Shown here: one piece after another, positions 1-64,000 of the stretch | How positions within the stretch are numbered: the stretch's first letter is position 1 | How the letters are laid out: every line of letters starts with the position of its first letter | Assembly: GCA_023061495.1 (NCBI GenBank) | Contig: GCA_023061495.1_3643.1 | DNA length: 64,000 nt | Direction: 5' to 3' (one strand) | Source: Escherichia coli | GTDB lineage: Bacteria > Pseudomonadota > Gammaproteobacteria > Enterobacterales > Enterobacteriaceae | The notes under the pieces: model-generated | Seen by the model: the letters and a program-made list of their open reading frames with translations, nothing else | Databases searched by the model: none | Told to the model about the DNA's origin: nothing | Position numbers and translations under genes: made by a program

Positions 1-864
1 GAAGTTGTAACCGACATTCCGGCACGCCGTCGTGGCGGTGAGCGTAACTACGTTGGTAGTGAACGTGCTCAGGTTAAAAACCTGAACATCCCGTTCTTCC
101 CTCTGGACAAAGGCATCACTGCCGCAGATGTTCAGAACTTCCGTCGTTACTTCACCCCTGATGCTCCGAAAACTGTTCAGGATGTAGTAACCCGCGTTGT
201 TCGCCGTATCCGTGTTTCTCATGAAGCACTGCGTGAGAAAGCGCTGTTCCAGGCTATTCTGGGTAAATCCTATGCACCTGGTGACGCTACCTGTCAGTAT
301 GATTACTACACTCTGTGGGATGTGTCTCAGAAGTCTGTTGAGATTGACCCTGCAAAAGCAGATCAGGATCCTATGGAGGTTCTGGAAGAAGCTCGTCTGC
401 ACATCGCACTGCAAGCTGGCGATAACGCAGCTGGCTATCGTATTGTAGCTCTGTGCTCACCAGAGTTCTTCAGCGCTATTACCCATCACCCGCTGGTAGA
501 ACTGGCATACACCTATTACGGCTCTGCTCAGGAACCTCTGCGTCGCCGTCTGGGTGCTGGCGGTCAAGACAGCGTATACCGTGTGTTTGAACATAAAGGT
601 ATCACCTTTATCGAAGATATCTCTGGCAATATTCCTAAGAAAGAGGCTCGCATTCTGCCGATGGGTATTGATCAGATGTTCCAGCTGCACTTTGCTCCGG
701 CAGACGATGTTAACGAAGCAAACACTCCAGCACAGGAACTGTACATGTGGTACAAACACTCTGCATACCTGCGTGAAGAGAAGATTGAATCTGAAACTTC
801 TATGCTGGCAGTTAACACCCGTCCAGAGTTGGTTGTTAAAGTAACTCTGAAAAACGGTGGCTAA
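1..864 (+). CDS. virion structural protein, probable major capsid protein (5' end outside window)
   Basis: Frame-1 ORF open from nt 1 to TAA 862-864; strongly biased high-expression codon usage (CGT, CTG, GAA, AAA); followed directly by GC hairpin plus T-run; lies upstream of neck and tail genes. Product inferred from context only. Confidence 0.45.
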   Translation, partial: EVVTDIPARRRGGERNYVGSERAQVKNLNIPFFPLDKGITAADVQNFRRYFTPDAPKTVQDVVTRVVRRIRVSHEALREKALFQAILGKSYAPGDATCQYDYYTLWDVSQKSVEIDPAKADQDPMEVLEEARLHIALQAGDNAAGYRIVALCSPEFFSAITHHPLVELAYTYYGSAQEPLRRRLGAGGQDSVYRVFEHKGITFIEDISGNIPKKEARILPMGIDQMFQLHFAPADDVNEANTPAQELYMWYKHSAYLREEKIESETSMLAVNTRPELVVKVTLKNGG

Positions 865-888
865 TCACTAAGGTGATTCATCCCATAT

Positions 889-919
889 GGGGAGGGGGTT
901 CTCCCCTCCCCTTTTTTTA
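889..919 (+). terminator. rho-independent terminator
   Basis: GGGGAGGGGG-TTCT-CCCCTCCCC hairpin followed by TTTTTTT. Confidence 0.7.
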
Positions 920-946
920 TTTATTAGGGTTTAACAGGAGTGTCCC

Positions 947-1792
947 GTGAAGAGAGCCGTATATCCAGTTGAGTATGATCCTCTATTAAGAGTTTTCAAC
1001 AATCAGTTAAGTTTCTATCAATTTTTAGCACAATATAACCCAGAAATCAATGTTGGTTTATCAGCCTTGCTACCACCAACAGAATTCGTTATTGGCAGTG
1101 TTCACTATCCATGCAGAACTATTGTAGACTTCTTCGAGAAGATTGCAAAACATACAGGCCTGCCAATTGATACTGGTATTTCAACCATCCGTATGGGTGT
1201 TATTCTTCTGTTCTTCACAGAGAACCTTGATGAAAGCACTTTAACACTGCAAAGCGGAGATGTCAATATCACACTCACCCCGTCAGTGTTTAAAGAGGTA
1301 GATGCTGCTTTCAAAGTTTCCGTGGCAGAGGGACATCTGTGGGACCCTGTAGGGATGCCTAAAAAAGTGACCATAAACGATGAGCAATGCAGCATTGTTT
1401 ATGAAGAAGATACCCAAACTTTCACCATCGAATGGCCTAAGAAACGCTCTCAGGTTGTAAATCTTGGGCTGACCTCTACGATAGCTCCACCGCCTCAACC
1501 AGAGCCGGAGCCGCCTGTAGGTCCTACTGAACCTGGTGGTGGTGAAGAATCCCAAGGTCCGACTGTACCTGAGGGAGGCACTGAGCAGGATCCTGAACAG
1601 ACACAAGAATCAAGATCTTCTCGCAGTGATGTTGATGCCCTACTACAGCAGGCCGCAGCTCTTAACAACGAAGATGACAAAAGTGGTTCAAAAGATGCAC
1701 TCCAAACCTTCGCCAAAGAGCACGGTGTTACCTTAAGTAAGGCAAAAACTTTCCAAAATATGATGAAAGATTTTGAGGCTGCACTGGCATAA
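947..1792 (+). CDS. hypothetical virion-module protein with Pro/Glu-rich low-complexity linker
   Basis: GTG start at 947 preceded by AGGAG (936-940); 281 aa; linker PPPQPEPEPPVGPTEPGGGEE; own terminator downstream. Confidence 0.5.
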   Translation: MKRAVYPVEYDPLLRVFNNQLSFYQFLAQYNPEINVGLSALLPPTEFVIGSVHYPCRTIVDFFEKIAKHTGLPIDTGISTIRMGVILLFFTENLDESTLTLQSGDVNITLTPSVFKEVDAAFKVSVAEGHLWDPVGMPKKVTINDEQCSIVYEEDTQTFTIEWPKKRSQVVNLGLTSTIAPPPQPEPEPPVGPTEPGGGEESQGPTVPEGGTEQDPEQTQESRSSRSDVDALLQQAAALNNEDDKSGSKDALQTFAKEHGVTLSKAKTFQNMMKDFEAALA

Positions 1793-1802
1793 TTTTGTTA
1801 AG

Positions 1803-1836
1803 GCCCCTTCCAAATTAGGAATGGGGCTTTATTTTT
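1803..1836 (+). terminator. rho-independent terminator
   Basis: CCCCTTCC / GGAATGGGG hairpin followed by T-rich tract CTTTATTTTT. Confidence 0.55.
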
Positions 1837-1851
1837 ACGAGGTATTTTCAA

Positions 1852-2472
1852 ATGGCATGGTATGAAGATGAAGAGATTATCCCGTCCCCGCCTAACCATG
1901 ATGGTGCAGTAGATACCCCAGAAGAACCACCAAAAGAAGATCCTGTACCTCCGGAACCTGATCCAGACCAACCTCTTATTAATATTATGAGGTTGTTGCT
2001 TGGCAATGTTGATGAGGAAACCCTCCCTGACGAGGTAATTAAAACATTCCTTGACATGGAGAAGTTGAAACTAAATTATCCGGCAGATCCTGATAAGCTG
2101 CCTCTGCTTAAGTACAATGTGCTTGTGCAGCTTGTGCGGTGGCTGATGATGCAGGAAGTGTCCAGCGGTAATGCAAGTATAACTTCCCGTCTGGAAAAAA
2201 TAGGTGATGAGACCATAGAGATTCGTGGTGGATCTTCCTACGCCCAATGGAAAGATTTCCTTGATTGGCTGCTGGCACACCCAGACTATGTAGATTCTGA
2301 GTTAGATGCTTACAGCAGAATGATTATCATTGGTGGTGTTCGTGTAGACGAAGGAATTCGGGTTAAATTTAATGAAAACAGCAACGGACCGTTCGATGTC
2401 CAGGGGATTACACCTATCAGTGGTCTAAATAACCAACCTCCTCGCCACCCAAGACGCAAACGCAGTTTTTAA
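1852..2472 (+). CDS. hypothetical protein (acidic, Pro-rich N-terminus)
   Basis: ATG 1852, 206 aa ORF between two terminator/promoter elements; function unknown. Confidence 0.5.
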   Translation: MAWYEDEEIIPSPPNHDGAVDTPEEPPKEDPVPPEPDPDQPLINIMRLLLGNVDEETLPDEVIKTFLDMEKLKLNYPADPDKLPLLKYNVLVQLVRWLMMQEVSSGNASITSRLEKIGDETIEIRGGSSYAQWKDFLDWLLAHPDYVDSELDAYSRMIIIGGVRVDEGIRVKFNENSNGPFDVQGITPISGLNNQPPRHPRRKRSF

Positions 2473-2478
2473 AAATTG

Positions 2479-2507
2479 TTGCTTTTGATGTATCTTTGTG
2501 GTAAAAT
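2479..2507 (+). promoter_or_regulatory. sigma70-like promoter with extended -10 (TTGCTT, 17 bp, TGgTAAAAT)
   Basis: -35 TTGCTT 2479-2484, spacer 17, TG 2499-2500, -10 TAAAAT 2502-2507; member of a motif family recurring through the window. Confidence 0.5.
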
Positions 2508-2525
2508 ACATTAGTGAGGGATATA

Positions 2526-2984
2526 ATGCTAAAGGTTAAATGTCAAACAAGGTTCAACCTAAAGCGTTTAGATCGCTTCTACAAAGAACTTGTGAGACTT
2601 GAAAGTAAAACAATAACCTACGGCTTTTATGACGAACCTCACCCGTCAGGCTTAAATATGGCAACATTGGCAGCCATTCACAACTTCGGTTGGAACGGGC
2701 TGCCTGTTCGCAATTTCATGGAGACAGCCTTTGCATTTCACAGCACTCAACTACAGACCTTGACAGAAAAATTGTTGAGAGCTATGGCTAGAGGATCAAG
2801 TGCAGAGGCTATTCTTAAGCAGATGGGGGACACAGGGGCCAAAGCTATCCAGTTTGTTATTGAGGCTGGGCAGTTTAGTAATCCTACTGTTAGCGAGCAG
2901 TGGGCACAAGAGAAAGGCTTCAACGAGGCTATGCGGCATTACGATGTGCTGCTTGAATCTGCAACCTTTAAAATCGGACAGTAA
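2526..2984 (+). CDS. putative head-tail joining/neck protein (tentative HK97 gp10-like)
   Basis: ATG 2526 preceded by GAGGG (2516-2520); the track's GTG at 2514 would sit almost on the predicted transcription start; motif NGLPVRNF; position between capsid and tail genes. Confidence 0.4.
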   Translation: MLKVKCQTRFNLKRLDRFYKELVRLESKTITYGFYDEPHPSGLNMATLAAIHNFGWNGLPVRNFMETAFAFHSTQLQTLTEKLLRAMARGSSAEAILKQMGDTGAKAIQFVIEAGQFSNPTVSEQWAQEKGFNEAMRHYDVLLESATFKIGQ

Positions 2985-2999
2985 AAATAAGGGGGTTGA

Positions 3000-3425
3000 G
3001 TGGCAGCAGGTTATAAGCTGATAGGAAAGAACAGACTAATACCTCGTAAAACATTCAAAGGTCGCCACAGAGTGTATAACAAAACAGTTGGTGGCCCTTT
3101 TGCCAACGAGGGGTTAGAACTTGAGTATGAAGAGTTTGATGTCTTAGAGTGTGTTGTGCAACCGTTGACAGGAAGGGCAGCTAAAGATTACTCCTCTCAA
3201 ATAAATCCTGAAGGTGACAGACAGTACGAGGCTTTTACAGTTTACTCCTCAACCAAGTTGTGCAGTCCAGATGAAGGAACATATGCAATGGCTGATCAAA
3301 TTCAGCTGCCTGACATCCGTGGTGACTTGAAATGGTTTACCGTTTTAAAATGCGATGCATATGTCACATCTGGCGGTGGAAGATATAGATTTTTTGTGGT
3401 GGAAGAGCCTGAAGGAGAAAACTAA
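3000..3425 (+). CDS. putative neck/tail-completion protein
   Basis: GTG start 3000 preceded by AAGGGGG; 141 aa; within head-tail gene run. Confidence 0.45.
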   Translation: MAAGYKLIGKNRLIPRKTFKGRHRVYNKTVGGPFANEGLELEYEEFDVLECVVQPLTGRAAKDYSSQINPEGDRQYEAFTVYSSTKLCSPDEGTYAMADQIQLPDIRGDLKWFTVLKCDAYVTSGGGRYRFFVVEEPEGEN

Positions 3426-3976
3426 TGGAAGCTTTCGAAAAAGTTTTTTCTGATCTTGAAACAACCATTGCTAAGCTTGTCAAGGTTGCCACAGGAAGAA
3501 CTGTAGTTCTGGCAGAAAGCTCTACCATACCGAAGCCGGAAGGTGAGTTTGTACTTTTACAAACCTTGGCGATCAATCCCACCACTTGGGAAGATAATGA
3601 GTTTCAAGATGCGGAGGGTAATGCTTACGTAACACACAGTTACACTGTTACCTATCTGTTAACAGCTTATCGTGGCAGGGCACATGCTGCACTTGGCAGA
3701 GTATTGCAAGCAATAAACCTTCCAATGTTTTATGACAAGTATTTCCCTCTGGGATCGTGCTTTGCCTACTCTAACAATTCAACAATCTCACCTCAAAGAG
3801 TGCCGTTGAATAAGCAGGCGTATGAAAATAGGGCCACGGTAATGCTGACATTTAACGTAAGGTTTGTTGAGACAGACATTGGGGCTTTTGAGGATCTTCA
3901 GGGAATTAAGGCTGAAATAACCACACACTTCCCTCCACCCAATTCTGATAAATCGGTTACAGACAGTGGTCAGTAA
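3425..3976 (+). CDS. putative neck/tail terminator-type structural protein
   Basis: ATG overlaps upstream stop (TAATG), RBS GAAGGAGAAA; 183 aa; immediately upstream of the sheath candidate. Confidence 0.45.
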   Translation: MEAFEKVFSDLETTIAKLVKVATGRTVVLAESSTIPKPEGEFVLLQTLAINPTTWEDNEFQDAEGNAYVTHSYTVTYLLTAYRGRAHAALGRVLQAINLPMFYDKYFPLGSCFAYSNNSTISPQRVPLNKQAYENRATVMLTFNVRFVETDIGAFEDLQGIKAEITTHFPPPNSDKSVTDSGQ

Positions 3977-4048
3977 TCGTTATAATTGTGTAGTGTAATG
4001 ATTACACTGCGTGTTTGATATCCGTGCACAGATATTAAGAGGAAACAA

Positions 4049-5425
4049 ATGCCATATTTAGATAAAGTGGTAGATGTTACAGTTAACCTCGGAACCCAAC
4101 CTATTGACACTGTAGGTTTCGAAACTCCGCTGTTCATCGCTATCCACAACAACTTTACTGAGCGAGCTCGTGTATATGCTGAGCTGGATCAGATGGTGGA
4201 AGACGGTTTCGCACAAGGCTCTGCAGCGTATGAGTTTGCAGCAAAAGCTTTCGGCGGTGTATTCCCTCCACAGTATGTTATGATCGGCAGACAAGCCAAA
4301 GAAAAAACCACTGTAGATTTTAAAGGTATTGCTGCCGCAGCTGATACCGATGTCGTAATGACCATTGCAAAAGGTGGCTACAATACTTCTTTGATAGTCC
4401 CTATCTCTGGTGGAACAGGTGCAACTCAGATTGCAGAGGCAATGAAGACTAAAATCGAAGCCGATGATAACTTGGACGATATCACTGTAGAGGCTGCTGA
4501 AGGTGTTATCACCATCACTGGTAACTGCACTGTTGGTTATCATACTGGTAACTATACAATCAAAAATATCGCCAATGCTGAAAAACCTTCTACAGTAGTT
4601 GATAAGATCAATGCTGAGCGGGACAATTGGTACTTCCTGTGCCATGAAGACCACACCGACATTGAAGCATGTGCTAAGTGGGCTCAGGCTAACTACAAGC
4701 TGCATGTCTACTCTACTGCAGAAGATGTGACTGGCAAAGAAAGTAACATCGCCACCAAACTGATGGCTGCACAATATGATAGTGTCGGCATGTACGATCC
4801 TCGTGCGGATAAAGATTTTCCGGAGGGTGGTATCATAGGTGCTATGGCATCCAACGACCCGTCTTACGGTGACAGTTTGCACTTAAAACAGATGCCTGGT
4901 GTGATTGCACCATCTCTGACTTTGACTCAGCGTATGGCGATTTGGGAAAACCACGTTAACTTCTACAGAATGATTAACGGTGTTGGCGCTTTCTGGGAAG
5001 GTAAGTGTGCTTCAGGTCAGTATGCAGACGCTATTCGTTTTGCACACTGGATCAAGTTCAGATCTGAAGAATCCATGTTCGGGTACATGCATCGCCGCTC
5101 CAATATGGGTTTAAGCATGAAGATGTCTGATGATGATCTTCCGGTTATCAAGTCTGTTCTGATGAACAACCCGATCAATACTGGCATTAAGAATGGCGCG
5201 ATCCTGACAGGTTTTGACGAAGACAACAATGTGTTCTACGACCCGATCATCACAGTTCCTAAACGTGCAGAAATCCCAACCAATCAGTTGGCTGCTCGTG
5301 TTCTGGAAGGTGTGAAAGTAGAACTGGTGTATAACAACGCCTTGCACTTCGTTCGTATCCGGATCAACGTCCTCCTGGACAAAGTTGGTTCTAAATCCAC
5401 CAATGCTGTTGCAATGACTGAATAA
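4049..5425 (+). CDS. putative contractile tail sheath protein
   Basis: 458 aa, RBS AAGAGGAAA, high-expression codon usage; followed by a 157-aa tube candidate, frameshifted chaperones and tape measure (classic myovirus order). Confidence 0.5.
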   Translation: MPYLDKVVDVTVNLGTQPIDTVGFETPLFIAIHNNFTERARVYAELDQMVEDGFAQGSAAYEFAAKAFGGVFPPQYVMIGRQAKEKTTVDFKGIAAAADTDVVMTIAKGGYNTSLIVPISGGTGATQIAEAMKTKIEADDNLDDITVEAAEGVITITGNCTVGYHTGNYTIKNIANAEKPSTVVDKINAERDNWYFLCHEDHTDIEACAKWAQANYKLHVYSTAEDVTGKESNIATKLMAAQYDSVGMYDPRADKDFPEGGIIGAMASNDPSYGDSLHLKQMPGVIAPSLTLTQRMAIWENHVNFYRMINGVGAFWEGKCASGQYADAIRFAHWIKFRSEESMFGYMHRRSNMGLSMKMSDDDLPVIKSVLMNNPINTGIKNGAILTGFDEDNNVFYDPIITVPKRAEIPTNQLAARVLEGVKVELVYNNALHFVRIRINVLLDKVGSKSTNAVAMTE

Positions 5426-5435
5426 GGAAGACTAG

Positions 5436-5909
5436 ATGGAAACTCAAATTTTAACTCCTTATGCGTATGACCCTAAAAAGGTCAAACTGTATCTGATGCA
5501 GCAGCGTGTCACTGGCTTCGCTGCTGACACCAAGATCGTTGTTTCAAGAAACGAAGACAACATCTACCCTCACGTTGGTGTGGATGGTGAAATGTCTGCG
5601 GCACTGTCTCGTAACCAATCTGGTGTTATGACTGTATCCTTACAGAACACTTCTGTATGGAACGCTTACCTTTCTGACTGGCAGAAACAGGCATCGATTA
5701 CTGGTCTGGTATTCTTCCCGGTTCTGCTGGAAGGTAGCCAGGGTCCAGGCATTGCTACAATCGGTTGGATCCAGAAACAGCCTGACCTGACTTACGGAAC
5801 CGAAGTAGGTCAACTGGACTGGGATATCGGTATTCTGGATGCATGGCTCAACCGTGACAACATCACTGGTGCTCTCACTGGCCTCGCAGGTCTTGCAGGT
5901 ATTATCTAA
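5436..5909 (+). CDS. putative tail tube protein
   Basis: 157 aa, RBS AAGGAAG, directly after the sheath candidate; terminator downstream. Confidence 0.5.
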   Translation: METQILTPYAYDPKKVKLYLMQQRVTGFAADTKIVVSRNEDNIYPHVGVDGEMSAALSRNQSGVMTVSLQNTSVWNAYLSDWQKQASITGLVFFPVLLEGSQGPGIATIGWIQKQPDLTYGTEVGQLDWDIGILDAWLNRDNITGALTGLAGLAGII

Positions 5910-5927
5910 GAGCACACTCTAGCATAG

Positions 5928-5953
5928 GCCTCACCTTTGGGTGGGGCTTTTTG
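5928..5953 (+). terminator. rho-independent terminator
   Basis: GCCTCACC-TTTG-GGTGGGGC hairpin followed by TTTTT. Confidence 0.6.
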
Positions 5954-5964
5954 CTTTTAGGGTT

Positions 5965-5998
5965 TTGACATATTTGTTTGTTTTTAGTATCCTATAAT
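5965..5998 (+). promoter_or_regulatory. possible promoter for the homing endonuclease gene (perfect hexamers, non-canonical spacing)
   Basis: TTGACA 5965-5970 and TATAAT 5993-5998, but spacer is 22 bp; an alternative TAGTAT at 5985-5990 gives 14 bp. Confidence 0.25.
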
Positions 5999-6014
5999 AA
6001 AGGAGGAGACAGTC

Positions 6015-7640
6015 ATGGCTAAATTGAGTGCAGAAAGGTTTATCGAAAAAGCTCGTAGGGTTCACGGAGATAAGTACGACTATTCTCTTATAGAATACAA
6101 AACATGCAAAGATAAGATAGAAATAGTCTGCAATACCTGTGGTAACCACTTCAACCAGACACCGGATAACCATATAAATCTAAAAAGAGGATGCCCTGTT
6201 TGTGGAGCTGAGAGATCTGCAAAATCAAGAAAGGGTAAGAAATTCCCCCATGAGCGTGGTAACAGGTGCACTACAGAAGAGTGGATCAAGAAGGTACTAA
6301 AAAGATATCCTGAAAATGCTGAAAAGTATGATTATAGTCATGTAGTGTACAAGACCTCTGGAGATAAGGTTGAGATTCATTGCAAAATGTGCGGAAGAAT
6401 AATGCACCAGAAACCTAGCAAGCATTTGTCAGGGCAAGGATGCAAGACTTGCGCAGCAAGATCTGTTTCTGCGAAAAAAGTTCCTAGCTTCCAAGAAATA
6501 GTTGAGAGATGTGTAGAAGTACATGGTAGTGATTATGAGTATTTTGAAGACTCTTATGTGAACACCTCAACACCTATGATGATGCGCCACAAAGAGTGTG
6601 GGAATATCTTCATGCAGCGTCCTGAATTCCATTACGGGAAAGGACAAGGATGCCCTCGTTGCTGTCGAAATCAGTCTAATGGTGAGAAAGAGATCCTGAC
6701 GTTCATTAAAAGTGTGTATAGCGGCGATATTGAAGAGAACGTGCGTATTCTGGGCAACTTTAAGGATCCTTCCAAGAAAAAGATGGAGCTGGACATTTAT
6801 GTTCCGGAGCTTAAGCTTGCTGTGGAATATAATGGTGCCTACTGGCACTCTGTAGACAGTAAGGGGAAATGGTACCACATCCTGAAAAGGAAGGCCTGTG
6901 AAAAACAAGGTATTCGCATGTTGTCTATCTGGGATTGTGATTGGCAGGATGCTCGGAAAAGACCTATCATTGAGAGATATCTCAAGAATGCTTTAGGAGT
7001 CAAAGACGAGAAGACCGTCTATGCCAGAAAGTGCACAGTTAAAGATGTGGACAATAAAACTTACCGTGACTTTATGGAGAAAAACCACATTCAAGGGTAT
7101 GCCCCCGCCAAGGAAGTGAAGAAGGGTCTGTTTACATCTGACGGCGAGCTGGTAGCTTGTATGAGTTTTAAAATACTGAAAAACAGAGATCAAAAGGTAA
7201 CCCCTTTCGTTATGTGGGACATGGTAAGGTATGCAACAAGCTGTAACGTTCCTGGTGGGCGTAGTAAGCTGTTTAAGCATATCCGAGAAGAGTTTAAGAT
7301 GGATCATGTTCAATCCTTCCTTGACAGAGATTACTTCACAGGCGTGTCCTATAAGGAGGAGGATGGCTGGATTTTGGCAGAGGACGATCAGGTGTCTACG
7401 AGCTTCTGGAGCTACCGTGGTGGCAGAATGCCAAGGCAGGCGTGGTGGAAGTCAAACATCCCAGAGACACTGAAGCATCTCGGGTTGGACGAGTCCTTAT
7501 ACGATCCTGAGAAAACACAAGAGTGGAATGCCAAAAATGCAGGCTGCTATATCCTTGAAAACAGTGGCAACTCTCGCTTTGAATGGCACAGTGATGAAGG
7601 TAAAAATGATCCTGCATACTTGGATTGGTTGAAAGGTTAA
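6015..7640 (+). CDS. free-standing homing endonuclease candidate: three zinc-ribbon repeats plus PD-(D/E)xK (DUF559/Vsr-like) nuclease core
   Basis: 541 aa; three ~60-aa repeats each with HGDKYDYS...C-x2-C...GCP-x-C; central motif ELDIYVPELKLAVEYNGAYWHS; AT-rich with AGA/ATA codons unlike flanking genes; inserted between tail tube and chaperone genes. Confidence 0.55.
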   Translation: MAKLSAERFIEKARRVHGDKYDYSLIEYKTCKDKIEIVCNTCGNHFNQTPDNHINLKRGCPVCGAERSAKSRKGKKFPHERGNRCTTEEWIKKVLKRYPENAEKYDYSHVVYKTSGDKVEIHCKMCGRIMHQKPSKHLSGQGCKTCAARSVSAKKVPSFQEIVERCVEVHGSDYEYFEDSYVNTSTPMMMRHKECGNIFMQRPEFHYGKGQGCPRCCRNQSNGEKEILTFIKSVYSGDIEENVRILGNFKDPSKKKMELDIYVPELKLAVEYNGAYWHSVDSKGKWYHILKRKACEKQGIRMLSIWDCDWQDARKRPIIERYLKNALGVKDEKTVYARKCTVKDVDNKTYRDFMEKNHIQGYAPAKEVKKGLFTSDGELVACMSFKILKNRDQKVTPFVMWDMVRYATSCNVPGGRSKLFKHIREEFKMDHVQSFLDRDYFTGVSYKEEDGWILAEDDQVSTSFWSYRGGRMPRQAWWKSNIPETLKHLGLDESLYDPEKTQEWNAKNAGCYILENSGNSRFEWHSDEGKNDPAYLDWLKG

Positions 7641-7641
7641 A

Positions 7642-7670
7642 TTGACAATGCACTATAATCATGGTAAAAT
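7642..7670 (+). promoter_or_regulatory. sigma70-like promoter with extended -10 (TTGACA, 17 bp, TGgTAAAAT)
   Basis: -35 TTGACA 7642-7647, spacer 17, TG 7662-7663, -10 TAAAAT 7665-7670; precedes tail chaperone genes. Confidence 0.6.
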
Positions 7671-7713
7671 ACACAAATATGGTGCACAACATGACTAATA
7701 AGGATGCTATAAA

Positions 7714-8187
7714 ATGGCTATAAACTTTAGACCTACAACAGAGATTGATTTAGCAGGGCACAACTTTGTGATCACCCACTGGGGACCGATGAAAGCAATG
7801 AAAAACATGCCTAAAATCGGTAAGATTGTAGCTGTCCCGCTAGGTGCTATCGGTGGATCTATTCTCTCAGGCGGTCAGAATATGGCAGAGGTCCTTCCTA
7901 CAGCCCTGGCTTACCTGTTCCAAGAACTTGATGATAACTCTATCGAAGAGTTATTTAAAATCTTGTTTGAAGATATTACCGTGGATGGTGTGGATAAGCT
8001 TAACCCTGATGTTGTGTTTGCAGGGCATCTGCTGGAGATGATTAAGCTGGCAGGTAAGGTTCTGGAGGTTAACTACGGCTGTTTTTTCACACAAGACGGT
8101 TTAGGAAGCCTTCTGGAGATGTTACAGCAGATGGGTATGATTCAGCAGGTGAACAATCTGGATCAGACTCCGGAAGAGCAGGAATAA
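7714..8187 (+). CDS. tail assembly chaperone (lambda gpG analogue)
   Basis: 157 aa between tube and tape measure; contains slippery heptamer near its 3' end; downstream overlapping ORF in the -1 frame. Confidence 0.6.
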   Translation: MAINFRPTTEIDLAGHNFVITHWGPMKAMKNMPKIGKIVAVPLGAIGGSILSGGQNMAEVLPTALAYLFQELDDNSIEELFKILFEDITVDGVDKLNPDVVFAGHLLEMIKLAGKVLEVNYGCFFTQDGLGSLLEMLQQMGMIQQVNNLDQTPEEQE

Positions 8188-8447
8188 GCAAGGTTGTTGT
8201 GAGGGCCAGTGAGTGGGCAGCCAAGAACAGTTCACTCAACTGGTTCGACTTTCTTTGGTGCAGGGTGCTTAAGAATTTCAAAGGGGAAAATTTTGAATCG
8301 CTAAATCTTGCAGATATGGCGTATTTCCTGAAGCTCTGTGAGTATCTTGATATCGAAGAATTCCTAGATACCGTCCAAAACAGGGAAATGGAGCGGGAGC
8401 AGAAGGCTGCCGCAGCTGCTGCGAAAGCTAAGCGCAGGAGAGGATAA
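7714..8447 (+). CDS. tail assembly chaperone fusion product (gpGT analogue) via predicted -1 frameshift at 8082-8088
   Basis: Frame-1 ORF 7714-8187 and -1 frame ORF (open 8058-8447) overlap; X_XXY_YYZ heptamer 33 codons before the G-like stop. Confidence 0.45.
8082..8088 (+). other. predicted -1 programmed ribosomal frameshift slippery heptamer T_TTT_TTC
   Basis: Zero-frame codons TGT TTT TTC (8080-8088); the -1 frame is open from 8058 to 8447. Confidence 0.5.
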
Positions 8448-8451
8448 TCTA

Positions 8452-8488
8452 AGGGCCGGATTCCTTTTCTGGGATCTGGCCCTTTTTA
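8452..8488 (+). terminator. possible weak terminator or RNA hairpin
   Basis: Imperfect hairpin GGGCCGGA...TCTGGCCC followed by TTTTT; loop is large. Confidence 0.3.
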
Positions 8489-8501
8489 TTATGAGGAAAG
8501 C

Positions 8502-10841
8502 ATGGCTACAAACAAAATAGTTGCCACAACAGTCAACAAGATTGGCTTTGAGATAGAGAACTCCTCCTACAAAAAAGCTGTAGAGAAAATTCGCAGTATT
8601 GGGAGGGAGTTCAGGAAACTGGGCGAGGATTTTAACTCAGCCAACCCAATGAGTAGATGGCAGGCAGTGGCTGTTAAAACCCAGCAAACAATGCAGCGGG
8701 TTGCCAGACAGCAATCTCAGGCAAATGCTAAACTGCACAGGGAGAGCGTAGCACAAGCCAAGAAAGAGGCTGCAGTAAGGGCTGCAATAGAACGTAGGGA
8801 GAACGCAAGACGTAAACAAGCTGTGGGTAATCTTACCGCTAAAAATCCAGAAATGGCTAGGATGCGTAAGTTCTACCAGCAGCAAGCTAAAGAGGCCAAA
8901 AAGGCTGCCAAATCTGCACCAGTGTCTTACGGCGGTTATAAGGCACCCAAGGCAAGAGTTTTGGCTAATGCCAAATCTTTCAAGTATATCCCTGGTAACC
9001 CTAATATGGGTGGTGTGGCTTCCGACCCTAACCTTGTGAAAGCTCAGACAGCTGCTATGAATCGTTATCATAGACAGCTAAGAAGAGACAGTAAAGCTGG
9101 TATGGATAATAAGCTTATGTCTGATCGTGAGGCAAGGAGAACCCACCTATACAACTCTGCGATAAGACTTTCTGCCAAGTATGGGGCCGGATTCCGTGGA
9201 AGCTTGCCAGGATACTCAGAGTTAGAGTCTAGGTTTGCTCGCGGTGAGATGAAAAAGTCAACCTTTAACGCCCACCTGTCAGCTCTGCAGTCTGGATTTA
9301 AAAGCGCCACCAGCCAAACGCTTACACTGGGTGATGCCATGAGAGACTTACGTAGGTCTGTTATTAATGCAACAGCTGCGTATACAGCTTTCTCTGGATT
9401 TGCTGCGGTTAACAGATCCGGTCACATGATGGAGGGGGCAAGTGCTGCTCTTACTGCTGTTACTGGAGATCCAAACAAAGCCAACAGCGAGGTTGCGTTT
9501 GTCCAGCAAGAGGCTATGCGTCTTGGTTTTGATCTCAAATCTGGTCTTCAAGGTTACGCCCAGATGTCGGTAAACGCCAAAAACCAGATGACAAATCAGG
9601 AAGTGCATGAGCTGTTTTCTGCATACTCACAGTATGCTGCTGCTTACGGTGCCGATGAGGTAAAATACCAGCGTGGTATTATGGCAATCCAGCAAATGCT
9701 CGGTAAAGGGCAAGTAATGTCCGAAGAACTGAAGCAACAACTTGCTGAAGCATTGCCTGGTGCATACGAACCTTTTATCAAGGCCACCAAAGAGGCTTTT
9801 GGTCTTTCTGAACTCTCCATGGATCAGTTCATGGACATGATGAAGAAAGGCGAGGTTAAAACAGCCAAGATCATGAAGTATGTGGCTAAGTACATGAACG
9901 AGGCATCTGCAGCTGGTTATGAAAGAATGCAGAAGTCTAACGTACTGGCAGAAAACAGACTGAAAACCTTCATTGAACTGTCTCGTCAGAAACTATTCAC
10001 CCGTTGGGCTGATGAACTAACAGAGTTCTATTATACACTGATTCGCACTGGTGAGACTTTGCAATTTGTGTGGGATGCCTCTGGTGATTTTGTTAGTGGT
10101 TTTGTGAGAGGTCTCAACTGGGTAGTTGGTGAACTAAACAATACCATAGTCAAGATCCGCATGTTTTTCCTTGAATGGGGGATTAAATGGGGACTCATAA
10201 CAGCTAAGACGAAGGAATATTCTGAAGAGCTTAATGACACCTTTAGCTATGCTAAATGGGCAGGGTTTGCTGCTGCCATTATGCTGGTAGTGAACGCCCT
10301 GACAAAAGGTTTTGTCATGGCATCTATGCTTGTAAAAACCTTCAAATTCCTTAGTTCTATAAGAGGTGCAGCTGGAGCAGCAGGTGCAGGTGCAGCTACC
10401 ACAGAAGGATCTGGTGGTGGTGCGGCAGGAAAAGGGGGAGGTGGCCTCAAGACACCTGGTGGTAAAGTTGGCCTGCTTGGTAAGCTTGGTATTATCGGTA
10501 CAATATTAAGCGCCGTGGAGTTATTTAATGACCGTTTCAACCCACTGAGTGAGAGAAATCAGCAACTGGATACTGTCAGCGATATGATTCGCAAAGATAT
10601 CATATCTGGAGGTAACGGGTTTGTTGATCCTTTGGACACCTTACCGGGAGGGACTCTTCCGTTGCCAGGTGGCCCTGGTTTTGCTTCTCAATTAAGAACT
10701 ATGGAAATGCTCCCTTTAGAGATTAGTGATGGTAAAATCACGATTTCAATAGATGAGGGGGAGTTTAGCAAAATACTTGATGCAAAACTTGAGTGGGAGA
10801 ACAACAAGGATATTAACTTTATGTCAACAGATCTTTGGTAA
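8502..10841 (+). CDS. tail tape measure protein
   Basis: 779 aa directly after frameshifted chaperones; Lys/Ala/Gln-rich predicted coiled coil N-terminal half, Gly-rich tract (GAAGAAGAGAATTEGSGGGAAGKGGGG) and hydrophobic segments. Confidence 0.7.
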   Translation: MATNKIVATTVNKIGFEIENSSYKKAVEKIRSIGREFRKLGEDFNSANPMSRWQAVAVKTQQTMQRVARQQSQANAKLHRESVAQAKKEAAVRAAIERRENARRKQAVGNLTAKNPEMARMRKFYQQQAKEAKKAAKSAPVSYGGYKAPKARVLANAKSFKYIPGNPNMGGVASDPNLVKAQTAAMNRYHRQLRRDSKAGMDNKLMSDREARRTHLYNSAIRLSAKYGAGFRGSLPGYSELESRFARGEMKKSTFNAHLSALQSGFKSATSQTLTLGDAMRDLRRSVINATAAYTAFSGFAAVNRSGHMMEGASAALTAVTGDPNKANSEVAFVQQEAMRLGFDLKSGLQGYAQMSVNAKNQMTNQEVHELFSAYSQYAAAYGADEVKYQRGIMAIQQMLGKGQVMSEELKQQLAEALPGAYEPFIKATKEAFGLSELSMDQFMDMMKKGEVKTAKIMKYVAKYMNEASAAGYERMQKSNVLAENRLKTFIELSRQKLFTRWADELTEFYYTLIRTGETLQFVWDASGDFVSGFVRGLNWVVGELNNTIVKIRMFFLEWGIKWGLITAKTKEYSEELNDTFSYAKWAGFAAAIMLVVNALTKGFVMASMLVKTFKFLSSIRGAAGAAGAGAATTEGSGGGAAGKGGGGLKTPGGKVGLLGKLGIIGTILSAVELFNDRFNPLSERNQQLDTVSDMIRKDIISGGNGFVDPLDTLPGGTLPLPGGPGFASQLRTMEMLPLEISDGKITISIDEGEFSKILDAKLEWENNKDINFMSTDLW

Positions 10842-10854
10842 TAAACAGCACACA

Positions 10855-10880
10855 GGGGGCTCCGGCCCCCTTTATTTTAT
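10855..10880 (+). terminator. rho-independent terminator
   Basis: GGGGGC-TCCG-GCCCCC hairpin followed by TTTATTTTAT. Confidence 0.65.
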
Positions 10881-10885
10881 CGGTG

Positions 10886-10914
10886 TTGTAAAAACGGCTA
10901 TTTTATGATACAAT
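10886..10914 (+). promoter_or_regulatory. sigma70-like promoter with extended -10 (TTGTAA, 17 bp, TGaTACAAT)
   Basis: -35 TTGTAA 10886-10891, spacer 17, TG 10906-10907, -10 TACAAT 10909-10914. Confidence 0.5.
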
Positions 10915-10947
10915 ATTTAGATGGTATCGGAGTGTCCTGGAGAGGTT

Positions 10948-11832
10948 ATGCCAAGTAATATAGTTGATGAAAAAGACCTGTACAAGCCTCAAGAGGTTAA
11001 ATCTCCAAAGGCTGAAAAGGCAGAGCAACAAACTGAAAGCGATGTAAAGTACACTATGTTTGTCAGCGGTCTTAACCATGGTGGTCGCAATACGGAGATG
11101 AAGGGCAAAAACTTTACTAACGATCTTGCAATCATCTTCGATCAGATTGAGAATTACTCTTTCAAACATTCTGTTGATAAGACTGATTTTGCGGTGGAAG
11201 ATAAATCTACCCTGTCAGACCACGCTGTAATTAAAGATGGTGTATTTTCTTTTACTGGTAGGGTAAATACATCACCACATATAATCTATGAGCAAAACTA
11301 CATTGACAGGAATACTGACTCTAAAAACCCTGCAGCATCTATGCGACCAGGCGCTGCACTGGAGGCTTTGACTGAGATCATTAATAAGCGCCAGTTGGTT
11401 TCTTTGGTTACCGAGGAGAGGCTCCTTGAGAACTACATCATAACCAGTCTTTCTGCCAACAAGTCTGTTGGTGAAGGTGCTGCGATGGTGTTTGATGTAG
11501 AACTTACAGAGTTCCGCACATTCTACTTGAACAAGGTTGTTAATGCAACTGTATACAGCAACCCTAAGAAAGTAGGCAAGACCCAGCAAAAAGGTGCTGT
11601 CAACGATTGTAAGAATGGCAGTAACGTAGGTAACAAGAGGGACACAGGGGCATTTGCAGACACTGCATCCACAAATGCTGCAGAAGAGTGGCAGCCATAC
11701 AAATCTATGATGTGGACAGATGAAAACGGTGTTACCCAATCTGCTGCGGATTGGTATTACCAGGAATATGGAAGACCTTCTACCATAGTCCCATCTGAGC
11801 AGGGAAACTACAACAAAGTTAACGGAAAATAA
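10948..11832 (+). CDS. hypothetical tail/baseplate-module protein
   Basis: ATG 10948 preceded by GGAGAGG; the track's upstream start at 10921 lacks an RBS and lies at the predicted transcription start; 294 aa. Confidence 0.45.
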   Translation: MPSNIVDEKDLYKPQEVKSPKAEKAEQQTESDVKYTMFVSGLNHGGRNTEMKGKNFTNDLAIIFDQIENYSFKHSVDKTDFAVEDKSTLSDHAVIKDGVFSFTGRVNTSPHIIYEQNYIDRNTDSKNPAASMRPGAALEALTEIINKRQLVSLVTEERLLENYIITSLSANKSVGEGAAMVFDVELTEFRTFYLNKVVNATVYSNPKKVGKTQQKGAVNDCKNGSNVGNKRDTGAFADTASTNAAEEWQPYKSMMWTDENGVTQSAADWYYQEYGRPSTIVPSEQGNYNKVNGK

Positions 11833-11844
11833 GGGGAGCGTGTA

Positions 11845-12225
11845 ATGGAGCTTAAAGATTGGTGCATAATCACCTTTGTGTGGGACATTGACGGCTTTCC
11901 TGATCAAACCATGCGTGTTGTTTTAGACAATGAGACGTATGAAATGCGTATGCAATGGAATGAGAGGGATGAGTCCTGGTGGCTATCTCTTGGTCCGGTA
12001 GGTGACAGCCCTTTAGTAACCAGAAAAGTAACAGCTTGTCAAGATATTCTAGACGGACTGCATTACAGAGACGATTTACCGAAAGGTAGATTGATGGTGC
12101 TGTCGTTTAAAGACGATCAATATTGGGGACGGGTTGGAAGATACAACCTTGGAGCAAGATCTGAGCTGCAACTTGTATACGGTACCCCAGTTGATCTTTA
12201 CAAGGAACAGCAAGGGTTAGAATAA
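11845..12225 (+). CDS. hypothetical baseplate-module protein
   Basis: RBS AAGGGGAG; 126 aa; tightly packed with flanking tail genes. Confidence 0.45.
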   Translation: MELKDWCIITFVWDIDGFPDQTMRVVLDNETYEMRMQWNERDESWWLSLGPVGDSPLVTRKVTACQDILDGLHYRDDLPKGRLMVLSFKDDQYWGRVGRYNLGARSELQLVYGTPVDLYKEQQGLE

Positions 12226-13223
12226 TGGCAGAGTACAGACGTAGAACATGGCGACTGTTGTTTGGTCGTCCTGTAGAGCATGGCGGTAAATCAAAAACCA
12301 ATATCCCAAAATCTGTTGAAAAGAAAGGAGAGAGTGATTCCGGAGTTTATGAGATTAGCTCGGACACTGGTGCTGCCAATATAGAGTTTGACATACAAAA
12401 GGACAATACTAAAGAGCCAAACAAAGGCTATGTGACAGTTTACAACTTGTCTGACGATACAGTTAACTATCTAGATATGCATCAAGCTGATGCTCTTGCA
12501 GTTATGTTTGAGGCTGGCTATGATAATGAGAACCAGTTGATATTCTCCGGAACTGTAGAGTTTGTTGAGGACAGATGGGAAGGCCCGACCAGAAAAACTA
12601 AGTTCATCTTTGGTGATGGCACTGAGAACATCATTAAGTGCCAAAGCACAAGATCTTATCAGAAAGGTACACCTCTGAACTCTGTGCTTAATGACCTGCT
12701 GAAGGATATGAACTTGCCAAAAGGTAGGGTTGTTGGTTTTGGAAACCAGACTCTGCAATACTCCATGGCTTTCTCTGGAAACACTGCAGAGAACCTCCGC
12801 AGGTTTGCAAGGCTGACAAACTCAACATTCAGCGTTCAGGACGGTGCTTTATATTGGACCAAGGTTGGAAAAAGGTTCAAGGACTCTGTGTTTGAAATAA
12901 GTGCAGAGTCTGGGATGCACGGATCACCTACCCCTAAAAACCCAGAACCTGCTAAAAAACGAAAAGCTAAAGCTGCTGCGAAAGGTGGCACAAGTAAGAA
13001 AAAGAAAAACCCGAGAGAGGATGTTGGTCTTACTGTAACAACATGCCTTAACGGAGCTATCCTCCCAGAGTCCACCATTTATCTTAAAAGTAGGCAATAC
13101 ACAGGCTTCTATAAGGTGATCACGGTGCACCATAAGGGCACCATAGAGGGCGGTGATTACACTACAGAGCTTGGCCTTGGGGAAACAATAGGTGGAGTTG
13201 TTGACAAAACTGAGGAGGTATAA
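12225..13223 (+). CDS. putative baseplate hub-type protein (speculative)
   Basis: 332 aa, start overlaps upstream stop; basic Lys-rich segment near C-terminus; sits before the spike-like gene. Confidence 0.35.
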   Translation: MAEYRRRTWRLLFGRPVEHGGKSKTNIPKSVEKKGESDSGVYEISSDTGAANIEFDIQKDNTKEPNKGYVTVYNLSDDTVNYLDMHQADALAVMFEAGYDNENQLIFSGTVEFVEDRWEGPTRKTKFIFGDGTENIIKCQSTRSYQKGTPLNSVLNDLLKDMNLPKGRVVGFGNQTLQYSMAFSGNTAENLRRFARLTNSTFSVQDGALYWTKVGKRFKDSVFEISAESGMHGSPTPKNPEPAKKRKAKAAAKGGTSKKKKNPREDVGLTVTTCLNGAILPESTIYLKSRQYTGFYKVITVHHKGTIEGGDYTTELGLGETIGGVVDKTEEV

Positions 13224-13900
13224 TGGCAATAAATAGGAAAGATGCTGCCGTAAGATCCTTTATAGAAAAAATAATGAGGGACTACCACACCAGTATCAGG
13301 GCTAGAGTTGTCAGCGTAGATTACAGTATCCCTTCCGCAGCCGTGCAGCCAATAGCTGAAACCACGTTTGATGACGGAGATGTTGAGAGATACCCTCTTA
13401 TCTATGATGTGCCAATCCAGGTGATGTCTGCAAACAGTGGGAAGGCAAGGTTAACACTCCCTATTAAGGCTGGAGATGTTGTAGGATTGCAGTTTTCAGA
13501 GAGAAATGAAAACAACAACGATGATCAACAAACTCACGGCCTGTTTCCGGGGTGGGCAATAACCTCTGTTCATTCAGACTCTAACGCTCTGCAGATCGAT
13601 CCTGATAATGTAGAGTTATGGAATGATAAGGTTTATTTTAAGCTGACACCTTCTGGTGATTTTGAGCTTCAAACACCTGGTGGGACATTACGGTGCGACA
13701 GTAGCGGGGAGTTTTCTTTCACCAACGGAGCTGCCAATTTACGAGCTGCTGTGGATGGAAATATTAGAATGAATGGTGCCACAATAGACCCATCTGGTAG
13801 AATCATAACTGCTGCTGGTGTGGATTTGGACTCATTCTATGCAGAATATAAAGGTCATACCCACTCTTGCCCTGATGGTGAGACAAGTGGACCGCACTAA
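13223..13900 (+). CDS. putative baseplate central spike protein (gpV/gp5-like) with His-rich C-terminal tip
   Basis: 225 aa; RBS GAGGAGG; C-terminal YKGHTHSCPDGETSGPH resembles metal-binding HxH spike apex motifs. Confidence 0.45.
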   Translation: MAINRKDAAVRSFIEKIMRDYHTSIRARVVSVDYSIPSAAVQPIAETTFDDGDVERYPLIYDVPIQVMSANSGKARLTLPIKAGDVVGLQFSERNENNNDDQQTHGLFPGWAITSVHSDSNALQIDPDNVELWNDKVYFKLTPSGDFELQTPGGTLRCDSSGEFSFTNGAANLRAAVDGNIRMNGATIDPSGRIITAAGVDLDSFYAEYKGHTHSCPDGETSGPH

Positions 13901-13912
13901 TAGAGGGCTTGC

Positions 13913-14728
13913 ATGGCTACGCTTTATAGTGATATATTGATGGACCCACAGACAGGCGATTTGGCGATAGACAAAGGTCTTGAGTTGATAGACTCAAACC
14001 AAGTAAGTCTGCGCCAGCGCCTGTGGATGAGGTTTAATACCTGGAAAGGGAGCTGGTACTTTGACGAGTTGTTTGGCTTCCCTTATATGGACTTTCTCAG
14101 TAAGAAGGTCATGAAGACTGTTCTTGATAACAAGATTATGGAAGTGGCAAGACAAGAGCCGGATGTGCTAAACATCATAAACTTCCAATCTACTATGGAT
14201 CGAAGATCGAGAACATATCAAGCGTTCTTTGAGGTTGTTACCAAGGAGAACGAGATTGTAAGACTTGCTTTCGTAGGTCTTGATCAGTTTACCTATCCAC
14301 AGCCTGATGCTGGGACAACCTCTCTCTGTGATGATGAAGGTTGGATTAAGTGGGCTAATAAACTGTACTACCTGATCAACTTTAGATTGCCTAGAACCGG
14401 GGATGCCACATGGTGGAACCAGTATGCCGGTCCTGAGATGGAAAACCCGATCCCTGTAGGCTCTCTGTTGACTCAGGATAAAGATCTGCTGATGACTGAG
14501 GCAGAACAAACCATTAACCGCAATACCTGGACGCTTGCTCCAGATGAGCGCGAATATTCTGGTGTTATTGCTACATCTAATGATGAGGCTATTGCCAACC
14601 AGTCTGACGTNNNNNNNNNNNNNNNNNNNNNNNNNNNNNNNNNNNNNNNNNNNNNNNNNNNNNNNNNNNNNNNNNNNNNNNNNNNNNNNNNNNNNNNNNN
14701 NNNNGGTCGTGCTATTGATGTTAACTAA
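13913..14728 (+). CDS. putative baseplate wedge protein (gp25/gpW-like N-terminal region); internal part masked by N
   Basis: 271 codons including a 94-nt N-run; N-terminal VSLRQRLWMRFNTWKGSWYFDELFGFPY resembles gp25/W-type baseplate proteins; reading frame preserved across the N-run. Confidence 0.4.
   Translation: MATLYSDILMDPQTGDLAIDKGLELIDSNQVSLRQRLWMRFNTWKGSWYFDELFGFPYMDFLSKKVMKTVLDNKIMEVARQEPDVLNIINFQSTMDRRSRTYQAFFEVVTKENEIVRLAFVGLDQFTYPQPDAGTTSLCDDEGWIKWANKLYYLINFRLPRTGDATWWNQYAGPEMENPIPVGSLLTQDKDLLMTEAEQTINRNTWTLAPDEREYSGVIATSNDEAIANQSDXXXXXXXXXXXXXXXXXXXXXXXXXXXXXXXXGRAIDVN
14611..14704. other. run of 94 N (masked or unresolved sequence) inside a CDS
   Basis: Literal N characters; flanking ORF remains in frame. 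Confidence 0.95.
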
Positions 14729-14737
14729 GGGGAAATC

Positions 14738-15406
14738 ATGGCTGTAGCTTATCCTACAATACCAATTCCAGATCTTGAAGATGCAGAAACAGTCCTGAGT
14801 GATGACTTCTTGGTTGTCAATCAGACTGATGGGACAAGAAAGGCTAAGATTGACGATGTTGTCAACGATCTCAGCATTACTAAAATAGTCTATTTCACAG
14901 AGGGCGGCTATCTTAAGAGCAAGAAGGACTTTGCTTATGACCCAGAGACCAAGCGCTACTACACGTGGAACGGGGATTATCCTAAAATAATCCTCCCAGA
15001 CTCTACTGTAGATGGTGCTGGGGGTGTGTCTGCAAAAGCCTGGTCTGTTTTTGGAGAGCTTGCTGCAACTTCTTCTGGTAGAATAGTTGATTACGGGTCT
15101 ATTGGTGGTCAGCTTGATATGGACCTTGAAGTTGCTGACACTTTTAAAGTTCGACTAACTTCAAATACCACGATCTCTTTTGAGAATCAAACAGAAGGTC
15201 TTGAAGGGGTGGCGAGAACTATAACCGTATGCATTACTCAGACATCTGGCGGCAACAAAGTCTATTGGCCTGATAATGTTAAATGGGCATACGGAAGAGA
15301 TCCTATCCTAACATTTACAGCTGGTGCAACAGATATTTTCAAGTTAGAAACCTACGACAACGGGTTAACTTGGTACGGGGCACTGATTATCGCAGGAGCT
15401 ATCTAA
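14738..15406 (+). CDS. receptor-binding-protein anchor-domain protein (short)
   Basis: 222 aa; N-terminus (LSDDFLVVNQTDGTRKAKIDDVV ... FTEGGYL ... FAYDPE) is paralogous to the N-terminus of the 1478-aa fibre at 18041. Confidence 0.5.
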   Translation: MAVAYPTIPIPDLEDAETVLSDDFLVVNQTDGTRKAKIDDVVNDLSITKIVYFTEGGYLKSKKDFAYDPETKRYYTWNGDYPKIILPDSTVDGAGGVSAKAWSVFGELAATSSGRIVDYGSIGGQLDMDLEVADTFKVRLTSNTTISFENQTEGLEGVARTITVCITQTSGGNKVYWPDNVKWAYGRDPILTFTAGATDIFKLETYDNGLTWYGALIIAGAI

Positions 15407-15407
15407 G

Positions 15408-18005
15408 ATGCGTATTCAACACAACATTGATAACGTATTTCAGATGATTGAGGGGCACAGGAAGTGCCTCGATAATAACACAGGTATTACCAATCTCCCC
15501 ACGCAGAACAAACTGGTAAACCAGGATGGGCTTATAGCGTCAGGTTGGTCAGGGAGCAAGATAAATAATGATTGGGCAATGCATGAGTCCCAAGCTGTGT
15601 TGATTCTGGGATACATTGAAGCATACAGGGCATCGAAAAGCGATTTCTACTTGGATAGGGCAAAAGCTGCTTGGGAAGCTTACAATAGTCATCTTCTAGG
15701 TGCATATGCAGTAGAAAGTAAAATGCAAAGATTGTCCCACTACCCATTATCCACAGATGGGGTTCCATCGCATGGCGGGTTTAAAGATGTAGTGGTGTCT
15801 TTTACCAATGGTAGAGGAAAAATCCCAGCTGGATCTCCGACATGGGGTGAATACCTAGACAAGGCATTCCAAGCGTATAACGGTGTGCTAGGAAGAAACA
15901 CTGTAGACTCTGATGTTTACGGCGGCACGGATGCTAACCCAAATTGGACAACATCTGGATTAAGTTGGTGGGTTGAGTGGTATATAGCATGGGATGGTAA
16001 CCGCTATTGGGCCAACGGTAGCATAGCCGACAGTGGTCATACGTCTGCAGAGTTCGGCACAATCCAACTGCAGGATAAGGGTGTTACAGGCAGCCACAAG
16101 GTAACCTACTGTGTGAGATTGCCACAAGAGCAGGGTGGATCGGTGATATCTGCTGGATCCCCTGTAATTGTAAACCCTATAAATGTGGTTGCAGACAATC
16201 AAGCCCCAGAGTTGGACGGGGAAGAAATGTGGTGTGACGCTTGTTATCAACTCTACACTTTGACAGACGAGGAAAAGTATTACACCGCGTTTAAACAGTC
16301 TTACAACAAGTTGCTTAATTTCAGTGATATAAATGCCTACGACAAGTTGTTTAGAAAGACCACGTTGATTAAGGCACCGTTCACAGATGGTACTTGTCTC
16401 GTTGCAGGAACAGTTCCTGTCATGAGTAGGGACAGCGACGGGTATATCAATTTTAGAATGAACGCACGCCAGCCTTGCGAAATAATCCAAAAAGGGACTA
16501 CATACAAGATAGGCAGAGATGCTGAAATTGTTATGAATTTCGGAGGAGAGGGGGTTCTGTTCCAGCCACATTTCATCCTTAATGATGGCAACAATAACAA
16601 AAAACAGTATAGGATAGGGGTCCCTTTTGGAGGGTCAGAGGTAACAGAGACAGTTGCCAAGGTTACTGATTTCGTAGAGGTGGTTGGTAAAGACGGTAAC
16701 CCGTATCTTCTGCCAAAAGAGGAAAACATTGCCGTAAGCGGTGGCGCTAGTGTTAGTATGCAATATGATACCGACATTTACAACCACTCCGACAACTTCA
16801 CCCGTTGCAACATAGTAAGAGGCAAAGTAACTTTAAATTTTGGAAGGGAGATTTCTTTAAACTCAGTAACTTATCGATCAGATGATGAGATGGTAAGGGT
16901 CAAATTTCTTGACAAAGACCGTTGGTTATGGTATGCTGATCTATATGCCACTAACGGACAATGGATAACAGAAACTCTTACCCTAGGTGATTTTAAACTA
17001 GATCCAACACAACTTCATCACACAGAAGATGAGATTAAACCTTTCTTTGCCAACCCTAAAGGAATTACCTCTGTAGATTTCAGTCTGAGCGACAGGCAGA
17101 TAGGCAATGGCTTGTTCGATCTGTATTGCGTCAACACTCTGCCGCAATTTTATGTTGCAGATAGGGATGCTTATCTGATCTGGTTTAGTGTATGGATGGC
17201 AAGCAAGACAGAATCAACCGCTAAGGTTGGTGATTGCTATGTCAGAAACTACAAGCAAGGTGCCTACAGGCACACCCCAGGTGTGTTCCCTGCCGGAAAG
17301 GTGATAGACAAGGAAAATTATCTCTTAGAGGAAAGGCCAAATTGGCCCTATCCCGGAATGCAATATCCGGTAGTCTACTGTATGGGTGCGGAAAACATAG
17401 ATCGTCAAAGATTGGCAAATACAATTGGATTTATGTACGACTCCCAAGTTTGGTATAATAACACATTTAAAACAGAAGGACCAGTTGCATCCCGCTACGT
17501 ATGGCAGCGAGGTAATGAGGGGTTGACTGGTTGGTGGGAGATGGTAGATAACTCTAAACTCCAATCAAGAGCCTTTGTTGCTGCGTGCCGCACACTATAT
17601 GAGCTTAAGAAACATAAAGAACCTGTTGATGAAAGACTGTTCCTGTTCTGCCAGAAATGGGCATGGTTCCTCAACAGATTCCAGTCATCTCATTCCGGAA
17701 ATCTACCTACAGACTTTAACACCTCTGGTGGATATTCTTATCAAGACAGAGGGGACAGGATGTGGGTGGTAGGTGAATGGCTTGCAGGTTGCTGCTGGCT
17801 AGGTCTGTGCGGGTATTCAGAGACAATACCTCAAATAGATATTGTTGTAGAAGCCTGTGTGAAGTTACTGCAAAAGCACCACTTCATTAACGGGGATAAT
17901 GTTTTAAACGGCTGCTGGGCAGTTTCTGATCCGGTAGGCTATCACTCTGGCGAAATCCTTCGCGGTCTGGGACTTTATGCCCAATACCGTGGATTGTACC
18001 TTTAA
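15408..18005 (+). CDS. large tail-associated protein, possible glycan-degrading enzyme domain (speculative)
   Basis: 865 aa starting 2 nt after the anchor-domain gene; Trp/Tyr-rich; C-terminal region resembles alpha/alpha-toroid hydrolases by eye only. Confidence 0.45.
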   Translation: MRIQHNIDNVFQMIEGHRKCLDNNTGITNLPTQNKLVNQDGLIASGWSGSKINNDWAMHESQAVLILGYIEAYRASKSDFYLDRAKAAWEAYNSHLLGAYAVESKMQRLSHYPLSTDGVPSHGGFKDVVVSFTNGRGKIPAGSPTWGEYLDKAFQAYNGVLGRNTVDSDVYGGTDANPNWTTSGLSWWVEWYIAWDGNRYWANGSIADSGHTSAEFGTIQLQDKGVTGSHKVTYCVRLPQEQGGSVISAGSPVIVNPINVVADNQAPELDGEEMWCDACYQLYTLTDEEKYYTAFKQSYNKLLNFSDINAYDKLFRKTTLIKAPFTDGTCLVAGTVPVMSRDSDGYINFRMNARQPCEIIQKGTTYKIGRDAEIVMNFGGEGVLFQPHFILNDGNNNKKQYRIGVPFGGSEVTETVAKVTDFVEVVGKDGNPYLLPKEENIAVSGGASVSMQYDTDIYNHSDNFTRCNIVRGKVTLNFGREISLNSVTYRSDDEMVRVKFLDKDRWLWYADLYATNGQWITETLTLGDFKLDPTQLHHTEDEIKPFFANPKGITSVDFSLSDRQIGNGLFDLYCVNTLPQFYVADRDAYLIWFSVWMASKTESTAKVGDCYVRNYKQGAYRHTPGVFPAGKVIDKENYLLEERPNWPYPGMQYPVVYCMGAENIDRQRLANTIGFMYDSQVWYNNTFKTEGPVASRYVWQRGNEGLTGWWEMVDNSKLQSRAFVAACRTLYELKKHKEPVDERLFLFCQKWAWFLNRFQSSHSGNLPTDFNTSGGYSYQDRGDRMWVVGEWLAGCCWLGLCGYSETIPQIDIVVEACVKLLQKHHFINGDNVLNGCWAVSDPVGYHSGEILRGLGLYAQYRGLYL

Positions 18006-18009
18006 CATA

Positions 18010-18030
18010 GGGGGCTGTTTGCCCCCTTTC
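18010..18030 (+). terminator. hairpin, weak terminator
   Basis: GGGGGC-TGTTT-GCCCCC followed by only TTT. Confidence 0.35.
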
Positions 18031-18040
18031 AGGAGAAAGA

Positions 18041-21000
18041 ATGGCTGATATTAAAGTTGTCAGAATTGAATCTCTTCCTGCCACTACCGCAGTGACAGAG
18101 GATGATTACCTGGTTGTTCAACAACCAGACCTGACCCGTCGTGTAAAAATTGGCGATGTTGTCCATGTGGATGGGACTGTTTCTCATGTAATCTCCTTTA
18201 AGGAAGGTGGTAAGTTAAACGGCCCAATGGATTTTGCCTACTTCGAAGAGGAAGACCTCTACCTGCGTTGGAAAGGCGAATTTCCGCACACTGTTCCTGC
18301 ACTGTCTTCACCTTACGCTGATGGTGGGATTACCGATGCTGCATGGATGGTATATACAGATCCGTCCTTAAGGGAGGAGCTGGAATCTACCATTGGTGCA
18401 TCTATGATCATGACAGCCGAAGGGCAGTCTGTCCAGGATGTAATGGATGTTACGGTTCAGACAGCCAACGATGCTAAAGCGCTTGCACAGCGGGTAGATT
18501 TTGGTACAGTGCATACTGTAGGCGATGTCATTCACCTTGTCAACTTTGTTGGTCCTGCAGTTATTGAAGAGGGAAGAACCACTAACTACCCTTCTGAAGC
18601 AGCTGGTGAAAAATTTCTGAACGGTGTGGTATCTCGTCGTGATACTACAACTGTTGATGGTATTTTCCGTGGCGCTACCTCAGGAGCCATGTATACCATT
18701 GCAGTAACCAACGGTGTAGCAACAACAAAAAGAATAGCACTTCGTGATGAATTTAAACGCCTGGAGGCAAACAATCCAACAAGAACAGTTATCCGTGCTG
18801 GAGATGATTTAAACACAGCAGGGTACTTGCAGCTTGATGCAACAGGCCGTTGGGGTATGTGGAACCAGCAAACAGCCTCGTGGCAACCTCTTGCTATAGA
18901 GCAAGGCGGTACAGGAGCCAGAGATGCCGCTGGAGTCCGTATCAATATCGGTGCTTTCTATAAGCAACGTGCAGCCCTTGAGGCAAATTTTAATATCAAT
19001 AACTTGACTGGTAATCAGGACGGCATATACTATCAGCCGATGACTGCTAATGCAACTGAGGCAAATGGTTACCCTGCAGGTTCTGGTGCTGGTCACTTGA
19101 TTGTTTGGCAGAACAATGCTAACGGCGGTACAGGTTGTCGTCAGGAATACTATCCATTCTCTAACGTGGATGTTTGGTATTTGAGAACCTATCAGGCTAA
19201 CACAAACCAGTGGACTGCATGGCAGCCGATGGTCAGACCTCGGAATGATGACACCTTCAGATCTCATATCGGCCTTGGTAAAAACAACTCTCCTGCTTTC
19301 GGGCACCTTTACTTAGCGCAATACTCAGGAGATGTTAAATCTGCTTCAGGTATTCTCCATGGAGATAAATATAACACTGATGGTGTTCTAGAGCATGGCT
19401 ATAGGATCTACTCCGAGGTAAGAAACGACAATAAGGCGTGGTTAACAATCCACCTGCACAAAGGCGCAAAAGGATCTGAAACTCATAGATATTTAGGCTT
19501 CCGTGAGGATGGGGTCTTAGATTGTCCTAAATATATGCAGGTTGGTGATCTGAACGGTCAGCTGGCAAACTGGGGACTTGGAGAATGGATTCGTAGTTCA
19601 GGGGCAGAAAGAGGATTCTGGGGTTCCAAGAAAGCCGCCAAGATGGTAGTCTGGGATGGAGGGATGGACGAGTCCGGTAATGGTACTCTGGAATGGGGTG
19701 TTTATAACAACCGGAAGGCCAAGTGGGAACCTTTACCTCAGGCCGCAGGTGGCACTGGAGCTACAACTTTAGCAGATGCTCAGAATCTGTTCAAAGTTCC
19801 TGTAGCGGCAGGCGTAAAAGATTTCTTAACACTGCCAAGAACTGCAGGAATGGAAGATGGGAAATACTACCCAATCATCGTTAGAACAGATCCATACTAT
19901 GCGCCCACAACTGGTACTGATATTACTATAGTTACCAGATCGTCATCTGGCAGTGACCCTATGAACTGTGCGACCTTACAGTGTCACTATAGAACTGGTG
20001 GGTGGACAGACAGAGGGGATTCTTTCCAAGGGGTTATTAATTTCTACCAAAACGAGAAAGCAATTCTTGGATGTGTATCCCCAACCAGAGGAAAGCAGGA
20101 GTATGTTGCATTCTATGTTGAGTCGCGTGCTTTCCCTGTCAGTGTCTACACAAGCAGAAACGTTCTTGAGGTATTTACCAGAGAAAATGACTGGCAGGTA
20201 GGAAATGTTACTAATAACCAAGATGGTGTCAAGTTTTGCGCCCCTCTTGCGTCGGATAATTTAAGCCTTGCAATTAAAGGTGATGATGTAACAAACACTA
20301 GGATTCTTGCGGAGTTCAAGGGAACACCTGGGTTCTATACAGGCGGTAGTACAGATCGGCACTATATAGGCACACCTGACCGAATGGTTCTGATGAGTAA
20401 GACAGAAATGCCCCCTGTAGAGATGTGGTACAACGGTCTTAACTACATTTGCCCGGGTAGCCAAACCACTAGAAAAGCACTGTTCTCTAACGCAGGGTTC
20501 CAAGCTGCATCGGAAGGAACAGGGGATCTGATCAACAATACCTTTACCTCTAAATGCGGTAATGGCGCAAGACTGCAAGGACAGGCAGAGTTCAGATCTA
20601 CTCCAGAGGCTGGTCAAGTTATTGTTCGTGATGTTGTAGGTTCTGCTCACAGATTCTACAACTTCAACAAAGATGGCACTTTCTCAGCTCCTGGTGGTTT
20701 TGTATGCCACACTGGTGCAGACTGGAACAACCAGTTTGGGCCTAATAACCCGTCCAAAATACTGGCTGGTAACGTCAACGGGCCTGAAGGTTCAATGGTT
20801 GTTGGCGGGTTGTCTGTGGCGTTTTCTGGAAACTATGCTTTCCAGATGGCAGGTAGTTTAGATCAGCTGTACACCCGTTCCATAGAGCGGGGTAACCACA
20901 GAGCGTGGAACAAAGTTATTCAGCACCGTGGTCAAGGGTTGGGGACTAGTGACCTTAACGATTACAAAGCGGATCGCGAAGGTATTTACCATCAAGAGGC

Positions 21001-22477
21001 AAATGCCAACGCCACAGCGGAAAGACACTACCCACCAGGGAAGCAGATGGCTGGTACGCTGATCGTGCTTAGAAACTCTGCCAACGAAGGTACAGGTTGT
21101 GTCCAGATATATAAAATGTATCTTGGGGGAACGTGGGAAAGGTACTATAATAACACTGGCAGCGGAATGAACTGGAGCCCTTGGAAGAGAACGAGCTTCC
21201 CAGAAAGTACAACTGCCCCAGTCATGCCTGACCTGTGGTTGCCTTTAACCTCTAATCTAAAACCTGTACTAGGTGAAGGTGAGATGGTGTTCTCCAGACC
21301 TTCTACAGCAACATATTTCACTAAGCGCGGTGTCATGGCTGTTGCACAGGCAAACCAACCACGTTTCGAAAGAGATGGTCTGCTCATTGAAGGTCAAAGG
21401 ACAAATCTGATGCTTAACAGTGAAGACCCGAGCAAATGGGGAGCCCAGTCACAGATTACGGTCGGCAACACTGTAACAAACACCAACGGCACAAAAGGTG
21501 CAAGATTTACAGTAAGCAACGTATCCGGTGTAGAAACAACGGCGTTAAACCTGGCTACAGTTCCAGCCACCCGAGGTGCAGATGTAACAGGTGCTGAGAA
21601 ATTTTGTACTGGATCTATTATTGCAAGAGGTGGTAAAGCTCACCAGAGACTGCGTGTAAGATTCGACATGTATAACGGATCCACCACAGTATTCCAGGGT
21701 GATGCCTATGTTAACCTGTCAACACTTGAAGTTAAAACAACAGGTGGTGCAGCTGGGAGAATTAAAGTAAAAGCTGAGAGATGGCAAACAGCCGGACCTG
21801 CTTGGATAAGGGTTGTTGCTACGTTTGAGGCAGTGGCCTCTGACATGAATATTGGGTGCCAGTTCCAGATTGCCCCGCCGGAGGGTTCTCAACACGCCGC
21901 AGGGGATTGGATTGACGTCGCAATACCTCAGTTTGAGTTAGGATCTTGTGAGTCCTCGTTTATCCCTACAGGGTCTTCACCAGTGACTAGGGCAGCAGAC
22001 CTTTGTAAATTCCCAATGACTGATAATTTAGCACCTAGACCGTTCACCATCGCCGCTACTGTGGATGCCAACTGGAGAGGTTGGGGAAAAGCTCCTAACG
22101 CAGCTCCTAGGGTTATTGATACAGAGGGTCGCGCTGCATTTATCATGGGGTTTGGCTCTGCAGCGAATATTGCAGAAGATGGTTATCCATATTGCGATAT
22201 TGGTGGTTCAAACAGACGTGTTTATGAGATGGCTAAAGCACGTAAGTTGAAGATGGGGTTCAGGATAAAAGAAGATGGTAAAACCTGCTCTTTTGCCAAC
22301 GGTCTGGTGAGCACGGAAACACAATCTTCTTGGGAATTCCTGGCAGGAGGCGCTCTCATCCGTCTCGGCGGTCAAACAGCGACAGGAGAAAGACATTTGT
22401 TTGGTCATATTAAAGATGTAAGAGTTTGGAACTCTGCATTGACCGATACCCAGCTTATGATGGAGAGTGTTGAATAA
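18041..22477 (+). CDS. long tail fibre protein with N-terminal anchor module, internal duplication and C-terminal LamG/ConA-like lectin motif
   Basis: 1478 aa; RBS AGGAGAAAG; anchor shared with 14738 gene; duplicated segment (...GHLIVWQNNANGGTGCRQEYY... vs ...GTLIVLRNSANEGTGCVQIYK...); C-terminal LFGHIKDVRVWNSALTDTQL. Confidence 0.6.
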   Translation: MADIKVVRIESLPATTAVTEDDYLVVQQPDLTRRVKIGDVVHVDGTVSHVISFKEGGKLNGPMDFAYFEEEDLYLRWKGEFPHTVPALSSPYADGGITDAAWMVYTDPSLREELESTIGASMIMTAEGQSVQDVMDVTVQTANDAKALAQRVDFGTVHTVGDVIHLVNFVGPAVIEEGRTTNYPSEAAGEKFLNGVVSRRDTTTVDGIFRGATSGAMYTIAVTNGVATTKRIALRDEFKRLEANNPTRTVIRAGDDLNTAGYLQLDATGRWGMWNQQTASWQPLAIEQGGTGARDAAGVRINIGAFYKQRAALEANFNINNLTGNQDGIYYQPMTANATEANGYPAGSGAGHLIVWQNNANGGTGCRQEYYPFSNVDVWYLRTYQANTNQWTAWQPMVRPRNDDTFRSHIGLGKNNSPAFGHLYLAQYSGDVKSASGILHGDKYNTDGVLEHGYRIYSEVRNDNKAWLTIHLHKGAKGSETHRYLGFREDGVLDCPKYMQVGDLNGQLANWGLGEWIRSSGAERGFWGSKKAAKMVVWDGGMDESGNGTLEWGVYNNRKAKWEPLPQAAGGTGATTLADAQNLFKVPVAAGVKDFLTLPRTAGMEDGKYYPIIVRTDPYYAPTTGTDITIVTRSSSGSDPMNCATLQCHYRTGGWTDRGDSFQGVINFYQNEKAILGCVSPTRGKQEYVAFYVESRAFPVSVYTSRNVLEVFTRENDWQVGNVTNNQDGVKFCAPLASDNLSLAIKGDDVTNTRILAEFKGTPGFYTGGSTDRHYIGTPDRMVLMSKTEMPPVEMWYNGLNYICPGSQTTRKALFSNAGFQAASEGTGDLINNTFTSKCGNGARLQGQAEFRSTPEAGQVIVRDVVGSAHRFYNFNKDGTFSAPGGFVCHTGADWNNQFGPNNPSKILAGNVNGPEGSMVVGGLSVAFSGNYAFQMAGSLDQLYTRSIERGNHRAWNKVIQHRGQGLGTSDLNDYKADREGIYHQEANANATAERHYPPGKQMAGTLIVLRNSANEGTGCVQIYKMYLGGTWERYYNNTGSGMNWSPWKRTSFPESTTAPVMPDLWLPLTSNLKPVLGEGEMVFSRPSTATYFTKRGVMAVAQANQPRFERDGLLIEGQRTNLMLNSEDPSKWGAQSQITVGNTVTNTNGTKGARFTVSNVSGVETTALNLATVPATRGADVTGAEKFCTGSIIARGGKAHQRLRVRFDMYNGSTTVFQGDAYVNLSTLEVKTTGGAAGRIKVKAERWQTAGPAWIRVVATFEAVASDMNIGCQFQIAPPEGSQHAAGDWIDVAIPQFELGSCESSFIPTGSSPVTRAADLCKFPMTDNLAPRPFTIAATVDANWRGWGKAPNAAPRVIDTEGRAAFIMGFGSAANIAEDGYPYCDIGGSNRRVYEMAKARKLKMGFRIKEDGKTCSFANGLVSTETQSSWEFLAGGALIRLGGQTATGERHLFGHIKDVRVWNSALTDTQLMMESVE

Positions 22478-22809
22478 TGAATACTTTTACCCTTGGGTTT
22501 ACTGGTAGGGAGGATTTTAACGGTTTCATGGACGAAATCGGCTTTTACGAGAACGAGGTGTTGCAAAACACCCTTCTTGTAGAGGTTGTCGGGTTTATTT
22601 ACACAGAAACTGAAGACACTTATGAGGCCGAGGACGAGTTTGGCAACATGGTTGTCTACCCAGTTTGCGAGAAAAGTAAATTGTTTTATGTCAACGTTCT
22701 GGCTCTAGACGAGGATGCAGAAAACATCGTCTCGAAAAGCGGAAAAGTTGTAGATCCGATAAGGTTGAACATGTTCGACCAATCAGTATCTACCTTGGAA
22801 GCACTTTAA
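22477..22809 (+). CDS. hypothetical small acidic protein (possible fibre chaperone)
   Basis: 110 aa, start overlaps fibre stop (TAATG); followed by terminator. Confidence 0.4.
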   Translation: MNTFTLGFTGREDFNGFMDEIGFYENEVLQNTLLVEVVGFIYTETEDTYEAEDEFGNMVVYPVCEKSKLFYVNVLALDEDAENIVSKSGKVVDPIRLNMFDQSVSTLEAL

Positions 22810-22815
22810 AGTATT

Positions 22816-22841
22816 GCCCTCGCTTCGGCGGGGGCTTTTTG
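22816..22841 (+). terminator. rho-independent terminator with UUCG tetraloop
   Basis: GCCCTCGC-TTCG-GCGGGGGC hairpin followed by TTTTT; same hairpin family as 28735 and 54667. Confidence 0.7.
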
Positions 22842-22847
22842 TTTGTA

Positions 22848-22876
22848 TTGCGTATTAACTTAAAATCTGGTAAAAT
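22848..22876 (+). promoter_or_regulatory. sigma70-like promoter with extended -10 (TTGCGT, 17 bp, TGgTAAAAT)
   Basis: -35 TTGCGT 22848-22853, TG 22868-22869, -10 TAAAAT 22871-22876. Confidence 0.45.
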
Positions 22877-22906
22877 AACTATCATAATTGTTAACCGGGA
22901 GGCACA

Positions 22907-23497
22907 ATGTTTTTATGGGAAAGGCCTAGATACCTTCCAGATATTAGACTGGAGCTACTGGCAGACATCGTTACATTTAAAAGCCCGTTTACAGGTAAGA
23001 CGCAAAAAGTCACCTATGCCACGCCTAACTGGAAAGGCACTTTGACGGTTTCCAATATCAGCGAGTCTCAGTTGTTGGAGCTTAAAAGTTTTGTTGATCA
23101 GGTTTACAAAGATGGAAATATTTTTCTTATCAAGGCTTATGGGCATTCAGTGACCTCCAACGAGCCAATCGCTCTTGGACCAACTGGTAACGACGATTTT
23201 TTGAAGACGGTTGGTTGGGAGCCTAACAGGGATATAGCCAGAGCTGGGGATAAAATATCTGTCAATGATGAGTTGAAAGTGGTGACAGCCTCAGTACGAA
23301 GTGATGGTGTTGGGGCCGCTGTTATAAACATATCCCCAAGACTTAGGAAACCTATTGCCGCAGGGGATACCATGAAAATAATAACTCAATCTCCGAAGGG
23401 TAGATTTCATATCCGAGATCTTTATAAAATTAAGCAAAAGGTTGATGCTATGCAGAAAGGTGATAATATAGTTATCAACTTCTTTGAGGATTTCTAA
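22907..23497 (+). CDS. hypothetical distal-tail structural protein
   Basis: 196 aa, RBS GGGAGG; first gene of a run resembling a lambda-like tail-tip module. Confidence 0.4.
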   Translation: MFLWERPRYLPDIRLELLADIVTFKSPFTGKTQKVTYATPNWKGTLTVSNISESQLLELKSFVDQVYKDGNIFLIKAYGHSVTSNEPIALGPTGNDDFLKTVGWEPNRDIARAGDKISVNDELKVVTASVRSDGVGAAVINISPRLRKPIAAGDTMKIITQSPKGRFHIRDLYKIKQKVDAMQKGDNIVINFFEDF

Positions 23498-23498
23498 G

Positions 23499-24050
23499 AT
23501 GATAAGAGCGCCATTAGATAATTTATTTCTTGAAAAGCTAGAGCTTGATGGTGTTGAGATCTTAATTGCTGCAAAGCTAGAGCTGCCAACAGGGACTGTC
23601 AGGGTGTGCTCAGGAACTGGTGTTGTGGTTATTGAGGGGCAACATTTTATAGGGATAGGTGGATCAGCAACATTGACTGCTGTGTCTGAGAAAGATGCCA
23701 CCAACTTCGGATCTGTGGTAGCAACATTGAACGGGTTTGATCCTAAATATGTTGGCGATCTACTGAAGACGGAGTACTCTGGTTGCCGTGCCACGTTATA
23801 TATCACCGCTATGGAGAATGGTTTACCTGTCACAACTAATGGCTTGTTTGACGGCCTTATAACAGACATGGCTATTCAGACAGGGGAGAATAGTGCTCTG
23901 TCCATATCCATCTCTTCCATCTTCAACAGCTGGTTAAGAGGTTTTCCTTATCGATACACAGAGGAAAGCCATAGCTCAAGAAACGATAACGACAGATTTT
24001 TTAAATATGTGGATCAGGTGGCGAGCCGCCCGATCATTTGGGAGGTTTAA
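23499..24050 (+). CDS. hypothetical distal-tail structural protein
   Basis: ATG 23499 preceded by GAGGA (23486-23490), chosen over the track's TTG at 23484; 183 aa. Confidence 0.4.
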   Translation: MIRAPLDNLFLEKLELDGVEILIAAKLELPTGTVRVCSGTGVVVIEGQHFIGIGGSATLTAVSEKDATNFGSVVATLNGFDPKYVGDLLKTEYSGCRATLYITAMENGLPVTTNGLFDGLITDMAIQTGENSALSISISSIFNSWLRGFPYRYTEESHSSRNDNDRFFKYVDQVASRPIIWEV

Positions 24051-24475
24051 TGAGCACACATCCTCGTTTAGTAGACTGGCAAGAAAGGTTGTGGAAAGTA
24101 TTTGACGAAGAAGCCACCGTCCCGTTTGAATGGGGATTCCACGATTGTTGCACTTTTGCTGCTAAGTGTGTTGATGCCCAATACGGAACAGATTTTCTTT
24201 CTAACTTTGAAGGAACGTATAAAACAGAGTTGGAAAGCAAGAGATGGTGCATGCTTCGTTTCAAAACCACACACCTACCTACTGTTTTTGATCTCTTTTT
24301 GACTCGACTGGATACTCCTAAACAGGTCCAGCGTGGTGATATTGTTATTTTCGAAGGTCTGAACGGCCTCACCGCTGGTGTGTTTTGGAACAACCAGATT
24401 TGGGCGAAAGGTGATAAAGGGATCTTTACGTTCGATATGAAAGATTCTATCGTTGTTGATGTCTGGAGGTATTAA
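24050..24475 (+). CDS. tail-tip protein with Cys-containing motif, possible NlpC/P60-like (lambda gpK-like; speculative)
   Basis: ATG 24050 preceded by GGGAGG, chosen over the track's TTG at 24038; motif FEWGFHDCCTFAAKCVD; directly upstream of the J-like gene. Confidence 0.35.
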   Translation: MSTHPRLVDWQERLWKVFDEEATVPFEWGFHDCCTFAAKCVDAQYGTDFLSNFEGTYKTELESKRWCMLRFKTTHLPTVFDLFLTRLDTPKQVQRGDIVIFEGLNGLTAGVFWNNQIWAKGDKGIFTFDMKDSIVVDVWRY

Positions 24476-25131
24476 TGCCAATTGCAATGATTGATAACAT
24501 CGTTGCTTCTGCAAGATCTTCAAGTTATGACTGGAACGCATCCAAGGCAGCTCTGGCTGACAGCCTGAACACTGTTACCACCAGAACTCTGGATAAGATT
24601 TTCGAGGGCAACAAATCTTACAGAAGTCAGCAAGATAGACAAAAGCTTCTCAGATCTTCTGCTGCACCTTGCTCTGTAGTATATGGAAAGACACGCACAT
24701 CTGGATTGCTTGCGTTTTTGGAGCAGGACAGAGACAGAACCCTTCATTGTGCTATTGTTCTTGCCAATCACCCTCTGGAAGGTATAGAAGATATACTTAT
24801 CGACGGTAATCCTATTTCCTCGTATGGAGATTTGGTATCGTGGGAGCTGCATAACGACAGAAAAACCTCTGATCCTTTCATGGGCACACACTGCCCATCG
24901 TGGTCACCGGACATGATAGGTAGAGGGATCAGTTGGCTACGAGTCAGCTTCAGGTTTGACCCTAACAAGTTTCCTTTTGGGTTGCCAAACGTCACACTCG
25001 TCAAGGTTGGTAAAAAATGCNNNNNNNNNNNNNNNNNNNNNNNNNNNNNNNNNNNNNNNNNNNNNNNNNNNNNNNNNNNNNNNNNNNNNNNNNNNNNNNN
25101 NNNNNNNNNNNNNNNNAAAAAAATGCTATGA
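24475..25131 (+). CDS. tail-tip protein; either a separate gene or the N-terminal part of the J-like protein (unresolved because of N-run)
   Basis: RBS GGAGG then ATG 24475; frame-1 ORF runs into the N-run at 25021-25116 and stops four codons after it; the downstream J-like ORF is in another frame. Confidence 0.35.
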   Translation: MPIAMIDNIVASARSSSYDWNASKAALADSLNTVTTRTLDKIFEGNKSYRSQQDRQKLLRSSAAPCSVVYGKTRTSGLLAFLEQDRDRTLHCAIVLANHPLEGIEDILIDGNPISSYGDLVSWELHNDRKTSDPFMGTHCPSWSPDMIGRGISWLRVSFRFDPNKFPFGLPNVTLVKVGKKCXXXXXXXXXXXXXXXXXXXXXXXXXXXXXXXXKKML

Positions 25132-28100
25132 TCCTCGCACCAGTAAAGAGGTGTATACCAATAACGCTGCCTTGGTGATTCTGGACTATTTAAGAACATA
25201 CCTTAAATGTCCTGACGAAACCATCAACTGGGAGTCCTTCAAGGAGGCTGCCAACATATGCGACGAGGCTGTAAGAAACGCAGACGGAACCAGCGAGCGT
25301 CGTTACACCATTAATGGTGAGTTTGACATGGATGAAGCACCAGCGAGTATTATGGCAGAAATGCTGAAAGCTTGTGGTGCAGATCTTAGCTATGTAGCTG
25401 GTAAGTATGGTCTGCTGGTAGGTGCATACTATGGCCCGGCAACAATGACACTGAGTGAGGACTGTGTTTGCGGTGAGGTTAAGATCTATCCGGAAGCCTC
25501 TTTCGACAAGAGATCGAACACAATAACTGGCAGATTCACTAGTCCAACCAAAGGGTATTCTGAAACAGATTTTCCATCAGTGTTTGTCCCAGAGTGGATA
25601 GAGAAGGATGGAGAAAGAAAGATAATTGATATAGATTATCGTTTTGTTACCAGCCCTTATCAAGCTCAGCGTGTTTCTGCAATCTTCTTAAGACGTGCCC
25701 GAGCTGGCAGGATTATTGAAGTAACCTGCAATATGCGAGGTTTTAAATTTAAACCTGGGCGTTACGTTACGATGAATCTTCCAAGTATTGGTATAGTGGG
25801 CCAAGAAATGAGGGTTCTTGAATGGGAGTTCACCAAAAAGGGCGGTGTCAAGGTAAAACTCCGTCAAGATGCTAAAGAGTGGAATGATGCCACAGGGCAA
25901 CTTCCGGATTCTGGAGATGTGGATATTCCGATATCCCCGTCCGGCGTAGCTCAACCGCAAAACTTCAGATACTCTGTTCTTCAAGCTGGGGAAGTAACTC
26001 ATGGTGTTTTGGCTTGGGACAACGTTGGAACTTATGCTCAAAATATTGTGCAGGTAAGAAAGAACGGAGAGATTATTTGGACAGCACAGACAGTTGAGCA
26101 GTTTGTCCGCGTAGAAGGATTGACCAAAGGGTCATACACAGCAACCGTGGTTGCAACATCTTATAAAGGTGGTGTATCTCCAGAAGCTTACTGCGAGTTT
26201 AACATTCAAGCACCTGAAGCTCCTGTTTCTGTAGAAGTTAAGCAGGGATACTTTGCTATCACCTTGATTCCGCACAGCAGGGACTTAGCAAGTGTAAGCA
26301 CCCAGTATGATTTTTGGACATCTGGTATGACAAGGTTGCCGGACACAAGTGATGCAACCGTTACTTCAAAAGCCACCCGTATGGGTGTTGGTTCAACTTG
26401 GACATCTGAAGGTCTGCAGAACGATAAGATTTATTATTGGTATATTCGAACCACAAACGCTTTTGGTAGTTCTCAGTTTGTAGAATGCGCTGCACGCTGC
26501 TACACCTCTATTGAAGATTTGATGCCTCAGATAGATGCTGAATTTAAAAAGACAGAAACTTATAAAGAGTTGATGAGCACTTTAGATTCCTCTATCGAGG
26601 AGGTTGAAAATCGTGTCACAGAACTTAACAGGTACATGGATGGTAGAGTTGACGAGGCTTTTGACCGCATGGAAGGTGAGTTCTCTAGAGTAGACAAGCT
26701 GTATGCTCAGTTGGGGGATAGGGTTGGAATATTCATCCAAGAAACCCACGACAACTTCCAGGACGTTAATGGAACGCTTACCACTCTAGACCAGAAACTG
26801 GTAGCCACTCAGAACAAGTTTGCAGATGATCTTTCTAAAGAAAGTGGTAAGCTGACTTCTCTAATACAGACCACCAACAAAGCTACAACCGATCTGTTAA
26901 ATCAGAAAACTGAAGCTTTGGACGAGAAGATTGTTTCAACAAGGGGTGAATTGGAAGATGCTTTGGCACAGGAAAGCTCTGAGCTGAACTCTCTGATTGT
27001 TTCAACCAATAAAACGACTACAGATCTCCTTAATCGGAAAACCGAGGCTTTAGACAATAAGCTGACAGCAACGAAAGGTGAGTTGACCAACAATCTGCAA
27101 AATGAGAGTGCTAAACTATCATCCTTGATTGAGTCAACCAACAAATCCACCACTGATCTTCTTAATAAGAAAACAGAGGCGTTGGATGAAAAACTGGTTG
27201 CTGCACAGGGCGAGTTGACTGAGCAGATCGGAGATGTTGAAAAAGGCTATCTGGCTGGTGATAAGAGCCTAGAGGGCAAGTTGAATACTCAAAGATCTGA
27301 GTTGGATGCGAGCATTCTGAGCACTAACCAGGCCACTGTGGACTTGCTGAACAGAACTTCTGAGACTCTTGACCAGAAGATTAGCCAGACCAACGCCACA
27401 GTGTCCAAAAACTACACCACGCTTGATGGTAAGATAAACACCGCCAAGTCTGATCTTAATACGTTGATTTCTACCACCAACAAGGCCACAACTGACCTAT
27501 TGAATCAGAAAACGGCAGCTTTGACTGAGCAGTTAACCACTGCTAAAGGGCAGATTACAACCAACACCAATAACATTACCGGGTTGGATAATAAGCTGAC
27601 TCAGACTAAGAAAGAATTGTCTGCGAATATTTCTGAAACTAATAAGTCTACTGTTGACCTTATTAATGGCACAGCGTCAGCTATTCGTCAAGAACTTGCT
27701 GTTGCTAAGCAGGAGATTATTGATGATGTTGGAGATGTGACCGAACTCAGAGCTGCAGTGGCTACAACATCTAAGGCTGTGACCGACTTAGAGGGCAAAG
27801 TAAATGCTCAATGGGGCACAAAAATACAGGTAGACTCCGCAGGGAATAAGTATGTGGCAGGTATCCAGTTAGGCATGGAAGGCTCTGGAGGCCAAGTTCA
27901 GTCATATTTCATGGTTAGCGCAAACAACTTTGCGGTATACAACCCAGGCAATGGAACAGCAACCCTTGCTTTCGCAATCAAGAACAACCAAGCGTTCTTG
28001 AAAGACGCTTTTATAGAGAACGGCACGATCTCTTCTGCCAAGATCGCGCAAGAAATTTCGTCAAACAACTACGATGGCAACGGGTACCACAAATACGGTT

Positions 28101-28726
28101 GGTATATTAACAAGAACGGGCACGCCCAGTTTATGGATGTGTGGGTGAAAGGTAACATCAACGCTAGTGCAGGTAACTTCACAGGGGCAGTTAACGCCAC
28201 CAGTGGTACCTTCCGTGGAGATGTTTATGCCAACAATGGTAGCTTTAGAGGGACCATAGATGCAACAGGAGGTACATTCCGTGGACGTGTAGAAGCTTCC
28301 GTTATCCGTGCTAACCAGTTCGAAGGTGCGATTGTTGCACACAGGACTTACGGAGATTGTGCTCCAGTATATAACTCGCAGCAAAGGGTTTGCCGTTGGA
28401 GGTGGAGATATGTGGACAACGTGCAAGGCCAAGGTAAAAACGTAACATTCTTCTTTAAACTGAACGGTACTCGTGCCAACTCTCAACTAAATGCGTGGAT
28501 AGCTGGTCACCAACTACTTGCTGGCAAGAAGTACGGAAACGATAACGATGGCATGTGTGCAGTTGGGATAACAGGTCTAGGTGAACAAACTATAGACATT
28601 ATTATCGAGATTTACACACCATGGTCAACAGGGAACGTGACAGGCATTACAATATCTTGTCCTACAGTCGTTGTAAGTCGTTCTAACTCAAGTTTCCAAG
28701 GTCCTTGGAATGAGTCTCACGACTAA
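24956..28726 (+). CDS. host-specificity / central tail fibre protein, lambda gpJ-like (true start uncertain, probably within or before the N-run)
   Basis: About 1250 codons; post-mask region and the C-terminal block (YVAGIQLGMEGSGGQVQSYFMVSANNFAVYNPGNGTA...) resemble lambda J as recalled; internal coiled-coil repeat array; UUCG terminator downstream. Confidence 0.55.
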   Translation: MTLTSFLLGCQTSHSSRLVKNXXXXXXXXXXXXXXXXXXXXXXXXXXXXXXXXXKKCYDPRTSKEVYTNNAALVILDYLRTYLKCPDETINWESFKEAANICDEAVRNADGTSERRYTINGEFDMDEAPASIMAEMLKACGADLSYVAGKYGLLVGAYYGPATMTLSEDCVCGEVKIYPEASFDKRSNTITGRFTSPTKGYSETDFPSVFVPEWIEKDGERKIIDIDYRFVTSPYQAQRVSAIFLRRARAGRIIEVTCNMRGFKFKPGRYVTMNLPSIGIVGQEMRVLEWEFTKKGGVKVKLRQDAKEWNDATGQLPDSGDVDIPISPSGVAQPQNFRYSVLQAGEVTHGVLAWDNVGTYAQNIVQVRKNGEIIWTAQTVEQFVRVEGLTKGSYTATVVATSYKGGVSPEAYCEFNIQAPEAPVSVEVKQGYFAITLIPHSRDLASVSTQYDFWTSGMTRLPDTSDATVTSKATRMGVGSTWTSEGLQNDKIYYWYIRTTNAFGSSQFVECAARCYTSIEDLMPQIDAEFKKTETYKELMSTLDSSIEEVENRVTELNRYMDGRVDEAFDRMEGEFSRVDKLYAQLGDRVGIFIQETHDNFQDVNGTLTTLDQKLVATQNKFADDLSKESGKLTSLIQTTNKATTDLLNQKTEALDEKIVSTRGELEDALAQESSELNSLIVSTNKTTTDLLNRKTEALDNKLTATKGELTNNLQNESAKLSSLIESTNKSTTDLLNKKTEALDEKLVAAQGELTEQIGDVEKGYLAGDKSLEGKLNTQRSELDASILSTNQATVDLLNRTSETLDQKISQTNATVSKNYTTLDGKINTAKSDLNTLISTTNKATTDLLNQKTAALTEQLTTAKGQITTNTNNITGLDNKLTQTKKELSANISETNKSTVDLINGTASAIRQELAVAKQEIIDDVGDVTELRAAVATTSKAVTDLEGKVNAQWGTKIQVDSAGNKYVAGIQLGMEGSGGQVQSYFMVSANNFAVYNPGNGTATLAFAIKNNQAFLKDAFIENGTISSAKIAQEISSNNYDGNGYHKYGWYINKNGHAQFMDVWVKGNINASAGNFTGAVNATSGTFRGDVYANNGSFRGTIDATGGTFRGRVEASVIRANQFEGAIVAHRTYGDCAPVYNSQQRVCRWRWRYVDNVQGQGKNVTFFFKLNGTRANSQLNAWIAGHQLLAGKKYGNDNDGMCAVGITGLGEQTIDIIIEIYTPWSTGNVTGITISCPTVVVSRSNSSFQGPWNESHD
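25021..25116. other. run of 96 N (masked or unresolved sequence)
   Basis: Literal N characters; the reading frame changes across this run, unlike the other three N-runs. Confidence 0.95.
26850..27790 (+). repeat. tandem coding repeats (about six degenerate 40-60-aa coiled-coil units) inside the J-like gene
   Basis: Recurring units such as L-x-S-L-I-x-T-T-N-K-x-T-T-D-L-L-N-x-K-T-E-A-L-D-x-K-L visible in the translation. Confidence 0.6.
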
Positions 28727-28734
28727 CAGTAAAG

Positions 28735-28760
28735 CCCCGCTTCGGCGGGGTTTATTTTTA
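28735..28760 (+). terminator. rho-independent terminator with UUCG tetraloop
   Basis: CCCCGC-TTCG-GCGGGG followed by TTTATTTTTA. Confidence 0.7.
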
Positions 28761-28768
28761 TGCTCAGA

Positions 28769-28797
28769 TTGACTATTGTTACAAAATTTGGTAAAAT
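28769..28797 (+). promoter_or_regulatory. sigma70-like promoter with extended -10 (TTGACT, 17 bp, TGgTAAAAT)
   Basis: -35 TTGACT 28769-28774, TG 28789-28790, -10 TAAAAT 28792-28797. Confidence 0.6.
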
Positions 28798-28830
28798 ACC
28801 TTGTAGAGATTTTCATACCGGAGGAGTGAC

Positions 28831-30321
28831 GTGGCTAAGTATGGATTGACAGAGGCTGGTTTCGTTATACCAACCCTAAATGACCTAATCGTTGAAACTA
28901 AGCAAAGCCTGATCCGTGCTTTTGGCGAAAACTTCAACGTACAGAGTAACTCCGTTGCAGATAAGCTGACCACTATCTTCAACGAGCGAGAGTATCAACT
29001 TATTCTTATGGCAGCATCTGTATACGCATCGCAGACGCTGTATGGGGCAGAAGGTATTTACCTGGATGAGCTTCTTGGAAGACAGGGTATTTACCGAAGA
29101 GGCCGTTCTAAATCATCAGGTACCTGCCAGTTGACAATCAACACAACTGTGCCATACAATATGATTTATGATTCCAAAACTTATACGCTGGACAGTGGCA
29201 ACTTTGTTCTTAGCAACGATGTGCAGGTGGCGGGAAATCTTATTGCTCACAGAATAAACGCTCCAGACCTAAGAATTGGGAAATACAACTTTCAAATTAC
29301 CAACCAGACAGACGGAAGTATCAAAACAAAAAGTCTGGTTTTAACAGATAAGGCTCTGGACTCTTCTGATTTGCCAAGCTTTTACGGTGAGATTAAGCAA
29401 TTCATTGTCGATAATACAACCCTGCTGAATGATGATTTAATTCAGATAGATATGTTGACAGGGACGTTGTGGATAGGGTACAATTCGAATCTTGATCAAG
29501 TTGGACTTAATAGCAGGGTAGATTTCAGAGTATCCCCGATTGTAGGGGAAAGAACTATCACCCTAGATGTTATCGCTAACGAGGCTGGTGAGCTGTCAAG
29601 AGAGGCAGAAACCGTGACAACAATGTCACCTACTCCCAGTGGATTTATCAAGCTTACCAACCGAGAAAGATTCAATGAGGGCAGGGATGTTGAGAAAGAC
29701 TCTGAGTATCGCTTAAGAGCTTCCAGCACTAAACAGCTGACATCTAAAGCTACCCGTCCTGCAATTCTTAGCGCTGTAAGCGAGGTGAAAGGTGTTGAGA
29801 AAGTAAGAGTGTTCTCTAACAACACCGATAAAACGGATGCGAAAGGTATACCACCTTATAAGTTTCAAGTGGTGGTGTTTGGTGGTGCAACAGAGGATAT
29901 CTGTCAGGCGCTGTATCAAACCATAGCTTGCACAAACAGAACTTATGGGAATATCTTCTACGATATTACCACATCAGACGGTCAGACTGAAAGGATTTAT
30001 TACTCCAAGGCAAATACCTACCGCCTAGATGTAAGAATTACCTACTCAGGTGCTGCGCTTTCCACAACCGAAAAAGATGCCATTGTAGAGGCTCTTTTGC
30101 AGGTTGTTAACGGACTGGATGTTGCAGATACGTTGTACAATATCCAATTGGTTGGTGCTGCATCAGCTGCTGTGTCAATAGGCAGATTTAACAGACTTGT
30201 GATTCAAGTAAAACCTGTGGGAGCCTCTGATGAAGCTTACACTACAAACGATATTGTTGCAAACATGACTGAGGTGTTTGACCTAGACGAAAGTAATATA
30301 ACTTTCCAACAAACTATTTAA
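28831..30321 (+). CDS. putative baseplate wedge protein (Baseplate_J / gp6-like)
   Basis: GTG start 28831 preceded by GGAGGAG; 496 aa; N-terminal region fits the baseplate J-like pattern as recalled. Confidence 0.5.
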   Translation: MAKYGLTEAGFVIPTLNDLIVETKQSLIRAFGENFNVQSNSVADKLTTIFNEREYQLILMAASVYASQTLYGAEGIYLDELLGRQGIYRRGRSKSSGTCQLTINTTVPYNMIYDSKTYTLDSGNFVLSNDVQVAGNLIAHRINAPDLRIGKYNFQITNQTDGSIKTKSLVLTDKALDSSDLPSFYGEIKQFIVDNTTLLNDDLIQIDMLTGTLWIGYNSNLDQVGLNSRVDFRVSPIVGERTITLDVIANEAGELSREAETVTTMSPTPSGFIKLTNRERFNEGRDVEKDSEYRLRASSTKQLTSKATRPAILSAVSEVKGVEKVRVFSNNTDKTDAKGIPPYKFQVVVFGGATEDICQALYQTIACTNRTYGNIFYDITTSDGQTERIYYSKANTYRLDVRITYSGAALSTTEKDAIVEALLQVVNGLDVADTLYNIQLVGAASAAVSIGRFNRLVIQVKPVGASDEAYTTNDIVANMTEVFDLDESNITFQQTI

Positions 30322-30332
30322 GGCGGTGAGAT

Positions 30333-31019
30333 ATGGCAGAGATTAAGTCGGATGTCAACCACATCCACACTCTGCCAGATTTTGTTCAGGGAGGTCTTGA
30401 TTACCTGCCTGGAGATTTTCTGGCTGAGAAGGTTAATTTAGTCACATTCTTAACCGTGTACCTTAAAAGGTTGGAGGATGTTGATAAAATGCTGGTAGGC
30501 TTGGCTGAAGGAAGATTGCTTAACAATGCCAGCGGGAGATACCTTGACGAAGTTGGTAATCAACTCGGTATTCTTCGGAATGGGCTTTCAGATGCGGATT
30601 TTCGTGCTACCCTGGTTATTCAGCAAGCAGCAGCATCAAGGGGTGGGACTCGCGAAGATGTCATCTCCACCTTGCGACAATTGTTCGGAAGAGACAATTT
30701 CGATACGTGGAAAGGTGACAATTTCAGGTTTGACATAAACATTAGAAAAACTTGCTTTGACATATTGCAGTCTATCGACCAGATCTTAGATATGCTGCCA
30801 TTGCCTTGTCATTTGCGTCTTACGGAGTCGCAAGGGCAAGCTTTTGGTTTTGAAGGGGACTCTACAACTCTCGGCTTCGGATCAGTGTGGGAAGAAAACC
30901 AGTTCGGGGTTGGTGGGCTGGCTACTTTGTTATATGTTCCTGACGTAAGACCTGATTGGGATACCACAACCATTTATTGTGAAAGTATTACAGTAAACGC
31001 AACTAGACAGGAGGGTTAA
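30333..31019 (+). CDS. putative baseplate protein (P2 gpI / Mu gp48-like, tentative)
   Basis: 228 aa directly after the J-like baseplate gene; motif YLDEVGNQLGILRNGLSDADFR. Confidence 0.4.
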   Translation: MAEIKSDVNHIHTLPDFVQGGLDYLPGDFLAEKVNLVTFLTVYLKRLEDVDKMLVGLAEGRLLNNASGRYLDEVGNQLGILRNGLSDADFRATLVIQQAAASRGGTREDVISTLRQLFGRDNFDTWKGDNFRFDINIRKTCFDILQSIDQILDMLPLPCHLRLTESQGQAFGFEGDSTTLGFGSVWEENQFGVGGLATLLYVPDVRPDWDTTTIYCESITVNATRQEG

Positions 31020-33091
31020 TGGCAACAGCTGTTTTTAAACCTTACCGTGATTACTCTACAATGGCTGCACGGTTTCATTACCGCACAGTTCAGGATACTG
31101 CAGTTCCGGGTAGGGATTATGATCATGTTGAGGGCGATGTAACTATCCCGGTTGGGGCAACCAGTATTGAGATCCCTGTAGAAATTGTTGACAAATTGCC
31201 AAACAGGTTGCCAAGAAGCTTCTTTATGGAGTTTTCATCAAACTCCCAAGGGGTTATGATTGGAACACAAAGAGCGAAATGTACAATAGTTTCAGATGAG
31301 AATCTTGACAGAATATCTTGGGATACCGTTGAGGAGAGAATGTTTCACCCAAGATACTGGGTTACAACCACACAGCAGACTGAAAGCACCTGTATTGTTG
31401 CGGATAATAACTGCTGTATTAACCGTTTAGTGTCAAGAACATATGGGGGCATGGCTGGGTGCATTTGGGAAACAGTTGACAAGTATGACCATTTCGGCAT
31501 TGGATTTGATGATCACTACGAGATGAGAAACACCAAGCTTTGGTTCAGAATGTCAATAACCAATGCCAGCAACTTCTCCACCCCTGAAAAGATGATTATG
31601 ACTGTAGACCTTGTTGATGGTACAATCATCTATGTTCCTTTAGCTCAATATGCTGTCAGCATCTCAGAGGATAAGAATGTTGCAGAAATTCATATTGATT
31701 TCGAGGACTGCGTCGGGATGGACCAGAACAACAACATGATGGGTGTTGATCCTCGGCAGGTGAGAAGGATTCTAATACCACTTATGCCTAAAGATTGGGT
31801 AGGTAATAGCACAGACCCGAGAACGGAAAATGTAGAGTGTGAGTTGCGTCTAGATCTTCTTCAGCCGGATACAGGCTGGAAAATGATGCAACTTAACAAT
31901 ATTCAGGTGAAAGAACACGATGTTGGGATCTGCACAGCATATGACGATATGTGGAACGTATCCCCTTTAAGGGTGTTGAGCAATATCAAGCGTCTGGGCT
32001 ATACAGGAACCATAAACCATTATGTTGGTATGAGCCATTATTATGACTACACATGGTCAGGAACCCAATGGTCTATAAACAAAACAGGAGCTCTAAACGC
32101 TGCAGCTTATAAATGGCATGATGATTTTATGTACAATGCCAAACGACATGACTTCGACGTTATGCAGTCTGTAAGCTTTGAGCTTTATAGCGATGCCTGT
32201 CCGTTGGAATGGACCCAGAGAGACTGGAACGATAACTATGCTAAAACAGGCTATACGCCTTGTAGTTACCTCCTGTCTCCAACCATTGAAGAGGGCATGA
32301 ATTTCCTTACTGCAGTATTTAAGAATTTTGCATCAGCCGCTATGAGAAACAACCTGCCAGTGATTATGCAGATTGGTGAACCGTGGTGGTGGTTCAATAC
32401 CGATACTCGTAAGCCTTGTATTTATGACTACCCTACAAAGCAGGCGTTTTATGATGAGACTGGTGAATATGCACTAGACATTGGGACTATTGACGATCCT
32501 AAAACTGGCGGTGTTTATGACAAGTATGTAGCATTTTGTCGTGGTAAGCTTGGCGCTCGTATTGCAGCCATTTCAAAGGCAATAAAAGCACACGCTGCAT
32601 CGGCTCAGATGACAGCTTTACTGTTTTTCCCCACTATTATGGAAACCGAGCTTACGCAAAAACTGAACCTTGCTGACCAATATAAAAAGGAAGCAGGTGC
32701 TCTTGATTTCTTCTGCACTGAGTGCTACGATTGGGTGATGCAGGGAGGTATTGAAAAGGCAAAAGAGTCTGTAAACATACCTATCGTTAAGTTAGGTTGG
32801 AAACCGTCTGAAATACAATACCTTGCAGGGTTCGTTCCTAGCAAAGAGCTTGCTCCGGTATATGGCTACGACCCAACCAGGAATTACCAAGAATTTTTAT
32901 GGAGATGTATTTGCGGAAACATGGCAACCATAGAGTATAGATACCCTGAGGTAAAACAGTATGTGTGGGCATACCCGCAAGTAATGTCTGACAGCATCAC
33001 TGTTACCGCCAGAGATTCTACTGTTCTGCATATGGGGCAGGTTGCTCTGAAAGGGTATGTAGAAGATGTTGTTCCGCCAGACTTCTCATAA
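31019..33091 (+). CDS. tail-associated protein with Calx-beta-like N-terminal motif, possible enzymatic tailspike
   Basis: 690 aa; start overlaps upstream stop; N-terminal DYDHVEGDVTIPVGATSIEIPVEIVD resembles a Calx-beta motif; Trp-rich remainder. Confidence 0.45.
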   Translation: MATAVFKPYRDYSTMAARFHYRTVQDTAVPGRDYDHVEGDVTIPVGATSIEIPVEIVDKLPNRLPRSFFMEFSSNSQGVMIGTQRAKCTIVSDENLDRISWDTVEERMFHPRYWVTTTQQTESTCIVADNNCCINRLVSRTYGGMAGCIWETVDKYDHFGIGFDDHYEMRNTKLWFRMSITNASNFSTPEKMIMTVDLVDGTIIYVPLAQYAVSISEDKNVAEIHIDFEDCVGMDQNNNMMGVDPRQVRRILIPLMPKDWVGNSTDPRTENVECELRLDLLQPDTGWKMMQLNNIQVKEHDVGICTAYDDMWNVSPLRVLSNIKRLGYTGTINHYVGMSHYYDYTWSGTQWSINKTGALNAAAYKWHDDFMYNAKRHDFDVMQSVSFELYSDACPLEWTQRDWNDNYAKTGYTPCSYLLSPTIEEGMNFLTAVFKNFASAAMRNNLPVIMQIGEPWWWFNTDTRKPCIYDYPTKQAFYDETGEYALDIGTIDDPKTGGVYDKYVAFCRGKLGARIAAISKAIKAHAASAQMTALLFFPTIMETELTQKLNLADQYKKEAGALDFFCTECYDWVMQGGIEKAKESVNIPIVKLGWKPSEIQYLAGFVPSKELAPVYGYDPTRNYQEFLWRCICGNMATIEYRYPEVKQYVWAYPQVMSDSITVTARDSTVLHMGQVALKGYVEDVVPPDFS

Positions 33092-33103
33092 TCAGGAGAT
33101 AAA

Positions 33104-34144
33104 ATGTCAAAACCTAGTTTTCCATTAGAGATTTGGGCAGAGGAGGATCAGGTTCTGCCTAACACCCACAGACAGAACAGGCTACGCCCGATTGATGATT
33201 TGTGGAGAAAAGGTTGGGATCTTGGTCAAAAGCCGTCATGTGAAGAACTTAACTATATTTTCAATATGCTCGGGACTTGGGCAAAATATATTGCTGACGA
33301 GCAGATCCCAGCCCAAGAGGGCCGTTATCTGGTACGTGATAATAACCTGAGCGATCTTCTGAACATTCCTGTCGCCCGTAGAAACCTTGGGGTTATTACT
33401 AAGGAAGAGGCAGACGCCAGGTATGTAAAAGTTACAGGCGATACAATGACAGGCCCCTTAGGTTTGCAGCGTATCAACTTTAAAGCTGCCGAGACAGATA
33501 AGGCTTGGATAGAGACAACTATTGGTCCAGATAAGACAACTCTCGACTTTGGGTTAAGTGATAACACTGGGTCGTTTGATGATGGTGGCACATCTACAGT
33601 AGATGCGTTTCGTTGGAGATTCCAGCCAACTCAGCCAGACATTAATCCAGAGTTCACTTTGATGTACCTGAACGCGATCACGGCTAACCGTGCGCTGTTG
33701 AAAGTGGTAGGTAATGTTGAAGTTGTCGATAACATGCGGTGTAACAACCTTACCATTAGCAGCACAGCAACATTCACCAACTGTAATGTGGCTAGTCAGT
33801 TGACAGCTGGGTCCGTATATGTTAATGGCGGCGCAAGTTGTGACAGTATGGTTGTAAGAAGCCAGCATTGTGTTGTAGGTAACAGAAATGTGGTGCGCTC
33901 TGTGAATGGAGTGACGGCTAACGGTAACGGCGATGTAACGATCACCATCCCGCAGACAGGGGTACAGGATATCAGAATCGGTGCAAGACTTGTTGATGGT
34001 GTTTCTGAATCTCCAGTTCGCAACGGCTACGTTGTCACAGGTTGGCATTTTGGTGATAAAAAAGAGATGCGTGGTTCAACCTACTGGGCAGGACCTTTAC
34101 AAAAACTTGTAAATGGTCAATGGATCACTGTTAATTATGCGTAG
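33104..34144 (+). CDS. tail fibre protein (paralogue of the 35160 gene)
   Basis: 346 aa; N-terminus (KPSFPLEIWAEEDQVL) and C-terminus (YWAGPLQKLVNGQWITVNYA) match the shorter gene at 35160-35615. Confidence 0.55.
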   Translation: MSKPSFPLEIWAEEDQVLPNTHRQNRLRPIDDLWRKGWDLGQKPSCEELNYIFNMLGTWAKYIADEQIPAQEGRYLVRDNNLSDLLNIPVARRNLGVITKEEADARYVKVTGDTMTGPLGLQRINFKAAETDKAWIETTIGPDKTTLDFGLSDNTGSFDDGGTSTVDAFRWRFQPTQPDINPEFTLMYLNAITANRALLKVVGNVEVVDNMRCNNLTISSTATFTNCNVASQLTAGSVYVNGGASCDSMVVRSQHCVVGNRNVVRSVNGVTANGNGDVTITIPQTGVQDIRIGARLVDGVSESPVRNGYVVTGWHFGDKKEMRGSTYWAGPLQKLVNGQWITVNYA

Positions 34145-34158
34145 ATCGGAGGACTAGC

Positions 34159-34743
34159 ATGAAAATACTTCAAGAGTTTAAACTTTACCAGCCGGGATCT
34201 GGCGAATACTACACCAACAAGGAGACCAAGGAGCTGACTCCTCAGGAGGTTGAGGATTACACAGCATACACTGGATATTTTTTACGTAATGATGATGGCG
34301 ATTGGTATGTGCAATCACGAACACTGCGACAAGAAAATCCAGGCTGTATCTTCTTACTTGTTGACGAGAAGGGTATTCTTAAGACATCTACAGAAGAACC
34401 TGATGCCTTGTGGCCTGCTCCAGGTCTTCGTGTGGTTATCGCCAAAAAAGAAGAGGTACCAGAAAACATTATGCTCCACCACGACGCTTTGCGTTTAGTT
34501 GGTGATGAATTTGTCACAGACAATGAATTCTTTGTTCAACAGGCAGAGGGTGTCATAGAGACAGAACTTGCTTGGGCTACTGCTAGAATTGGTGCCTATC
34601 AAGACATGATTGACCTTGAATACGATCTTACTGATGACCAAAAACGCAACATCAGGGATTTGAAAATGTACAGGGTAAAACTTCTTGAAATAGATACATC
34701 TAAAGCCCCTGACATTTTCTTCCCGGAACGACCTACCCTCTAA
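34159..34743 (+). CDS. tail fibre assembly chaperone (Tfa-like)
   Basis: 194 aa immediately after a fibre gene; C-terminal motif ...DLKMYRVKLLEIDTSKAPDIFFPERP typical of tail fibre assembly proteins. Confidence 0.55.
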   Translation: MKILQEFKLYQPGSGEYYTNKETKELTPQEVEDYTAYTGYFLRNDDGDWYVQSRTLRQENPGCIFLLVDEKGILKTSTEEPDALWPAPGLRVVIAKKEEVPENIMLHHDALRLVGDEFVTDNEFFVQQAEGVIETELAWATARIGAYQDMIDLEYDLTDDQKRNIRDLKMYRVKLLEIDTSKAPDIFFPERPTL

Positions 34744-34754
34744 GAGGAGGTGTT

Positions 34755-35069
34755 GTGGAGTTGGATTTGGCGGCATTGTACGGTATCTGCATGGGTACCG
34801 TTGTCCCGATCTGTGTATGGGCTTTCAACCAGTGGCACACCAAATGGAAAGGCATTTCCAAGAGGTTGGATGAGCTGGAGAAAGACCTTATTTTAGTGAA
34901 AAATAGCATGGTTACAAAAGATAGACTTGATTCCATTATTGAAACCCGGTTAAGTAAGCTAGAGGCTGATATCAACGACCTTAAGCAAGATGTCAGGACA
35001 GATGTCTCCGGTATCAGAGCTGATGTGCAAAAGATTTTACACATGCTTGTAGAGCATAGTAAAAGGTAA
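34755..35069 (+). CDS. small membrane-anchored coiled-coil protein (function unknown)
   Basis: GTG start preceded by AGGAGG; 104 aa; hydrophobic N-terminal segment (LAALYGICMGTVVPICVWAF) then a predicted coiled coil. Confidence 0.4.
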   Translation: MELDLAALYGICMGTVVPICVWAFNQWHTKWKGISKRLDELEKDLILVKNSMVTKDRLDSIIETRLSKLEADINDLKQDVRTDVSGIRADVQKILHMLVEHSKR

Positions 35070-35078
35070 ACAAAGGCC

Positions 35079-35112
35079 AGAACGGCAAGGATGCCGTTCT
35101 TGCATTTTGTTC
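35079..35112 (+). terminator. rho-independent terminator
   Basis: Perfect 9-bp stem AGAACGGCA-AGGA-TGCCGTTCT followed by a T-rich tract; overlaps the next promoter -35. Confidence 0.65.
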
Positions 35113-35128
35113 TCTAAAGTGTTAAAAT
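35100..35128 (+). promoter_or_regulatory. sigma70-like promoter with extended -10 (TTGCAT, 17 bp, TGtTAAAAT)
   Basis: -35 TTGCAT 35100-35105, TG 35120-35121, -10 TAAAAT 35123-35128. Confidence 0.5.
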
Positions 35129-35159
35129 AGTCCTTAAGGAATTTTCTCAGGAGAACGTG

Positions 35160-35615
35160 ATGACTAAACCAGTTATCCCTCTTGATATTTGGGCCAATCA
35201 GGATGTTGTGCTTGAAAATACGGGAGAATTGAATAAGTCCCAACCAAAAAAAGAAGAGAGATTGAAAGGTTGGGATATGACACAAAGAGTGGCATGTGAG
35301 GTTGTTAACTTTGAACTTCACATGCTTTCTGCGTGNNNNNNNNNNNNNNNNNNNNNNNNNNNNNNNNNNNNNNNNNNNNNNNNNNNNNNNNNNNNNNNNN
35401 NNNNNNNNNNNNNNNNNNNNNNNNNNNNNNNGGGTGTTGAAGATGTAAGGATAGCAAACCGCTTCAGAACCACCTACAGAGAATCAAGAGTATACCCTGG
35501 GCATGTAATGTGCTCCGGCAATTACGCCTATAAACACCCGTATCAAGGTGACTATTGGACTGGTGCTATTCAAAAATTTGTAAACGGTCAATGGATTACC
35601 ATATCTTATGCTTAA
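35160..35615 (+). CDS. short tail fibre paralogue (middle masked by N)
   Basis: ATG 35160 preceded by CAGGAGA; shares N- and C-terminal motifs (YWTGAIQKFVNGQWITISYA) with the 33104 gene; frame preserved across a 96-nt N-run. Confidence 0.5.
   Translation: MTKPVIPLDIWANQDVVLENTGELNKSQPKKEERLKGWDMTQRVACEVVNFELHMLSAXXXXXXXXXXXXXXXXXXXXXXXXXXXXXXXXXGVEDVRIANRFRTTYRESRVYPGHVMCSGNYAYKHPYQGDYWTGAIQKFVNGQWITISYA
35336..35431. other. run of 96 N (masked or unresolved sequence) inside a CDS
   Basis: Literal N characters; flanking ORF remains in frame. Confidence 0.95.
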
Positions 35616-35624
35616 AGAGGGTAA

Positions 35625-35891
35625 ATGAAATTAACTCAGTTTTTATGGGGGTTGGTTGCGGCATCTGATGACCCTACGAAAGTGTCCCAATCTAAGCTAT
35701 GGTCAAACATAGGCATGGCAGTGATGACTGGGGTGTTTATTCATATGGGGTACAATGATACGCTTCCTGAATGGTATGCGTGGATATACGCACCTTCGGT
35801 AGCTTGCCCCCAGCTTATTAGCAAATTCATCTCGCTCCGGTGGGGTTGCCAGCACCCTGACCACGTTAAAAACGAAGAGCAAAAAGCTTAA
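35625..35891 (+). CDS. small hydrophobic protein (holin-like candidate, speculative)
   Basis: 88 aa, RBS AGAGGG; two hydrophobic segments (LTQFLWGLVAA; WSNIGMAVMTGVFIHMGY). Confidence 0.35.
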   Translation: MKLTQFLWGLVAASDDPTKVSQSKLWSNIGMAVMTGVFIHMGYNDTLPEWYAWIYAPSVACPQLISKFISLRWGCQHPDHVKNEEQKA

Positions 35892-35900
35892 GGAGAAATC

Positions 35901-37646
35901 ATGGCGCAAGACATGACAAGCTTCGAGCAGGCGGTAGATCAAGTAATTGTTGATTCTGAACGTTTGCACTTGATTGTCAACGGTAACGCTGTGGATGAAG
36001 TTGTCGTAGAGGATGGGACCACTATCCCTACGGTACGAAAAGCCATGCTTGACACCCTTTATTTTAAAACGCCACCAATCCCTTGGGCGTATGGTGCATC
36101 CACAACAGTTTTTAACCAGTTGTATGAGTTTAAAGGGGATACAGGCACTCAGTGGTGGTACGCCCCAGCAGCATCAAAATCTAACCCAGTTAGGATGCCA
36201 GCAGATCCTTCACAATCTCCGAACTGGAGATTATATACCGATTCTGCAGTAATGGCAAAATACTACGCAAAACTTAACAGCCCAAGGTTCGAAGGTGACC
36301 CGAGAGTACCTACACCCCCAATGGACGATAAGTCTGAGTCTATAGCAAACACAGAGTTTGTTGTTGACTATGTGGATAGCATATTTAAAGCCATGGAGGG
36401 GATGAAAGTTACTGTAGGGTCTTTGGTGGTAAAAGGTCTTACAGAACTAGCTAACACCATAGTTGGGGGCACCCTTACCTTACATGGGCCTGTTAATGGA
36501 GCAGATTCTACTGCACGCTTCAGGAACCTAATCCTCACGGCAAATACTTCTACACTTACTTTTGCGTGGAGCGATCCTAAGCATGCAGACTGGAGAAGCA
36601 CAGAGCTGCAACCTCATGAAGTGTCCACCCACAGGGTTATAGCTGACACTATAACCTCTGGGAAACCAGTGGCTAATAATAACGATGTACATTTTGATGG
36701 TCTTGGTAATAACTTTTTTGACTACGTGTACATTCGTGGTAATGCCATGAAGGCAGCAACCGAACCTACATTGCAGGTCGATGGGACCGCCAGGGTTAAG
36801 AACCTTGAGGTGACAGGCACCGTTACAGGGATAACCTACTCTGTTGATGGTACCATGATCTACCCTAGCTATATTGAAAGCACGGGTGATGCATTGATAA
36901 ATGGCGATTTAGAGGTTGGTGGGTCTGTAGTTATTCGAGGTACAGCCTCTATCCAAAACATAGCTCTGAACACTCTGAGAGTCAATGAGCGTGCAACTTT
37001 TGAAGGGGAAGGGCTTACAGCTAACAAAGGCATAATTACCGAGCTGACAACAACTACTTTAACTGCAACAACTGCAAACTCTGAAAACTGCAACGTTACC
37101 AGAAACTTGCAGGTAAACGGCGATGTTAGCTTAAATGACAACGGCACAGGAACAACACGCCTTCATAACCTTGAAATATCCGGCACAGTGACTGGGTGGC
37201 TGCCAGACTTCTCTAATGTCAATTTTGTTTGTAATGGTATTAACTCCAGCGGTAAGATAACCACCTCTCAAGGAATTGAGGCTGGTAAAACCATCACTGC
37301 CCCTACTTTCCACGCAGGAAAAGTAGACTTTGACTTAGAGGAGGTTGACGCATCTAGTGGGACATGGACACCTAACGGGCAGGCCAGTATGTATGTTGTC
37401 CACGCTAAAGGGGATTTTACAATAGGGCAGTGGCCTGGGACATCAGCGGAAGATAAACCTTATCCATTCACTGCAGTTATCTATGTCATTCAGGATGCCG
37501 TAGGTCACAACGTGACTTTGCACGATAAGTATGCTATCCTGTCGGCAACACCTGTTATTAACAACAAGGCTAACAGTGTTACCCTGCTGCAATTAACATA
37601 TTGTGGTGTTGGTGATATCGTAGACGTAGTAATTGCACAACGTTAA
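35901..37646 (+). CDS. tail fibre/tailspike protein
   Basis: 581 aa, RBS AAGGAGAAA; repeated beta-strand-like segments in the C-terminal half; terminator downstream. Confidence 0.5.
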   Translation: MAQDMTSFEQAVDQVIVDSERLHLIVNGNAVDEVVVEDGTTIPTVRKAMLDTLYFKTPPIPWAYGASTTVFNQLYEFKGDTGTQWWYAPAASKSNPVRMPADPSQSPNWRLYTDSAVMAKYYAKLNSPRFEGDPRVPTPPMDDKSESIANTEFVVDYVDSIFKAMEGMKVTVGSLVVKGLTELANTIVGGTLTLHGPVNGADSTARFRNLILTANTSTLTFAWSDPKHADWRSTELQPHEVSTHRVIADTITSGKPVANNNDVHFDGLGNNFFDYVYIRGNAMKAATEPTLQVDGTARVKNLEVTGTVTGITYSVDGTMIYPSYIESTGDALINGDLEVGGSVVIRGTASIQNIALNTLRVNERATFEGEGLTANKGIITELTTTTLTATTANSENCNVTRNLQVNGDVSLNDNGTGTTRLHNLEISGTVTGWLPDFSNVNFVCNGINSSGKITTSQGIEAGKTITAPTFHAGKVDFDLEEVDASSGTWTPNGQASMYVVHAKGDFTIGQWPGTSAEDKPYPFTAVIYVIQDAVGHNVTLHDKYAILSATPVINNKANSVTLLQLTYCGVGDIVDVVIAQR

Positions 37647-37654
37647 TATATCTA

Positions 37655-37680
37655 ACCGCTCCTGACGGGGCGGTTTTCTT
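37655..37680 (+). terminator. rho-independent terminator
   Basis: ACCGCTCC-TGAC-GGGGCGGT hairpin followed by TTTTCTT. Confidence 0.55.
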
Positions 37681-37694
37681 ATCTGGAGAACACA

Positions 37695-40600
37695 ATGCTT
37701 CCAATCCCTTTGCTAAAACTTGGTCGTCATTTCCTCGATAAGAGGGGTGGAATTAAGGAACTTGCTGTTCTGTCATACCCAATAGACAACAGTGATGGCA
37801 CAAGCACTACAGTACCCTATGTAAATAGCTTAGCTATACTTTTTGATGATGGTCAACTTAATATCACGGGATATAACAGGTTCGGAGAGTGCCGCACTGG
37901 GGATCTTGACACGATAAACTATCCCAACGAGGCTGCCTGGAACGTTGATCATGTGTGGAGAGCAGACCGTGCGTTTGTGATCCGAACTTTTGATAACCAG
38001 TTTTTCTACATCGGCTGCACTGCAGGGCTTATTGGGTCTGATGCTGCAGGCGGTAATGATGTTTGTGTAAGAGAGTGGACACCTCTTCCTGAACAGATCG
38101 TTAAAGGGTTGCACCTTGACACCCACCCAGAGCGCCTTATTGAGGTGATGGGTGGTATTAACAACACTGTCTGGGTTATTGCAGAGGCAGAAGGCACAGG
38201 CATACTGAATCTGTATGGGTCTGGTAACAACACCTACGGATCTTTGCATGTAGATAAAAATCAGCATGCAACCCCTGTAAAGATCGGTGAGACATCGGAA
38301 AATCCTGAAACAGGCCCTTGGAAAAACCCAAGCATTAACTGCGAGGTGCATGACAACTCTGTTATTTTCGGTGGTCCTAGAGGTTTCTGGATTGCTGGAT
38401 ACGACTTTCTGAGAAATAACAGTAGAAACGACCTTGTTTGGCCTCCTGTGCAGATTACTCGTAACGATTTGAGAGGCATTCCTGCAGATGAGGAGTGGAA
38501 AGGGTTTATGTGTGGTCCTAACGGGGCAATAATTGCCACACAGAGGATGCACAAACCTAATGACCAGCAGCTTGTTAACGTATTCTACGGGCAAGACGTC
38601 TGGGGAGATGACACATGGCGTTCCTTAAATATCACCTACACCCATGAGGTGATAATGGCTCGTGGATACGGAACAAGTGGCATTTTCTTCAATAATGGCA
38701 CTAAGCAGTATCGTGGGTTCTCTCGCAACTTGTGTAATGATATTGGTGCACAATCTGCAAACAATAGCCCTAGGGCCAATTTTATCCACTATCAAGCTCT
38801 TGCTACAGCTAAATATGTTGAGCAACGCCTGCCAGTTAGCTGGACAGAGAGTGTTTATTTCCAAGGCATCCACAGAGAAGGTTTCTTAGGGACCTTTACT
38901 GTTGTTAATGGTAAACTTTGGTGGTCAGGCATCCCGAGGGGAAGTTTTGCAGGATCTAACAACCTGTTTGGCGGCAGACTTAATAGTCAGGGGTTCACAG
39001 AGGTTCCTGAGAATTGGTATAAAAATGTCCCAGTAGACAGTTGGGGTGTTGATGATATTTTCGATGTTAACGGTGTTAGCAGCGTTAGCAATATCTACAT
39101 TGGTGACACGGTCAAGATGAAACTGAAGCCTCAGCCAGAGGGGGCTACGTTCATTATTGACAAAATTGAACTGGTAAATGCTGCAGGCACGGTTGTTACA
39201 GATGCAAATTACCAATTCTCCGCCAACTGGAACCACGGTGGGGCCAACGAAGTTGTTGTTACCCAATATAACAGAAATGTTAACAGACGTGGACTGTACT
39301 CTGTAAAAATAACCTATCATGACAAACATGGCACAGGCAGAACCCACACAACAAGGACTTTGAACTGGAACACTATCGTCCCAGCGTACCCGTCTGATGG
39401 TAAATGGCATACTGTCGGTAGAAACAAACAGTTCCATGTCAACGATACTGTATACTTTGGGTTGAATGCGGCCCAGCCTGCAGTAGAAGGGGATACATCG
39501 TATATGGTCAGACTCCATAGAATGGATGCTGGATCAGTAACTTATGATGTTACTCAAGAGATTTATAATCAGCGACGAAATACCTATGATAACTTGGTGC
39601 AGACACAGGCCTTATGGGAGTTCAACCCAAACGGCAGAGGTGGTAAAATGTTGCAGGTCAACGAACAAAACGGGACATCGTTGACGGTTCACGAACACCC
39701 AAACCCTTGGCCTGATCCTGGAAAACCTAACTCTGGTGCTCGTACATTAAAAATTGTCAGCCATGACGTAGGATATTTCGGAATACGCTGGGAAGCCACA
39801 GTAAGATATGCTGACGGGACGACAAACAATATTGGGATCACCCTTGGTGGCACTAGTGAGGATAACTCACTGAAAATTGCCTACACTCCTAGAGGCATTT
39901 CTATTGATAATATGGATGTTGTTCGCAACGGTTACGGGGATGTGAACATCAAAGTCACCCTTGGTGAACATCTTGGTGGGGAAAGAATCATCATGTATGC
40001 CTTTGATCATGACCCTCGCACCAACGGAACATATGCAGACCAGGCGTGGAGTTACCTGATAAGTGCACCTGAGCCAAATACTAAAGAATTCTACTACGGT
40101 ATGAAGCGCAATGTGTGCAAGAAAACAGGGACACATGACTGGATTGCAATCTGCGTTAAGGATGAGCGTACTGCTTGGAACGAACCTGTTAATAGATGGT
40201 TCGTAGGTATTCCCACCCGAAGTGATAAATACGTTGAAGAATATATTGTGTGCATGGGCGGCACCAACCTTAATATGTGTTGGAACGAGGATGCAAACAA
40301 CAAATACTCTGATTATGACTATATGCGGGACTATTCTTGCAATCAGTGGTTTAACCAACCTGGATATGCTGATCGACAGGCAAGAGTGAATCCTGCAATC
40401 TTCACAGATACTCAGGTTTTCTTGACAAAACAGGCTAACGAGGTTCAGACCTTCAAGAACAAATACGATCCTAACAAGTGGTTTTATAACTGTTATGGCG
40501 CATTTTTCTGGGGTCCTGGCGAACTACCTAATGGAGGATCTTGCTTCGAGGCTGCAACTTACGCCAGTGACAGGTTTATGGGGCAGGTTAAGAAGTACAA

Positions 40601-43430
40601 GATAATCCCTGGTCCTGAAACTCTGGGCAATGCCGTTGACCCTTATATCGTCATGACCGTGCTGAGATCAAACATGGATGGGACATCCATGTCTATGCAA
40701 GTTCCAGTAACAAACGGGTACAAACGTGTTGTGATGATCATTAAGTGCGACTTAATAGGTAAGCAAGTTCTTGCAGAAAACGGAACCTCAACACATTTAT
40801 TCGAGACTGCTCTGCATTATCAGTTTGCTGATTCACCTTTTGCAGGGGATAAGAGAATATCTGATACAGACAATGCTCGATGCAAGAAATTTATGCTTGG
40901 TGGTGGATGGTGGTGGTATGAATTTGATTTAACAGACAAATTCACCGACACGTCTAAAGTGGTGACAGGGCTTCGTCTAGATCTTGGCGAAAACATGCAC
41001 AAAAGTGTTTGTGATGGCACCTACGGTGACCCAACAATCTACTTAAAGTATGTTTCTTTTGAGCACCCAGAGGATGTCGTTTATGGTCCAAAACTGAGAC
41101 TGTTTGGCAATTGGATTGCTAAAGACAGGGCAGGTATGGGTAAAAAGGTGAGAGGGTTCTTAGTTGATGCAGGAACAGAAGACATGTTGGTTAATGCAGT
41201 GTGGCCTGAATTACCGGGAACTCAGTGGGACAATTCTGCTAAGTCTATAAACTGGTTCAATATCCACAGAGCTATGTGGGCAACTAACTGCTATCTGTGG
41301 AAAGAGTTGAATGACGGCGCTTTCGGGTTTACTGGTGGCAGAAGAATGGCAATCATTTGCTGGACAACGCTGCAGAGATGTTATGACCATGACTACGAGA
41401 TTGGAGGCAGGGCATGGAAAAATATAAGGGATAGAATCATAACTAACTTTGCAGATCCTAACGGTGGCGGGGCGTATGGTTTCGACTGCAGCAGGCTTAT
41501 CCATTTGAACGGATCTTCGGCCTATAAGAAAGAAGGCTACTCTGGGGCCATGATTGAATGGGGCTTGGTAAAAGATTCTCGTGTGTTGATGGGTCAGCAA
41601 CTTGCTGCTGCAATAGGACCGAACGCAGTACAATCTGTTAAACCAGCATGGTTCGATATCCCATTATGGTCCTCTGGAACACCAGGAACTGCTGCAATCA
41701 ACCCTACCACTGGGGATCTGGAAATCTCCTGGGAGGACCTGAAGCAGGTCGGTGGCTGGGATAAGGCAGGGTACCAGGTGCAATGGTGGAGATCTGACGG
41801 ATCATTGGCGGCTGATGAGTTTGTTAAGGACAATTTCTACACCATGTCCTCTGCAAAAGCACAGCAATTGTTTGGTCAGGCCACTCCGTCAACGATCACC
41901 ATGTCCATGTGCTGTAAAGACACCAGGACTGGAGCTCTGGGGCCAAGGGTTGCTAAAGTTTTCTCAGGTATTAAATGGAATCTCCCTGTTCAAAGTGTTT
42001 CATGGAAGCAAATAGGTGATAACAAGCTGCTGGTTACCCCAGCTTGTCAGTTCAGCGCAACTCTTAACGTTGATCCTGCTGTTGCGGCAAACTCAGCTAA
42101 AGCTTCTGACTTCTCTGTGTCTAACACTGCTATGGCAGATGTGAGGAAGATTGACACGCTGAACGCCAGAATTACCTGTAAAAACACTTATGGCACATTC
42201 CAGATCATCAACAACTTCACAGATGCTGATTCTAAGGTAGTGAGGACAGCAAGCCAAACTCTGAGTTTAGGAACTCTGGCCTACGCGGCCCTGATCACTG
42301 AACAGTCGGCAACACTCCAAGGAGGCGGTGTAGGCAAGTCCATTGCAACACCTGTGTGGAAGCCAAATGAGTGGGTTGTGTTTGATTTAACTGTGGACTT
42401 CTCCAGCGATAATAACTGGACATGGGTAAGGAATTNNNNNNNNNNNNNNNNNNNNNNNNNNNNNNNNNNNNNNNNNNNNNNNNNNNNNNNNNNNNNNNNN
42501 NNNNNNNNNNNNNNNNNNNNNNNNNNNNNNNNNTTCTTGTCACAACTGATGGGTGGCCCAAACTCAGTTAGTGATAGCCAAGACTCCACTGACCCGAGTG
42601 TGTTTCAGGTGGGTAAAACTCACCCAGAAACTGGGGCACCGTTGCCTGACAGGAAGTATGCTTTGGTTTGCATCTCTTACGGAAAAGCAGATGTAACCTT
42701 CTCAGGGACACACACATATAACGGCACTTACAACTTCTCTAAAAAGTACAGCCTCAAGGCAGGTAACATTGTAGACGAGGTTGGTGCGTTGTATAATCCA
42801 GGAAACGGGATAGGGATTGTAGGTGGTAAACTGCAGATGCAGGAACCTTCTATTACCCCTTCCAATGTGCCAGGAATCAGAAAGACTTGGGAAAGTAGTA
42901 ATACCAACATTGCAACAGTGGATGCTACCACAGGGCTGGTAACATTTAAAGCTACTGGGAATGTCACTATAAAGTTTGTAGTTACAGATGATGCAGGGCG
43001 CAAAACGTCTTCAACATCTTTTACTGTCAAACAGATGGCACCACAGTGGAGAATGTGGATAGGTACAGCAACAAACGGGGCATATCCTAATCCGGCAGGG
43101 ACTTCTGGTATGAAGACTTTCTCTACAAGCAAGCCGATGGAGTACGGCAGCGGTCCTAAGGTAGGGCAGATGGTGTACTTTGGTGCGTATATTCCTGAAA
43201 TTATAGGGCTTCCGAGAAGTCAGCTTCAGTTGCTGTTTGGGGCTGGTGTTGACGATCTTGCCACTTTCGGGTATAGAGACAACATCGATGCTGCAAGGAG
43301 TTCAGGATGGGTAGGGTTCAGAATGGAGTCTGGAAAGGAAGGCAGGATTCTAGGGACAGCCTCTATAGGTGTTATGTTCCCTGGTGACCAGCAGTATCGT
43401 CTAGAAGCCTACGCAACCTTTTCTCGTTAA
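37695..43430 (+). CDS. giant virion-associated protein (1911 aa) with bacterial Ig-like (Big_2-type) domain; part masked by N
   Basis: Single ORF preserved in frame across a 98-nt N-run; segment PSNVPGIRKTWESSNTNIATVDATTGLVTFKATGNVTIKFVVTDDAGRKTSSTSFTVK resembles Big_2 domains; ends at a bidirectional terminator. Confidence 0.55.
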   Translation: MLPIPLLKLGRHFLDKRGGIKELAVLSYPIDNSDGTSTTVPYVNSLAILFDDGQLNITGYNRFGECRTGDLDTINYPNEAAWNVDHVWRADRAFVIRTFDNQFFYIGCTAGLIGSDAAGGNDVCVREWTPLPEQIVKGLHLDTHPERLIEVMGGINNTVWVIAEAEGTGILNLYGSGNNTYGSLHVDKNQHATPVKIGETSENPETGPWKNPSINCEVHDNSVIFGGPRGFWIAGYDFLRNNSRNDLVWPPVQITRNDLRGIPADEEWKGFMCGPNGAIIATQRMHKPNDQQLVNVFYGQDVWGDDTWRSLNITYTHEVIMARGYGTSGIFFNNGTKQYRGFSRNLCNDIGAQSANNSPRANFIHYQALATAKYVEQRLPVSWTESVYFQGIHREGFLGTFTVVNGKLWWSGIPRGSFAGSNNLFGGRLNSQGFTEVPENWYKNVPVDSWGVDDIFDVNGVSSVSNIYIGDTVKMKLKPQPEGATFIIDKIELVNAAGTVVTDANYQFSANWNHGGANEVVVTQYNRNVNRRGLYSVKITYHDKHGTGRTHTTRTLNWNTIVPAYPSDGKWHTVGRNKQFHVNDTVYFGLNAAQPAVEGDTSYMVRLHRMDAGSVTYDVTQEIYNQRRNTYDNLVQTQALWEFNPNGRGGKMLQVNEQNGTSLTVHEHPNPWPDPGKPNSGARTLKIVSHDVGYFGIRWEATVRYADGTTNNIGITLGGTSEDNSLKIAYTPRGISIDNMDVVRNGYGDVNIKVTLGEHLGGERIIMYAFDHDPRTNGTYADQAWSYLISAPEPNTKEFYYGMKRNVCKKTGTHDWIAICVKDERTAWNEPVNRWFVGIPTRSDKYVEEYIVCMGGTNLNMCWNEDANNKYSDYDYMRDYSCNQWFNQPGYADRQARVNPAIFTDTQVFLTKQANEVQTFKNKYDPNKWFYNCYGAFFWGPGELPNGGSCFEAATYASDRFMGQVKKYKIIPGPETLGNAVDPYIVMTVLRSNMDGTSMSMQVPVTNGYKRVVMIIKCDLIGKQVLAENGTSTHLFETALHYQFADSPFAGDKRISDTDNARCKKFMLGGGWWWYEFDLTDKFTDTSKVVTGLRLDLGENMHKSVCDGTYGDPTIYLKYVSFEHPEDVVYGPKLRLFGNWIAKDRAGMGKKVRGFLVDAGTEDMLVNAVWPELPGTQWDNSAKSINWFNIHRAMWATNCYLWKELNDGAFGFTGGRRMAIICWTTLQRCYDHDYEIGGRAWKNIRDRIITNFADPNGGGAYGFDCSRLIHLNGSSAYKKEGYSGAMIEWGLVKDSRVLMGQQLAAAIGPNAVQSVKPAWFDIPLWSSGTPGTAAINPTTGDLEISWEDLKQVGGWDKAGYQVQWWRSDGSLAADEFVKDNFYTMSSAKAQQLFGQATPSTITMSMCCKDTRTGALGPRVAKVFSGIKWNLPVQSVSWKQIGDNKLLVTPACQFSATLNVDPAVAANSAKASDFSVSNTAMADVRKIDTLNARITCKNTYGTFQIINNFTDADSKVVRTASQTLSLGTLAYAALITEQSATLQGGGVGKSIATPVWKPNEWVVFDLTVDFSSDNNWTWVRNXXXXXXXXXXXXXXXXXXXXXXXXXXXXXXXXXFLSQLMGGPNSVSDSQDSTDPSVFQVGKTHPETGAPLPDRKYALVCISYGKADVTFSGTHTYNGTYNFSKKYSLKAGNIVDEVGALYNPGNGIGIVGGKLQMQEPSITPSNVPGIRKTWESSNTNIATVDATTGLVTFKATGNVTIKFVVTDDAGRKTSSTSFTVKQMAPQWRMWIGTATNGAYPNPAGTSGMKTFSTSKPMEYGSGPKVGQMVYFGAYIPEIIGLPRSQLQLLFGAGVDDLATFGYRDNIDAARSSGWVGFRMESGKEGRILGTASIGVMFPGDQQYRLEAYATFSR
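42436..42533. other. run of 98 N (masked or unresolved sequence) inside a CDS
   Basis: Literal N characters; flanking ORF remains in frame. Confidence 0.95.
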
Positions 43431-43449
43431 CAAGGGGGTAAATAAAAAA

Positions 43450-43476
43450 GGGGCCAAACGGCCCCTTTCTTTTTAT
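43450..43476. terminator. bidirectional rho-independent terminator between convergent transcription units
   Basis: GGGGCC-AAAC-GGCCCC hairpin flanked by an A-run upstream and a T-run downstream; separates the + strand structural genes from the - strand early genes. Confidence 0.7.
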
Positions 43477-43478
43477 AG

Positions 43479-43679
43479 TTAGTAATACTCCCAACATGCC
43501 CCATCTTCAGACGGCTTGACGCGCTTACCTTTATGGTCAACATAGGTATAGCCACAACCTTCACAAATAACAGGTGCTGCATAGCCTTCCTTCCACTGAT
43601 CCTCAGTGATCAGACCTTCCAAATCTTTGCAGTCAAAGCCAAACAACTCTTCAGAGCAATCTTTACAAAAATCAGCCAT
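43479..43679 (-). CDS. small zinc-ribbon protein
   Basis: 66 aa; C-x2-C ... C-x2-C spacing (CKDC ... CEGC); RBS GAGGA. Confidence 0.5.
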   Translation of the reverse strand: MADFCKDCSEELFGFDCKDLEGLITEDQWKEGYAAPVICEGCGYTYVDHKGKRVKPSEDGACWEYY

Positions 43680-43682
43680 TTC

Positions 43683-44090
43683 TCAGTCCTCGCATTTAAC
43701 AAATTTTTCTACAGATCCGCCAAGCACAGCTTGTTGCTTGATGGCACTTCCTTCATCATGGTGGATAGATTTATGCTCCGTTCCACCAAACTTCCCTGTG
43801 TGGAAGGTGTGCACCCAAATCTCTTTGGGAAGGGATTTATTCTCTTCTCCCACCAATTCCCACATACCCCACAAGTGATCTGTGATATCTCTGATGAAAT
43901 ATCCCTCACCGAGGTTTGTATTCACACTATAGGCCGATTCGTGATCTCCGTGAGTATAACGGAAGGCAGTGTACTCTTTCCCCGGTGTGAAGTGGGTATC
44001 CATCAGTATAGCTGTTAGAGAATTAGGGTCTCGAAAGCCCAAGAACTTTAGTTTAACAACTTCTACGTTTACACTTGCAAGATTATCCAT
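43683..44090 (-). CDS. hypothetical His-rich protein (possible metal-dependent enzyme)
   Basis: ATG at 44090 preceded by GAGGAGA; the track's start at 44165 would read through this RBS; 135 aa with DTHF, HGDHE and HHDEG motifs. Confidence 0.45.
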   Translation of the reverse strand: MDNLASVNVEVVKLKFLGFRDPNSLTAILMDTHFTPGKEYTAFRYTHGDHESAYSVNTNLGEGYFIRDITDHLWGMWELVGEENKSLPKEIWVHTFHTGKFGGTEHKSIHHDEGSAIKQQAVLGGSVEKFVKCED

Positions 44091-44120
44091 GACAATCTCC
44101 TCTGTTGGGTTGGTGAGATA

Positions 44121-44149
44121 ATCATATATAAATCTGGTGTTAGTGTCAA
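44121..44149 (-). promoter_or_regulatory. internal sigma70-like promoter on the minus strand (TTGACA, 17 bp, TATGAT)
   Basis: Minus-strand -35 TTGACA (44149-44144), spacer 17, -10 TATGAT (44126-44121); about 25 nt upstream of the RBS of the 43683-44090 gene. Confidence 0.5.
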
Positions 44150-44253
44150 GCTTAATTTTAAGCAATTTGAGAGGGTATTTTATTCAGAAGGGTAATCGCA
44201 CATAGGTAGGAAGTTTATGAAGGCACAGGCCTCGTTTGAGGCCTTAAAATCGA

Positions 44254-44634
44254 TTATGACACTTTGACGTAGCGCTCTGACAAAGCTGGAAAGCCAACAG
44301 CAGTACCTATGCTGCCGTATGCTATCCACCATTGAAGTTCATCGTGACACCATTTTCCGATCAGAAAGGTGCTGGGGTAGCGAGTCAGTATTTTGGCATA
44401 AGCTTTAGGGTCTGCATCCTCTGGGATAATGATGCTTGGAGCATCTTTGTTATGACCACAGCAGCAGTTTATAGTTTTCAATCCTGCCGCCCATAGACTC
44501 ATGATAGGCTTAGCCATGCACTTATCAAGGCACACACGTTTTTTGCAGTCACGGAGCTTTTTAGGCACATCAACGATAACATTTGGATGCTTGGCACCTT
44601 TAACTTTCCAATTATAGGATTTACACTTGCACAT
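44254..44634 (-). CDS. hypothetical Cys-rich protein
   Basis: 126 aa, RBS GGAGA; about 11 Cys including CKCK and CCCGH motifs. Confidence 0.45.
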   Translation of the reverse strand: MCKCKSYNWKVKGAKHPNVIVDVPKKLRDCKKRVCLDKCMAKPIMSLWAAGLKTINCCCGHNKDAPSIIIPEDADPKAYAKILTRYPSTFLIGKWCHDELQWWIAYGSIGTAVGFPALSERYVKVS

Positions 44635-44685
44635 TTAATCAGTCTCCATTTAGAAATCCACACTATTACGTTTTTGAGGCATACC

Positions 44686-44856
44686 TTACTTAAAGTCTTT
44701 GTCACCTATTACGATTGCACGAATCCACTCATTGTGATGCTTAATGGCGGTAAGGTGTAACATAATGTAGTGATTGTCATTACCAAACACGGCGCGATAA
44801 GCTTTAGCAGCACCATGGTATAACTTCCACATCAAGTAATGGTATCTTCGTTTCAT
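44686..44856 (-). CDS. small hypothetical protein (56 aa)
   Basis: Short ORF filling the gap between flanking genes; its ATG overlaps the upstream gene's stop (ATGA); below the ORF-track length cutoff. Confidence 0.3.
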   Translation of the reverse strand: MKRRYHYLMWKLYHGAAKAYRAVFGNDNHYIMLHLTAIKHHNEWIRAIVIGDKDFK

Positions 44857-45332
44857 GGCTCTTTCTCCGGTTCAGGATCTGGGTAATCTTCAATAATAAA
44901 GGGCCATCCGTTACGCTTAGCGTCAGACTTATACTCAATTTCCTTCATTGCAAACTCTAACTGATTCTTAGCCGGAATGCAAGCTGGAGAATCATCAACC
45001 CAGATGTCTGGGTAGATATCAAACTGCGCCAGATAAGCGGCCTTCTGAACGCCTCCAGTATAAAACACTCCAACATCGAGCTCCTTGCGCCAGTATTCGA
45101 TGTCCACGTTGTCTTGAGTGATGAATCGGAAAGTCACAAGATAGACTGTCCACCCCTCCTTCTTCAGGTCCTTAATAAGGCGGGAGAAGATGAAAGGGCT
45201 CGCATTAAACGTTCCATCAAAGTCAATAGCAATGATATGCGTGCAGTGACGAGTCTCATATGGATTGCTCGTGGTGAGATTGCTGTAGTTAAAAGGTACT
45301 TCTTCTCCGCAGTAGCTGTAGTCCATATTCAC
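44853..45332 (-). CDS. HAD-superfamily phosphatase-like protein
   Basis: 159 aa; motif I IAIDFDGTF (DxDGT) and later WVDDS; RBS GAGAAGGTG. Confidence 0.5.
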   Translation of the reverse strand: MNMDYSYCGEEVPFNYSNLTTSNPYETRHCTHIIAIDFDGTFNASPFIFSRLIKDLKKEGWTVYLVTFRFITQDNVDIEYWRKELDVGVFYTGGVQKAAYLAQFDIYPDIWVDDSPACIPAKNQLEFAMKEIEYKSDAKRNGWPFIIEDYPDPEPEKEP

Positions 45333-45604
45333 ACCTTCTCGTTGATAAATTTACGGGCGGTTTGGTGAGTTGTTTCTGCTGTCTTCAGAATGATATTAAT
45401 TTTATTGTCAAGATCATTCATCTCAGCAGTTAATTCAGGAATCTCTCCAGCATGCATGGTGAAATCATACATAGACATACCCAGGATCTCATTGATTCGG
45501 CGGTTGCATTCTGCAGCACGTTGGTTCATTTTCCAAGCTAACACTAGAGCCTCTTGCGTAGCCTCTAGTGCAAAGTCTAATACGTCAGCTTCTTCTTTCG
45601 TCAT
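45329..45604 (-). CDS. hypothetical protein
   Basis: 91 aa, overlapping stop/start with the downstream gene; function unknown. Confidence 0.45.
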   Translation of the reverse strand: MTKEEADVLDFALEATQEALVLAWKMNQRAAECNRRINEILGMSMYDFTMHAGEIPELTAEMNDLDNKINIILKTAETTHQTARKFINEKV

Positions 45605-45660
45605 CTCAGTCTCTCTTGTTGTATTGTTGATAGGTGTATGAATGCTTTATAACTCACCTT

Positions 45661-46227
45661 TTATTCAAACTGCAATAGCAAATCCACCACCGCGCTAGGT
45701 CTGTCAACAAACTCACCGGGCCCACATGCCCACAGAGGGTATCCGTCTACATACCGCCAAATCCAACCTGCAGTGTGGAGTTCTAGCAGGGCAGTACCGT
45801 CCTTACTGTCAACCACTCTTTCCCACAGTGTTGGGCAGCGAAGCTTGAGGATCGGATCCCCTCCCTTATACCCATCCATGTAGATACCCATTGCAAAGTT
45901 CAGCATCATCTTTTTGTGCACTGACCTCTTACTGAGGGTGCTCATCACTTCCTCTTTGTGGATGTTTGTAAGCTTCTCCTTGGCTACCTGCAGATCGTTG
46001 CAGCCATTGTTCAGAAGATCTTCCAGACACTTGACCCGAAGGTCGTGAATATCTTTGTCGTGCACCGTTGGTACAGGGTCGTAGCGATATAGCACTGTTG
46101 ATACAAGGTTGCTCGGGTGTGGGTCTGACAGCAACCCATAACCCCAATACTCCTCTGTATCTGAAAGGACAAGACACCCAATGTCTCTGTCAAGCTTTCC
46201 TGTGTTGTAAGCCACATTGACCGCCAT
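45661..46227 (-). CDS. hypothetical protein
   Basis: 188 aa, RBS GGAG with 8-nt spacer; function unknown. Confidence 0.45.
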   Translation of the reverse strand: MAVNVAYNTGKLDRDIGCLVLSDTEEYWGYGLLSDPHPSNLVSTVLYRYDPVPTVHDKDIHDLRVKCLEDLLNNGCNDLQVAKEKLTNIHKEEVMSTLSKRSVHKKMMLNFAMGIYMDGYKGGDPILKLRCPTLWERVVDSKDGTALLELHTAGWIWRYVDGYPLWACGPGEFVDRPSAVVDLLLQFE

Positions 46228-46229
46228 AA

Positions 46230-46475
46230 TTATAGCTCCACTAGCAAAGTGCTCTCAAAATGCCTCTCATGCAGACCACTATAAGGAACCACTTCCACAA
46301 CACCGTCGCGGATGTATGGAGTCATCATGGTGACATAATCACCGAACGGGTTGGCATTATCACTAACCACGACCACATGCTGCCCCTCCTTGGCAGAGTG
46401 CCAGATAGATCTGCACTTCATCATGTGTTCGAGAGCGCCAGGTAAAATCTTGTTACGTTCTTTACGGGTCTTCAT
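46230..46475 (-). CDS. hypothetical small protein
   Basis: 81 aa; start overlaps upstream gene stop; function unknown. Confidence 0.4.
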   Translation of the reverse strand: MKTRKERNKILPGALEHMMKCRSIWHSAKEGQHVVVVSDNANPFGDYVTMMTPYIRDGVVEVVPYSGLHERHFESTLLVEL

Positions 46476-46921
46476 AACAGATATAGCTCCTTATGAAAGT
46501 GGGCTTTCAATTTCTCACCGAGAAACTTCTTGATACCTTCCTCTAAAGTGTTTTCGATGTAGTCCAGCTTAACTGCTTCGATAGACATATCATAGATCGC
46601 CAGCTCTAAGCTGTCAAGTCCCATCATAGCATGAACCATAAGATTTTCATCTTCAGATACATTCAGGGGACTTCCTATAACATCTGGAGGCAGAATAGTT
46701 TCCCAATTATTCTGGGCGGTAGATCTCCCGCCATCCACCTTACGTCTCAGCTCGAATGTATTCTTAGTGTAGAACACTTCATAAGAAACGATACGACTGT
46801 CACTCTCATAATAGACGAAGTTCAAGTAGGAGCCCAGCCGTAGTCGGCAAACTTCTACCCCAAACCATTGTTTCTTATAAGAATTCAGGCTAATGCTGTC
46901 GCATTCACGTTTGCTCAACAC
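46472..46921 (-). CDS. hypothetical protein
   Basis: 149 aa, GTG start preceded by AAGGAGAGAG; function unknown. Confidence 0.4.
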   Translation of the reverse strand: MLSKRECDSISLNSYKKQWFGVEVCRLRLGSYLNFVYYESDSRIVSYEVFYTKNTFELRRKVDGGRSTAQNNWETILPPDVIGSPLNVSEDENLMVHAMMGLDSLELAIYDMSIEAVKLDYIENTLEEGIKKFLGEKLKAHFHKELYLL

Positions 46922-46937
46922 GGCTCTCTCCTTCTTG

Positions 46938-47171
46938 TTAATCTTCGTAAATAATGATTTCTGCTTTAGGTTTTCGTGCTTTCAGGTCCAGCTCTATCCA
47001 GTGCACCATCGCTGTTTCAAGAAAAACAGCCTGGATGCATCCGTCTTCAGCGTGCCCTACCAGCATAACAAGATCTTCACATTCATCATCTGCATCACGG
47101 ACATACAAGATCTCTCCAGATTCAAAGTCTTTCACAACCTGATTGCTGGATAATTTACGAATTTTTGCCAT
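46938..47171 (-). CDS. small early protein, divergent member of a tandem paralogue family (D)
   Basis: 77 aa; RBS AGAGGG; shares N-terminal basic region and G-x-(V/I)-hydrophobic core pattern with the three 87-aa genes upstream. Confidence 0.45.
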   Translation of the reverse strand: MAKIRKLSSNQVVKDFESGEILYVRDADDECEDLVMLVGHAEDGCIQAVFLETAMVHWIELDLKARKPKAEIIIYED

Positions 47172-47172
47172 A

Positions 47173-47436
47173 TCAGAAACCCTCTAAAAAGCTCTTGTAG
47201 AAAATAATCTCAGTATCCACACCAGTCACGATCTTGTCGTTCCTGATTTCATCTGTAAGATAGGTGTCAAAACGCAGCACCTGTGTGGTATTGTCACACA
47301 TCCACTCGGCTGTTACCATGGCAAAAATCTTAGCATCTTCATTATCTGGTGTAAATGTTACCACCTCACCGCATTTAAACTTTTCGATAGGTTGCGTGTT
47401 AGCTTTTGGTTCTGCAATGGTGATTTTCGTGGTCAT
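47173..47436 (-). CDS. small early protein, tandem paralogue family (C)
   Basis: 87 aa; RBS AGGAGGAG; motif KCGEVVTF aligns with PCGTVVSC and APGTVVMF of the neighbours. Confidence 0.5.
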   Translation of the reverse strand: MTTKITIAEPKANTQPIEKFKCGEVVTFTPDNEDAKIFAMVTAEWMCDNTTQVLRFDTYLTDEIRNDKIVTGVDTEIIFYKSFLEGF

Positions 47437-47699
47437 TATTCTCCTCCTTCTTTTGAATAGCTTGTCTCTCCAAGGATGGTAATTTTGGTGTCAAGCTCTG
47501 TAACTTTCATGTTTGGTGGCAGATCGTACAACTCATTATTTTCTAAATCGAACCCCCATACACAATGTTCCCCTGTTTTGACAATCATAACTATGTTTTG
47601 AATGCCGTCTCCGTCACAACTTACCACGGTCCCACATGGAAAACTGTCTGCACGCTTTTTGTTCTTCACTTTAGAATTGAATACAATGCTAGTAGCCAT
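47436..47699 (-). CDS. small early protein, tandem paralogue family (B)
   Basis: 87 aa; RBS GGAGGA; 1-nt start/stop overlap with neighbours; clear similarity to paralogue A. Confidence 0.5.
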   Translation of the reverse strand: MATSIVFNSKVKNKKRADSFPCGTVVSCDGDGIQNIVMIVKTGEHCVWGFDLENNELYDLPPNMKVTELDTKITILGETSYSKEGGE

Positions 47700-47962
47700 T
47701 ATTGTTCCTCCACCATAACTTCGCCAAGAATTTCTATGCAGGCATCCATTTCTGTAACAACCAAGGTGTGAGGTAGTTCTGCAAACACCTTTCTGAACAG
47801 GTCAAATACCCCAACATATATGTTTGCAGGATGTGATCTCACAACAAGTGCTGTATTCACATCTCCAAGTTCATCAACAAACATCACCACAGTACCTGGA
47901 GCTACTGAAGACAGATACTTCTTAGTTTTACGGTTGGATGCAAATTTTAACTCTGTTGCCAT
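47699..47962 (-). CDS. small early protein, tandem paralogue family (A)
   Basis: 87 aa; RBS GGAGGAG; MATELKFASNRKTKKY...APGTVVMF...VGVFDL...LGE. Confidence 0.5.
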   Translation of the reverse strand: MATELKFASNRKTKKYLSSVAPGTVVMFVDELGDVNTALVVRSHPANIYVGVFDLFRKVFAELPHTLVVTEMDACIEILGEVMVEEQ

Positions 47963-47977
47963 AAATAATCTCCTCCT

Positions 47978-49438
47978 TTATTTAACGTACTCGATTAATT
48001 CCACAGTTTTCCCAAAGCTCGGGATATAATTTTTATTATACCCTTCAGTGAGAACCCATAAAGTATCGTACTTTTTCCACTTGTTGTCAACAGCCTTTTG
48101 TTCAAAGTTATGCTCAAAGTAGAGATCGGTAAGGACGATGACATCTTTTGCATTCGGTATGTTAGCATCCAGATACTCGAACACGCAGGCGGCTGTTGTG
48201 CCCCATGTTGAGTGGACCTCATAGTTGATCATCTCATCGATGTTACCGCGAGTGTATACTTTAACCTCTCCAACCTCGGTTGACCAACAGAACATCGTAA
48301 CCTTAAACTCTTTATACAAATTGCACAACCCGGTGATCTCATTAAACATTTTCTTTAAAGTTCTTTGTGAGATCGATCCAGAAACGTCTAAAGCCACTAC
48401 AATATCTATAGTGTTTTCCGGATTACGACCAGGAACAATAACGTGTTGATTCTTGTTTATAGCTCCAACTTTTCGCATTGTGGTGGTCAAAGACCCAGAT
48501 CGGCGACCAGGTTTTCTGTAGGTTAACTCAGCCTTTCTTTTAGATAACATACGTTGCTTAATAATATCTATATAATTGATTACAGGCTTGCCTCTGTTTT
48601 TGACAAACTCGCGCACCGCCTCGGGGCAACGACCTCCTGAAGCTTGCATTGCTGCTTCCAACATGTCACCAGAATCCTGCATGGCCTGATCTTTATCAGA
48701 TTGACTGATTACTGGTTGCGGCTGATCATACCCCATAGCCTTTCCAAGATCATCACTAGTGCCACCGTTCCCGCTCATGTGATCATCGGTTTGTCGTTTA
48801 TCTCCTTGGGAGTTCTCACCTTTACCGTTCTTACTTTTACCGCCATTCTGATCTCTTTGTTTATCAAGAACTGCATAGACGTTCTCAGCAATCCATCCAT
48901 GAAACTTCATGTCGCAGTAGCAATTAGCTAAGAAGCCAAAAGGCTTACCTTTTACGAACTCAGTGCTTTTCCCCTTCGGGAAGAAAACACAAGGAGGCTT
49001 GCTAAAGTCAACCACAAGACCTGTGTTGATAACGTGATCACAAGCAATATTGAACAGTTCCGGCTCAAAGCTTTTACCACGGACCAGATGATCACAGATA
49101 ATATGCCCCACCTCATGTGACAGAAGAAATGCCACCTCTTTCACAGATTTTGGGGAATAGAAAACCTCAGCCATCTCAAACTGCTTGTCAGTCAGAGATG
49201 CTTTAAGAATGGTTTTACGCTCATCTGCCAACCCCATAATGAACTCAGGGCTGTAGTAGATGCGTTTATGGTCTGTTGCCATAGTGGAGCACCATGTGTG
49301 GTTTTCTACGAACTGCAACCCTGACAACAGTGTGCCATAAAACGGCAGCTTTTCAAGAAGATACATGCGAGCGGCCTGCAGCATTCGCAAGGCATCATCT
49401 TTTTGTGCGGTAATGATTTCTGAACTTCTGCTATCCAT
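47978..49438 (-). CDS. vWA-domain protein with N-terminal HExxH metallopeptidase-like motif
   Basis: ATG at 49438 preceded by GGAG, chosen over the track's TTG at 49459; HEVGH zinc motif; MIDAS-type VVALDVSGSIS. Confidence 0.6.
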   Translation of the reverse strand: MDSRSSEIITAQKDDALRMLQAARMYLLEKLPFYGTLLSGLQFVENHTWCSTMATDHKRIYYSPEFIMGLADERKTILKASLTDKQFEMAEVFYSPKSVKEVAFLLSHEVGHIICDHLVRGKSFEPELFNIACDHVINTGLVVDFSKPPCVFFPKGKSTEFVKGKPFGFLANCYCDMKFHGWIAENVYAVLDKQRDQNGGKSKNGKGENSQGDKRQTDDHMSGNGGTSDDLGKAMGYDQPQPVISQSDKDQAMQDSGDMLEAAMQASGGRCPEAVREFVKNRGKPVINYIDIIKQRMLSKRKAELTYRKPGRRSGSLTTTMRKVGAINKNQHVIVPGRNPENTIDIVVALDVSGSISQRTLKKMFNEITGLCNLYKEFKVTMFCWSTEVGEVKVYTRGNIDEMINYEVHSTWGTTAACVFEYLDANIPNAKDVIVLTDLYFEHNFEQKAVDNKWKKYDTLWVLTEGYNKNYIPSFGKTVELIEYVK

Positions 49439-49471
49439 TAAAACTCCAGAAGGGGCCAATGGCCCCTGTCA

Positions 49472-50449
49472 TTATTTAACGTGCTTGAAAATACCAGCCA
49501 ACTCGGTCATTGTCATGCGGGTGGTCTTCATAAGGTCTGTCATAGCTTTTTCCATGATTGGAGATACCACCATGAAGTTACCTTTGGTGAAACCTTTGTT
49601 CCAGTCGGTAACTAATAGTGGTTTAAGTCCGGCCCCGAGACGCTCACCAGTTAAAGCACAACATTTTCGAATGTATGTGCTCTTAAATTGGCTGAACGAC
49701 AGATCAACTTTCATGCCTACATCGTAGAACGTTTGACAATAGAAGGTGTAAGCTTTGGCAATCTCAACATCATCAGGTAGTGCAGGAACCTCTTCTGTAA
49801 GCCCCTCTTCGACCTCCTGAGTCTCTTTTTCCTCTTCATGTACCTGTTGCGTCATTTCTTCAATCTCTTCTGCGATAGGTTCGTTTACAATGTCAGAAAT
49901 GTGCTTCTTGGGTGCACGATAAGTAACTTTAGACATAGGTAGCATATCTTCCTCCTCTTCTTCGTCAAAGAGTGCTAGTTTATCCTCTTCCGTTCCATAT
50001 TGCAAGATGAAATCTTCAAAAGTATAATCACCTTTCAATTTCTCCATACGCTCTTCGCTCAGGTGGAGCATCATCTGCTGGACAATTTTTCGATCAGTTT
50101 TGTCTTTAATCAAGACTGCGGTCTTTTTATCTACCAGACAGTCCTTCAGGGAGTTGCACCTTAACCCAACCACACAACAGTTATCAATTGCGTAAGGACC
50201 TTCATCATCTATCCGCTCTAAGGATGGGTAGAAAGGATTCCCCAACCCGTTTTCATCTGTGTGCATGTCAAAAGGTATAAGGGTATAGTCGCACACCCCC
50301 TCTCCTAAAAGTTTTTTACCAAATAGGAGGTATTCTTCCCATGACAGGTTGAACTCTATATCTCGTTTCCGTGCATTATTTTGTTTGCGTCTGTATTTTT
50401 TTAGCAGGCGCTCTAATTCTTCTGGTGTATAATATTTTTCAAGATTCAT
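49472..50449 (-). CDS. first early gene of the minus-strand unit; protein with degenerate HNH-like motif and acidic linker
   Basis: ATG at 50449 lies about 25 nt downstream of the predicted minus-strand transcription start; the track's TTG at 50515 would precede the promoter; motif SLERIDDEGPYAIDNCCVVGLRCNSLK. Confidence 0.45.
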   Translation of the reverse strand: MNLEKYYTPEELERLLKKYRRKQNNARKRDIEFNLSWEEYLLFGKKLLGEGVCDYTLIPFDMHTDENGLGNPFYPSLERIDDEGPYAIDNCCVVGLRCNSLKDCLVDKKTAVLIKDKTDRKIVQQMMLHLSEERMEKLKGDYTFEDFILQYGTEEDKLALFDEEEEEDMLPMSKVTYRAPKKHISDIVNEPIAEEIEEMTQQVHEEEKETQEVEEGLTEEVPALPDDVEIAKAYTFYCQTFYDVGMKVDLSFSQFKSTYIRKCCALTGERLGAGLKPLLVTDWNKGFTKGNFMVVSPIMEKAMTDLMKTTRMTMTELAGIFKHVK

Positions 50450-50480
50450 AAGTTGTCTCTTGTGCTTTGTAGGTGAAGAA

Positions 50481-50509
50481 ATCTTATCAAGTGCCTCAAC
50501 AGATGTCAA
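50481..50509 (-). promoter_or_regulatory. early promoter, minus strand (TTGACA, 17 bp, TAAGAT)
   Basis: Minus-strand -35 TTGACA (50509-50504), spacer 17, -10 TAAGAT (50486-50481); back to back with the plus-strand promoter. Confidence 0.55.
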
Positions 50510-50522
50510 CCTCAAAAACGTG

Positions 50523-50551
50523 TTGACTTTACTCTAAATCCACGATATAGT
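50523..50551 (+). promoter_or_regulatory. early promoter, plus strand (TTGACT, 17 bp, TATAGT)
   Basis: -35 TTGACT 50523-50528, spacer 17, -10 TATAGT 50546-50551; divergent from the minus-strand early promoter. Confidence 0.55.
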
Positions 50552-50591
50552 GCACCCATTCGAAAGAAAACGAACACAGGATCACTTAATC

Positions 50592-51491
50592 ATGTCAAAT
50601 CTTAACAGCTTTAGCACTCGGTGGAAACAAGATATCACAACCAATCTCTCAGCAGGAGATATCCTTTCTGCAATTTACGAGGCCTTGGATGATAAAGCTA
50701 CTTCAAAATCGGTCTGTACCAACCCGCTAATTCCTATAGTAATGAAGGTGATTGAACGTAGGTTGGTATCCGGATCCGATAAGTGGACATATCTTGATAA
50801 TGGGGGACACACTTACTCCAACGGATATGTTGATATAAAAGTAGAATACGCAGTATCATACCGACGGAGCGGTTCTGTAACTTTCAACTTCTCTGGAGGT
50901 TTCCGATCTCTGGCAACTTCACCTTTTGTTTCCTCAGAGCAAAAGTTTGAACTTCCGTTCCTTTGGATGATGGCTAACGCGACAGGCAAAACCCCTGTAA
51001 GCATTCGCGTAAAATACAACTACAACGGATCTAGTAAGATCTATGCCGAGAGTGTATCAGCAAGTTTTTATTTTGTGATGGGGGATGGAATCCTCAAACA
51101 TATAAAGATGTGCGATATGCATGATGTTATAAATGAAGTGACTGATAAGAATGTCCTAGTGAAAGACCTCAATAATTTTTATACACCTGGAGACTATTAC
51201 GTCAACCGCCCACTGTGCATCTTTAATGCCGCACACCCTTTAGGTGAGTATTTGATCGCCAATAGCGATATTGCCAATAATCGCTTCGAGGTAGCAAGAG
51301 TACAGAATGAGGTGTTGACATCTTGCAAGAGCGGTGATAAGTTTACCGAAGAAGAGATGGGTGTTTTAGAGATGATGGGATATAAGTGTAGCCTTTGGGT
51401 AGATGAGGTGTTTAATGACGGCATCTATGGACAGGATATTTACCCACTAAAGAAGTATACTGATTCCAGTTTAATTTACGCGGAGATTTGA
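50592..51491 (+). CDS. hypothetical early protein
   Basis: ATG 50592 downstream of the predicted transcription start; the track's start at 50550 would overlap the -10; 299 aa. Confidence 0.5.
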   Translation: MSNLNSFSTRWKQDITTNLSAGDILSAIYEALDDKATSKSVCTNPLIPIVMKVIERRLVSGSDKWTYLDNGGHTYSNGYVDIKVEYAVSYRRSGSVTFNFSGGFRSLATSPFVSSEQKFELPFLWMMANATGKTPVSIRVKYNYNGSSKIYAESVSASFYFVMGDGILKHIKMCDMHDVINEVTDKNVLVKDLNNFYTPGDYYVNRPLCIFNAAHPLGEYLIANSDIANNRFEVARVQNEVLTSCKSGDKFTEEEMGVLEMMGYKCSLWVDEVFNDGIYGQDIYPLKKYTDSSLIYAEI

Positions 51492-51698
51492 CTATGATGA
51501 AGTCATGTGGTAGTGTATATTATGTTGGTGAGAATGTTCAGGCAGATAGTGTGTGGAAATCACCACCGATGATGCCTTCTTGAGCGGGTTATGTTTCCCC
51601 AATCCTGGGGACATTCTCCCTCACCCTGGAGATTTTGTTGTCAACAAGACAGACGGTTATACCGTGTGCCTGATGGTTGAAAAAATCTTTTTAGACAC

Positions 51699-51727
51699 TA
51701 GACACAATCACCGTCTTGTGCTAAAAT
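51699..51727 (+). promoter_or_regulatory. sigma70-like promoter with extended -10 (TAGACA, 17 bp, TGcTAAAAT)
   Basis: -35 TAGACA 51699-51704, TG 51719-51720, -10 TAAAAT 51722-51727. Confidence 0.45.
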
Positions 51728-51768
51728 TTCAAGAATGTAAAATGACAGTTGCCTAAGGAGGCCTATCA

Positions 51769-52125
51769 ATGTCTAAAGTTACTTATCGTGCAGCTATTTA
51801 CTGCAATGAGCAACCAATCAATAGTGATGGTCACTGCTTTTTTAAAGAAAATCAGTTGGGCTGTATTGCCCTCCCTGATGAAGGGGAAGGTTATATGATT
51901 GCATTGACAGGGTTTGAGCCTGAAGCCTTGGAAGCCAATCTGGACTACATGGTAGAGAAGGGTGCTGCAGACTTGGTTGCCAATGGCCTCTCCATAAGCC
52001 TTGAAGAAGTGGAGCGCTTCATGGGCAATTACCGTGTAGTGCGTGAGTTTACTGTCGAGGTGGAAACTCCAGAGTGGGGTGGCACTGAAACTAATGCTGA
52101 AGAAAAAGAAGAGGAGGTAGAATAA
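51769..52125 (+). CDS. hypothetical early protein (acidic C-terminus)
   Basis: RBS AAGGAGG; 118 aa. Confidence 0.5.
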   Translation: MSKVTYRAAIYCNEQPINSDGHCFFKENQLGCIALPDEGEGYMIALTGFEPEALEANLDYMVEKGAADLVANGLSISLEEVERFMGNYRVVREFTVEVETPEWGGTETNAEEKEEEVE

Positions 52126-52382
52126 TGAAAGTGCAAATCTTGACTAATGCCGAGAAGATGTTTATCGAAGATACGCCTTTTGAAACTGGTGAGCTACAGT
52201 TTGTATATTTTGTTGACTTAGATAAGGTTTTTCCTGCGCTGAACCTAGGTTTGGAGAAAGTACCTTATAAAACTCTATGCCAGGTTGTCCGTGCCTTAGC
52301 GGCAGATGGGGAGTTCCACACCATTGAAGATATCCAGACCTATGGGTATCTTGAACTGCAACGAGAAGAAGAGGTGGACTGA
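52125..52382 (+). CDS. hypothetical early protein
   Basis: RBS AGAGGAGG; start overlaps upstream stop; 85 aa. Confidence 0.5.
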   Translation: MKVQILTNAEKMFIEDTPFETGELQFVYFVDLDKVFPALNLGLEKVPYKTLCQVVRALAADGEFHTIEDIQTYGYLELQREEEVD

Positions 52383-52384
52383 TA

Positions 52385-52765
52385 ATGGCCCAGTGGAAGA
52401 CAACAGTTGACCTTCATGATCAGTGGTTAGGACGCATCACCGAAGACGGGAAACTAGTGGAGTGGGACAACAAGCATGTTAGCGAGTTGGCAAGTATTGT
52501 GGCTGGCAAATTACGCTCCAAGTTCCCTGAACAACTGGATCCTGATAGTTCAAAGTTCGATCCTGAGTTGGAGGATGTTGTATACTACTTCGATACCGTT
52601 GATGACTACGACGCGTGGTTTGCAGCACGTGAGCTTTACCCTCAAGGCTCTGCTATGCGCCAGATGGAAGAAGATTATCCTCCGTGTGAGCAATTCAACA
52701 ATGCAATGGCTTGCCTTTACGATTGGGCAGATAAGAACCTTGTCTGGATTCGGACTGCATTCTAG
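52385..52765 (+). CDS. hypothetical early protein
   Basis: RBS GAGGTGGA; 126 aa. Confidence 0.5.
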   Translation: MAQWKTTVDLHDQWLGRITEDGKLVEWDNKHVSELASIVAGKLRSKFPEQLDPDSSKFDPELEDVVYYFDTVDDYDAWFAARELYPQGSAMRQMEEDYPPCEQFNNAMACLYDWADKNLVWIRTAF

Positions 52766-52809
52766 TAGGTAGGGATGGCGGCAAGGATGCTGCTTAAGGA
52801 GCAGTAGAT

Positions 52810-53079
52810 ATGTTATACCAGCAGTACGAACTTCGTGCAGAAAAAGAATTAAATTTTGACAAAGATATTCACAGATATTATTATGGGAAAGTTAGAGGGC
52901 AAGCAAGAAAGTGTACTCCAACACTCTTTTATGCCAGCAGACGACTGCCTCCAGAAGAGGCAACAGCAGAAAGGGTTGCGTACAACTGGGGAGTCACGTA
53001 TGATATTGACAGATCCGATGTGATATCTGTTTTGGAAAACTTTGAAAACACTTACACACAAGTAGAGGACTTTTACTAA
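52810..53079 (+). CDS. hypothetical early protein
   Basis: RBS TAAGGAG; 89 aa. Confidence 0.45.
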   Translation: MLYQQYELRAEKELNFDKDIHRYYYGKVRGQARKCTPTLFYASRRLPPEEATAERVAYNWGVTYDIDRSDVISVLENFENTYTQVEDFY

Positions 53080-54263
53080 TGTCAAGAAACGTATTCGAAA
53101 GTGGTCAAATCACTGTCCGCGAGTTGCCAGCTATTATTCAATTTGCCCAGCGTCATAACCGATCTGTCCTGATTTTAGGACCGATGGGTGTGGGAAAGAG
53201 TCAGGTTATGAAGCAGATTGCTGATAATATGTTCGGTGAGCGAGATGACAACCTGGTTGACGTGCGGCTGTCAGATAAAGATCCTGCTGACTTATCTGGA
53301 CTGCCTATCCCTGTAGAGGTAGATGGAGCTACACGTACAGTGTTTGCAATTCCAGAATTTTGGCCTGCAGACTCAGACTGGAGCGGAATTATCTTTCTGG
53401 ATGAGCTTACTCATGCAGATAACTACCTGCAGAAGGTTGCAATGCAAATTATGCTCGACCACAAGTGCGGCACCTATGCATTTCCTAAGGGCTCTGTTTT
53501 TGTAGCTGCAGGTAACCGTGCTACAGATGGTGCTGTTCTTTCAGCGCTCGAAGCTCCTCTGGCTAACCGCTTTATCATTGTAGAAGTTACAAGCAATGCA
53601 GAGGTATTTATTGAGGACTACGCATTCCTTAATGGTGTGCATTCCTCTGTAATTGGATATCTGAAAAGAGTTCCATCAGCTATCGATAATTATGAGGCTA
53701 TGGCTGAGATTAATTGTCCGTCTTTTGCCACACCGCGATCTTGGGTTGCTGCATCTGACATCCTGCACGATTTTGACAGCGGTATTATTTCTGACGCTAT
53801 GGCTCGTGTTCTTCTGCAAGGTGCTATCGGTCACACTGCAGCGGTAGAAATCTGGACCTACCACACCAAGAAACGAAACTTGCCAGAAATCGGTCGGATT
53901 ATGGCAGGGGGTTGCAAAGAGTATGTAGGTCCTAAGCAGCCAGATATCTTGTGGATTCTGGGGTCTGAAGGGTGTATCGCTATTCGTAACATGATGGAAA
54001 ATGCAAGTATCTCCGACGAAGATCTTGTCAGCTGTGTGGCAAACTTCCTTGATTTCCTTTGGGAAAATTTCAAGGATGAGAACCGAGACTTTGTATTCTC
54101 AGTCTTTATGGCGATGATGAAACCCAACGCCCTAGGAAATGCCTTACTTATTGGTAAAGGCCGGGACAAGATCGTTGCTCAGCTGATCAAAGCATACCCG
54201 AACCTGATGAAGATTGTAAAAGAGTTTGGTGAAGAGTTTAGCGCCATTTTAGCTAAAGCTTGA
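53079..54263 (+). CDS. AAA+ ATPase, MoxR/AAA_5-like
   Basis: 394 aa; Walker A LILGPMGVGKS; Walker B IIFLDELTHA; start overlaps upstream stop. Confidence 0.65.
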   Translation: MSRNVFESGQITVRELPAIIQFAQRHNRSVLILGPMGVGKSQVMKQIADNMFGERDDNLVDVRLSDKDPADLSGLPIPVEVDGATRTVFAIPEFWPADSDWSGIIFLDELTHADNYLQKVAMQIMLDHKCGTYAFPKGSVFVAAGNRATDGAVLSALEAPLANRFIIVEVTSNAEVFIEDYAFLNGVHSSVIGYLKRVPSAIDNYEAMAEINCPSFATPRSWVAASDILHDFDSGIISDAMARVLLQGAIGHTAAVEIWTYHTKKRNLPEIGRIMAGGCKEYVGPKQPDILWILGSEGCIAIRNMMENASISDEDLVSCVANFLDFLWENFKDENRDFVFSVFMAMMKPNALGNALLIGKGRDKIVAQLIKAYPNLMKIVKEFGEEFSAILAKA

Positions 54264-54272
54264 GGAGGTTGT

Positions 54273-54653
54273 ATGGCTAAAGTAGGTAAGCGGGGAAACT
54301 ACTTGGTGGTATTGACCGAGGAGCCGGAGAAGGAGTACGAATGCAGCTCCACTTGCGTGATCGATATCCGAGGAAAAGATGTAGATGAAATCTGGTTTAA
54401 AATATTGGACGCTTGCGACAGCAGTGACTATTTCTTCATCTATGTCAACGATAAAGCGGGGTTCTTCCATGACGATGGAGAGTTACCGTATGAAATCTAT
54501 GAGCTTGTAGAGGCTTGCCATCGTGGAGATGCGGAGTTGTTTGGTCTACGGCTGAAAAGCGGTAAGTTCTTCTACCAAGACGAATGCATGAATCTTCACA
54601 ACTTCGTAGAGGGAACTTGCAACGATGGAGAGATTCTGGCACACTACGACTAA
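54273..54653 (+). CDS. hypothetical protein
   Basis: RBS GAGGAGG; 126 aa; terminator hairpin downstream. Confidence 0.5.
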   Translation: MAKVGKRGNYLVVLTEEPEKEYECSSTCVIDIRGKDVDEIWFKILDACDSSDYFFIYVNDKAGFFHDDGELPYEIYELVEACHRGDAELFGLRLKSGKFFYQDECMNLHNFVEGTCNDGEILAHYD

Positions 54654-54666
54654 TTTCTAAGACCAC

Positions 54667-54692
54667 CCCCGCTTCGGCGGGGATTTTCTATT
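54667..54692 (+). terminator. rho-independent terminator with UUCG tetraloop
   Basis: CCCCGC-TTCG-GCGGGG followed by ATTTTCTATTT; same hairpin as at 28735. Confidence 0.6.
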
Positions 54693-54702
54693 TGGAGTTA
54701 TT

Positions 54703-55203
54703 GTGAAAATTAAAATCTTTGCTATTATTTTGAGCGCATTTTTATCGCTGCCTGTTGTTGCAGCACCAAAACAAAAAGTATATCACACCTGCAAGCCATC
54801 GGATACTAAGGAGAACATTCTGGCATGCAATATCTACAGGGAAGCTAGAGGAGATGGCACGATGGGTATGCTGGCATCTGGGTTTGCCACACTAAACAGG
54901 AAATCTCACCCTAAATACCCAGACACTATAAGAAAGATTGTCTACCAACCTAACCAGTTTTCGTGGACAAACCACGGCAAAACTTTTAAGGTGACAGAAA
55001 AAGATTCATGGGATCACGCTAAAAGTCTTGCAAAGATGCTTCTAAAGGTCTATAATAACAACCATGTTGCATACATGGCTATGGATATAACAGGTGGAGC
55101 AACACACTATCATACAACAAAAGTACGACCGAAATGGGCAAAAAAGATGCAGAGGACAGCTCAATTCGGGAGTCATATCTACTACAAGGAGCGCAATAAA
55201 TGA
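54703..55203 (+). CDS. secreted cell-wall hydrolase (SleB/CwlJ-like Hydrolase_2 domain) with Sec-type signal peptide; endolysin candidate
   Basis: GTG start preceded by GGAG; N-terminal MKIKIFAIILSAFLSLPVVAAP; catalytic-domain motif CNIYREARGDG...ATLNR...PDTIRKIVYQPNQFSW. Confidence 0.6.
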   Translation: MKIKIFAIILSAFLSLPVVAAPKQKVYHTCKPSDTKENILACNIYREARGDGTMGMLASGFATLNRKSHPKYPDTIRKIVYQPNQFSWTNHGKTFKVTEKDSWDHAKSLAKMLLKVYNNNHVAYMAMDITGGATHYHTTKVRPKWAKKMQRTAQFGSHIYYKERNK

Positions 55204-57182
55204 TTGTAAACAGTAATGAAACTAAAGCAGTGCTAACTGGGAATTTGGAGGTCACAAGGGGATCAATTTCTCTGAACAAAGAGACTTTTGGGTTAATCAT
55301 TAAAGGGATTTATGAAGATAAGGTGCTGGCAAGCTGCCGTGAACCAATCTTCAATGCTGTGGACTCCCATGTTGAGTCTGGACGGAGTGATGTACCGATC
55401 ATCATTCACTCCCCTACAGACCTTGAACCATACTTCTTTGTGCAGGACGTTGGATTGGGCATGTCAGAAGAGATGGTCCGCAACACCTTCATGAACTTGG
55501 GGGAATCCACCAAGCGCAACAGTAATGCCTTGGTAGGTAATAAAGGTGTTGGTTCAAAGGCCCCGTTCAGCATGGTAGACACTTTTGATGTGATCAGTGT
55601 GCACAACGGTGTGGAAAGCACATACCTATTGTTCTTGGATCAAGGCATCCCAAATGTCACCAAGATCCGTGAGCGGAAGACTGAAGAGCATAACGGGGTA
55701 AAAGTTCAGTTTCATGTTAAGAAAGAGCATGTTCTGAAATATCGCACTGCTATTGCATCGTGCCTACGCTATGCAAAATTCCCGTTCACCGTCACCGATC
55801 CAATGACGAGCAAGATGCTGGAGGGAGATAAGGTAGAGGCGCAGTACTATTATGAAAAAGATGGTTGGAAGATGACCATCCTGAAGGGCTATACCAGCTC
55901 CGACGAGAGTCGTGTGGTAATGGGCCACCAACCTTACCGTTCTAAGTTCCTGGAAACATTGACAGACTATCCTGCAATCTGTGTAGAGATCCCTATCGGG
56001 GATTGCAATATTAACCCTGGGCGCGAATGGACCATAGAGGGTCACGATGATGGTGGATTCCAAGAGCGTCTGGAGGCTTTTGTCAAAGAGGGTATCCGTC
56101 TTCGTGGGGCAGAAGTTGTTGCGGAATTGGAAACAGCAAAAACATCCTCAGAAGCACGCGAGATGATGAAGAACAGTGGAGTGTTCGGGCACATCTTCGG
56201 TAAGAATTTTATGTGGGAACGATGGGAAGAGACAGGCCTAGGAAATTTGGGAGACTGTGAGATCTTCGCTGGCGGCTTAAATAAAGGCCGCATAGGTTAC
56301 GCTTGTTACGGAAAGGTAGAATTCTTACGGGGAGTCTATTTAGTATTTAACGACGGAGACGGCAAATATAACCGAAATAAGTGTAACTACTTAAGCGAGA
56401 TCACCGGACGCAACGTTTTCTATTGCCGGAACACGGATCTGGTGAAAGAGTTTAAAGAGGCGGCACACCATCCGTTCTTTGCAGATACGGTCAAATTGTT
56501 ATCAGAGCTCCCTCGCCGACCTGCGAAGAAAGGTGAAACAAAAACTCATTATGAGCCAGGCTATTGGGTTAAAAAACTTGAGAAGGATGGTTACTTCCGT
56601 CGTGAGCGTATTACTAAGGCAGAGTTCAAGAAGATTAAGCACTGCATTCCTTATGAGGGTGATATCCAACGTGGAAGTTGTTGGCTGGGGCAGCTGAGTA
56701 ACATCTACCAGCAAAATTATGACCGTGTGCGTGCGGCACTCCAGATTCCTGAAGGGGAAGATCTGTACCTGGTATCAGAATCTCGTCTGCTTTGGACCGA
56801 TCCTGATTGCCAGTATGTTACAGAGAAGAGTGTGGAACATTTGTTGAAAGAGGATGCTTGGAAATTCTTACTGACTCGCGCAGCAAATGAAACTTCATAT
56901 GACAGCCTGTATAGACAATTAGGGAAAGTTATTCCCATGCAAGATTTTGGAAATTATCGGCCACATTTCCACAAGTGGGAAGGTAATACCGCGTGGAAGC
57001 ATAGTGAGCTAAATCATCGTGCCAAAATCTTAATCGCCAACCGAGTCAAATGCGGGAAGGCCTATATTGCAAGATTGGAAAAGAAATATCCACTTTTGAA
57101 GCATGTAGGCTTGAAATATTGGGACACCCCTGCTATGATTGAATACCGTGAACTGATCGATACAAAGAATAACATCAAATAA
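55200..57182 (+). CDS. rIIA: rIIA-like protein with N-terminal GHKL-type ATPase motifs
   Basis: 660 aa; GHKL-like motifs FNAVDSH, VQDVGLGMS, GNKGVGSKAPF; directly upstream of the rIIB-like gene. Confidence 0.55.
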   Translation: MIVNSNETKAVLTGNLEVTRGSISLNKETFGLIIKGIYEDKVLASCREPIFNAVDSHVESGRSDVPIIIHSPTDLEPYFFVQDVGLGMSEEMVRNTFMNLGESTKRNSNALVGNKGVGSKAPFSMVDTFDVISVHNGVESTYLLFLDQGIPNVTKIRERKTEEHNGVKVQFHVKKEHVLKYRTAIASCLRYAKFPFTVTDPMTSKMLEGDKVEAQYYYEKDGWKMTILKGYTSSDESRVVMGHQPYRSKFLETLTDYPAICVEIPIGDCNINPGREWTIEGHDDGGFQERLEAFVKEGIRLRGAEVVAELETAKTSSEAREMMKNSGVFGHIFGKNFMWERWEETGLGNLGDCEIFAGGLNKGRIGYACYGKVEFLRGVYLVFNDGDGKYNRNKCNYLSEITGRNVFYCRNTDLVKEFKEAAHHPFFADTVKLLSELPRRPAKKGETKTHYEPGYWVKKLEKDGYFRRERITKAEFKKIKHCIPYEGDIQRGSCWLGQLSNIYQQNYDRVRAALQIPEGEDLYLVSESRLLWTDPDCQYVTEKSVEHLLKEDAWKFLLTRAANETSYDSLYRQLGKVIPMQDFGNYRPHFHKWEGNTAWKHSELNHRAKILIANRVKCGKAYIARLEKKYPLLKHVGLKYWDTPAMIEYRELIDTKNNIK

Positions 57183-57192
57183 GGAGACCAAG

Positions 57193-58398
57193 ATGATTTT
57201 CATCTACGAACATTTCAAAACCCGTAAAGAAGCACGAGACCGCCGTGCAGAACTTGAGAAGAAAGGTTTCACATGCGCTATTGAGAAAGGTGACACAACC
57301 TGGACACTGGCAGTGGGTGCCCCAGAGGTGTTCGATCCTGACCGTGACAGCGTCTGCTACACCCGTGAGGATTTTGAAACCCGTGAAGAGGCCCGTTTAT
57401 TTCGATATGGGTTGGAAGATAACGGTAAGTACGCCATGATCTTAGACTTAGGCGAAGGTTCCGTTAAACGTTGGGGCGTGGTATACCCACTGTGTGTTGT
57501 TCACGGTGTGGGGTTCACTGGGGTAGCAGTTAAGTCAGAAGAACCTTCGGTAGAAGTCAAAGACCCGGTGCTGGAGGTGGTGAGCAGTGTGTCTCAGCAA
57601 CAGACTCGAAGCATCGAGCCTTTGGTAGTTATTTGCGGAGAACTCCTCCAGATCACCTGTAACGAAGGTATTTTTGAAATTCGCCGTAGCGAAAGTGAGG
57701 AAGTTTACCAGAAAGTCTTCGACCATATCTCTGTTCAGGAATATGACGAGGCAATTGGTGAAATCCTTATCTGGCTGGAACGCAAGAATGAGTTCACTAC
57801 ACTGGCAGACAACCTGATTATGAAAGATGGTAAGCTCTACTACTACGGTGTAGAGATGCGATCTACCATTGCAAAGAAAATTGAGAAAGATTATGCAGAT
57901 GGAACACTGGATGACCGCTATGTGAAATTCCTAGTTCGCCTGTTACGCAATCCGTCTGCAAAATCTGTAAACATGCTCTACGATTTTATGCAGGCAAACG
58001 ACATTCAGATTGCAGAAGATGGTCGAATCATTTGCTACAAAGGGGTTCAGTTTAACGGCGACAAGTGGGTGGATTGGCACAGTGGTAAAGTCCCACAATA
58101 CCAGGGTGCTTTTGTATCCATGCCTCGTAACTTTGTAGAGGATGATCCGGAAGCTGCATGCTCTTATGGCCTGCACTGTGCCAGCAAAGAGTATGCAAAG
58201 AGCTACGGCACTGTGATGACGGTTATGGTTGACCCTGCTGATGTAGTCAGTGTACCTTACCAACACAACAGCGCTAAGTGCCGTGCATGCCGCTACGAAA
58301 TCGTAGTAGCTCCAGAATCGCGCAAAGATGGAGACCCAATCGAGTACGTGATTGACCGCGACGGCAACACTATCGACATTATCTACGAGGAGGCGTAA
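57193..58398 (+). CDS. rIIB: rIIB-like protein
   Basis: 401 aa; C-terminal block (NPSAKSVNMLYDFMQANDIQIAEDG...SMPRNFVEDDPEAACSYGLHCASKEYA...DPADVVSVPYQHNSAKCRACRYEIV) matches the T4 rIIB C-terminal region as recalled from memory. Confidence 0.55.
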   Translation: MIFIYEHFKTRKEARDRRAELEKKGFTCAIEKGDTTWTLAVGAPEVFDPDRDSVCYTREDFETREEARLFRYGLEDNGKYAMILDLGEGSVKRWGVVYPLCVVHGVGFTGVAVKSEEPSVEVKDPVLEVVSSVSQQQTRSIEPLVVICGELLQITCNEGIFEIRRSESEEVYQKVFDHISVQEYDEAIGEILIWLERKNEFTTLADNLIMKDGKLYYYGVEMRSTIAKKIEKDYADGTLDDRYVKFLVRLLRNPSAKSVNMLYDFMQANDIQIAEDGRIICYKGVQFNGDKWVDWHSGKVPQYQGAFVSMPRNFVEDDPEAACSYGLHCASKEYAKSYGTVMTVMVDPADVVSVPYQHNSAKCRACRYEIVVAPESRKDGDPIEYVIDRDGNTIDIIYEEA

Positions 58399-59768
58399 TG
58401 GAAAAAGGGCAGTACGATGTAGGCACAGATGCTGCCCTTGTTGCAATCATGAGTGGTGAGAATGTCTTCGTAAGTGGACCGGGTGGAACCGGGAAGACAT
58501 ATCTTATCAACATGATCCAGTCTATGTATGGAGACTCTTGCATAACGGTTGCCCCGACAGGGGTAGCCGCTTTAAACGTTAATGGAGCAACAGCGCACCG
58601 AACTTTCGATCTTGCCGCAGGTGTGAGCATGGAGTCAGACTGGACAGCAATAAGGGCAAAAACAGCAAAGCCTCTGAAAAGCAAGGCATTTACCATCCTA
58701 ATTATCGATGAAATCTCTATGATCCGTGCTGACAAGTTCATAGAGATGGATAGAAAACTTCGCTTTCTTCGGAAAAATGACAAACCTTTCGGAGGCATTC
58801 AGGTACTATTGTTTGGAGATTTCTACCAAGCACCTCCAGTTGTCTCTTCCATGGAGAAAGAAGCCTACTTCAACTTCTACCACACAGATCTGTGTTGTTA
58901 TACAGAATCTTGGGAGGATCTTAATCTTCACAATATAGCCTTAGTAGACCAGTTCCGTCAGGAATCTGTTCGCTTCGCCACAATGTTGAACTGTGTTCGT
59001 GAAGGTCGCCGCATAAAAGAGGTTGTAGCAGAGCTTAACACTCGTTGCTATCATGGTGGTGTCCCAACAGATGCCTTGACCATCTGCGCCACCAATAAGC
59101 AAGCAGAGGAGGTGAACAGACGTTTCTATGATGCCATCCAGGCCCCAGAGAAGACCTACATTGGTAAAATGAAGGGTAAGTTCCCTTCCACACTGCCTGT
59201 GGAGCAGGAAATGAGGCTGAAGATAGGGATGAAGGTTATGATAACCTCAAACGATGTTGACCCTACTCACAAAGTTCCGTATTATGTCAACGGGACACGT
59301 GCCACAGTGGTAAAATTCAAGACCAAATCCGTGGTAGTTGAGCTAGAAGACGGGGCACAGGTTGAAATTGAGCCGAGATTGTGGGAGAATAACGAGTACA
59401 AACCTTCCCAGAGGTACAATATTGCCGAAAGGAAGATGGAGAAGTTCATAGAGAGGGTTGTGATCGGGTCTTATGAGCAACTTCCTTTGAAATCTGGGTA
59501 CGCAGTAACATCTCATAAAAGTCAAGGACTTACGTTAGATTGTTACAACCTAGACCTCGGAAAGAACGGAGCTTTCTCTCCCGGAATGACGTATGTTGCC
59601 TTGAGTCGGGTTAAGACGATACAAGGAATAAACTTGTTGCGTCCATTAAGAGAGGTGGATATTATTGTTGACCCGCGAGTCGTAGAGTTTTATAATACAA
59701 CTTTCCCTGGCTTAGACGAGAAGGTCAGGAAAGATTTTGAAACTAGAGCAGAAAAGGGGGACGTATGA
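58398..59768 (+). CDS. SF1B DNA helicase (Dda/RecD/Pif1-like)
   Basis: 456 aa; Walker A GPGGTGKT; Walker B IIDEISM; motif VTSHKSQGLT; start overlaps upstream stop. Confidence 0.7.
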   Translation: MEKGQYDVGTDAALVAIMSGENVFVSGPGGTGKTYLINMIQSMYGDSCITVAPTGVAALNVNGATAHRTFDLAAGVSMESDWTAIRAKTAKPLKSKAFTILIIDEISMIRADKFIEMDRKLRFLRKNDKPFGGIQVLLFGDFYQAPPVVSSMEKEAYFNFYHTDLCCYTESWEDLNLHNIALVDQFRQESVRFATMLNCVREGRRIKEVVAELNTRCYHGGVPTDALTICATNKQAEEVNRRFYDAIQAPEKTYIGKMKGKFPSTLPVEQEMRLKIGMKVMITSNDVDPTHKVPYYVNGTRATVVKFKTKSVVVELEDGAQVEIEPRLWENNEYKPSQRYNIAERKMEKFIERVVIGSYEQLPLKSGYAVTSHKSQGLTLDCYNLDLGKNGAFSPGMTYVALSRVKTIQGINLLRPLREVDIIVDPRVVEFYNTTFPGLDEKVRKDFETRAEKGDV

Positions 59769-60103
59769 GTTTGTGGAGAAATATAGTTAACTACGTGTGT
59801 GGCAATCCAAATCCTGAAGAGAAGGATGTTGTGATTCACGATTTTACTAAAAGATCTCGTGAAAAAGACCTCCTGCTAACAAAGGTGATCGATAAAGACC
59901 CTATAGGAGACTGGGCAGGGTTTGCGTTTACATCTGACAAGTACACCTTTAACAAAGGTGACTACCTCGTTGTGGATTTTAACGAAGACATAGAGGGTGC
60001 TGAACCTTACTATCAGACCCTTGTCGTTGCAGAGTGTGTTGAGCTCTCTGCAAACATGCACAGTTTGATTCTTTTTGAGCTTGACTCTGAAGACCTTCAG
60101 TAG
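59765..60103 (+). CDS. hypothetical protein
   Basis: RBS AAGGGGGA; overlapping start/stop (ATGA); 112 aa. Confidence 0.5.
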   Translation: MSLWRNIVNYVCGNPNPEEKDVVIHDFTKRSREKDLLLTKVIDKDPIGDWAGFAFTSDKYTFNKGDYLVVDFNEDIEGAEPYYQTLVVAECVELSANMHSLILFELDSEDLQ

Positions 60104-60163
60104 TAAGATGTGAGTATAAAGGGGAGGAGTTACTCCCCACAAAACCGAGGAGAGCACCAAACG

Positions 60164-60466
60164 ATGAAGCGTTATAAACCATACACTTTTGAAATCGATT
60201 TCGAACTTGACGATATGCTCACTGTAGAAGCTCAGGCAGTTGTCCAGTTGCCAGATCCGGAGTGCCGTGATTCTGATGTTGATTATTATGGATTTAGACA
60301 GATTACCGATGTGCATGTTTACCACAACGGGGAAGAGGTGGGCTTTCACCAGCTGCCAAACGATCTGCGCCACTCGATTTACAAACGTGCAGCACGTGAA
60401 CTAGAGTCCTATCTGGATGCAGCGACAACGGCAGCAGCATTTGCTGAAGAAGTAGGGGGATTCTAA
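60164..60466 (+). CDS. hypothetical protein
   Basis: ATG 60164 preceded by GAGGAGAG, chosen over the track's GTG at 60110 which lacks an RBS; 100 aa. Confidence 0.45.
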   Translation: MKRYKPYTFEIDFELDDMLTVEAQAVVQLPDPECRDSDVDYYGFRQITDVHVYHNGEEVGFHQLPNDLRHSIYKRAARELESYLDAATTAAAFAEEVGGF

Positions 60467-60861
60467 TGATTACAGATGTGAAGATTATCCAATACCACTT
60501 AACCAAATTAGAAGATGCTGAAAAAGAGCTTGCAGAAGTTCTGAATAGTGGGTATACTTTACTGGCATGCTCCTGTTCAGACACATACATTGTGTGGACA
60601 CTTGTTAAGAAGGAAGATCCAGCAGGGATCTTGGTGCCAAACCCTAAGATTATTAGCGAGGTGGACGACTACTCTCAGGATGGCCTGCCAGAGGGTTGGG
60701 AAGCATGGGAAGGTGGTGAAAACCCTGTACCAGGTAAGTGGGTAAAATACAAACTACGCAGCGGTGCACAATATGCTGACTACTCTGATGACCTAGACTG
60801 GAGTCACTCTTCACTAGGATCGTCTGCAAGTGCATATGATATCGTTGCTTTTCAGGAATAA
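60466..60861 (+). CDS. hypothetical protein
   Basis: RBS AGGGGGA; 131 aa. Confidence 0.5.
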   Translation: MITDVKIIQYHLTKLEDAEKELAEVLNSGYTLLACSCSDTYIVWTLVKKEDPAGILVPNPKIISEVDDYSQDGLPEGWEAWEGGENPVPGKWVKYKLRSGAQYADYSDDLDWSHSSLGSSASAYDIVAFQE

Positions 60862-60872
60862 GGGGGAGTGTT

Positions 60873-61355
60873 ATGTCAGACTTCATGTGGAAGGTAGGCT
60901 ATGCCTCTCCTGAAATGTGTGAGGCTTGCTTTGTGAAAATAGGCCGCGAGGATATTGACAAAGTGATCCTTAAGTTTCGTGATGTGGCTGTAATCGGAAA
61001 CCGAGTGCTTAAGCACTTAAAGAATCTGAAGCTCACCAAGAAGAAGTTCTTCGGACTTTTCGAAGAGAAAGTTGATGCTTGGGCACATTGCATTCAGGAA
61101 GCCAAATCTCACTACAGTGCTATCGTTACCCCAGAACGGGTAGCCAAGATGGAAGGATTTATCAACAGCACAGAGTTTGAGTGCCTAAAGGCTGCTCTTG
61201 ATAGTTATCCAAAGTGCCTCAAACACCTTGACAAGTATGTAGAGAAGGATGGGGAAATGTATCTCACCCTGGACGCATACTATGAGATGCAAGAAATTTT
61301 AAATTTAGATTTGACATTGGTATCCACCGAGTATACAATAGGTATCCGGGTTTAA
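60873..61355 (+). CDS. hypothetical protein
   Basis: RBS AAGGGGGAG; 160 aa; terminator downstream. Confidence 0.5.
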   Translation: MSDFMWKVGYASPEMCEACFVKIGREDIDKVILKFRDVAVIGNRVLKHLKNLKLTKKKFFGLFEEKVDAWAHCIQEAKSHYSAIVTPERVAKMEGFINSTEFECLKAALDSYPKCLKHLDKYVEKDGEMYLTLDAYYEMQEILNLDLTLVSTEYTIGIRV

Positions 61356-61361
61356 CACTAG

Positions 61362-61388
61362 GCCCTGCCCGAAAGGGTGGGGCTTTTT
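61362..61388 (+). terminator. rho-independent terminator (GAAA loop)
   Basis: CCCTGCCC-GAAA-GGGTGGGG hairpin followed by CTTTTT. Confidence 0.55.
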
Positions 61389-61406
61389 GCATTAGGAGAC
61401 AGCAAA

Positions 61407-62168
61407 TTGAAATTTATCTACAAAGAACACTACCACAAAGGTGTTGTGTGGAGTCTATTTGACGGGTCTGGGGGTGCAGTCATTGACTGGGCAAAAGCTG
61501 GGTATCTGTGCCTGTGCTTTAATGCAGAAGGGGCTGACCATGGCAGTTATGCAGAGGTGATAACCGATCATCCCAATATTCACTATGTGGATTATTGGAT
61601 TGACCCGTGGTTCCCGCAGGAAACTTTTTGCATGTATCCGGCTCCAGACTTTATTCTTGCATTTCCTCCGTGCACGCATTTGGCGGTATCAGGTGCTGCG
61701 CATTTTAAGAAAAAGCTGGCTAAGGACCCTCTGATCCAAATTAATGCTGTAAAAGATGCTAGGGTTGCAGAAGAGTTGGGAGAGATTTACGATTGCCCGT
61801 GGCATGTAGAGAATCCTGTGGGTGTTATGTCCACACTGTGGCGCAAACCTGATTACCGTTTTCACCCTTCGGATTATGGCGGGTATTTACCGGAAGATGA
61901 TGTAAACCCATGGTTTCCTGAATTTATAGCTCCACGTGATGCCTATCCAAAAATAACTTGCGGATGGATAGGTAATGGATTTATAATCCCGGCCACAAAA
62001 CCTGTCCCGCAAATAGTTGACGTGGTTAGCGGGTATTCCATGCAACACGCCAAGCTGGGTGGAAAGAGTGCAAGAACGAAGATGATTCGAAGCCTCACAC
62101 CACGTGGCTGGGCAAAAGCTGTATTCTTAGCAAACGAGCCTGTAGTAAGGAGAAGGGCCAATGGTTGA
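61407..62168 (+). CDS. DNA C5-cytosine methyltransferase-like protein with atypical catalytic motif (PCT instead of PCQ)
   Basis: Probable TTG start 61407 preceded by AGGAG; the track's GTG at 61377 lies inside the terminator hairpin; motifs LFDGSGG (motif I-like), FPPCTHLAVSG (motif IV-like), VENPVG (motif VI-like); short at 253 aa. Confidence 0.4.
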   Translation: MKFIYKEHYHKGVVWSLFDGSGGAVIDWAKAGYLCLCFNAEGADHGSYAEVITDHPNIHYVDYWIDPWFPQETFCMYPAPDFILAFPPCTHLAVSGAAHFKKKLAKDPLIQINAVKDARVAEELGEIYDCPWHVENPVGVMSTLWRKPDYRFHPSDYGGYLPEDDVNPWFPEFIAPRDAYPKITCGWIGNGFIIPATKPVPQIVDVVSGYSMQHAKLGGKSARTKMIRSLTPRGWAKAVFLANEPVVRRRANG

Positions 62169-62832
62169 CTGGAGCAAGTATTTCACCTACAGTGATGGCA
62201 AACTGTTCTGGGCGTACACTGCAAAAGCCGGAAGGGGCAGGGTTATACATTACGCAGGTGAGGAGGCCACAGGTACAGATAAAAATGGCTATAGAGTGAT
62301 ATATGTGTCAGGTGTTGGGAGTGTTCGTAGGCATAGAATAGTTTGGGAGATGCATTACGGGGAGATACCTGAAGGACTTGTTGTGCGGCACAAGAACGAC
62401 ATAGCAGGCGATGATAGGGTAGAGAACTTAGTCCTAGGTACACAGGGTGATAATGCAAGAGACATGATCTACAGTGACAAACTGAGCATTAACAATACCT
62501 CAGGGTGTCGAGGTGTACGCTACCATAGAGGCATAAAAAGATGGATTGCATCTGTTGGAGACATATACTTAGGGTGTTTTAAGACAAAAGAGGCTGCAAT
62601 TGCATGCAGAAAGTTATGGGAGAAGGGAAAATTCGTCCCGCAAGAGTTGGATGTTAGAAACACTAGCGGTGTAACAGGGGTGTTCTATGTGCCGAGCTCT
62701 GGAAGGTGGAGAGTCAGGGTGCAAAGCGGCAAAAAGAGAAAGAGCTATGGCACTTACAATACTTTAGAAGAAGCAAAAGCTGCACGAGATAGAGTGATGA
62801 AAGAGATTGAGGAGTTTAAAGATGGGGAATAA
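62161..62832 (+). CDS. HNH homing endonuclease with two AP2 DNA-binding domains
   Basis: 223 aa; HNH region HRIVWEMHYGEIPEGLVVRHKNDIAGDDRVENL; two AP2-like units (SGCRGVRYH...KRWIASV; SGVTGVFYV...RWRVRVQ); AGA/AGG/ATA-rich codon usage; overlaps both neighbouring genes. Confidence 0.6.
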   Translation: MVDWSKYFTYSDGKLFWAYTAKAGRGRVIHYAGEEATGTDKNGYRVIYVSGVGSVRRHRIVWEMHYGEIPEGLVVRHKNDIAGDDRVENLVLGTQGDNARDMIYSDKLSINNTSGCRGVRYHRGIKRWIASVGDIYLGCFKTKEAAIACRKLWEKGKFVPQELDVRNTSGVTGVFYVPSSGRWRVRVQSGKKRKSYGTYNTLEEAKAARDRVMKEIEEFKDGE

Positions 62833-64000
62833 GTTTATATCCTCTGCATATAGCCGCTATGGAGAACCTAACCCGGTTGCAACAAGATACAAAAGTGGGG
62901 GCAGTATGAAACGAGACTATCGTGATGAAAAAGAGGTTGAAACTGTAGAGACTGTTTTAGAAAATACTAAAATTGTCCCTGTTCCACAACAGAATATAGG
63001 TCTAATGGCTGCTCAATATTTTGGTGTGCGATCAGCATTATCCCAAGAAGATGGTGTGACAGTCACTGCAACATATTTCCCATATTATGACCGCTACGGA
63101 AATCTGTCTGGTTTCAAAAAACGTGATTGGTCTAAGCCGAAAGAGCAGAAAGGACACTGGTCTGTAGTAGGCATAGTAAAGGCCAACTCTCAGATGTTTG
63201 GTCAAAAGCTGTGTGCATCCTCCAACAACCGTAAACAGATTAACGTTTGCGAGGGGGAGGGTGATGTTATTGCAGCATGGCAAGCTGCATATCAGATACA
63301 AGTGAAAGGTATTCTCACCAATGCTAAAGCCCCAGCGAAGGTGAAGCAGTGGGCTAAAGAAGTTCAAGATGGGATTGATGCAGTTATCAACGGCGGGGAT
63401 CTGGCAGGAAAACCCTGCCTGCCTTTTGTTGGAATTAACTGCGGGTGTGCAAACGCCGTAGATACTTTTGCTAACAATGAGAAATTTATCCGTAGCTACG
63501 GAACAGTGGTCCTTGCAATGGACAACGATGCAGCTAACGAGGTAGAGAAGCAAAAACACGTTATCAAAGGTGTTGAGGCCACACATAATATCGCAGCATT
63601 TTTGATGGCGGATAACGTTTACCACGTGGAATATCCAGGTGAGGTAAACGACCCTGATGGTGTAAAAGATATTCGTGACATGCTGAAGGCTAAAAAGCTG
63701 GAAGATATTGTCAACATGTTCCGTCACCCAGTCAAATATGTGCCTGATGCTGTATCTGATTTAGAAGACTTCTCCATTGAATCTCTTCGTAAGAAGACTT
63801 CCAATGGCGTGGATATCAGTGCGGAGTTCCCTAAATTGCAGAAGATGCTGAAAGGGCTCCACAAAGGCACCTTGATGATGCTAACAGGTCCGTCTGGCGG
63901 TGGTAAAACAACTGTAGCCAAGAAGCTGGAACACTGCATTGCAAGATACTTGATGGATCCAACATGCCCTAAAGCTGATGATTATGAAGAGGATGATCGC
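62822..64000 (+). CDS. primase-helicase (Toprim domain followed by DnaB-like P-loop helicase), 3'-truncated by window edge
   Basis: ORF open from ATG 62822 (RBS GGAG) to the window end with no stop (checked codon by codon); Toprim motifs CEGEGD and LAMDNDAAN; Walker A LTGPSGGGKTT; not in the ORF track because it has no stop. Confidence 0.6.
   Translation, partial: MGNKFISSAYSRYGEPNPVATRYKSGGSMKRDYRDEKEVETVETVLENTKIVPVPQQNIGLMAAQYFGVRSALSQEDGVTVTATYFPYYDRYGNLSGFKKRDWSKPKEQKGHWSVVGIVKANSQMFGQKLCASSNNRKQINVCEGEGDVIAAWQAAYQIQVKGILTNAKAPAKVKQWAKEVQDGIDAVINGGDLAGKPCLPFVGINCGCANAVDTFANNEKFIRSYGTVVLAMDNDAANEVEKQKHVIKGVEATHNIAAFLMADNVYHVEYPGEVNDPDGVKDIRDMLKAKKLEDIVNMFRHPVKYVPDAVSDLEDFSIESLRKKTSNGVDISAEFPKLQKMLKGLHKGTLMMLTGPSGGGKTTVAKKLEHCIARYLMDPTCPKADDYEEDDR

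Follow-up and report, generated by a model that had tools for sequence, protein, structure and literature searches.

The locus described here raises the question of how two adjacent tail genes act together: a short gene whose product carries the same N-terminal virion anchor as a nearby 1478-aa fibre, and a long gene, directly downstream, whose product looks enzyme-like. The original prediction left open whether they form a two-component spike (an adaptor plus a depolymerase) or represent a frameshift or fusion. The pair was analysed within a 64,000-nt stretch of DNA from assembly GCA_023061495.1 (hereafter the window), which belongs to a Vequintavirus and is 98% identical to phage FV3. We consider it likely that the genes encode two separate virion proteins that jointly form one tail appendage, the first as an adaptor and the second as its glycosidase-like partner.

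Genomic context of the gene pair

The pair and its neighbours are arranged as follows:

13913..14728, + strand: baseplate/sheath-initiator gene, phi92 gp139-like (upstream context)
14738..15406, + strand: adaptor gene, 222 aa (from the open reading frame list), orthologue of rV5 gp43 and phi92 gp140
15408..18005, + strand: 865-aa tail protein gene, orthologue of rV5 gp42 and phi92 gp141
18041..22477, + strand: 1478-aa lateral tail fibre, rV5 gp41 allele (context outside the pair, with the same N-terminal anchor)

The upstream gene was identified from the annotations of EmilHeitz, HMD-6, and phi92 and from the phi92 cryo-EM paper; as a baseplate or sheath-initiator gene, it places the pair in the baseplate/fibre block. 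The window's genes are members of the same families as rV5 gp43/gp42 (Vequintavirinae) and phi92 gp140/gp141 (Stephanstirmvirinae), which occupy the same position after the sheath initiator, and the rV5 and phi92 pairs are both annotated as tail fibre and tail protein. The phi92-type adaptor differs in being shorter (157 aa) and in lacking Tail_spike_N, whereas its large partner is longer (958 aa). In the window both genes are ordinary tail genes and are already annotated as such. Presence of the orthologues in the virion is known from the literature, as mass spectrometry of rV5 virions detected gp41, gp42, and gp43 (PMC3606486).

The gene pair is strongly conserved inside the genus, with the adaptor gene showing 90–99% nucleotide identity across 120 Vequintavirus records. 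The 1478-aa fibre is variable between relatives, with at least 80% of its length covered in just 35 of 122 records.

Domain structure of the 222-aa protein

Three features were delimited in the 222-aa protein:

14738..15052, + strand: N-terminal virion-anchor module, residues 1 to about 105, with Tail_spike_N at residues 51–104
15080..15403, + strand: conserved C-terminal beta-sandwich, residues about 115–222, proposed to dock the 865-aa protein
[quoted passage not shown]

The anchor is indeed common to the 222-aa protein and the 1478-aa fibre, as had been predicted: BLASTP aligned adaptor residues 8–105 with fibre residues 7–105 at 38% identity (E 3e-18), and Pfam Tail_spike_N (PF18668) was detected in both, at 41.9 bits in the adaptor (E 1.1e-10) and 38.4 bits in the fibre, above the curated cut-off of 25. 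The module was absent from every other open reading frame of the window. The adaptor N-terminus also matched tailspike N-termini among PDB sequences, including CBA120 TSP3 and TSP4, and the protein matched PHROG 7760 (tail fiber protein) along its full length (E 1.5e-118, residues 1–221 against a 223-position profile).

The 222-aa protein had been described as an anchor and little else, a description that no longer holds, since residues of about 115–222 constitute a separately conserved domain. This C-terminal domain was kept in all nine small upstream open reading frames taken from unrelated phages, with L140, Q168, G171, N173, W177, W183, L191, D199, G209, W212, and G214 invariant, and it was found nowhere else within the window. 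In the structure prediction that had been suggested for this protein, AF2 modelled the C-terminal domain confidently as all-beta (pLDDT about 85), and the anchor module with low confidence (pLDDT below 50). Structural matches to the C-terminal domain were weak, with Z no higher than 6.9.

The label "sialidase domain protein" in BASEL records probably derives from the Asp-box of the adaptor, and the ZCKP1 orthologue matched Pfam BNR weakly, at a sub-threshold E of 0.065. The window's 222-aa protein gave no Pfam BNR match, contains a single Asp-box (residues 205–212), and is modelled as a small beta-sandwich; the sialidase or BNR-repeat label was rejected on these grounds.

Predicted fold of the 865-aa protein

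The AF2 model of the 865-aa protein is a six-hairpin (alpha/alpha)6 barrel, split by two inserted beta regions:

15408..15695, + strand: barrel segment 1, residues 1–96 (model secondary structure), with E60 and Q62 at a helix start
15708..16211, + strand: first inserted beta domain, residues about 101–268, from the strand pattern in the AF2 model
16212..16322, + strand: barrel segment 2, residues 269–305, with D270 and E272 at a helix N-terminus
16392..17246, + strand: second inserted beta-rich region, residues about 329–613, with invariant D502
17367..18002, + strand: barrel segment 3, residues 654–865, with conserved Q680, W699, and R721

The prediction that this protein would be enzyme-like was thus borne out at the level of fold, at which it belongs to the six-hairpin glycosidase superfamily. 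The best structural neighbours of the model were glycoside hydrolases, at an identity of just 9–13%, and its structural relatives in BFVD are labelled tail fibres. At the sequence level, the protein matched PHROG 2871 (tail protein) with 1168 bits over residues 1–863. No match to Pfam or NCBIfam was obtained, including the profiles of GH8, GH48, GH76, and GH88/105, and a profile search of PDB sequences returned short marginal matches (E 0.002–0.05). These searches revealed no anchor module in the 865-aa protein, Tail_spike_N being confined to the 222-aa protein and the fibre, which agrees with the original prediction.

Among 40 sequences, E60 was conserved in 38, Q62 in 40, D270 in 38, and E272 in 35. 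Three acidic residues at helix N-termini (E60, D270, and E272), together with D502, Q680, W699, and R721, are near-invariant across homologues of 23–30% identity, and all of these are kept in the window's protein. Several family-consensus motifs are absent from it (NNRHFI, WIVNGKEP, WHNRP, TDGISY, IPFSNIY, WNRWDN, and others). The window's protein thus diverges from the rest of its family, and its activity could be altered or lost.

The six-hairpin fold and the conserved acidic residues suggest that the protein may be a depolymerase. An alternative that we regard as unlikely is that the complex forms as proposed and the 865-aa protein is no enzyme in it, acting as a glycan-binding or purely structural baseplate module. 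The lack of a Pfam glycoside hydrolase match, the low identity to enzymes, and the loss of many consensus motifs are consistent with such a role; the six-hairpin fold is also shared by non-hydrolases, epimerases and cyclases among them, and conservation within the genus is very strong, unlike that of the variable capsule or O-antigen depolymerases. However, the near-invariant acidic and polar residues that were kept form a pattern typical of an active or ligand-binding site, and glycoside hydrolases are the top structural neighbours.

Pairing of the two proteins across phages

Homologues were collected by exhaustive HMMER search and tblastn, as word-indexed searches gave three close relatives only. 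The large protein matched 525 of 50,697 phage records by tblastn (about 1% of sequenced phages). The C-terminal domain of the adaptor, searched alone by tblastn, also matched 525 phage records, at one place each and with the same split by genus, and among the matches listed the two were adjacent in every record common to both searches. In 71 of the 82 loci inspected, which were those with enough upstream DNA, an HMM of the C-terminal domain found it ending at most 75 nt before the large gene. In annotated loci from unrelated phage groups, an open reading frame of 156–270 aa lay directly upstream of the large gene in nine of nine cases. The synteny is obligate among these matches, and it extends over rV5-like, phi92-like, Felix O1-like, and jumbo myoviruses, T7-like, phiEco32-like, and 7-11-like podoviruses, and P2-like elements.

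The N-termini of the adaptors formed at least 20 clusters unrelated by BLAST, while the C-terminal domain was constant. Known fibre anchors were among these N-termini, namely Tail_spike_N, phage_tail_N, Phage_tail_fib, and, in an Aeromonas podovirus, Phage_T7_tail. On the side of the large protein, matches to the family began at residue 5–20 in nearly all of 88 representatives, the exceptions being proteins in which the barrel is fused to an anchor. The distance matrices of the C-terminal domain and the large protein were correlated (Mantel r 0.52, a value reached in 0 of 2000 permutations), a correlation that may stem from shared descent alone.

Ten P2-like loci lack the adaptor, and in these Tail_P2_I (the baseplate protein gpI) and the barrel form one fused protein, within the gene order Baseplate_J, gpI::barrel fusion, fibre, and fibre chaperone (Caudo_TAP). 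The six-hairpin domain here forms the C-terminal extension of a bona fide P2 gpI wedge protein, whereas the window's 865-aa protein has no gpI domain. Homologues of the large protein fused to unrelated N-termini, with no anchor gene beside them, had been named in advance as evidence against a two-component spike. Such fusions do formally exist in the P2-like loci, but the fused N-terminus is itself a baseplate anchor, so these loci support the adaptor idea and do not refute it. When the N-terminal extension of about 270 aa in the fused forms P0022, P0031, P0032, P0062, and L078 was compared with the adaptor C-terminal domain by hhalign, E was 0.029, falling to 0.004 once the profile was enriched, and the probabilities were 2–8%; one hmmsearch match scored 11.4 bits. 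These values are no more than suggestive of a divergent copy of the domain in the extension. The label "tail protein I" on relatives such as ZCSE2 was probably transferred from the gpI fusions.

The pairing across about 525 records, the swapped anchors, and the gpI fusions give the two-component reading of the original prediction good support from comparative genomics, except that the small protein is not anchor-only. We consider it very improbable that the 222-aa protein stands alone as a short fibre or spike whose C-terminal domain binds the receptor, with the 865-aa protein attached in some other way and adjacency reflecting gene order only. Many records do label the adaptor a tail fiber protein, and the phi92 cryo-EM paper considered gp140 as a fibre candidate by itself. 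Against this, the gene order would have to persist among myoviruses, jumbo phages, T7-like podoviruses, and P2-like elements, which have almost nothing else in common, even as the adaptor N-terminus was replaced each time. Moreover, the large protein has no anchor of its own, and in loci without the adaptor it is joined to a baseplate protein.

Junction between the two genes

Two further features define how the genes meet:

15394..15398, + strand: Shine-Dalgarno sequence AGGAG for the 865-aa gene, inside the end of the adaptor gene and 9 nt ahead of the start codon at 15408
15404..15410, + strand: gene junction TAA-G-ATG, a translationally coupled pair with no recoding site

The sequence confirms the predicted 2-nt step between the open reading frames: the adaptor TAA ends at 15406, and the ATG of the 865-aa gene follows at 15408 after a single G. 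This 1-nt gap and the +1 frame of the 865-aa gene relative to the adaptor gene, together with the fused N-terminal extension on the large domain in a minority of relatives, would agree with a single gene expressed by programmed frameshifting or stop-codon read-through as one anchor-plus-enzyme polypeptide. The sequence around the junction speaks against this, as the frame of the 865-aa gene contains a TGA at 15384, 24 nt upstream of the ATG, read-through of the adaptor TAA would add just seven residues, and the AGGAG is canonical. No slippery heptamer or homopolymer run was present within 15200–15450, a range that includes the positions suggested for inspection (15400–15410). In 70 other loci the junction varied from −29 to +22 nt with all three relative frames in use, so there is no conserved recoding site, and two genes were called in every annotated record. 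No slippery site was found, nor a leaky stop followed by an open frame, that relatives would share, and the frameshift or read-through fusion, which we hold to be extremely improbable, was rejected on the in-frame TGA, the missing slippery site, and the varying junctions.

A role of the 222-aa protein as a chaperone in the assembly of the 865-aa protein, without being retained in the virion, has next to no probability: small genes beside fibre genes are often chaperones, and P2-like loci contain the Caudo_TAP chaperone, but this small gene lies upstream and not downstream of its partner, its product and its counterparts carry recognised virion-anchor modules, and rV5 gp43 was detected in purified virions.

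Proposed arrangement of the appendage

In the adaptor and cargo arrangement that we favour, the proteins would be translated separately, with the 865-aa gene coupled to the adaptor gene through its own Shine-Dalgarno sequence. Residues 1 to about 105 of the adaptor would act as the anchor and attach it either at the baseplate periphery or to another fibre, and its C-terminal beta-sandwich of about 105 residues, with the terminal Asp-box, would hold the 865-aa protein. The latter, having no anchor of its own, would most likely bind, and probably cleave, a host-conserved surface glycan. The analysis shows the gene structure, the shared anchor, the conserved C-terminal domain, the fold, the synteny, the exchange of anchors, and the gpI fusions; the binding of the C-terminal domain to the 865-aa protein, the stoichiometry, and the catalytic activity and substrate of the 865-aa protein are inferred.

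Comparison with known systems

The branched tailspikes of CBA120 (TSP1–4) and G7C (gp66/gp63.1) use an anchor from the same Pfam family, Tail_spike_N (in TSP1 and Gp66). In these phages, one protein reportedly serves to hold a second one, which has enzymatic activity, on the tail (work credited to Plattner et al. 2019). As in such branched complexes, a virion-binding N-terminus lies on the anchor protein, here the 222-aa protein, and the cargo has no anchor of its own, the 865-aa protein starting directly with the barrel. The docking parts differ: the hub docking domains of the CBA120, G7C, and K1-5 type are T4 gp10-like, whereas the adaptor C-terminal domain is an Asp-box beta-sandwich, and the cargo of those systems carries an N-terminal docking domain, whereas the 865-aa protein has no N-terminal extension.

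In K1-5, K1E, SP6, and T7-like Klebsiella phages, which combine a truncated gp17-type anchor with a separate depolymerase, a short platform-specific fibre N-terminus likewise presents a separately encoded enzyme. The version of the cassette in the Aeromonas podovirus Atoyac23 begins with exactly a Phage_T7_tail N-terminus. The K1-5/T7-like systems differ in docking domain and cargo fold and, unlike in them, the C-terminal domain and barrel move as a unit between myovirus, podovirus, and P2-like platforms. The 865-aa protein is likewise distinct from GH48, GH8, GH105/GH88, and GH76 enzymes and AGE-type epimerases, to which its identity is low and from whose Pfam/NCBIfam profiles no match was obtained; compared with these six-hairpin glycoside hydrolases and epimerases, its barrel is split by the two large beta insertions.

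In later citations of Schwarzer et al. 2012, phi92 Gp141 appears as a glycosidase. No description of an adaptor-cargo complex for this protein pair was found in the accessible literature, and a literature search combining the six-hairpin fold with phage tails returned nothing; the view of a cassette shared across phage families appears to be new. More tentatively, and with a probability that we place well short of even, the Asp-box beta-sandwich could be a universal docking domain, new to the literature, which, with the six-hairpin protein, makes up a portable glycanase cassette grafted onto tails by exchange of the adaptor N-terminus, accounting for the unassigned rV5/phi92 fibre density and acting on a host-conserved glycan and not on a capsule or O-antigen specific to one serotype.

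The rV5-like and phi92-like phages are popular for therapy and biocontrol because of their "Swiss-army-knife" tails. The BASEL paper called the assignment of genes to fibres in these phages unclear, and recent cryo-EM studies of them left tail densities unassigned; the 2026 study of phi92 assigned no protein to fibre II, and gp141 was not among the proteins it considered. Pairs of the gp43/gp42 type, taken as an adaptor-cargo unit, are a concrete candidate for such densities, and the same view would give a defined engineering boundary between anchor and C-terminal domain. Since the cassette is conserved within genera, the glycan that it targets could be an envelope component common to many hosts, which would aid host-range prediction and enzyme discovery.

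Genomic context of the gene pair

The stretch 14705–18040 shared 98.1% identity with Escherichia phage FV3 and 90–99% with 120 phage records, nearly all of the genus Vequintavirus (rV5-like myoviruses). In annotated relatives, the genes for the tape measure, tube initiator, hub, and central spike are followed by a baseplate/sheath-initiator gene, the gene pair studied here, and a fibre gene. The corresponding features, assigned from annotated relatives and, for the pair, also from the ORFs, are:

13913–14728, baseplate/sheath-initiator protein gene
14738–15406 (+), gene for the 222-aa protein (adaptor)
15408–18005 (+), gene for the 865-aa protein
18041–22477 (+), large lateral tail fibre gene (1478-aa product)

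By position and size, rV5 gp43/gp42 and phi92 gp140/gp141 are the counterparts of the pair. In rV5, gp41, gp42, and gp43 were detected in virions by mass spectrometry, and the gp43 N-terminus has been likened to that of the P22 tailspike (PMC3606486). The pair consists of ordinary, conserved, and already annotated Vequintavirus tail genes.

Approximately 18–23 "Campylobacter phage" records (host Campylobacter jejuni; for example, MG065652, MG065662, MG065666, and MG065677) shared about 94% identity with the E. coli Vequintavirus region studied here and are probably mislabelled or contaminant assemblies. The window also contained four N runs of 94–98 nt (14611–14704, 25021–25116, 35336–35431, and 42436–42533). 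The first falls near the end of the sheath-initiator gene, within its 3' part, and, with its flanks, corresponds to a 99-nt in-frame insertion absent from FV3, EmilHeitz, and HMD-6. The second is spanned by two overlapping ORFs in different frames (24475–25131 and 24956–28726) of a large fibre gene at 24475–28726, the EmilHeitz counterpart of which is a single 1279-aa CDS; the masked bases may have caused this split.

Two polypeptides and a shared anchor

Both ORFs were recovered as originally predicted, the second starting 2 nt after the first (TAA at 15404–15406, one G, then ATG). The proposed likeness between the N-termini of the adaptor and the 1478-aa fibre was borne out by BLASTP (38% identity, E 3e-18; residues 8–105 against 7–105), and both proteins matched Pfam Tail_spike_N above the curated threshold, an anchor type found in no further ORF of the 64-kb window. 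The 865-aa protein indeed lacked an anchor module, with no match in Pfam or NCBIfam. The description of the 222-aa protein as an anchor and little else was wrong, since several different small "tail fiber" PHROG families matched it, all in the C-terminal ~100 residues only.

The alternative that frameshifting or read-through yields a single polypeptide was rejected. A TGA 24 nt upstream of the ATG closes the frame of the 865-aa gene, neither slippery heptamers nor homopolymer runs occurred in the final 200 nt of the adaptor gene, and suppression of the TAA would add only seven residues. Across 70 other loci, the two genes overlapped by up to 29 nt or lay up to 22 nt apart, with the downstream gene in relative frame +1 in 45, +2 in 22, and 0 in 3. 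With AGGAG located 9 nt upstream of the ATG, the pair is two polypeptides with ordinary translational coupling.

A conserved adaptor domain adjoining the large protein

Full-length relatives of the 865-aa protein were detected by tblastn in 525 phage records at 26–37% identity, including Phapecoctavirus, Justusliebigvirus, and Seunavirus-type phages, jumbo Asteriusvirus and Seoulvirus, Felix O1-like Kolesnikvirus, Loughboroughvirus, Grimontviridae, Vibrio phages, and T7-like Aeromonas podoviruses. All nine loci inspected individually carried a 156–270-aa ORF directly upstream of the large gene. Alignment of these small proteins revealed unrelated N-terminal parts and a well-conserved C-terminal domain of ~105 residues (C-domain), with 11 invariant positions and a terminal Asp-box (T-Y-D-N-G-L-T-W in the window protein). 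An HMM of the C-domain was run on 88 loci (8 from phage records and 80 from IMG/VR); among the 82 with enough upstream DNA, it was found on the same strand, ending at most 75 nt before the large gene, in 71 (70 counted by script plus L058). In the reciprocal tblastn, the window C-domain alone matched a single place in each of 525 phage records, whose spread over genera was practically that seen for the large protein, and its coordinates abutted the large gene in every record shared among the matches listed for both. Pairwise divergences of the C-domain and the large protein were correlated (Mantel r 0.52, reached by 0 of 2000 permutations), a pattern that fits a cassette inherited as a unit but that shared descent alone can also yield.

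One database protein, P0061 (293 aa), had the reversed order: its first ~195 residues resembled the N-terminus of the large protein, and residues 201–281 matched the C-domain (HMM E 4e-19). Either recombination or an assembly artefact may explain this protein.

Exchanged anchors and fused forms

The adaptor N-terminal parts fell into at least 20 clusters mutually without BLAST similarity, several of which are recognised fibre anchors: Tail_spike_N (window), Phage_T7_tail (Aeromonas podovirus Atoyac23), phage_tail_N (lambda-type side-fibre N-terminus), and Phage_tail_fib (P2 gpH-type N-terminus). One adaptor was a 448-aa fibre in which fibre repeats precede the same C-domain.

The adaptor was absent in eleven loci. 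Ten of these were P2-like clusters (L033, L038, L040, L041, L045, L046, L048, L052, L053, and L055; contigs of ~18–20 kb) in which a genuine Tail_P2_I baseplate domain (E 5e-52; residues 6–142) and the large domain form one 1097-aa fusion protein, its gene (for example, L033 2458–5751) lying between Baseplate_J and a normal fibre and chaperone. The eleventh locus and four database proteins carried a ~270-aa N-terminal extension on the large protein, which might conceivably hide a divergent C-domain. The large protein is thus always supplied with a virion anchor, usually by an adaptor in trans and sometimes by fusion in cis.

Conservation within the genus

The pair was covered to at least 80% at 90–99% identity in 119 of the 120 related records, whereas the 1478-aa fibre gene reached this coverage in only 35 of 122, mostly at 80–90% identity, in agreement with the BASEL paper's statement that variation is confined to the three largest fibre genes. 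The pair belongs to the conserved core rather than being a variable specificity factor; should the 865-aa protein be an enzyme, a substrate shared by hosts across the genus would be expected.

Fold and conserved residues of the 865-aa protein

Among 1.84 billion representatives searched exhaustively with HMMER, only 88 relatives were found, and all members with a visible source were phage records or viral contigs; the family appears small and phage-associated. The AF2 model (40-sequence alignment; pLDDT 88.3, pTM 0.83) showed a six-hairpin (alpha/alpha)6 glycosidase-like barrel with helices at 2–23, 59–96, 269–305, and 654–864 and beta-rich insertions at ~101–268 and ~329–613. Homologues were otherwise 23–30% identical, and the window protein kept all of the near-invariant polar residues.

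Conservation of residues of the 865-aa protein among 40 aligned sequences
E60: 38/40
Q62: 40/40
D270: 38/40
E272: 35/40
D502: 40/40
Q680: 40/40
W699: 40/40
R721: 38/40

Catalytic residues of the six-hairpin superfamily usually lie at barrel-helix N-termini, where the model places E60 and D270/E272, and the conserved residues would fit a putative glycan-binding or glycan-cleaving site. Compared with alignment A2 of the family, the Vequintavirus protein was an outlier with short deletions, missing several family motifs, among them NNRHFI, WIVNGKEP, WHNRP, TDGISY, IPFSNIY, and WNRWDN..YG..DT.TMYHWGD while keeping the near-invariant polar residues; because of these missing motifs, the glycan site is proposed with less than full confidence. 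A passage in a review, after Schwarzer et al. 2012, refers to phi92 Gp141 as a "glycosidase".

In Erwinia phage phiEa21-4 gp72 (L005 5161–8634), the first beta region was enlarged by an extra insertion of ~200 residues, and other relatives were extended C-terminally by several hundred, reaching total lengths of up to 1795 aa; added domains are therefore tolerated by the barrel.

Relation to known receptor-binding systems

As a reading of sequence and gene order, the originally suggested two-component spike, an adaptor with an enzyme-like partner, is well supported by adjacency, anchor swapping, and gpI-type fusions; depolymerase activity we only infer, together with the physical interaction, stoichiometry, catalysis, and substrate of the pair. 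No description of an adaptor plus six-hairpin cassette was found in the literature searched, and the recognition of this conserved tail-gene pair as a widespread modular cassette is what the analysis adds. The 2026 phi92 cryo-EM paper treats gp140 as a fibre candidate, leaves gp141 out of consideration, and assigns no protein to fibre II; in Bas49 and Bas54, the RBPseg study fitted three of nine annotated fibres.

Branched or two-component receptor-binding complexes are well described in CBA120, G7C, K1-5/SP6, and T7-like Klebsiella phages. Unlike in those systems, the cargo here is a six-hairpin barrel without a docking domain of its own, docking is proposed to occur through an Asp-box beta-sandwich of the adaptor, and C-domain and barrel travel together while the anchor is exchanged. 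This C-domain and barrel unit spans myovirus, podovirus, and P2-like platforms.

Follow-up and report, generated by a model that had tools for sequence, protein, structure and literature searches.

A four-gene tail-tip cassette among contractile-tail genes

The window analysed here, a stretch of 64,000 nucleotides from an Escherichia coli assembly, derives from a Vequintavirus, an rV5-like E. coli myophage. Nucleotide identity of the region to Vequintavirus genomes is 91-97%. An earlier note on this DNA had described a contractile-tail gene set, which was confirmed by the sheath, tube, H-T-H spike, gp25-like initiator and Baseplate_J wedge genes. The tail and baseplate genes of the window are as follows:

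4049-5425, sheath
5436-5909, tube
7714-8187, tail assembly chaperone
8502-10841, tape measure
10921-11832, tube initiator, Dit_like
11845-12225, plug
12225-13223, hub
13223-13900, spike, with a C-terminal H-T-H apex motif
13913-14728, gp25-like sheath initiator
28831-30321, Baseplate_J wedge

At positions 22907-28726, four tightly coupled genes make up a single transcription unit, which we identify from sequence comparisons as a complete siphophage tail-tip cassette within a myophage. The cassette occupies the variable fibre slot that extends from the sheath-initiator gene to the wedge genes. It has fibre genes on one side and wedge genes on the other, and lies 12 kb away from the myophage tape-measure gene. 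Its genes and flanking signals are:

22816-22835, plus strand, intrinsic terminator GCCCTCGC-TTCG-GCGGGGGC followed by a T run, closing the upstream fibre operon directly before the cassette
22860-22888, plus strand, promoter-like site with the phage motif TGGTAAAATA (22868-22877)
22907-23497, plus strand, Dit, siphophage-type distal tail protein of 196 aa (phrog_1302 'distal tail protein', E-value of 3.7e-49)
23499-24050, plus strand, small hub subunit of 183 aa (phrog_2048 'tail protein', E-value of 1.5e-67)
24050-24475, plus strand, DUF6950 protein of 141 aa (Pfam PF22262, E-value of 2.7e-34)
24475-28726, plus strand, J-type hub and central-fibre protein, one gene, 1381 aa after gap removal (phrog_31 'central tail fiber J', E-value of 2.7e-140)
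28732-28753, plus strand, intrinsic terminator AAGCCCCGC-TTCG-GCGGGGTTT followed by a T run, directly 3' of the J stop codon

The limits previously proposed for this module were exact, with the first gene starting at 22907 and the stop codon of the J-like gene ending at 28726. Terminators are found on both flanks, and the genes are translationally coupled through TAA-g-ATG and TAATG junctions. A GGGAGG ribosome-binding site lies between the promoter-like site and the ATG at 22907. The TGGTAAAATA motif occurs four times in the window (0.19 occurrences expected by chance), always on the plus strand and in the gap just upstream of a gene, so that the cassette has it in common with three other gene starts. 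It is the phage's own putative late-promoter motif, carried by the cassette.

The split of the J gene and the integrity of the cassette

Two overlapping ORFs, 24475-25131 and 24956-28726, represent a single J gene that is cut by a scaffold join:

25021-25126, no strand, assembly gap consisting of 96 N (25021-25116) and then a duplicated 10-nt overlap (25117-25126)

Two close relatives have uninterrupted sequence across the gap position (GGTAAAAAATGCTATGATCC), and deleting 25021-25126 restores a 1381-aa ORF, equal in length to the J of phage NHEP1. The split is therefore an assembly-gap artefact and not biology. The J-like protein described earlier is real in its homology, but its apparent division into two ORFs is not. 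Position 24475, previously given as the end of the small genes, is the true start of J.

Since the window contains four scaffold joins, siphophage genes could in principle have been mis-joined to a myophage scaffold in a mixed sample. This is refuted, and its probability is close to nil: neither cassette border has a gap, and both junctions recur in over 100 complete genomes that were sequenced independently, rV5 and the BASEL isolates among them. The cassette was found at the same position in approximately 117 independent Vequintavirus genomes and is no chance pattern.

All four ORFs are intact in two compared relatives. The dN/dS values of the four cassette genes range from 0.00 to 0.07, and those of core baseplate genes are alike, showing that the cassette is kept intact by strong purifying selection. 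These values contradict a decaying or selfish passenger, left behind by recombination with a siphophage and without any contribution to the virion. Such a passenger might be suspected because the J frame looks broken in the window and sister genera dispense with the cassette. However, the frame break is the scaffold gap, and the intact ORFs, the presence of the region in so many genomes, the late-promoter motif, the coupled gene junctions and the J peptides found in rV5 virions all make it very unlikely.

Three small genes encode homologs of siphophage tip proteins

The proteins encoded by 22907-24475 are homologous to siphophage tip proteins. Dit is 31-32% identical to the product of the first gene past the tape-measure gene in CAjan and 9g. 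Its family profile aligned to T5 pb9 over the full length (hhalign probability 61%, E-value of 8e-5, 162 co-linear columns), and weak pb9 matches were found in the PDB. Its dN/dS is approximately 0.02. Dit forms a hexameric ring in siphophages, where it normally stacks on the tail tube.

The 183-aa hub subunit appears to be the counterpart of hub domain HDI of T5 pb3, which in lambda is part of gpL. It is 39-40% identical to its CAjan and 9g counterparts. In the PDB, its family profile matched T5 pb3 residues 15-176 (E-value of 2.7e-4), and hhalign aligned the family to the pb3 N-terminus, including the RYTDE motif (probability 90%, E-value of 1.5e-6). No conserved cysteines were found in the HDI protein, and the gpL-type four-Cys iron-sulfur motif is absent. 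Its dN/dS is approximately 0.01. The equivalence of gpL to pb3 HDI and the other domain correspondences between lambda and T5 follow PMC10721106.

The DUF6950 protein is 45-47% identical to its counterparts in CAjan and 9g and has an invariant D-C motif, bearing out the Cys-motif K-like protein proposed earlier, as well as an R-G-D motif. Weak NLPC_P60 matches were detected in 7 of 21 family members. In an hhalign comparison with lambda K the DC and (P/R)GD motifs aligned, at an E-value of 0.005 and a probability of 7%. Both the NlpC/P60 link and that of Dit to T5 pb9 are modest at the sequence level. The protein has no JAB domain and no conserved histidine, and its dN/dS is approximately 0.05. 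It is K-like, probably with a divergent NlpC/P60 fold, and its role is probably in assembly and not as a component of the virion.

Domain architecture of J

Six segments were delineated in the J protein:

24475-24615, plus strand, polar N-terminal segment specific to Vequintavirus, residues 1-47
24616-25900, plus strand, hub domains, aa 48-440, spanning the assembly gap
26057-26536, plus strand, two Ig/FN3 domains, residues 493-652 (Ig_J PF24421, E-value of 3e-5; Ig_J_second PF24489, E-value of 2e-31)
26528-27754, plus strand, helical rod, residues ~650-1058, inside the proline-free stretch 650-1121
27755-28177, plus strand, tail-tip fibre domain Phage_Tail_Tip, residues 1059-1199 (Pfam PF09327, E-value of 5e-39)
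28178-28726, plus strand, C-terminal domain, residues 1200-1381 and stop codon

The J gene matched lambda J in the PDB with an E-value of 6.7e-28, and aa 48-867 are 50% identical to the J proteins of CAjan and 9g, rising to 59% in the hub domains. The N-terminal family profile matched residues 263-717 of T5 and DT57C pb3 (E-values of 4e-27 to 7e-29) and residues 265-482 of lambda J (E-value of 6.7e-6). The similarity thus extends beyond FN3 and coiled-coil segments to the hub domains at aa 48-440. Of the profile comparisons to lambda tip proteins suggested in the earlier note, that for J was supportive and gpM and gpL gave no match; comparisons of HDI and Dit to T5 tip proteins were supportive.

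BLAST alignments of J to siphophage proteins start at residue 48. Where Vequintavirus J is polar, nearly all siphophage homologs have a hydrophobic segment of 40-70 aa rich in Ala, Gly, Ile and Val. The maximum 19-residue Kyte-Doolittle hydropathy is 0.31 in the J N-terminus, versus 1.0-2.4 in homologs with a complete N-terminus. No anchor motif in common with the phage's other fibres was found in this segment.

The rod contains six repeats of the motif (S/E)TN(K/Q)xT(T/V)DL(L/I)N, at a spacing of ~44-62 aa, and a 102-aa length difference among phages falls inside it. No tandem repeat was found at the DNA level. The rod matched the helical families Apolipoprotein, DUF7217 and Fib_alpha, and with a helical stretch of 400-470 residues we estimate its length at ~60-70 nm. 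The Phage_Tail_Tip domain had PDB matches to the C-terminal fibre of lambda J and to the F2 pyocin fibre. The C-terminal domain, the putative receptor-binding end, is 39% identical to the 9g J C-terminus. Past its first ~65 aa, similarity elsewhere is weak (e.g., 28% to HK97 J), and it does not contain the lambda Ig_GpJ_C domain.

Relation to known tail tips and origin of the cassette

The four cassette genes correspond, in the same order, with nearly the same sizes and at 31-59% identity, to the four genes that CAjan and 9g carry downstream of their tape-measure gene. In these Queuovirinae (9g, gp65-gp68; CAjan/Seurat, AJT60500-60503), the same order is seen, with sizes (cassette/siphophage) of 196/194, 183/194 and 141/130-144 aa followed by J. 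The 9g/CAjan module directly follows the tape-measure gene and forms the end of the DNA channel, whereas the Vequintavirus module has fibre genes and wedge genes as its neighbours. In 9g/CAjan the first 40-50 aa of J are hydrophobic; in Vequintavirus a polar segment replaces them, and the rod is ~340 aa longer.

The nearest solved relatives of the cassette are found in the T5 tip (Dit pb9, hub pb3, central fibre pb4; 7ZHJ, 7ZQB), in which two FN3 domains follow the hub as in Vequintavirus J. T5 pb3 combines all four hub domains and the plug in one polypeptide, whereas the Vequintavirus hub is split over two genes with the DUF6950 gene between them. T5 has no K-like gene, and its fibre pb4 and receptor-binding pb5 are separate, while the Vequintavirus fibre is fused to the hub. 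Lambda (gpM, gpL, gpK, gpI, gpJ; 8IYK) follows the same gene logic of Dit, HDI subunit, NlpC/P60-type K and J, and its hub is likewise divided between a small protein and J (PMC10721106). Both J proteins contain Ig_J, Ig_J_second, Phage_Tail_Tip and the hub region. The label 'lambda-like' given earlier fits only loosely: no similarity to lambda gpM (PF05939) or gpL (PF05100) was detected, the cassette has neither a gpI gene nor the JAB domain that lambda K carries, and FNIII-A and the LamB-binding domain of lambda are missing from J. The type of the module is that of 9g/CAjan, with T5 pb9 and pb3 as nearest solved structures.

Baseplates of phi92 and other Vequintavirinae/Stephanstirmvirinae, the 'Swiss army knife' adsorption apparatus, carry multiple fibres. 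Their backbone has the same proteins, encoded in the same order (sheath, tube, tape measure, tube initiator, plug, hub, spike, sheath initiator, wedge and short tail fibre), and a variable fibre slot likewise runs from sheath initiator to wedge. This slot holds enzymatic tailspikes and fibres but no Dit, HDI, DUF6950 or J gene, and the phi92 cryo-EM baseplate contains no proteins of these types. Mydovirus BIS47 and the phi92-like PaulScherrer have homologs of every core tail and baseplate gene and of none of the four cassette genes.

A tblastn search with the K-like protein returned 118 records with at least 90% identity, all of 129-142 kb among the matches listed. The next matches had at most 49% identity and were, among the matches listed, phage records of 25-84 kb. 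Among 80 contigs retrieved from IMG/VR, many of which measured 20-60 kb, most had the same gene order. In a neighbour-joining tree, the J hub of the window was sister to those of CAjan and 9g, within the siphophage clade. Because the cassette matches siphophages in order and size, and related myophages share the core genes while all four cassette genes are absent, comparison shows the cassette as horizontally acquired by a Vequintavirus ancestor, the donor being a siphophage relative of the Queuovirinae (9g, CAjan). Among myophages it appears restricted to Vequintavirus, every sequenced member of which keeps it.

The movement of receptor-binding cassettes among podo-, myo- and siphophages has a precedent in host-recognition modules described as common to the Alteromonas schitovirus A5, the myovirus V22 and siphophages (PMC10579305). 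The unit exchanged there is a tail fibre with its chaperone, whereas in Vequintavirus it is an entire tip complex that forms a hub and includes the ring-forming proteins of the tube end.

The cassette as a probable accessory host-binding fibre

Besides the cassette, the phage encodes a tube initiator (Dit_like), a plug, a hub and an H-x-H spike of its own. We call this spike iron-tipped, as it keeps the apex motif that coordinates iron in phi92, where the spike tip is described as membrane-piercing. Mass spectrometry of rV5 virions detected the J ortholog gp37 (4 peptides, 4.2% coverage), and one of its peptides, GYSETDFPSVFVPEWIEK, is identical in the J of the window. The corresponding list of 19 proteins includes some unlikely virion components. 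In cryo-EM of the Vequintavirus phages Bas49 and Bas54, only three fibre types were resolved near the baseplate, none of which was assigned to a J-like protein.

We consider it probable that the acquired siphophage tail-tip cassette as a whole works as an accessory host-binding fibre. Because J has lost its hydrophobic N-terminus and the myophage retains its own hub and spike, we infer that the cassette most likely provides an extra fibre that does not conduct DNA; loss of the hydrophobic segment fits the loss of a plug or membrane role. The four products would assemble as in siphophages into a closed conical knob, with J3 and HDI3 under a Dit6 ring, but without tail-tube capping or DNA gating. 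The knob would serve as the anchor of a long, thin, trimeric fibre, seated either on the myophage baseplate or on another fibre, and the adsorption apparatus, already rich in fibres, would gain a further receptor-binding device. We know of nothing that explains how a Dit ring would dock on a myophage baseplate, and this counts against our interpretation, as do the low mass-spectrometry coverage of rV5 gp37, the three fibre types of the Bas49 and Bas54 maps with none assigned to J, and the negative search for a common anchor motif in the J N-terminus.

The mosaic reading of the earlier note stands in that a siphophage-type tip module ending in J lies inside myophage baseplate genes. Its suggestion of a J-like central fibre grafted onto the baseplate was not established, as the phage keeps a full hub and an iron-tipped spike and the changed J N-terminus argues against a channel-closing role. 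In such an arrangement, a Dit6-HDI3-J3 cone would sit on the tail axis beneath the hub, with the small iron-tipped spike in the lumen, the place taken in a siphophage by the end of the tape-measure protein. The J rod would then form one fibre on the axis, which would sense the receptor and open either before contraction or while it proceeds. Selection on all ring-forming parts (Dit, HDI and HDII) seems more than a side fibre needs, and homologous surfaces for stacking are available because the tube initiator of the myophage is also Dit_like. Yet the H-x-H spike apex is retained, sister genera that have this hub and spike manage without the cassette, and the N-terminus that is hydrophobic in siphophage homologs, which we would place in the lumen by comparison with lambda gpI (PMC10721106), has been replaced. 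Moreover, rV5 micrographs report five to six thin fibres rather than one, and no axial fibre is reported in the Bas49 and Bas54 maps. A true central fibre is therefore quite improbable.

Under another reading, which we regard as unlikely, only J is structural: a J trimer would attach via its hub domains, and the Dit-like, HDI and DUF6950 proteins would be chaperones or scaffolds for J folding, absent from the virion. This would agree with the rV5 mass spectrometry, in which gp37 but not the three small proteins (gp38-40) was detected, and with the proposal of the RBPseg authors that hub-like fibre N-termini need other baseplate proteins to trimerise. Mass spectrometry of lambda virions likewise did not detect gpK, a protein that its authors suggest is non-structural (PMC10721106). 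However, the rV5 analysis was shallow and missed many known baseplate proteins, all solved siphophage tips contain Dit and the HDI subunit as structural components in stoichiometric amounts (PMC10721106), and the dN/dS values of the small genes are as low as those of the wedge and hub genes.

A siphophage-type tail-tip cassette in a contractile-tailed phage

The DNA around the cassette belongs to a Vequintavirus. Over 100 complete genomes of rV5-like myophages of E. coli, including vB_EcoM-ECP32, NHEP1 and the BASEL phage EmilHeitz (Bas49), match a 6.4-kb region around it at 91-97% nucleotide identity. Vequintaviruses are among the most often isolated E. coli phages and are therapy candidates. 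The cassette region is also matched by 18 unannotated 'Campylobacter phage' records (host C. jejuni; GenBank MG065644-MG065690). Among the matches listed, these share 91-94% identity and have Vequintavirus-sized genomes (135-143 kb), and their host label is probably wrong.

The tail and baseplate genes in the window follow the gene order of the phi92 baseplate, which was recently solved by cryo-EM (PMC13450770). The earlier note had placed a lambda-like tail-tip module among them at 22907-28726, and these coordinates proved exact for a run of four genes. The features are as follows.

4049-5425, + strand: tail sheath (DUF3383)
5436-5909, + strand: tail tube
7714-8187, + strand: tail assembly chaperone
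8502-10841, + strand: tape measure protein of the myophage set
10921-11832, + strand: tube initiator (Pfam Dit_like, PF21821, E = 1e-22)
11845-12225, + strand: plug (Pam3_gp18)
12225-13223, + strand: hub (phrog_196)
13223-13900, + strand: spike (phi92-spike N-domain, C-terminal H-T-H motif)
13913-14728, + strand: gp25-like sheath initiator (phrog_120)
After the sheath initiator and before the cassette and wedge genes, + strand: several fibre genes
22907-23497, + strand: Dit-like gene (phrog_1302 'distal tail protein', E = 3.7e-49)
23499-24050, + strand: HDI gene (PHROGs 'tail protein', E = 1.5e-67)
24050-24475, + strand: K-like gene (Pfam DUF6950, E = 2.7e-34)
24475-28726, + strand: J gene (PHROGs 'central tail fiber J', E = 2.7e-140)
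28831-30321 (Baseplate_J) and 30333-31019, + strand: wedge genes

The J gene appears in the window as two overlapping ORFs, a split caused solely by an assembly join at 25021-25126 (96 N plus a 10-nt duplicated overlap). Two relatives are uninterrupted across this site, and removing the join yields a J of 1381 aa, the length found in NHEP1. There are four such runs of N, each of 94-98 nt (14611-14704, 25021-25116, 35336-35431 and 42436-42533), and comparison with two close relatives gives true gaps of -5, -10, +684 and -1 nt. All four are scaffold joins and not masked biology, which marks the window as part of a draft assembly in which contigs were joined without trimming their short overlaps. 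The same comparison led us to reject the first candidate considered for the N runs, a small mobile element with a target-site duplication. The third join conceals about 684 nt of a second short-tail-fibre paralogue, so the ORF at 35157-35615 is artificially shortened.

The four genes encode a Dit protein, a split hub and a central fibre

For profile comparisons we built family alignments from siphophage and IMG/VR loci carrying the four-gene set. The Dit family aligned co-linearly over its full length with T5 pb9 (hhalign, E = 8e-5, probability 61%), and the Dit-like gene is the positional orthologue of 9g gp65, annotated as 'distal tail protein'. The family of the HDI protein, a small hub subunit of 183 aa, matched residues 15-176 of T5 pb3 in a profile search of the PDB (E = 2.7e-4) and the pb3 N-terminus by hhalign (probability 90%, E = 1.5e-6), with a common RYTD[DE] motif. 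In the J family, the N-terminal hub region of 440 residues matched pb3 residues 263-717 (E = 4e-27) and lambda J residues 265-482 (E = 6.7e-6), and Pfam detected Ig_J, Ig_J_second and Phage_Tail_Tip domains in J. As residues 1 to about 166 of pb3 constitute hub domain HDI (PMC10721106), these matches identify the products as Dit, an HDI subunit equivalent to gpL, a K-like protein, and a J carrying HDII-IV. Three features of a T5/9g-type module are present, namely a Dit homologue, an HDI domain, which in such modules is a tube-like beta-sandwich and can be a small protein of its own or begin the hub protein, and HDII-HDIV with FN3 and a central fibre. The likeness of J reaches beyond fibronectin and coiled-coil segments to include the hub, and the products of the three preceding genes resemble siphophage tip proteins; the earlier note had named the opposite outcome on both points as grounds for abandoning its proposal.

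All 21 members of the family of the 141-aa K-like protein carry DUF6950, and seven have weak NLPC_P60 matches (best E = 0.032). An hhalign alignment with lambda K, used as a single sequence, had an E-value of 0.005 but a probability of 7%; it pairs the invariant (W)G-x-x-D-C and (Q)R-G-D of the family with the gpK motifs FEHGVTDC and AQPGD. In gpK, a JAB/MPN domain is combined with an NlpC/P60 domain that has a Cys-His catalytic pair; a JAB domain and a conserved histidine are both missing from the family, and NCBIfam searches returned nothing relevant. Single-sequence phmmer searches of the PDB with the three small proteins gave no meaningful match, and Pfam searches of Dit and HDI family members gave isolated, non-significant hints of RcGTA-type DUF2460 (E = 0.079) and Phage_phiJL001_Gp84_N (E = 0.14). 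Further homologue searches, one of them with a concatenated Dit, HDI and K alignment, found close relatives or three marginal matches only. AlphaFold2 models of the HDI-like and Dit-like proteins, made from alignments of near-identical sequences only, were unusable (mean pLDDT 31 and 38).

Compared with lambda itself, the description 'lambda-like' holds for the organisation of the module only: the gpM and gpL families went undetected, and there is neither a gpI gene nor an FNIII-A or LamB-binding domain. None of 20 Dit family members matched the gpM family (Phage_min_tail, PF05939) in Pfam, and none of 25 HDI family members matched the gpL family (PF05100). The hhalign probabilities were 0.6% for the Dit family against lambda M and 0.1% for the HDI family against lambda L, both negatives having reduced power because each lambda protein (M, L and K) entered the comparison as one sequence (the gpL sequences retrieved from IMG/VR were all at least 98% identical to lambda). 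The HDI protein has no conserved cysteine and therefore lacks the four-Cys [4Fe-4S] domain of gpL; judged through pb3, the two would be equivalent in HDI function only. For gpI (Lambda_tail_I, PF06805) we found no fifth gene and no match in J or its neighbours. From the gpJ domain set, J has Ig_J, Ig_J_second and Phage_Tail_Tip, FNIII-A and the receptor-binding domain Ig_GpJ_C being absent, and Phage-tail_3 was weakly seen, only in the CAjan and 9g orthologues. At the level of profiles, the J hub is homologous to that of lambda J.

The cassette is probably a siphophage import restricted to Vequintavirus

After Vequintavirus itself, the nearest relatives of J are found in Queuovirinae siphophages with genomes of 57-64 kb, namely CAjan, Seurat and 9g (55-61% identity, tblastn). 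CAjan and 9g carry four genes straight after the tape-measure gene in the same order as the cassette and with nearly equal sizes, at identities of 32% (Dit), 40% (HDI), 45-47% (K) and 50% (J). This order was found again in most of 80 IMG/VR contigs retrieved, many of which are 20-60 kb long. Unlike in CAjan and 9g, the cassette does not directly follow a tape-measure gene of the same module; it is preceded by fibre genes and a terminator, with the myophage tape measure 12 kb upstream.

Core genes and cassette differ in their distribution. Among related myophages, similarity of the wedge protein is graded, from 60% in Mydovirus and Seunavirus through 51% in Certrevirus to 32% in phi92-like phages. 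The K-like protein has 118 matches of at least 90% identity, all of them, among the matches listed, in records of 129-142 kb; the next matches have at most 49% identity and, among those listed, come from phage records of 25-84 kb. Every core tail and baseplate gene has a homologue in Mydovirus BIS47 and in phi92-like PaulScherrer, and none of the four cassette genes had a tblastn match (E ≤ 1e-3) in either. In both, different fibre genes occupy the cassette's slot between sheath initiator and wedge, and none of the cassette proteins is found among those resolved in the phi92 baseplate by cryo-EM. When the J hub domains were compared by neighbour joining, the window came out as sister to CAjan and 9g, nested within the siphophage clade. 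With the distribution taken from sampled BLAST listings and two outgroup genomes, the simplest reading of these comparisons is a single transfer from a Queuovirinae-like siphophage to the Vequintavirus ancestor. The G+C content of the cassette is no different from that of its flanks. Two Dit-type proteins of separate lineages occur in the window, the phage's own tube initiator (10921-11832) and the apparently imported siphophage Dit (22907-23497).

Signs that the cassette is in use

The cassette genes are translationally coupled (junctions TAA-g-ATG, TAATG and TAATG), and strong intrinsic terminators directly flank them at 22816-22835 and 28732-28753. In the gap upstream of the cassette lies the 10-mer TGGTAAAATA (22868-22877, + strand). 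It occurs four times in the window, against 0.19 expected (2499-2508, 7662-7671, 22868-22877 and 28789-28798, all + strand), each copy in the gap immediately before a structural gene of that strand, the starts of the chaperone and wedge operons included. TGGTAAAATA is probably the extended -10 core of phage late promoters.

The dN/dS values from comparison with NHEP1 and EmilHeitz are 0.02 (Dit), 0.00-0.01 (HDI), 0.05-0.06 (K) and 0.06-0.07 (J), and the hub, spike and wedge genes have values of 0.01-0.05. This selection analysis, together with junctions conserved in more than 100 genomes, contradicts two other explanations of the cassette, a decaying remnant and a chimera created by the assembly. 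Virion mass spectrometry of rV5 detected the J orthologue gp37, with a coverage of only 4.2%, but not gp38-40 (PMC3606486). One alternative, in which J would be the only structural product of the cassette, is compatible with this shallow proteomics.

J has a replaced N-terminus and a rod of variable length

Nearly all siphophage J homologues begin with a strongly hydrophobic segment of 40-70 residues that is rich in Ala, Gly, Ile and Val; its maximum hydropathy is 1.0-2.4 in those with a complete N-terminus. Unlike these, the first 47 residues of Vequintavirus J are polar (maximum hydropathy 0.31). Lambda gpI has a similarly hydrophobic stretch in the tip lumen that is part of the plug, and its authors suggest contact with the membrane (PMC10721106). 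The cassette thus lacks the hydrophobic plug or membrane-active segment found in lambda gpI, the T5 pb3 plug and the 9g-type J N-terminus. By analogy, the replaced N-terminus fits the loss of a plug or channel role. No anchor motif common to the new N-terminus and other proteins of the window was found.

Residues 650-1121 of J form a proline-free helical stretch with six repeats of a conserved TN(K/Q)xT(T/V)DL(L/I)N core, which at about 0.15 nm per residue would make a rod of an estimated 60-70 nm; no tandem repeats were found in it at the DNA level. J has 1381 aa in the window and NHEP1 versus 1279 aa in EmilHeitz and rV5. This 102-aa difference lies within the rod repeat region (26663-27145, residues 696-856), which means that members of the genus differ in fibre length. 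For the C-terminal domain, there is no close relative whose receptor is known. That J targets LptD, as in some small siphophages, was considered and dropped for this reason and because lptD mutants in BASEL affected no phages beyond seven siphophages.

A possible off-axis position for the tip complex

The phage's own axial set is complete, with a Dit_like tube initiator, plug, hub and iron-tipped spike, and sister genera function with that set alone. An axial version of the suggestion in the earlier note, a J-like central fibre grafted onto a myovirus-type baseplate, is disfavoured: the spike retains its apex motif, the J N-terminus is altered, and the reported number of fibres also speaks against it. 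Given the phage's own axial set and the polar J N-terminus, we propose that the four products would still assemble into a closed J3-HDI3-Dit6 knob, which would anchor an accessory trimeric fibre instead of forming the end of the DNA channel.

Where such a knob might sit is a more speculative matter. Cryo-EM of Bas49 and Bas54 located three fibre types, placing only three of nine annotated fibre proteins, and left density without assignment at the distal head of one fibre class. These maps leave room for a tip complex without showing its presence. One tentative idea, which we consider rather doubtful, is a free-standing siphophage-type tip (Dit ring, split hub and J) mounted off-axis on the contractile baseplate or else carried at the far tip of another fibre, with the Dit ring serving as a socket for a trimeric partner and not for the tail tube. 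For mounting at a fibre end, the density at the head of the one Bas49/Bas54 fibre class would be an example of a candidate site. If this were true, it would be a new mode of fibre anchoring, in which a DNA-channel end-cap became a receptor-binding organelle, and off-axis Dit and hub rings would be re-usable as fibre anchors.

Parts of the cassette have been noticed before. Annotation pipelines already name its genes 'distal tail protein' and 'central tail fiber J'; rV5 gp37 was tied in 2013 to COG4733, with a Mu gp44-like hub match (PMC3606486); and RBPseg described the J-type fibre as having an 'N-terminal region common in central tail fibers'. In the literature searched we found only passing remarks, none treating the four genes as one imported, genus-restricted siphophage tip module with a changed J N-terminus. 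Exchange of fibre cassettes across morphotypes is known (PMC10579305), and a whole hub-forming complex moved into and kept by a myophage would be a new variation on it. Recognising a single imported siphophage tip module in a 'lateral tail fibre' gene and its three upstream neighbours predicts a concrete sub-complex, Dit6-HDI3-J3, for maps and proteomics. It would also offer a dated, directional case in which an entire hub-forming complex, beyond a fibre, passed from a non-contractile to a contractile tail. As a self-contained unit from putative promoter to terminator, the cassette could be swapped or deleted for host-range engineering.

Variable genes around the cassette

Synonymous divergence of the Dit-like gene from NHEP1 and EmilHeitz is 0.66-0.74, compared with 0.08-0.29 for the small neighbouring genes and up to 0.58 for J against EmilHeitz. 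The Dit-like gene, which adjoins an allelically variable upstream fibre gene, may lie on a recombination boundary. Between that 1478-aa fibre gene and the cassette is a 110-aa ORF (22477-22809, + strand; phrog_1361, function unknown). It is present in EmilHeitz and absent from NHEP1, which also has a shorter upstream fibre allele. The ORF seems to travel with this allele and not with the cassette, and is perhaps a chaperone of the upstream fibre.

Downstream of the wedge genes, the 690-aa product of 31019-33091 (+ strand) combines a Calx-beta domain with both the N-terminal and the TIM-barrel domain of the N4 'non-contractile tail sheath protein' (PF23845, E = 7e-80). It is 42% identical to a PaulScherrer fibre annotated with glycosidase and deacetylase domains, and appears to be the fibre type tied in published work to the ECA/NGR glycan receptor. 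The gene is downstream of the wedge genes in Vequintavirus and upstream of them in PaulScherrer.

Between the tail tube and tail assembly chaperone genes, 6015-7640 (+ strand) encodes a 541-aa HNH/homing endonuclease (phrog_559, E = 1e-110; weak treble-clef zinc finger). No homologue turned up when the tail and baseplate regions of NHEP1, BIS47 and PaulScherrer were compared, and the gene was probably inserted into the tail operon recently, as a homing endonuclease.

Follow-up and report, generated by a model that had tools for sequence, protein, structure and literature searches.

The locus and the giant gene

The DNA analysed in this work (the window, 64,000 nucleotides at full length) is scaffolded sequence of a Vequintavirus, an rV5/FV3-like myovirus. 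The giant gene is located at 37695-43430 on the plus strand, where the frame is uninterrupted from an ATG start codon. A GGAG ribosome-binding site was read from the sequence at 37685-37688 on the plus strand, 7 nt 5' of the ATG. The gene is the largest open reading frame of the window, as the original prediction had it, and the runner-up encodes 1478 aa. The chance probability of an open frame of about 1880 codons is about e^-90, with stop codons at about 3/64.

The frame as read consists of 1911 codons, 33 of which (codons 1581-1613) are Ns. These spurious X codons stem from a run of 98 Ns at 42436-42533 (unstranded) that is extra compared with every relative. The frame is identical on either side of the run. 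The flanks of the run are contiguous in YP-6, SYGMH1, and EmilHeitz (...AGGAAT TGC TTGTCA...), and the window has 99 extra bases relative to these three genomes, nearly all of them unreadable. The codon directly after the run is TTC (Phe) in the window and TGC (Cys) in the relatives. The orthologs are 1875-1878 aa long. The family profile phrog_15684 has 1878 positions, and the giant protein matches it in two parts: aa 1-1580 against positions 1-1580 with 3748 bits, and the C-terminal part against positions 1582-1878 with 655 bits. Three other N runs are present in the window, two where the relatives are contiguous and one in place of 684 bp. These three likewise do not keep the length. A genuine 99-nt in-frame insertion masked by Ns was considered and is improbable, since it is absent from all relatives and from the profile, and the other N runs are clearly not length-preserving. 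The real product is most likely a protein of 1878 aa and 208 kDa. The original prediction of a 1911-aa protein therefore named a real open reading frame with a length inflated by 33 codons of Ns.

The giant gene is the ortholog of rV5 gp27 and is already catalogued and annotated; the present work leaves its classification unchanged. The rV5 gp27 is recorded as a 'conserved hypothetical protein' of 1878 aa with Big_2. Its BASEL counterparts, bas49_0041 and bas54_0041, correspond to phrog_15684 and are labelled 'lateral tail fiber protein with intimin domain'. The orthology of bas54_0041 to the giant gene was confirmed here. The window copy resembles rV5 gp27 in its full-length profile match, its synteny, and its flanking terminators, whereas it differs in the 98-N run, the 33 added codons, and the TTC that replaces TGC after the run. 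The original prediction had overlooked both the N run inside the frame and the prior annotation (rV5 gp27 and the BASEL label).

More than 100 Vequintavirus genomes have, at the corresponding position, DNA that is 92-97% identical to the giant gene, and an ortholog was found in more than 110 sequenced phages. The database cluster P0001 (820 member sequences) is 97% identical to the giant protein. The protein family consists of only 16 clusters, and all checkable database members share one synteny. Paralogs of the giant protein were not found within the window by BLASTP.

The gene upstream of the giant gene is located at 35901-37646 on the plus strand and encodes a tail fibre of 581 aa (phrog_4549 and phrog_15437; ortholog of rV5 gp28 and bas49_0040), the probable docking partner of the giant protein. 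The Pfam families Phage_phiTE_241_N/C match orthologous neighbours of the giant gene. A terminator-like hairpin on the plus strand at 37654-37675 lies between the two genes and corresponds to the annotated rV5 t028. Expression of the giant gene may be low because this hairpin is directly upstream of it. A bidirectional intrinsic terminator (43441-43478, unstranded) lies just 3' of the stop codon of the giant gene, where the gene converges with a minus-strand gene block, and consists of an A-run, GGGGCC-AAAC-GGCCCC, and a T-run. This terminator, at which the gene had been predicted to end, has its counterpart in rV5 t026/t027, and the same arrangement is annotated in PVP-SE1.

In Vequintavirus, Phapecoctavirus, and Seunavirus alike, the giant gene or its counterpart closes the tail-fibre block, just ahead of the strand switch. 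The earlier placement in a virion module is thus borne out by synteny, the module being that of the tail. Several nearby fibre genes encode glycosidase or deacetylase domains. The head genes are about 35 kb away, and a separate small head-decoration protein is encoded by bas49_0007.

Domain architecture of the giant protein

The giant protein consists of an RCC1-like N-terminus, beta-sandwiches, a family-specific centre, and, at the C-terminus, a chain of Ig-like domains, one of them Big_2. The structure was modelled with AF2 in two segments, aa 1-770 and aa 760-1878, where the 97%-identical ortholog P0001 was used to bridge the N run. Both models are weak (mean pLDDT of 40 and 52) because the alignments hold 7-8 sequences each, from a family of 16 clusters. 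The models were used for consistent classes of fold matches only, and no atomic detail is claimed from them.

The N-terminal domain (37695-39029, plus strand; aa 1 to about 445) is probably RCC1-like, of beta-propeller type. No other part of the family is as conserved, and this domain is probably the one that docks on the virion. The motifs YGSGNNTYG (aa 174-182) and NGKLWWSG (aa 405-412) both fall in family-invariant columns. The domain matches phrog_11922 'tail protein' (E 6e-24) and phrog_4219 'RCC1' (E 1.2e-6). It also matches ZCKP1 gp122 at 40% identity over aa 1-197 (BLASTP, E 3e-27) and at 35% over 393-440, and more weakly PVP-SE1 gp40. Both relatives pass the Pfam PF00415 cut-off of 21.7 bits (ZCKP1 gp122 at 23.0 bits and PVP-SE1 gp40 at 36.1 bits). 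The giant protein itself is below the Pfam RCC1 thresholds (PF00415, PF13540, and PF25390), its sole match being RCC1_2 with 13.7 bits against 22. Divergent family members match WD40_RLD at E 0.002-0.003, far under the 150-bit cut-off. The best Foldseek matches of the N-terminal model are all RCC1-like propellers (E 4e-4 to 5e-3; model pLDDT of 40 and TM of about 0.2). Internal blade repeats in aa 40-450 were not significant by hhalign, and the evidence falls short of a full seven-bladed propeller. When the N-terminal domain alone was the query, a word-indexed search returned truncated forms only. The assignment of the N-terminal 440 aa or so as RCC1-like is thus supported at a weak-to-moderate level by several lines (PHROG, transitive Pfam matches in homologs, and Foldseek) in place of a direct Pfam pass. 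The propeller-like repeats that had been noticed in the sequence belong to this domain.

A beta-rich, family-variable region follows at 39042-39974 on the plus strand (aa about 450-760). It has at least one Ig-like sandwich at aa about 450-560, where the AF2 strands have pLDDT of 50-73 and Foldseek matches are to single Ig domains. Homologs show weak Bact_surface_Ig-like matches in this region.

The central region (39975-41714, plus strand; aa 761-1340) has no detectable relatives outside the family. It holds a confidently modelled beta-sandwich at aa 959-1124 (40569-41066, plus strand) and a predicted helical block at aa 1126-1338 (41070-41708, plus strand). The helical block has many invariant polar and aromatic residues and a pLDDT of about 25. 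The invariant residues of the centre include E1162-D1163, N1186-W-F-N-x-H1191-R, and E1288-W-G. An exhaustive profile search of 1.84 billion protein representatives returned no relative for about 500 central residues, and the only matches outside the family were of Big_2 type. Four mid-protein sub-segments matched nothing outside the family in PHROG, and aa 1-1580 matched nothing in sequence and profile searches of the PDB. A polysaccharide-lyase reading of the invariant NWFNxHRAMW motif, prompted by a resemblance, was set aside as no search supported it.

The C-terminal 550 aa or so are modelled, at low confidence, as a chain of Ig-like beta-sandwiches. Foldseek matches this chain to tandem Ig, cadherin, and S-layer arrays, and carbohydrate-binding-module folds were matched too. 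The first part of the chain (41715-42434, plus strand; aa 1341-1580) is supported by AF2 secondary structure and Foldseek; within it, aa 1450-1550 vary more than any other stretch of the family. The Big_2 domain (bacterial Ig-like, group 2) is located at 42849-42992 on the plus strand. A Big_2-type domain had been predicted near residue 1720, and PF02368 indeed matches residues 1719-1766 in the 1911-aa numbering (aa 106-153 of the C-terminal part) with 36.5 bits against a cut-off of 22.8. Clusters P0001 and P0002 are also above the Pfam threshold. The distal C-terminal domain is a beta-sandwich of about 120 aa at 43056-43427 on the plus strand (AF2 strands with pLDDT of 50-72), and two allele groups of it exist in the genus. 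The C-terminal 298 aa were found in Vequintavirus only, at either about 96% or about 79% identity. The C-terminal 290 aa also match phrog_215 at E 3.6e-48, a family named 'structural protein with Ig domain' that belongs to the head and packaging category.

The database label 'intimin domain' is based on the Big_2 domain. The match to the intimin family NF033627 covers 39 residues of one Ig domain and reaches 25.1 bits, where the cut-off is 1400, and the NCBIfam scan returned nothing besides this fragment. The label therefore denotes a Big_2-type Ig-like domain only, and the giant protein is not an intimin.

Conservation pattern and virion evidence

The N-terminal columns of the family alignment are nearly invariant, whereas identity falls to 12-40% in aa 1450-1878. 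The counterparts in the two other genera are the 888-aa 'tail protein' gp122 of the Phapecoctavirus ZCKP1 and the 604-aa gp40 of the Seunavirus PVP-SE1. Both share with the giant protein the last position in the fibre block, an RCC1-like N-terminus, and Big_2 Ig-like domains downstream of it, and both adjoin a fibre gene with a conserved C-terminus of about 100 aa. However, the giant protein is 2-3 times longer, about 1200 of its residues (extra beta-sandwiches and the orphan centre) have no counterpart in gp122 and gp40, and its C-terminal module is specific to Vequintavirus.

The upstream fibre matches PVP-SE1 gp41 over its full length at 44% identity (BLASTP). Its C-terminal 105 aa or so (37329-37643, plus strand) are the sole part kept in Phapecoctavirus, where aa 477-581 match ZCKP1 gp121 at 51% identity (BLASTP, E 4e-27). 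[quoted passage not shown] This co-conservation across the gene junction suggests, at the level of sequence, that the giant protein docks on the upstream fibre. The same pattern could equally reflect recombination breakpoints.

The Bas54 ortholog, bas54_0041, tolerates transposon insertions on E. coli K-12 (HIDEN-SEQ, 10.1101/2025.11.20.689424), which shows that phages with the gene disrupted still form plaques on this host. Disrupted alleles also occur among sequenced phages: YP-6 has one additional T, and 77 sequences form a cluster marked by a change of TGG to TGA at codon 558. The published virion mass spectrometry of rV5 gp27 is weak, with three non- or semi-tryptic peptides and 3.1% coverage (preliminary ranks, SpR, of 9 and 14 for two of them). 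RCC1-like proteins have been detected by mass spectrometry as virion components in related genera (PMC11370258). The cryo-EM structures of Bas49 and Bas54 exhibit density for only three fibres near the baseplate, compared with nine annotated fibre proteins (PMC12143355). The fibre densities fitted in Bas49, Bas54, and phi92 are assigned to proteins other than the giant protein.

Interpretation and comparison with known systems

The best explanation, to which we assign a probability of roughly 55%, is that the giant protein is an accessory glycan-binding adhesin of the Vequintavirus tail-fibre apparatus and the last product of the fibre block. The conserved N-terminal domain would anchor the protein to this apparatus, with the conserved C-terminal knob of the upstream fibre as the most likely site. 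The long and variable chain of Ig-like and CBM-like domains would extend outward and bind surface polysaccharides with low affinity. Capsule, O-antigen, and similar glycans are candidate ligands, and mucus glycans may be too. The outcome would be better adsorption on particular hosts or in particular environments, and the protein would probably take no part in the contraction trigger.

A more specific and tentative version describes a monomeric 'tentacle' of about 200 kDa. Its RCC1-like propeller would sit on the distal knob of the adjacent trimeric fibre, forming a branched appendage of two proteins. The swappable lectin-like chain and the orphan, possibly catalytic, centre would then set conditional host range or mucus adherence. 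If this version holds, the propeller-knob pair would be a portable docking interface of Vequintavirus, Phapecoctavirus, and Seunavirus.

Three other explanations were weighed against the adhesin. The BASEL annotation implies a classical homotrimeric lateral tail fibre, one of three phi92-type baseplate fibre sets, bound directly to the baseplate wedge and with its C-terminus as a specific receptor-binding tip. The location in the fibre block and the conserved N-terminus with a variable C-terminus agree with such a fibre, and HIDEN-SEQ places the gene among 'bona fide tail fiber genes' (10.1101/2025.11.20.689424). However, nothing like the shaft of a classical trimeric fibre is seen in the sequence or the models: no coiled coil, triple beta-helix, S74 chaperone, or shaft family was returned by Pfam, PHROG, NCBIfam, or PDB searches, and the models show globular beta-sandwiches and short helices that match Ig, CBM, and RCC1 folds of monomer type. 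The N-terminal module is RCC1-like and not any known baseplate adaptor, and the fitted fibre densities belong to other proteins. We consider a trimeric fibre unlikely. The 'long fibre' of the original prediction is the closest of the three functions it had offered, although the protein appears as an adhesin-like chain of beta-sandwiches and not as a classical trimeric fibre.

That cryo-EM did not show the protein at the baseplate would also agree with a Hoc-like decoration or whisker protein of the capsid or neck, whose Ig-like domains would provide weak adherence to mucus or environmental glycans and no host recognition. Big_2 Ig-like domains are a typical trait of decoration proteins, decoration protein gp29 and a capsid protein with a BIG2 domain are among the PDB matches, phrog_215 belongs to head and packaging, and the gene is dispensable in the laboratory. 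This explanation is improbable in our judgement: the gene is at the end of the fibre block and far from the head genes, a separate head-decoration protein is present, and the N-terminal module accompanies a tail-fibre C-terminal module in three genera. The polarity is also opposite, since Hoc binds the capsid through its C-terminal end and the conserved end of the giant protein is the N-terminus. Still less probable is a protein that is no stable virion component, such as a soluble or loosely associated late protein that acts on envelope polysaccharides through the orphan centre, or an effector. Mass spectrometry at noise level, the upstream terminator, the enzymatic domains of neighbouring fibre genes, and the orphan centre of about 500 aa rich in invariant polar and aromatic residues are in favour of it. 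However, searches of Pfam, NCBIfam, and PDB sequences and the profile search of 1.84 billion representatives matched no enzyme family, the model of the helical block has very low confidence, and both architecture and synteny correspond to a structural adhesin. By inspection, the N-terminus has no signal peptide or capsid-targeting feature, and support was not found for the injected effector that had been proposed.

[quoted passage not shown] These phages are common in therapeutic and food-safety cocktails, where they are valued for that host range. What this work adds is the corrected size, the relabelled intimin domain, the RCC1-like head with a lectin/Ig body, the docking hypothesis, and the 500 or so orphan residues. 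Host-range engineering in these phages could be guided by the docking and glycan-binding ideas.

Among phage structural proteins, accessory Ig-like (Big_2) domains have been described for T4 Hoc, the C-terminal domain of lambda gpV, and T5 pb6 (Fraser et al. 2006, as cited in PMC7344957). In those three, a core structural protein has the Ig domain as a small addition, whereas the Ig-like chain makes up most of the giant protein, a dedicated 208-kDa product with an RCC1-like head. The giant protein is similar to the intimin/invasin/FdeC adhesins and to the S-layer proteins Sap and SbsB/SbsC, which are structural matches with Ig-like domains arranged as beads on a string, and its Big_2 domain matches intimin D-domains in sequence. 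Unlike the bacterial adhesins, the giant protein lacks a beta-barrel anchor, a LysM domain, and a C-type lectin tip. The receptor-binding proteins (RBPs) of staphylococcal phages phi11 and 80alpha contain a five-bladed glycan-binding propeller platform inside a trimeric RBP. Those RBPs and the giant protein are both phage tail proteins with a domain of beta-propeller type, whereas that of the giant protein is RCC1-like, N-terminal, and located at the conserved and not the variable end.

Identity and length of the giant gene

The window belongs to an E. coli myovirus of the rV5/FV3-like type, genus Vequintavirus. Between the prohead protease gene and the end of the tail-fibre block, its gene order is the same as that of the BASEL phage EmilHeitz (Bas49). 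The giant gene (37695-43430, + strand) is a single open frame with an ATG start and a ribosome-binding GGAG 7 nt before it. As the original prediction stated, it is the largest ORF of the window and ends at a bidirectional terminator (43441-43478), where it converges with a minus-strand block. A terminator-like hairpin (37654-37675) lies between it and the upstream gene for a 581-aa tail fibre. Both flanking terminators are annotated at equivalent places in phage rV5 (t028; t026/t027). Over the giant-gene region, identity is 97.5% with phage YP-6 and 91-96% with about 100 other genomes. This is an annotated gene, known before this work: it is orthologous to bas49_0041, to bas54_0041 and to rV5 gp27, which is entered as a 'conserved hypothetical protein' of 1878 aa carrying Big_2. 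About 15 GenBank records (MG0656xx; genome size 135-143 kb) that are named 'Campylobacter phage', with C. jejuni as the stated host, are also 92-94% identical to the giant gene, and this host assignment seems doubtful.

The length of 1911 aa that had been predicted is inflated. The translation includes 33 X because of 98 Ns at 42436-42533. The flanks of this run are directly joined in YP-6, SYGMH1, and EmilHeitz (...AGGAAT TGC TTGTCA...), so the window carries 99 extra bases at this site. The orthologs have 1875-1878 aa, and the family profile of 1878 positions is matched on both sides of the gap with no profile position lost. On these alignments, the true protein most probably has 1878 aa (208 kDa). 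A genuine in-frame insertion masked by the 98 Ns is less likely. Compared to Bas49, exactly 99 nt are added at two of the four N junctions, where the host ORF stays in frame, and the addition at 14.6 kb includes an unmatched ACGT.

The four N runs (14611-14704, 25021-25116, 35336-35431, and 42436-42533) are 94, 96, 96, and 98 bases long. Two of the three runs of 94-96 bases are at sites that are contiguous in relatives or have overlapping flanks. One junction has about 105 nt added relative to Bas49 with a 9-10-nt flank duplication, and at 35336-35431 the second short-tail-fibre paralog has 96 Ns in place of 684 bp. The behaviour of these other runs indicates that the window is a gapped or scaffolded assembly and that the length of an N run does not equal the length of the sequence replaced. 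All four runs resemble scaffold spacers or masked foreign inserts and do not look like masked phage sequence. Most of the second short-tail-fibre gene (347 aa; rV5 gp30 / bas49_0038) is absent at 35157-35615, probably through an assembly collapse between the two paralogous short-fibre genes.

Domain organization of the giant protein

The N-terminal region of about 440 aa is by far the best conserved part, with 70-84% identity even in family members that have 45% overall identity. Among PHROGs, its matches are phrog_11922 'tail protein' (E 6e-24) and an RCC1-annotated family (E 1e-6), and it falls below every Pfam RCC1 threshold in the Pfam scan. Residues 1-197 (40% identity, E 3e-27) and 393-440 (35% identity) align with the N-terminal domain of Phapecoctavirus ZCKP1 gp122. 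Both this protein and Seunavirus PVP-SE1 gp40 exceed the Pfam cut-off for RCC1 repeats, and their matches to the RCC1-like domain have E 1e-10. The top Foldseek matches of a poor AF2 model of the head (pLDDT 40) are nearly all RCC1-superfamily propellers, including UVR8, WBSCR16, Kti13, HERC1/2, RCC2, and RCC1. The RCC1-like character of the domain is thus moderately supported by homologs and modelling. The N-terminus had been predicted as propeller-like from the motifs YGSGNNTYG and NGKLWWSG. Both motifs are found in the protein and the prediction was a reasonable guess. No internal blade repeats were detected in this domain.

The following beta-rich region (aa ~450-760) has at least one Ig-like sandwich. 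The central region (aa ~760-1340) is family-specific: no relative outside the 16-cluster family was found in Pfam, PHROGs, NCBIfam, and PDB sequences, nor by exhaustively searching 1.84 billion representatives with a profile. Part of it is a confidently modelled beta-sandwich (aa 959-1124); another part, modelled with very low confidence, is predicted to be helical and has many invariant residues. An Ig-like beta-sandwich chain (aa ~1340-1878) contains the Big_2 domain that had been predicted. Foldseek matched this chain to tandem-Ig arrays such as NUP210, cadherins, S-layer Sap/SbsB, and a phage SU10 tail protein. The 'intimin domain' named in database annotations is an Ig match of 39 residues that scores 25 bits, where the family cut-off is 1400.

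Mounting, function and dispensability

The best-supported reading, with a probability of about 0.55, is that the giant protein is an accessory, putative glycan-binding adhesin of the tail-fibre apparatus. The conserved RCC1-like head would anchor the protein, and the variable Ig-like and CBM-like chain would extend and improve adsorption on particular hosts or substrates. The final gene of the tail-fibre block in Phapecoctavirus and Seunavirus likewise encodes this RCC1-like head together with Big_2 domains, whereas its product is shorter (888 aa and 604 aa, respectively). The gene directly upstream encodes a fibre in all three genera. Only the C-terminal ~100 aa of this fibre are conserved among them (51-58% identity) and the rest is unrelated, which suggests that the knob and the RCC1-like head were inherited together while the bodies were exchanged. 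The co-conserved modules at 37329-37643 (fibre C-terminus) and 37695-39029 (RCC1-like domain), on either side of the gene junction, are a candidate portable docking interface, as judged by sequence comparison. [quoted passage not shown] The pattern of variability fits this arrangement: aa 1450-1550 and the C-terminus are the most variable parts, with two allele groups at the C-terminus.

A classical trimeric lateral fibre, in line with the annotation of bas49_0041 and bas54_0041 as 'lateral tail fiber protein with intimin domain', is unlikely. Searches of the whole protein found neither a coiled coil nor a beta-helix shaft nor an S74 chaperone. A Hoc-like decoration of the capsid or neck is quite improbable. 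A non-structural protein or enzyme is the least probable of these readings. Cryo-EM of Bas49, Bas54, phi92, and phiTE has not located the giant protein or a homolog. RCC1-like proteins have been reported as MS-detected virion components in related genera (PMC11370258), and gp27 was listed in the virion MS of rV5 (PMC3606486, Additional file 5), a listing repeated by a later comparison. Despite this listing, gp27 is unproven as a virion protein, and its entry rests on three peptides, non- or semi-tryptic and poorly ranked, that cover 3% of it. In the same table, the low-coverage gp1, gp27, and gp228 rest on poorly ranked non-tryptic peptides, and later papers treat the list as established structural proteins.

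It has been reported by HIDEN-SEQ transposon mapping of Bas54 that bas54_0041, whose orthology to the giant gene was confirmed in this analysis, is among the disruption-tolerant fibre genes (10.1101/2025.11.20.689424). [quoted passage not shown] Some Bas54 fibre genes, which are unnamed in the text of that report, are conditionally essential on clinical isolates. The giant gene of YP-6 (6001-11638 of the YP-6 locus) has an additional T in a T-homopolymer equivalent to window 38882. In the allele on a Logan SRR22133733 contig (7001-12628), one TGG>TGA change interrupts the frame at codon 558 and leaves the remaining 1318 codons intact, and a cluster of 77 sequences is defined by this shortened product. 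Such interrupted alleles in sequenced phages are consistent with dispensability; each may be a real loss-of-function variant or may stem from a sequencing error.

This work corrects the length, assigns the head as RCC1-like, identifies the central region as an orphan, puts forward the docking hypothesis, and adds critiques of the 'intimin' label and the proteomic evidence.

Other differences from Bas49

An insertion of about 1.65 kb relative to Bas49 is found at 5971-7618, just after the tail-tube gene and before the one that follows it in Bas49. Its ORF (6015-7640, 541 aa) has only a sub-threshold treble-clef zinc-finger (DUF4379) match and may be a mobile or homing-type gene. The segment 26646-27083, within the gene for a 1256-aa FN3-containing fibre (bas49_0031 ortholog), has no BLASTN match to Bas49. 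This agrees with reports that this particular gene varies strongly between alleles.
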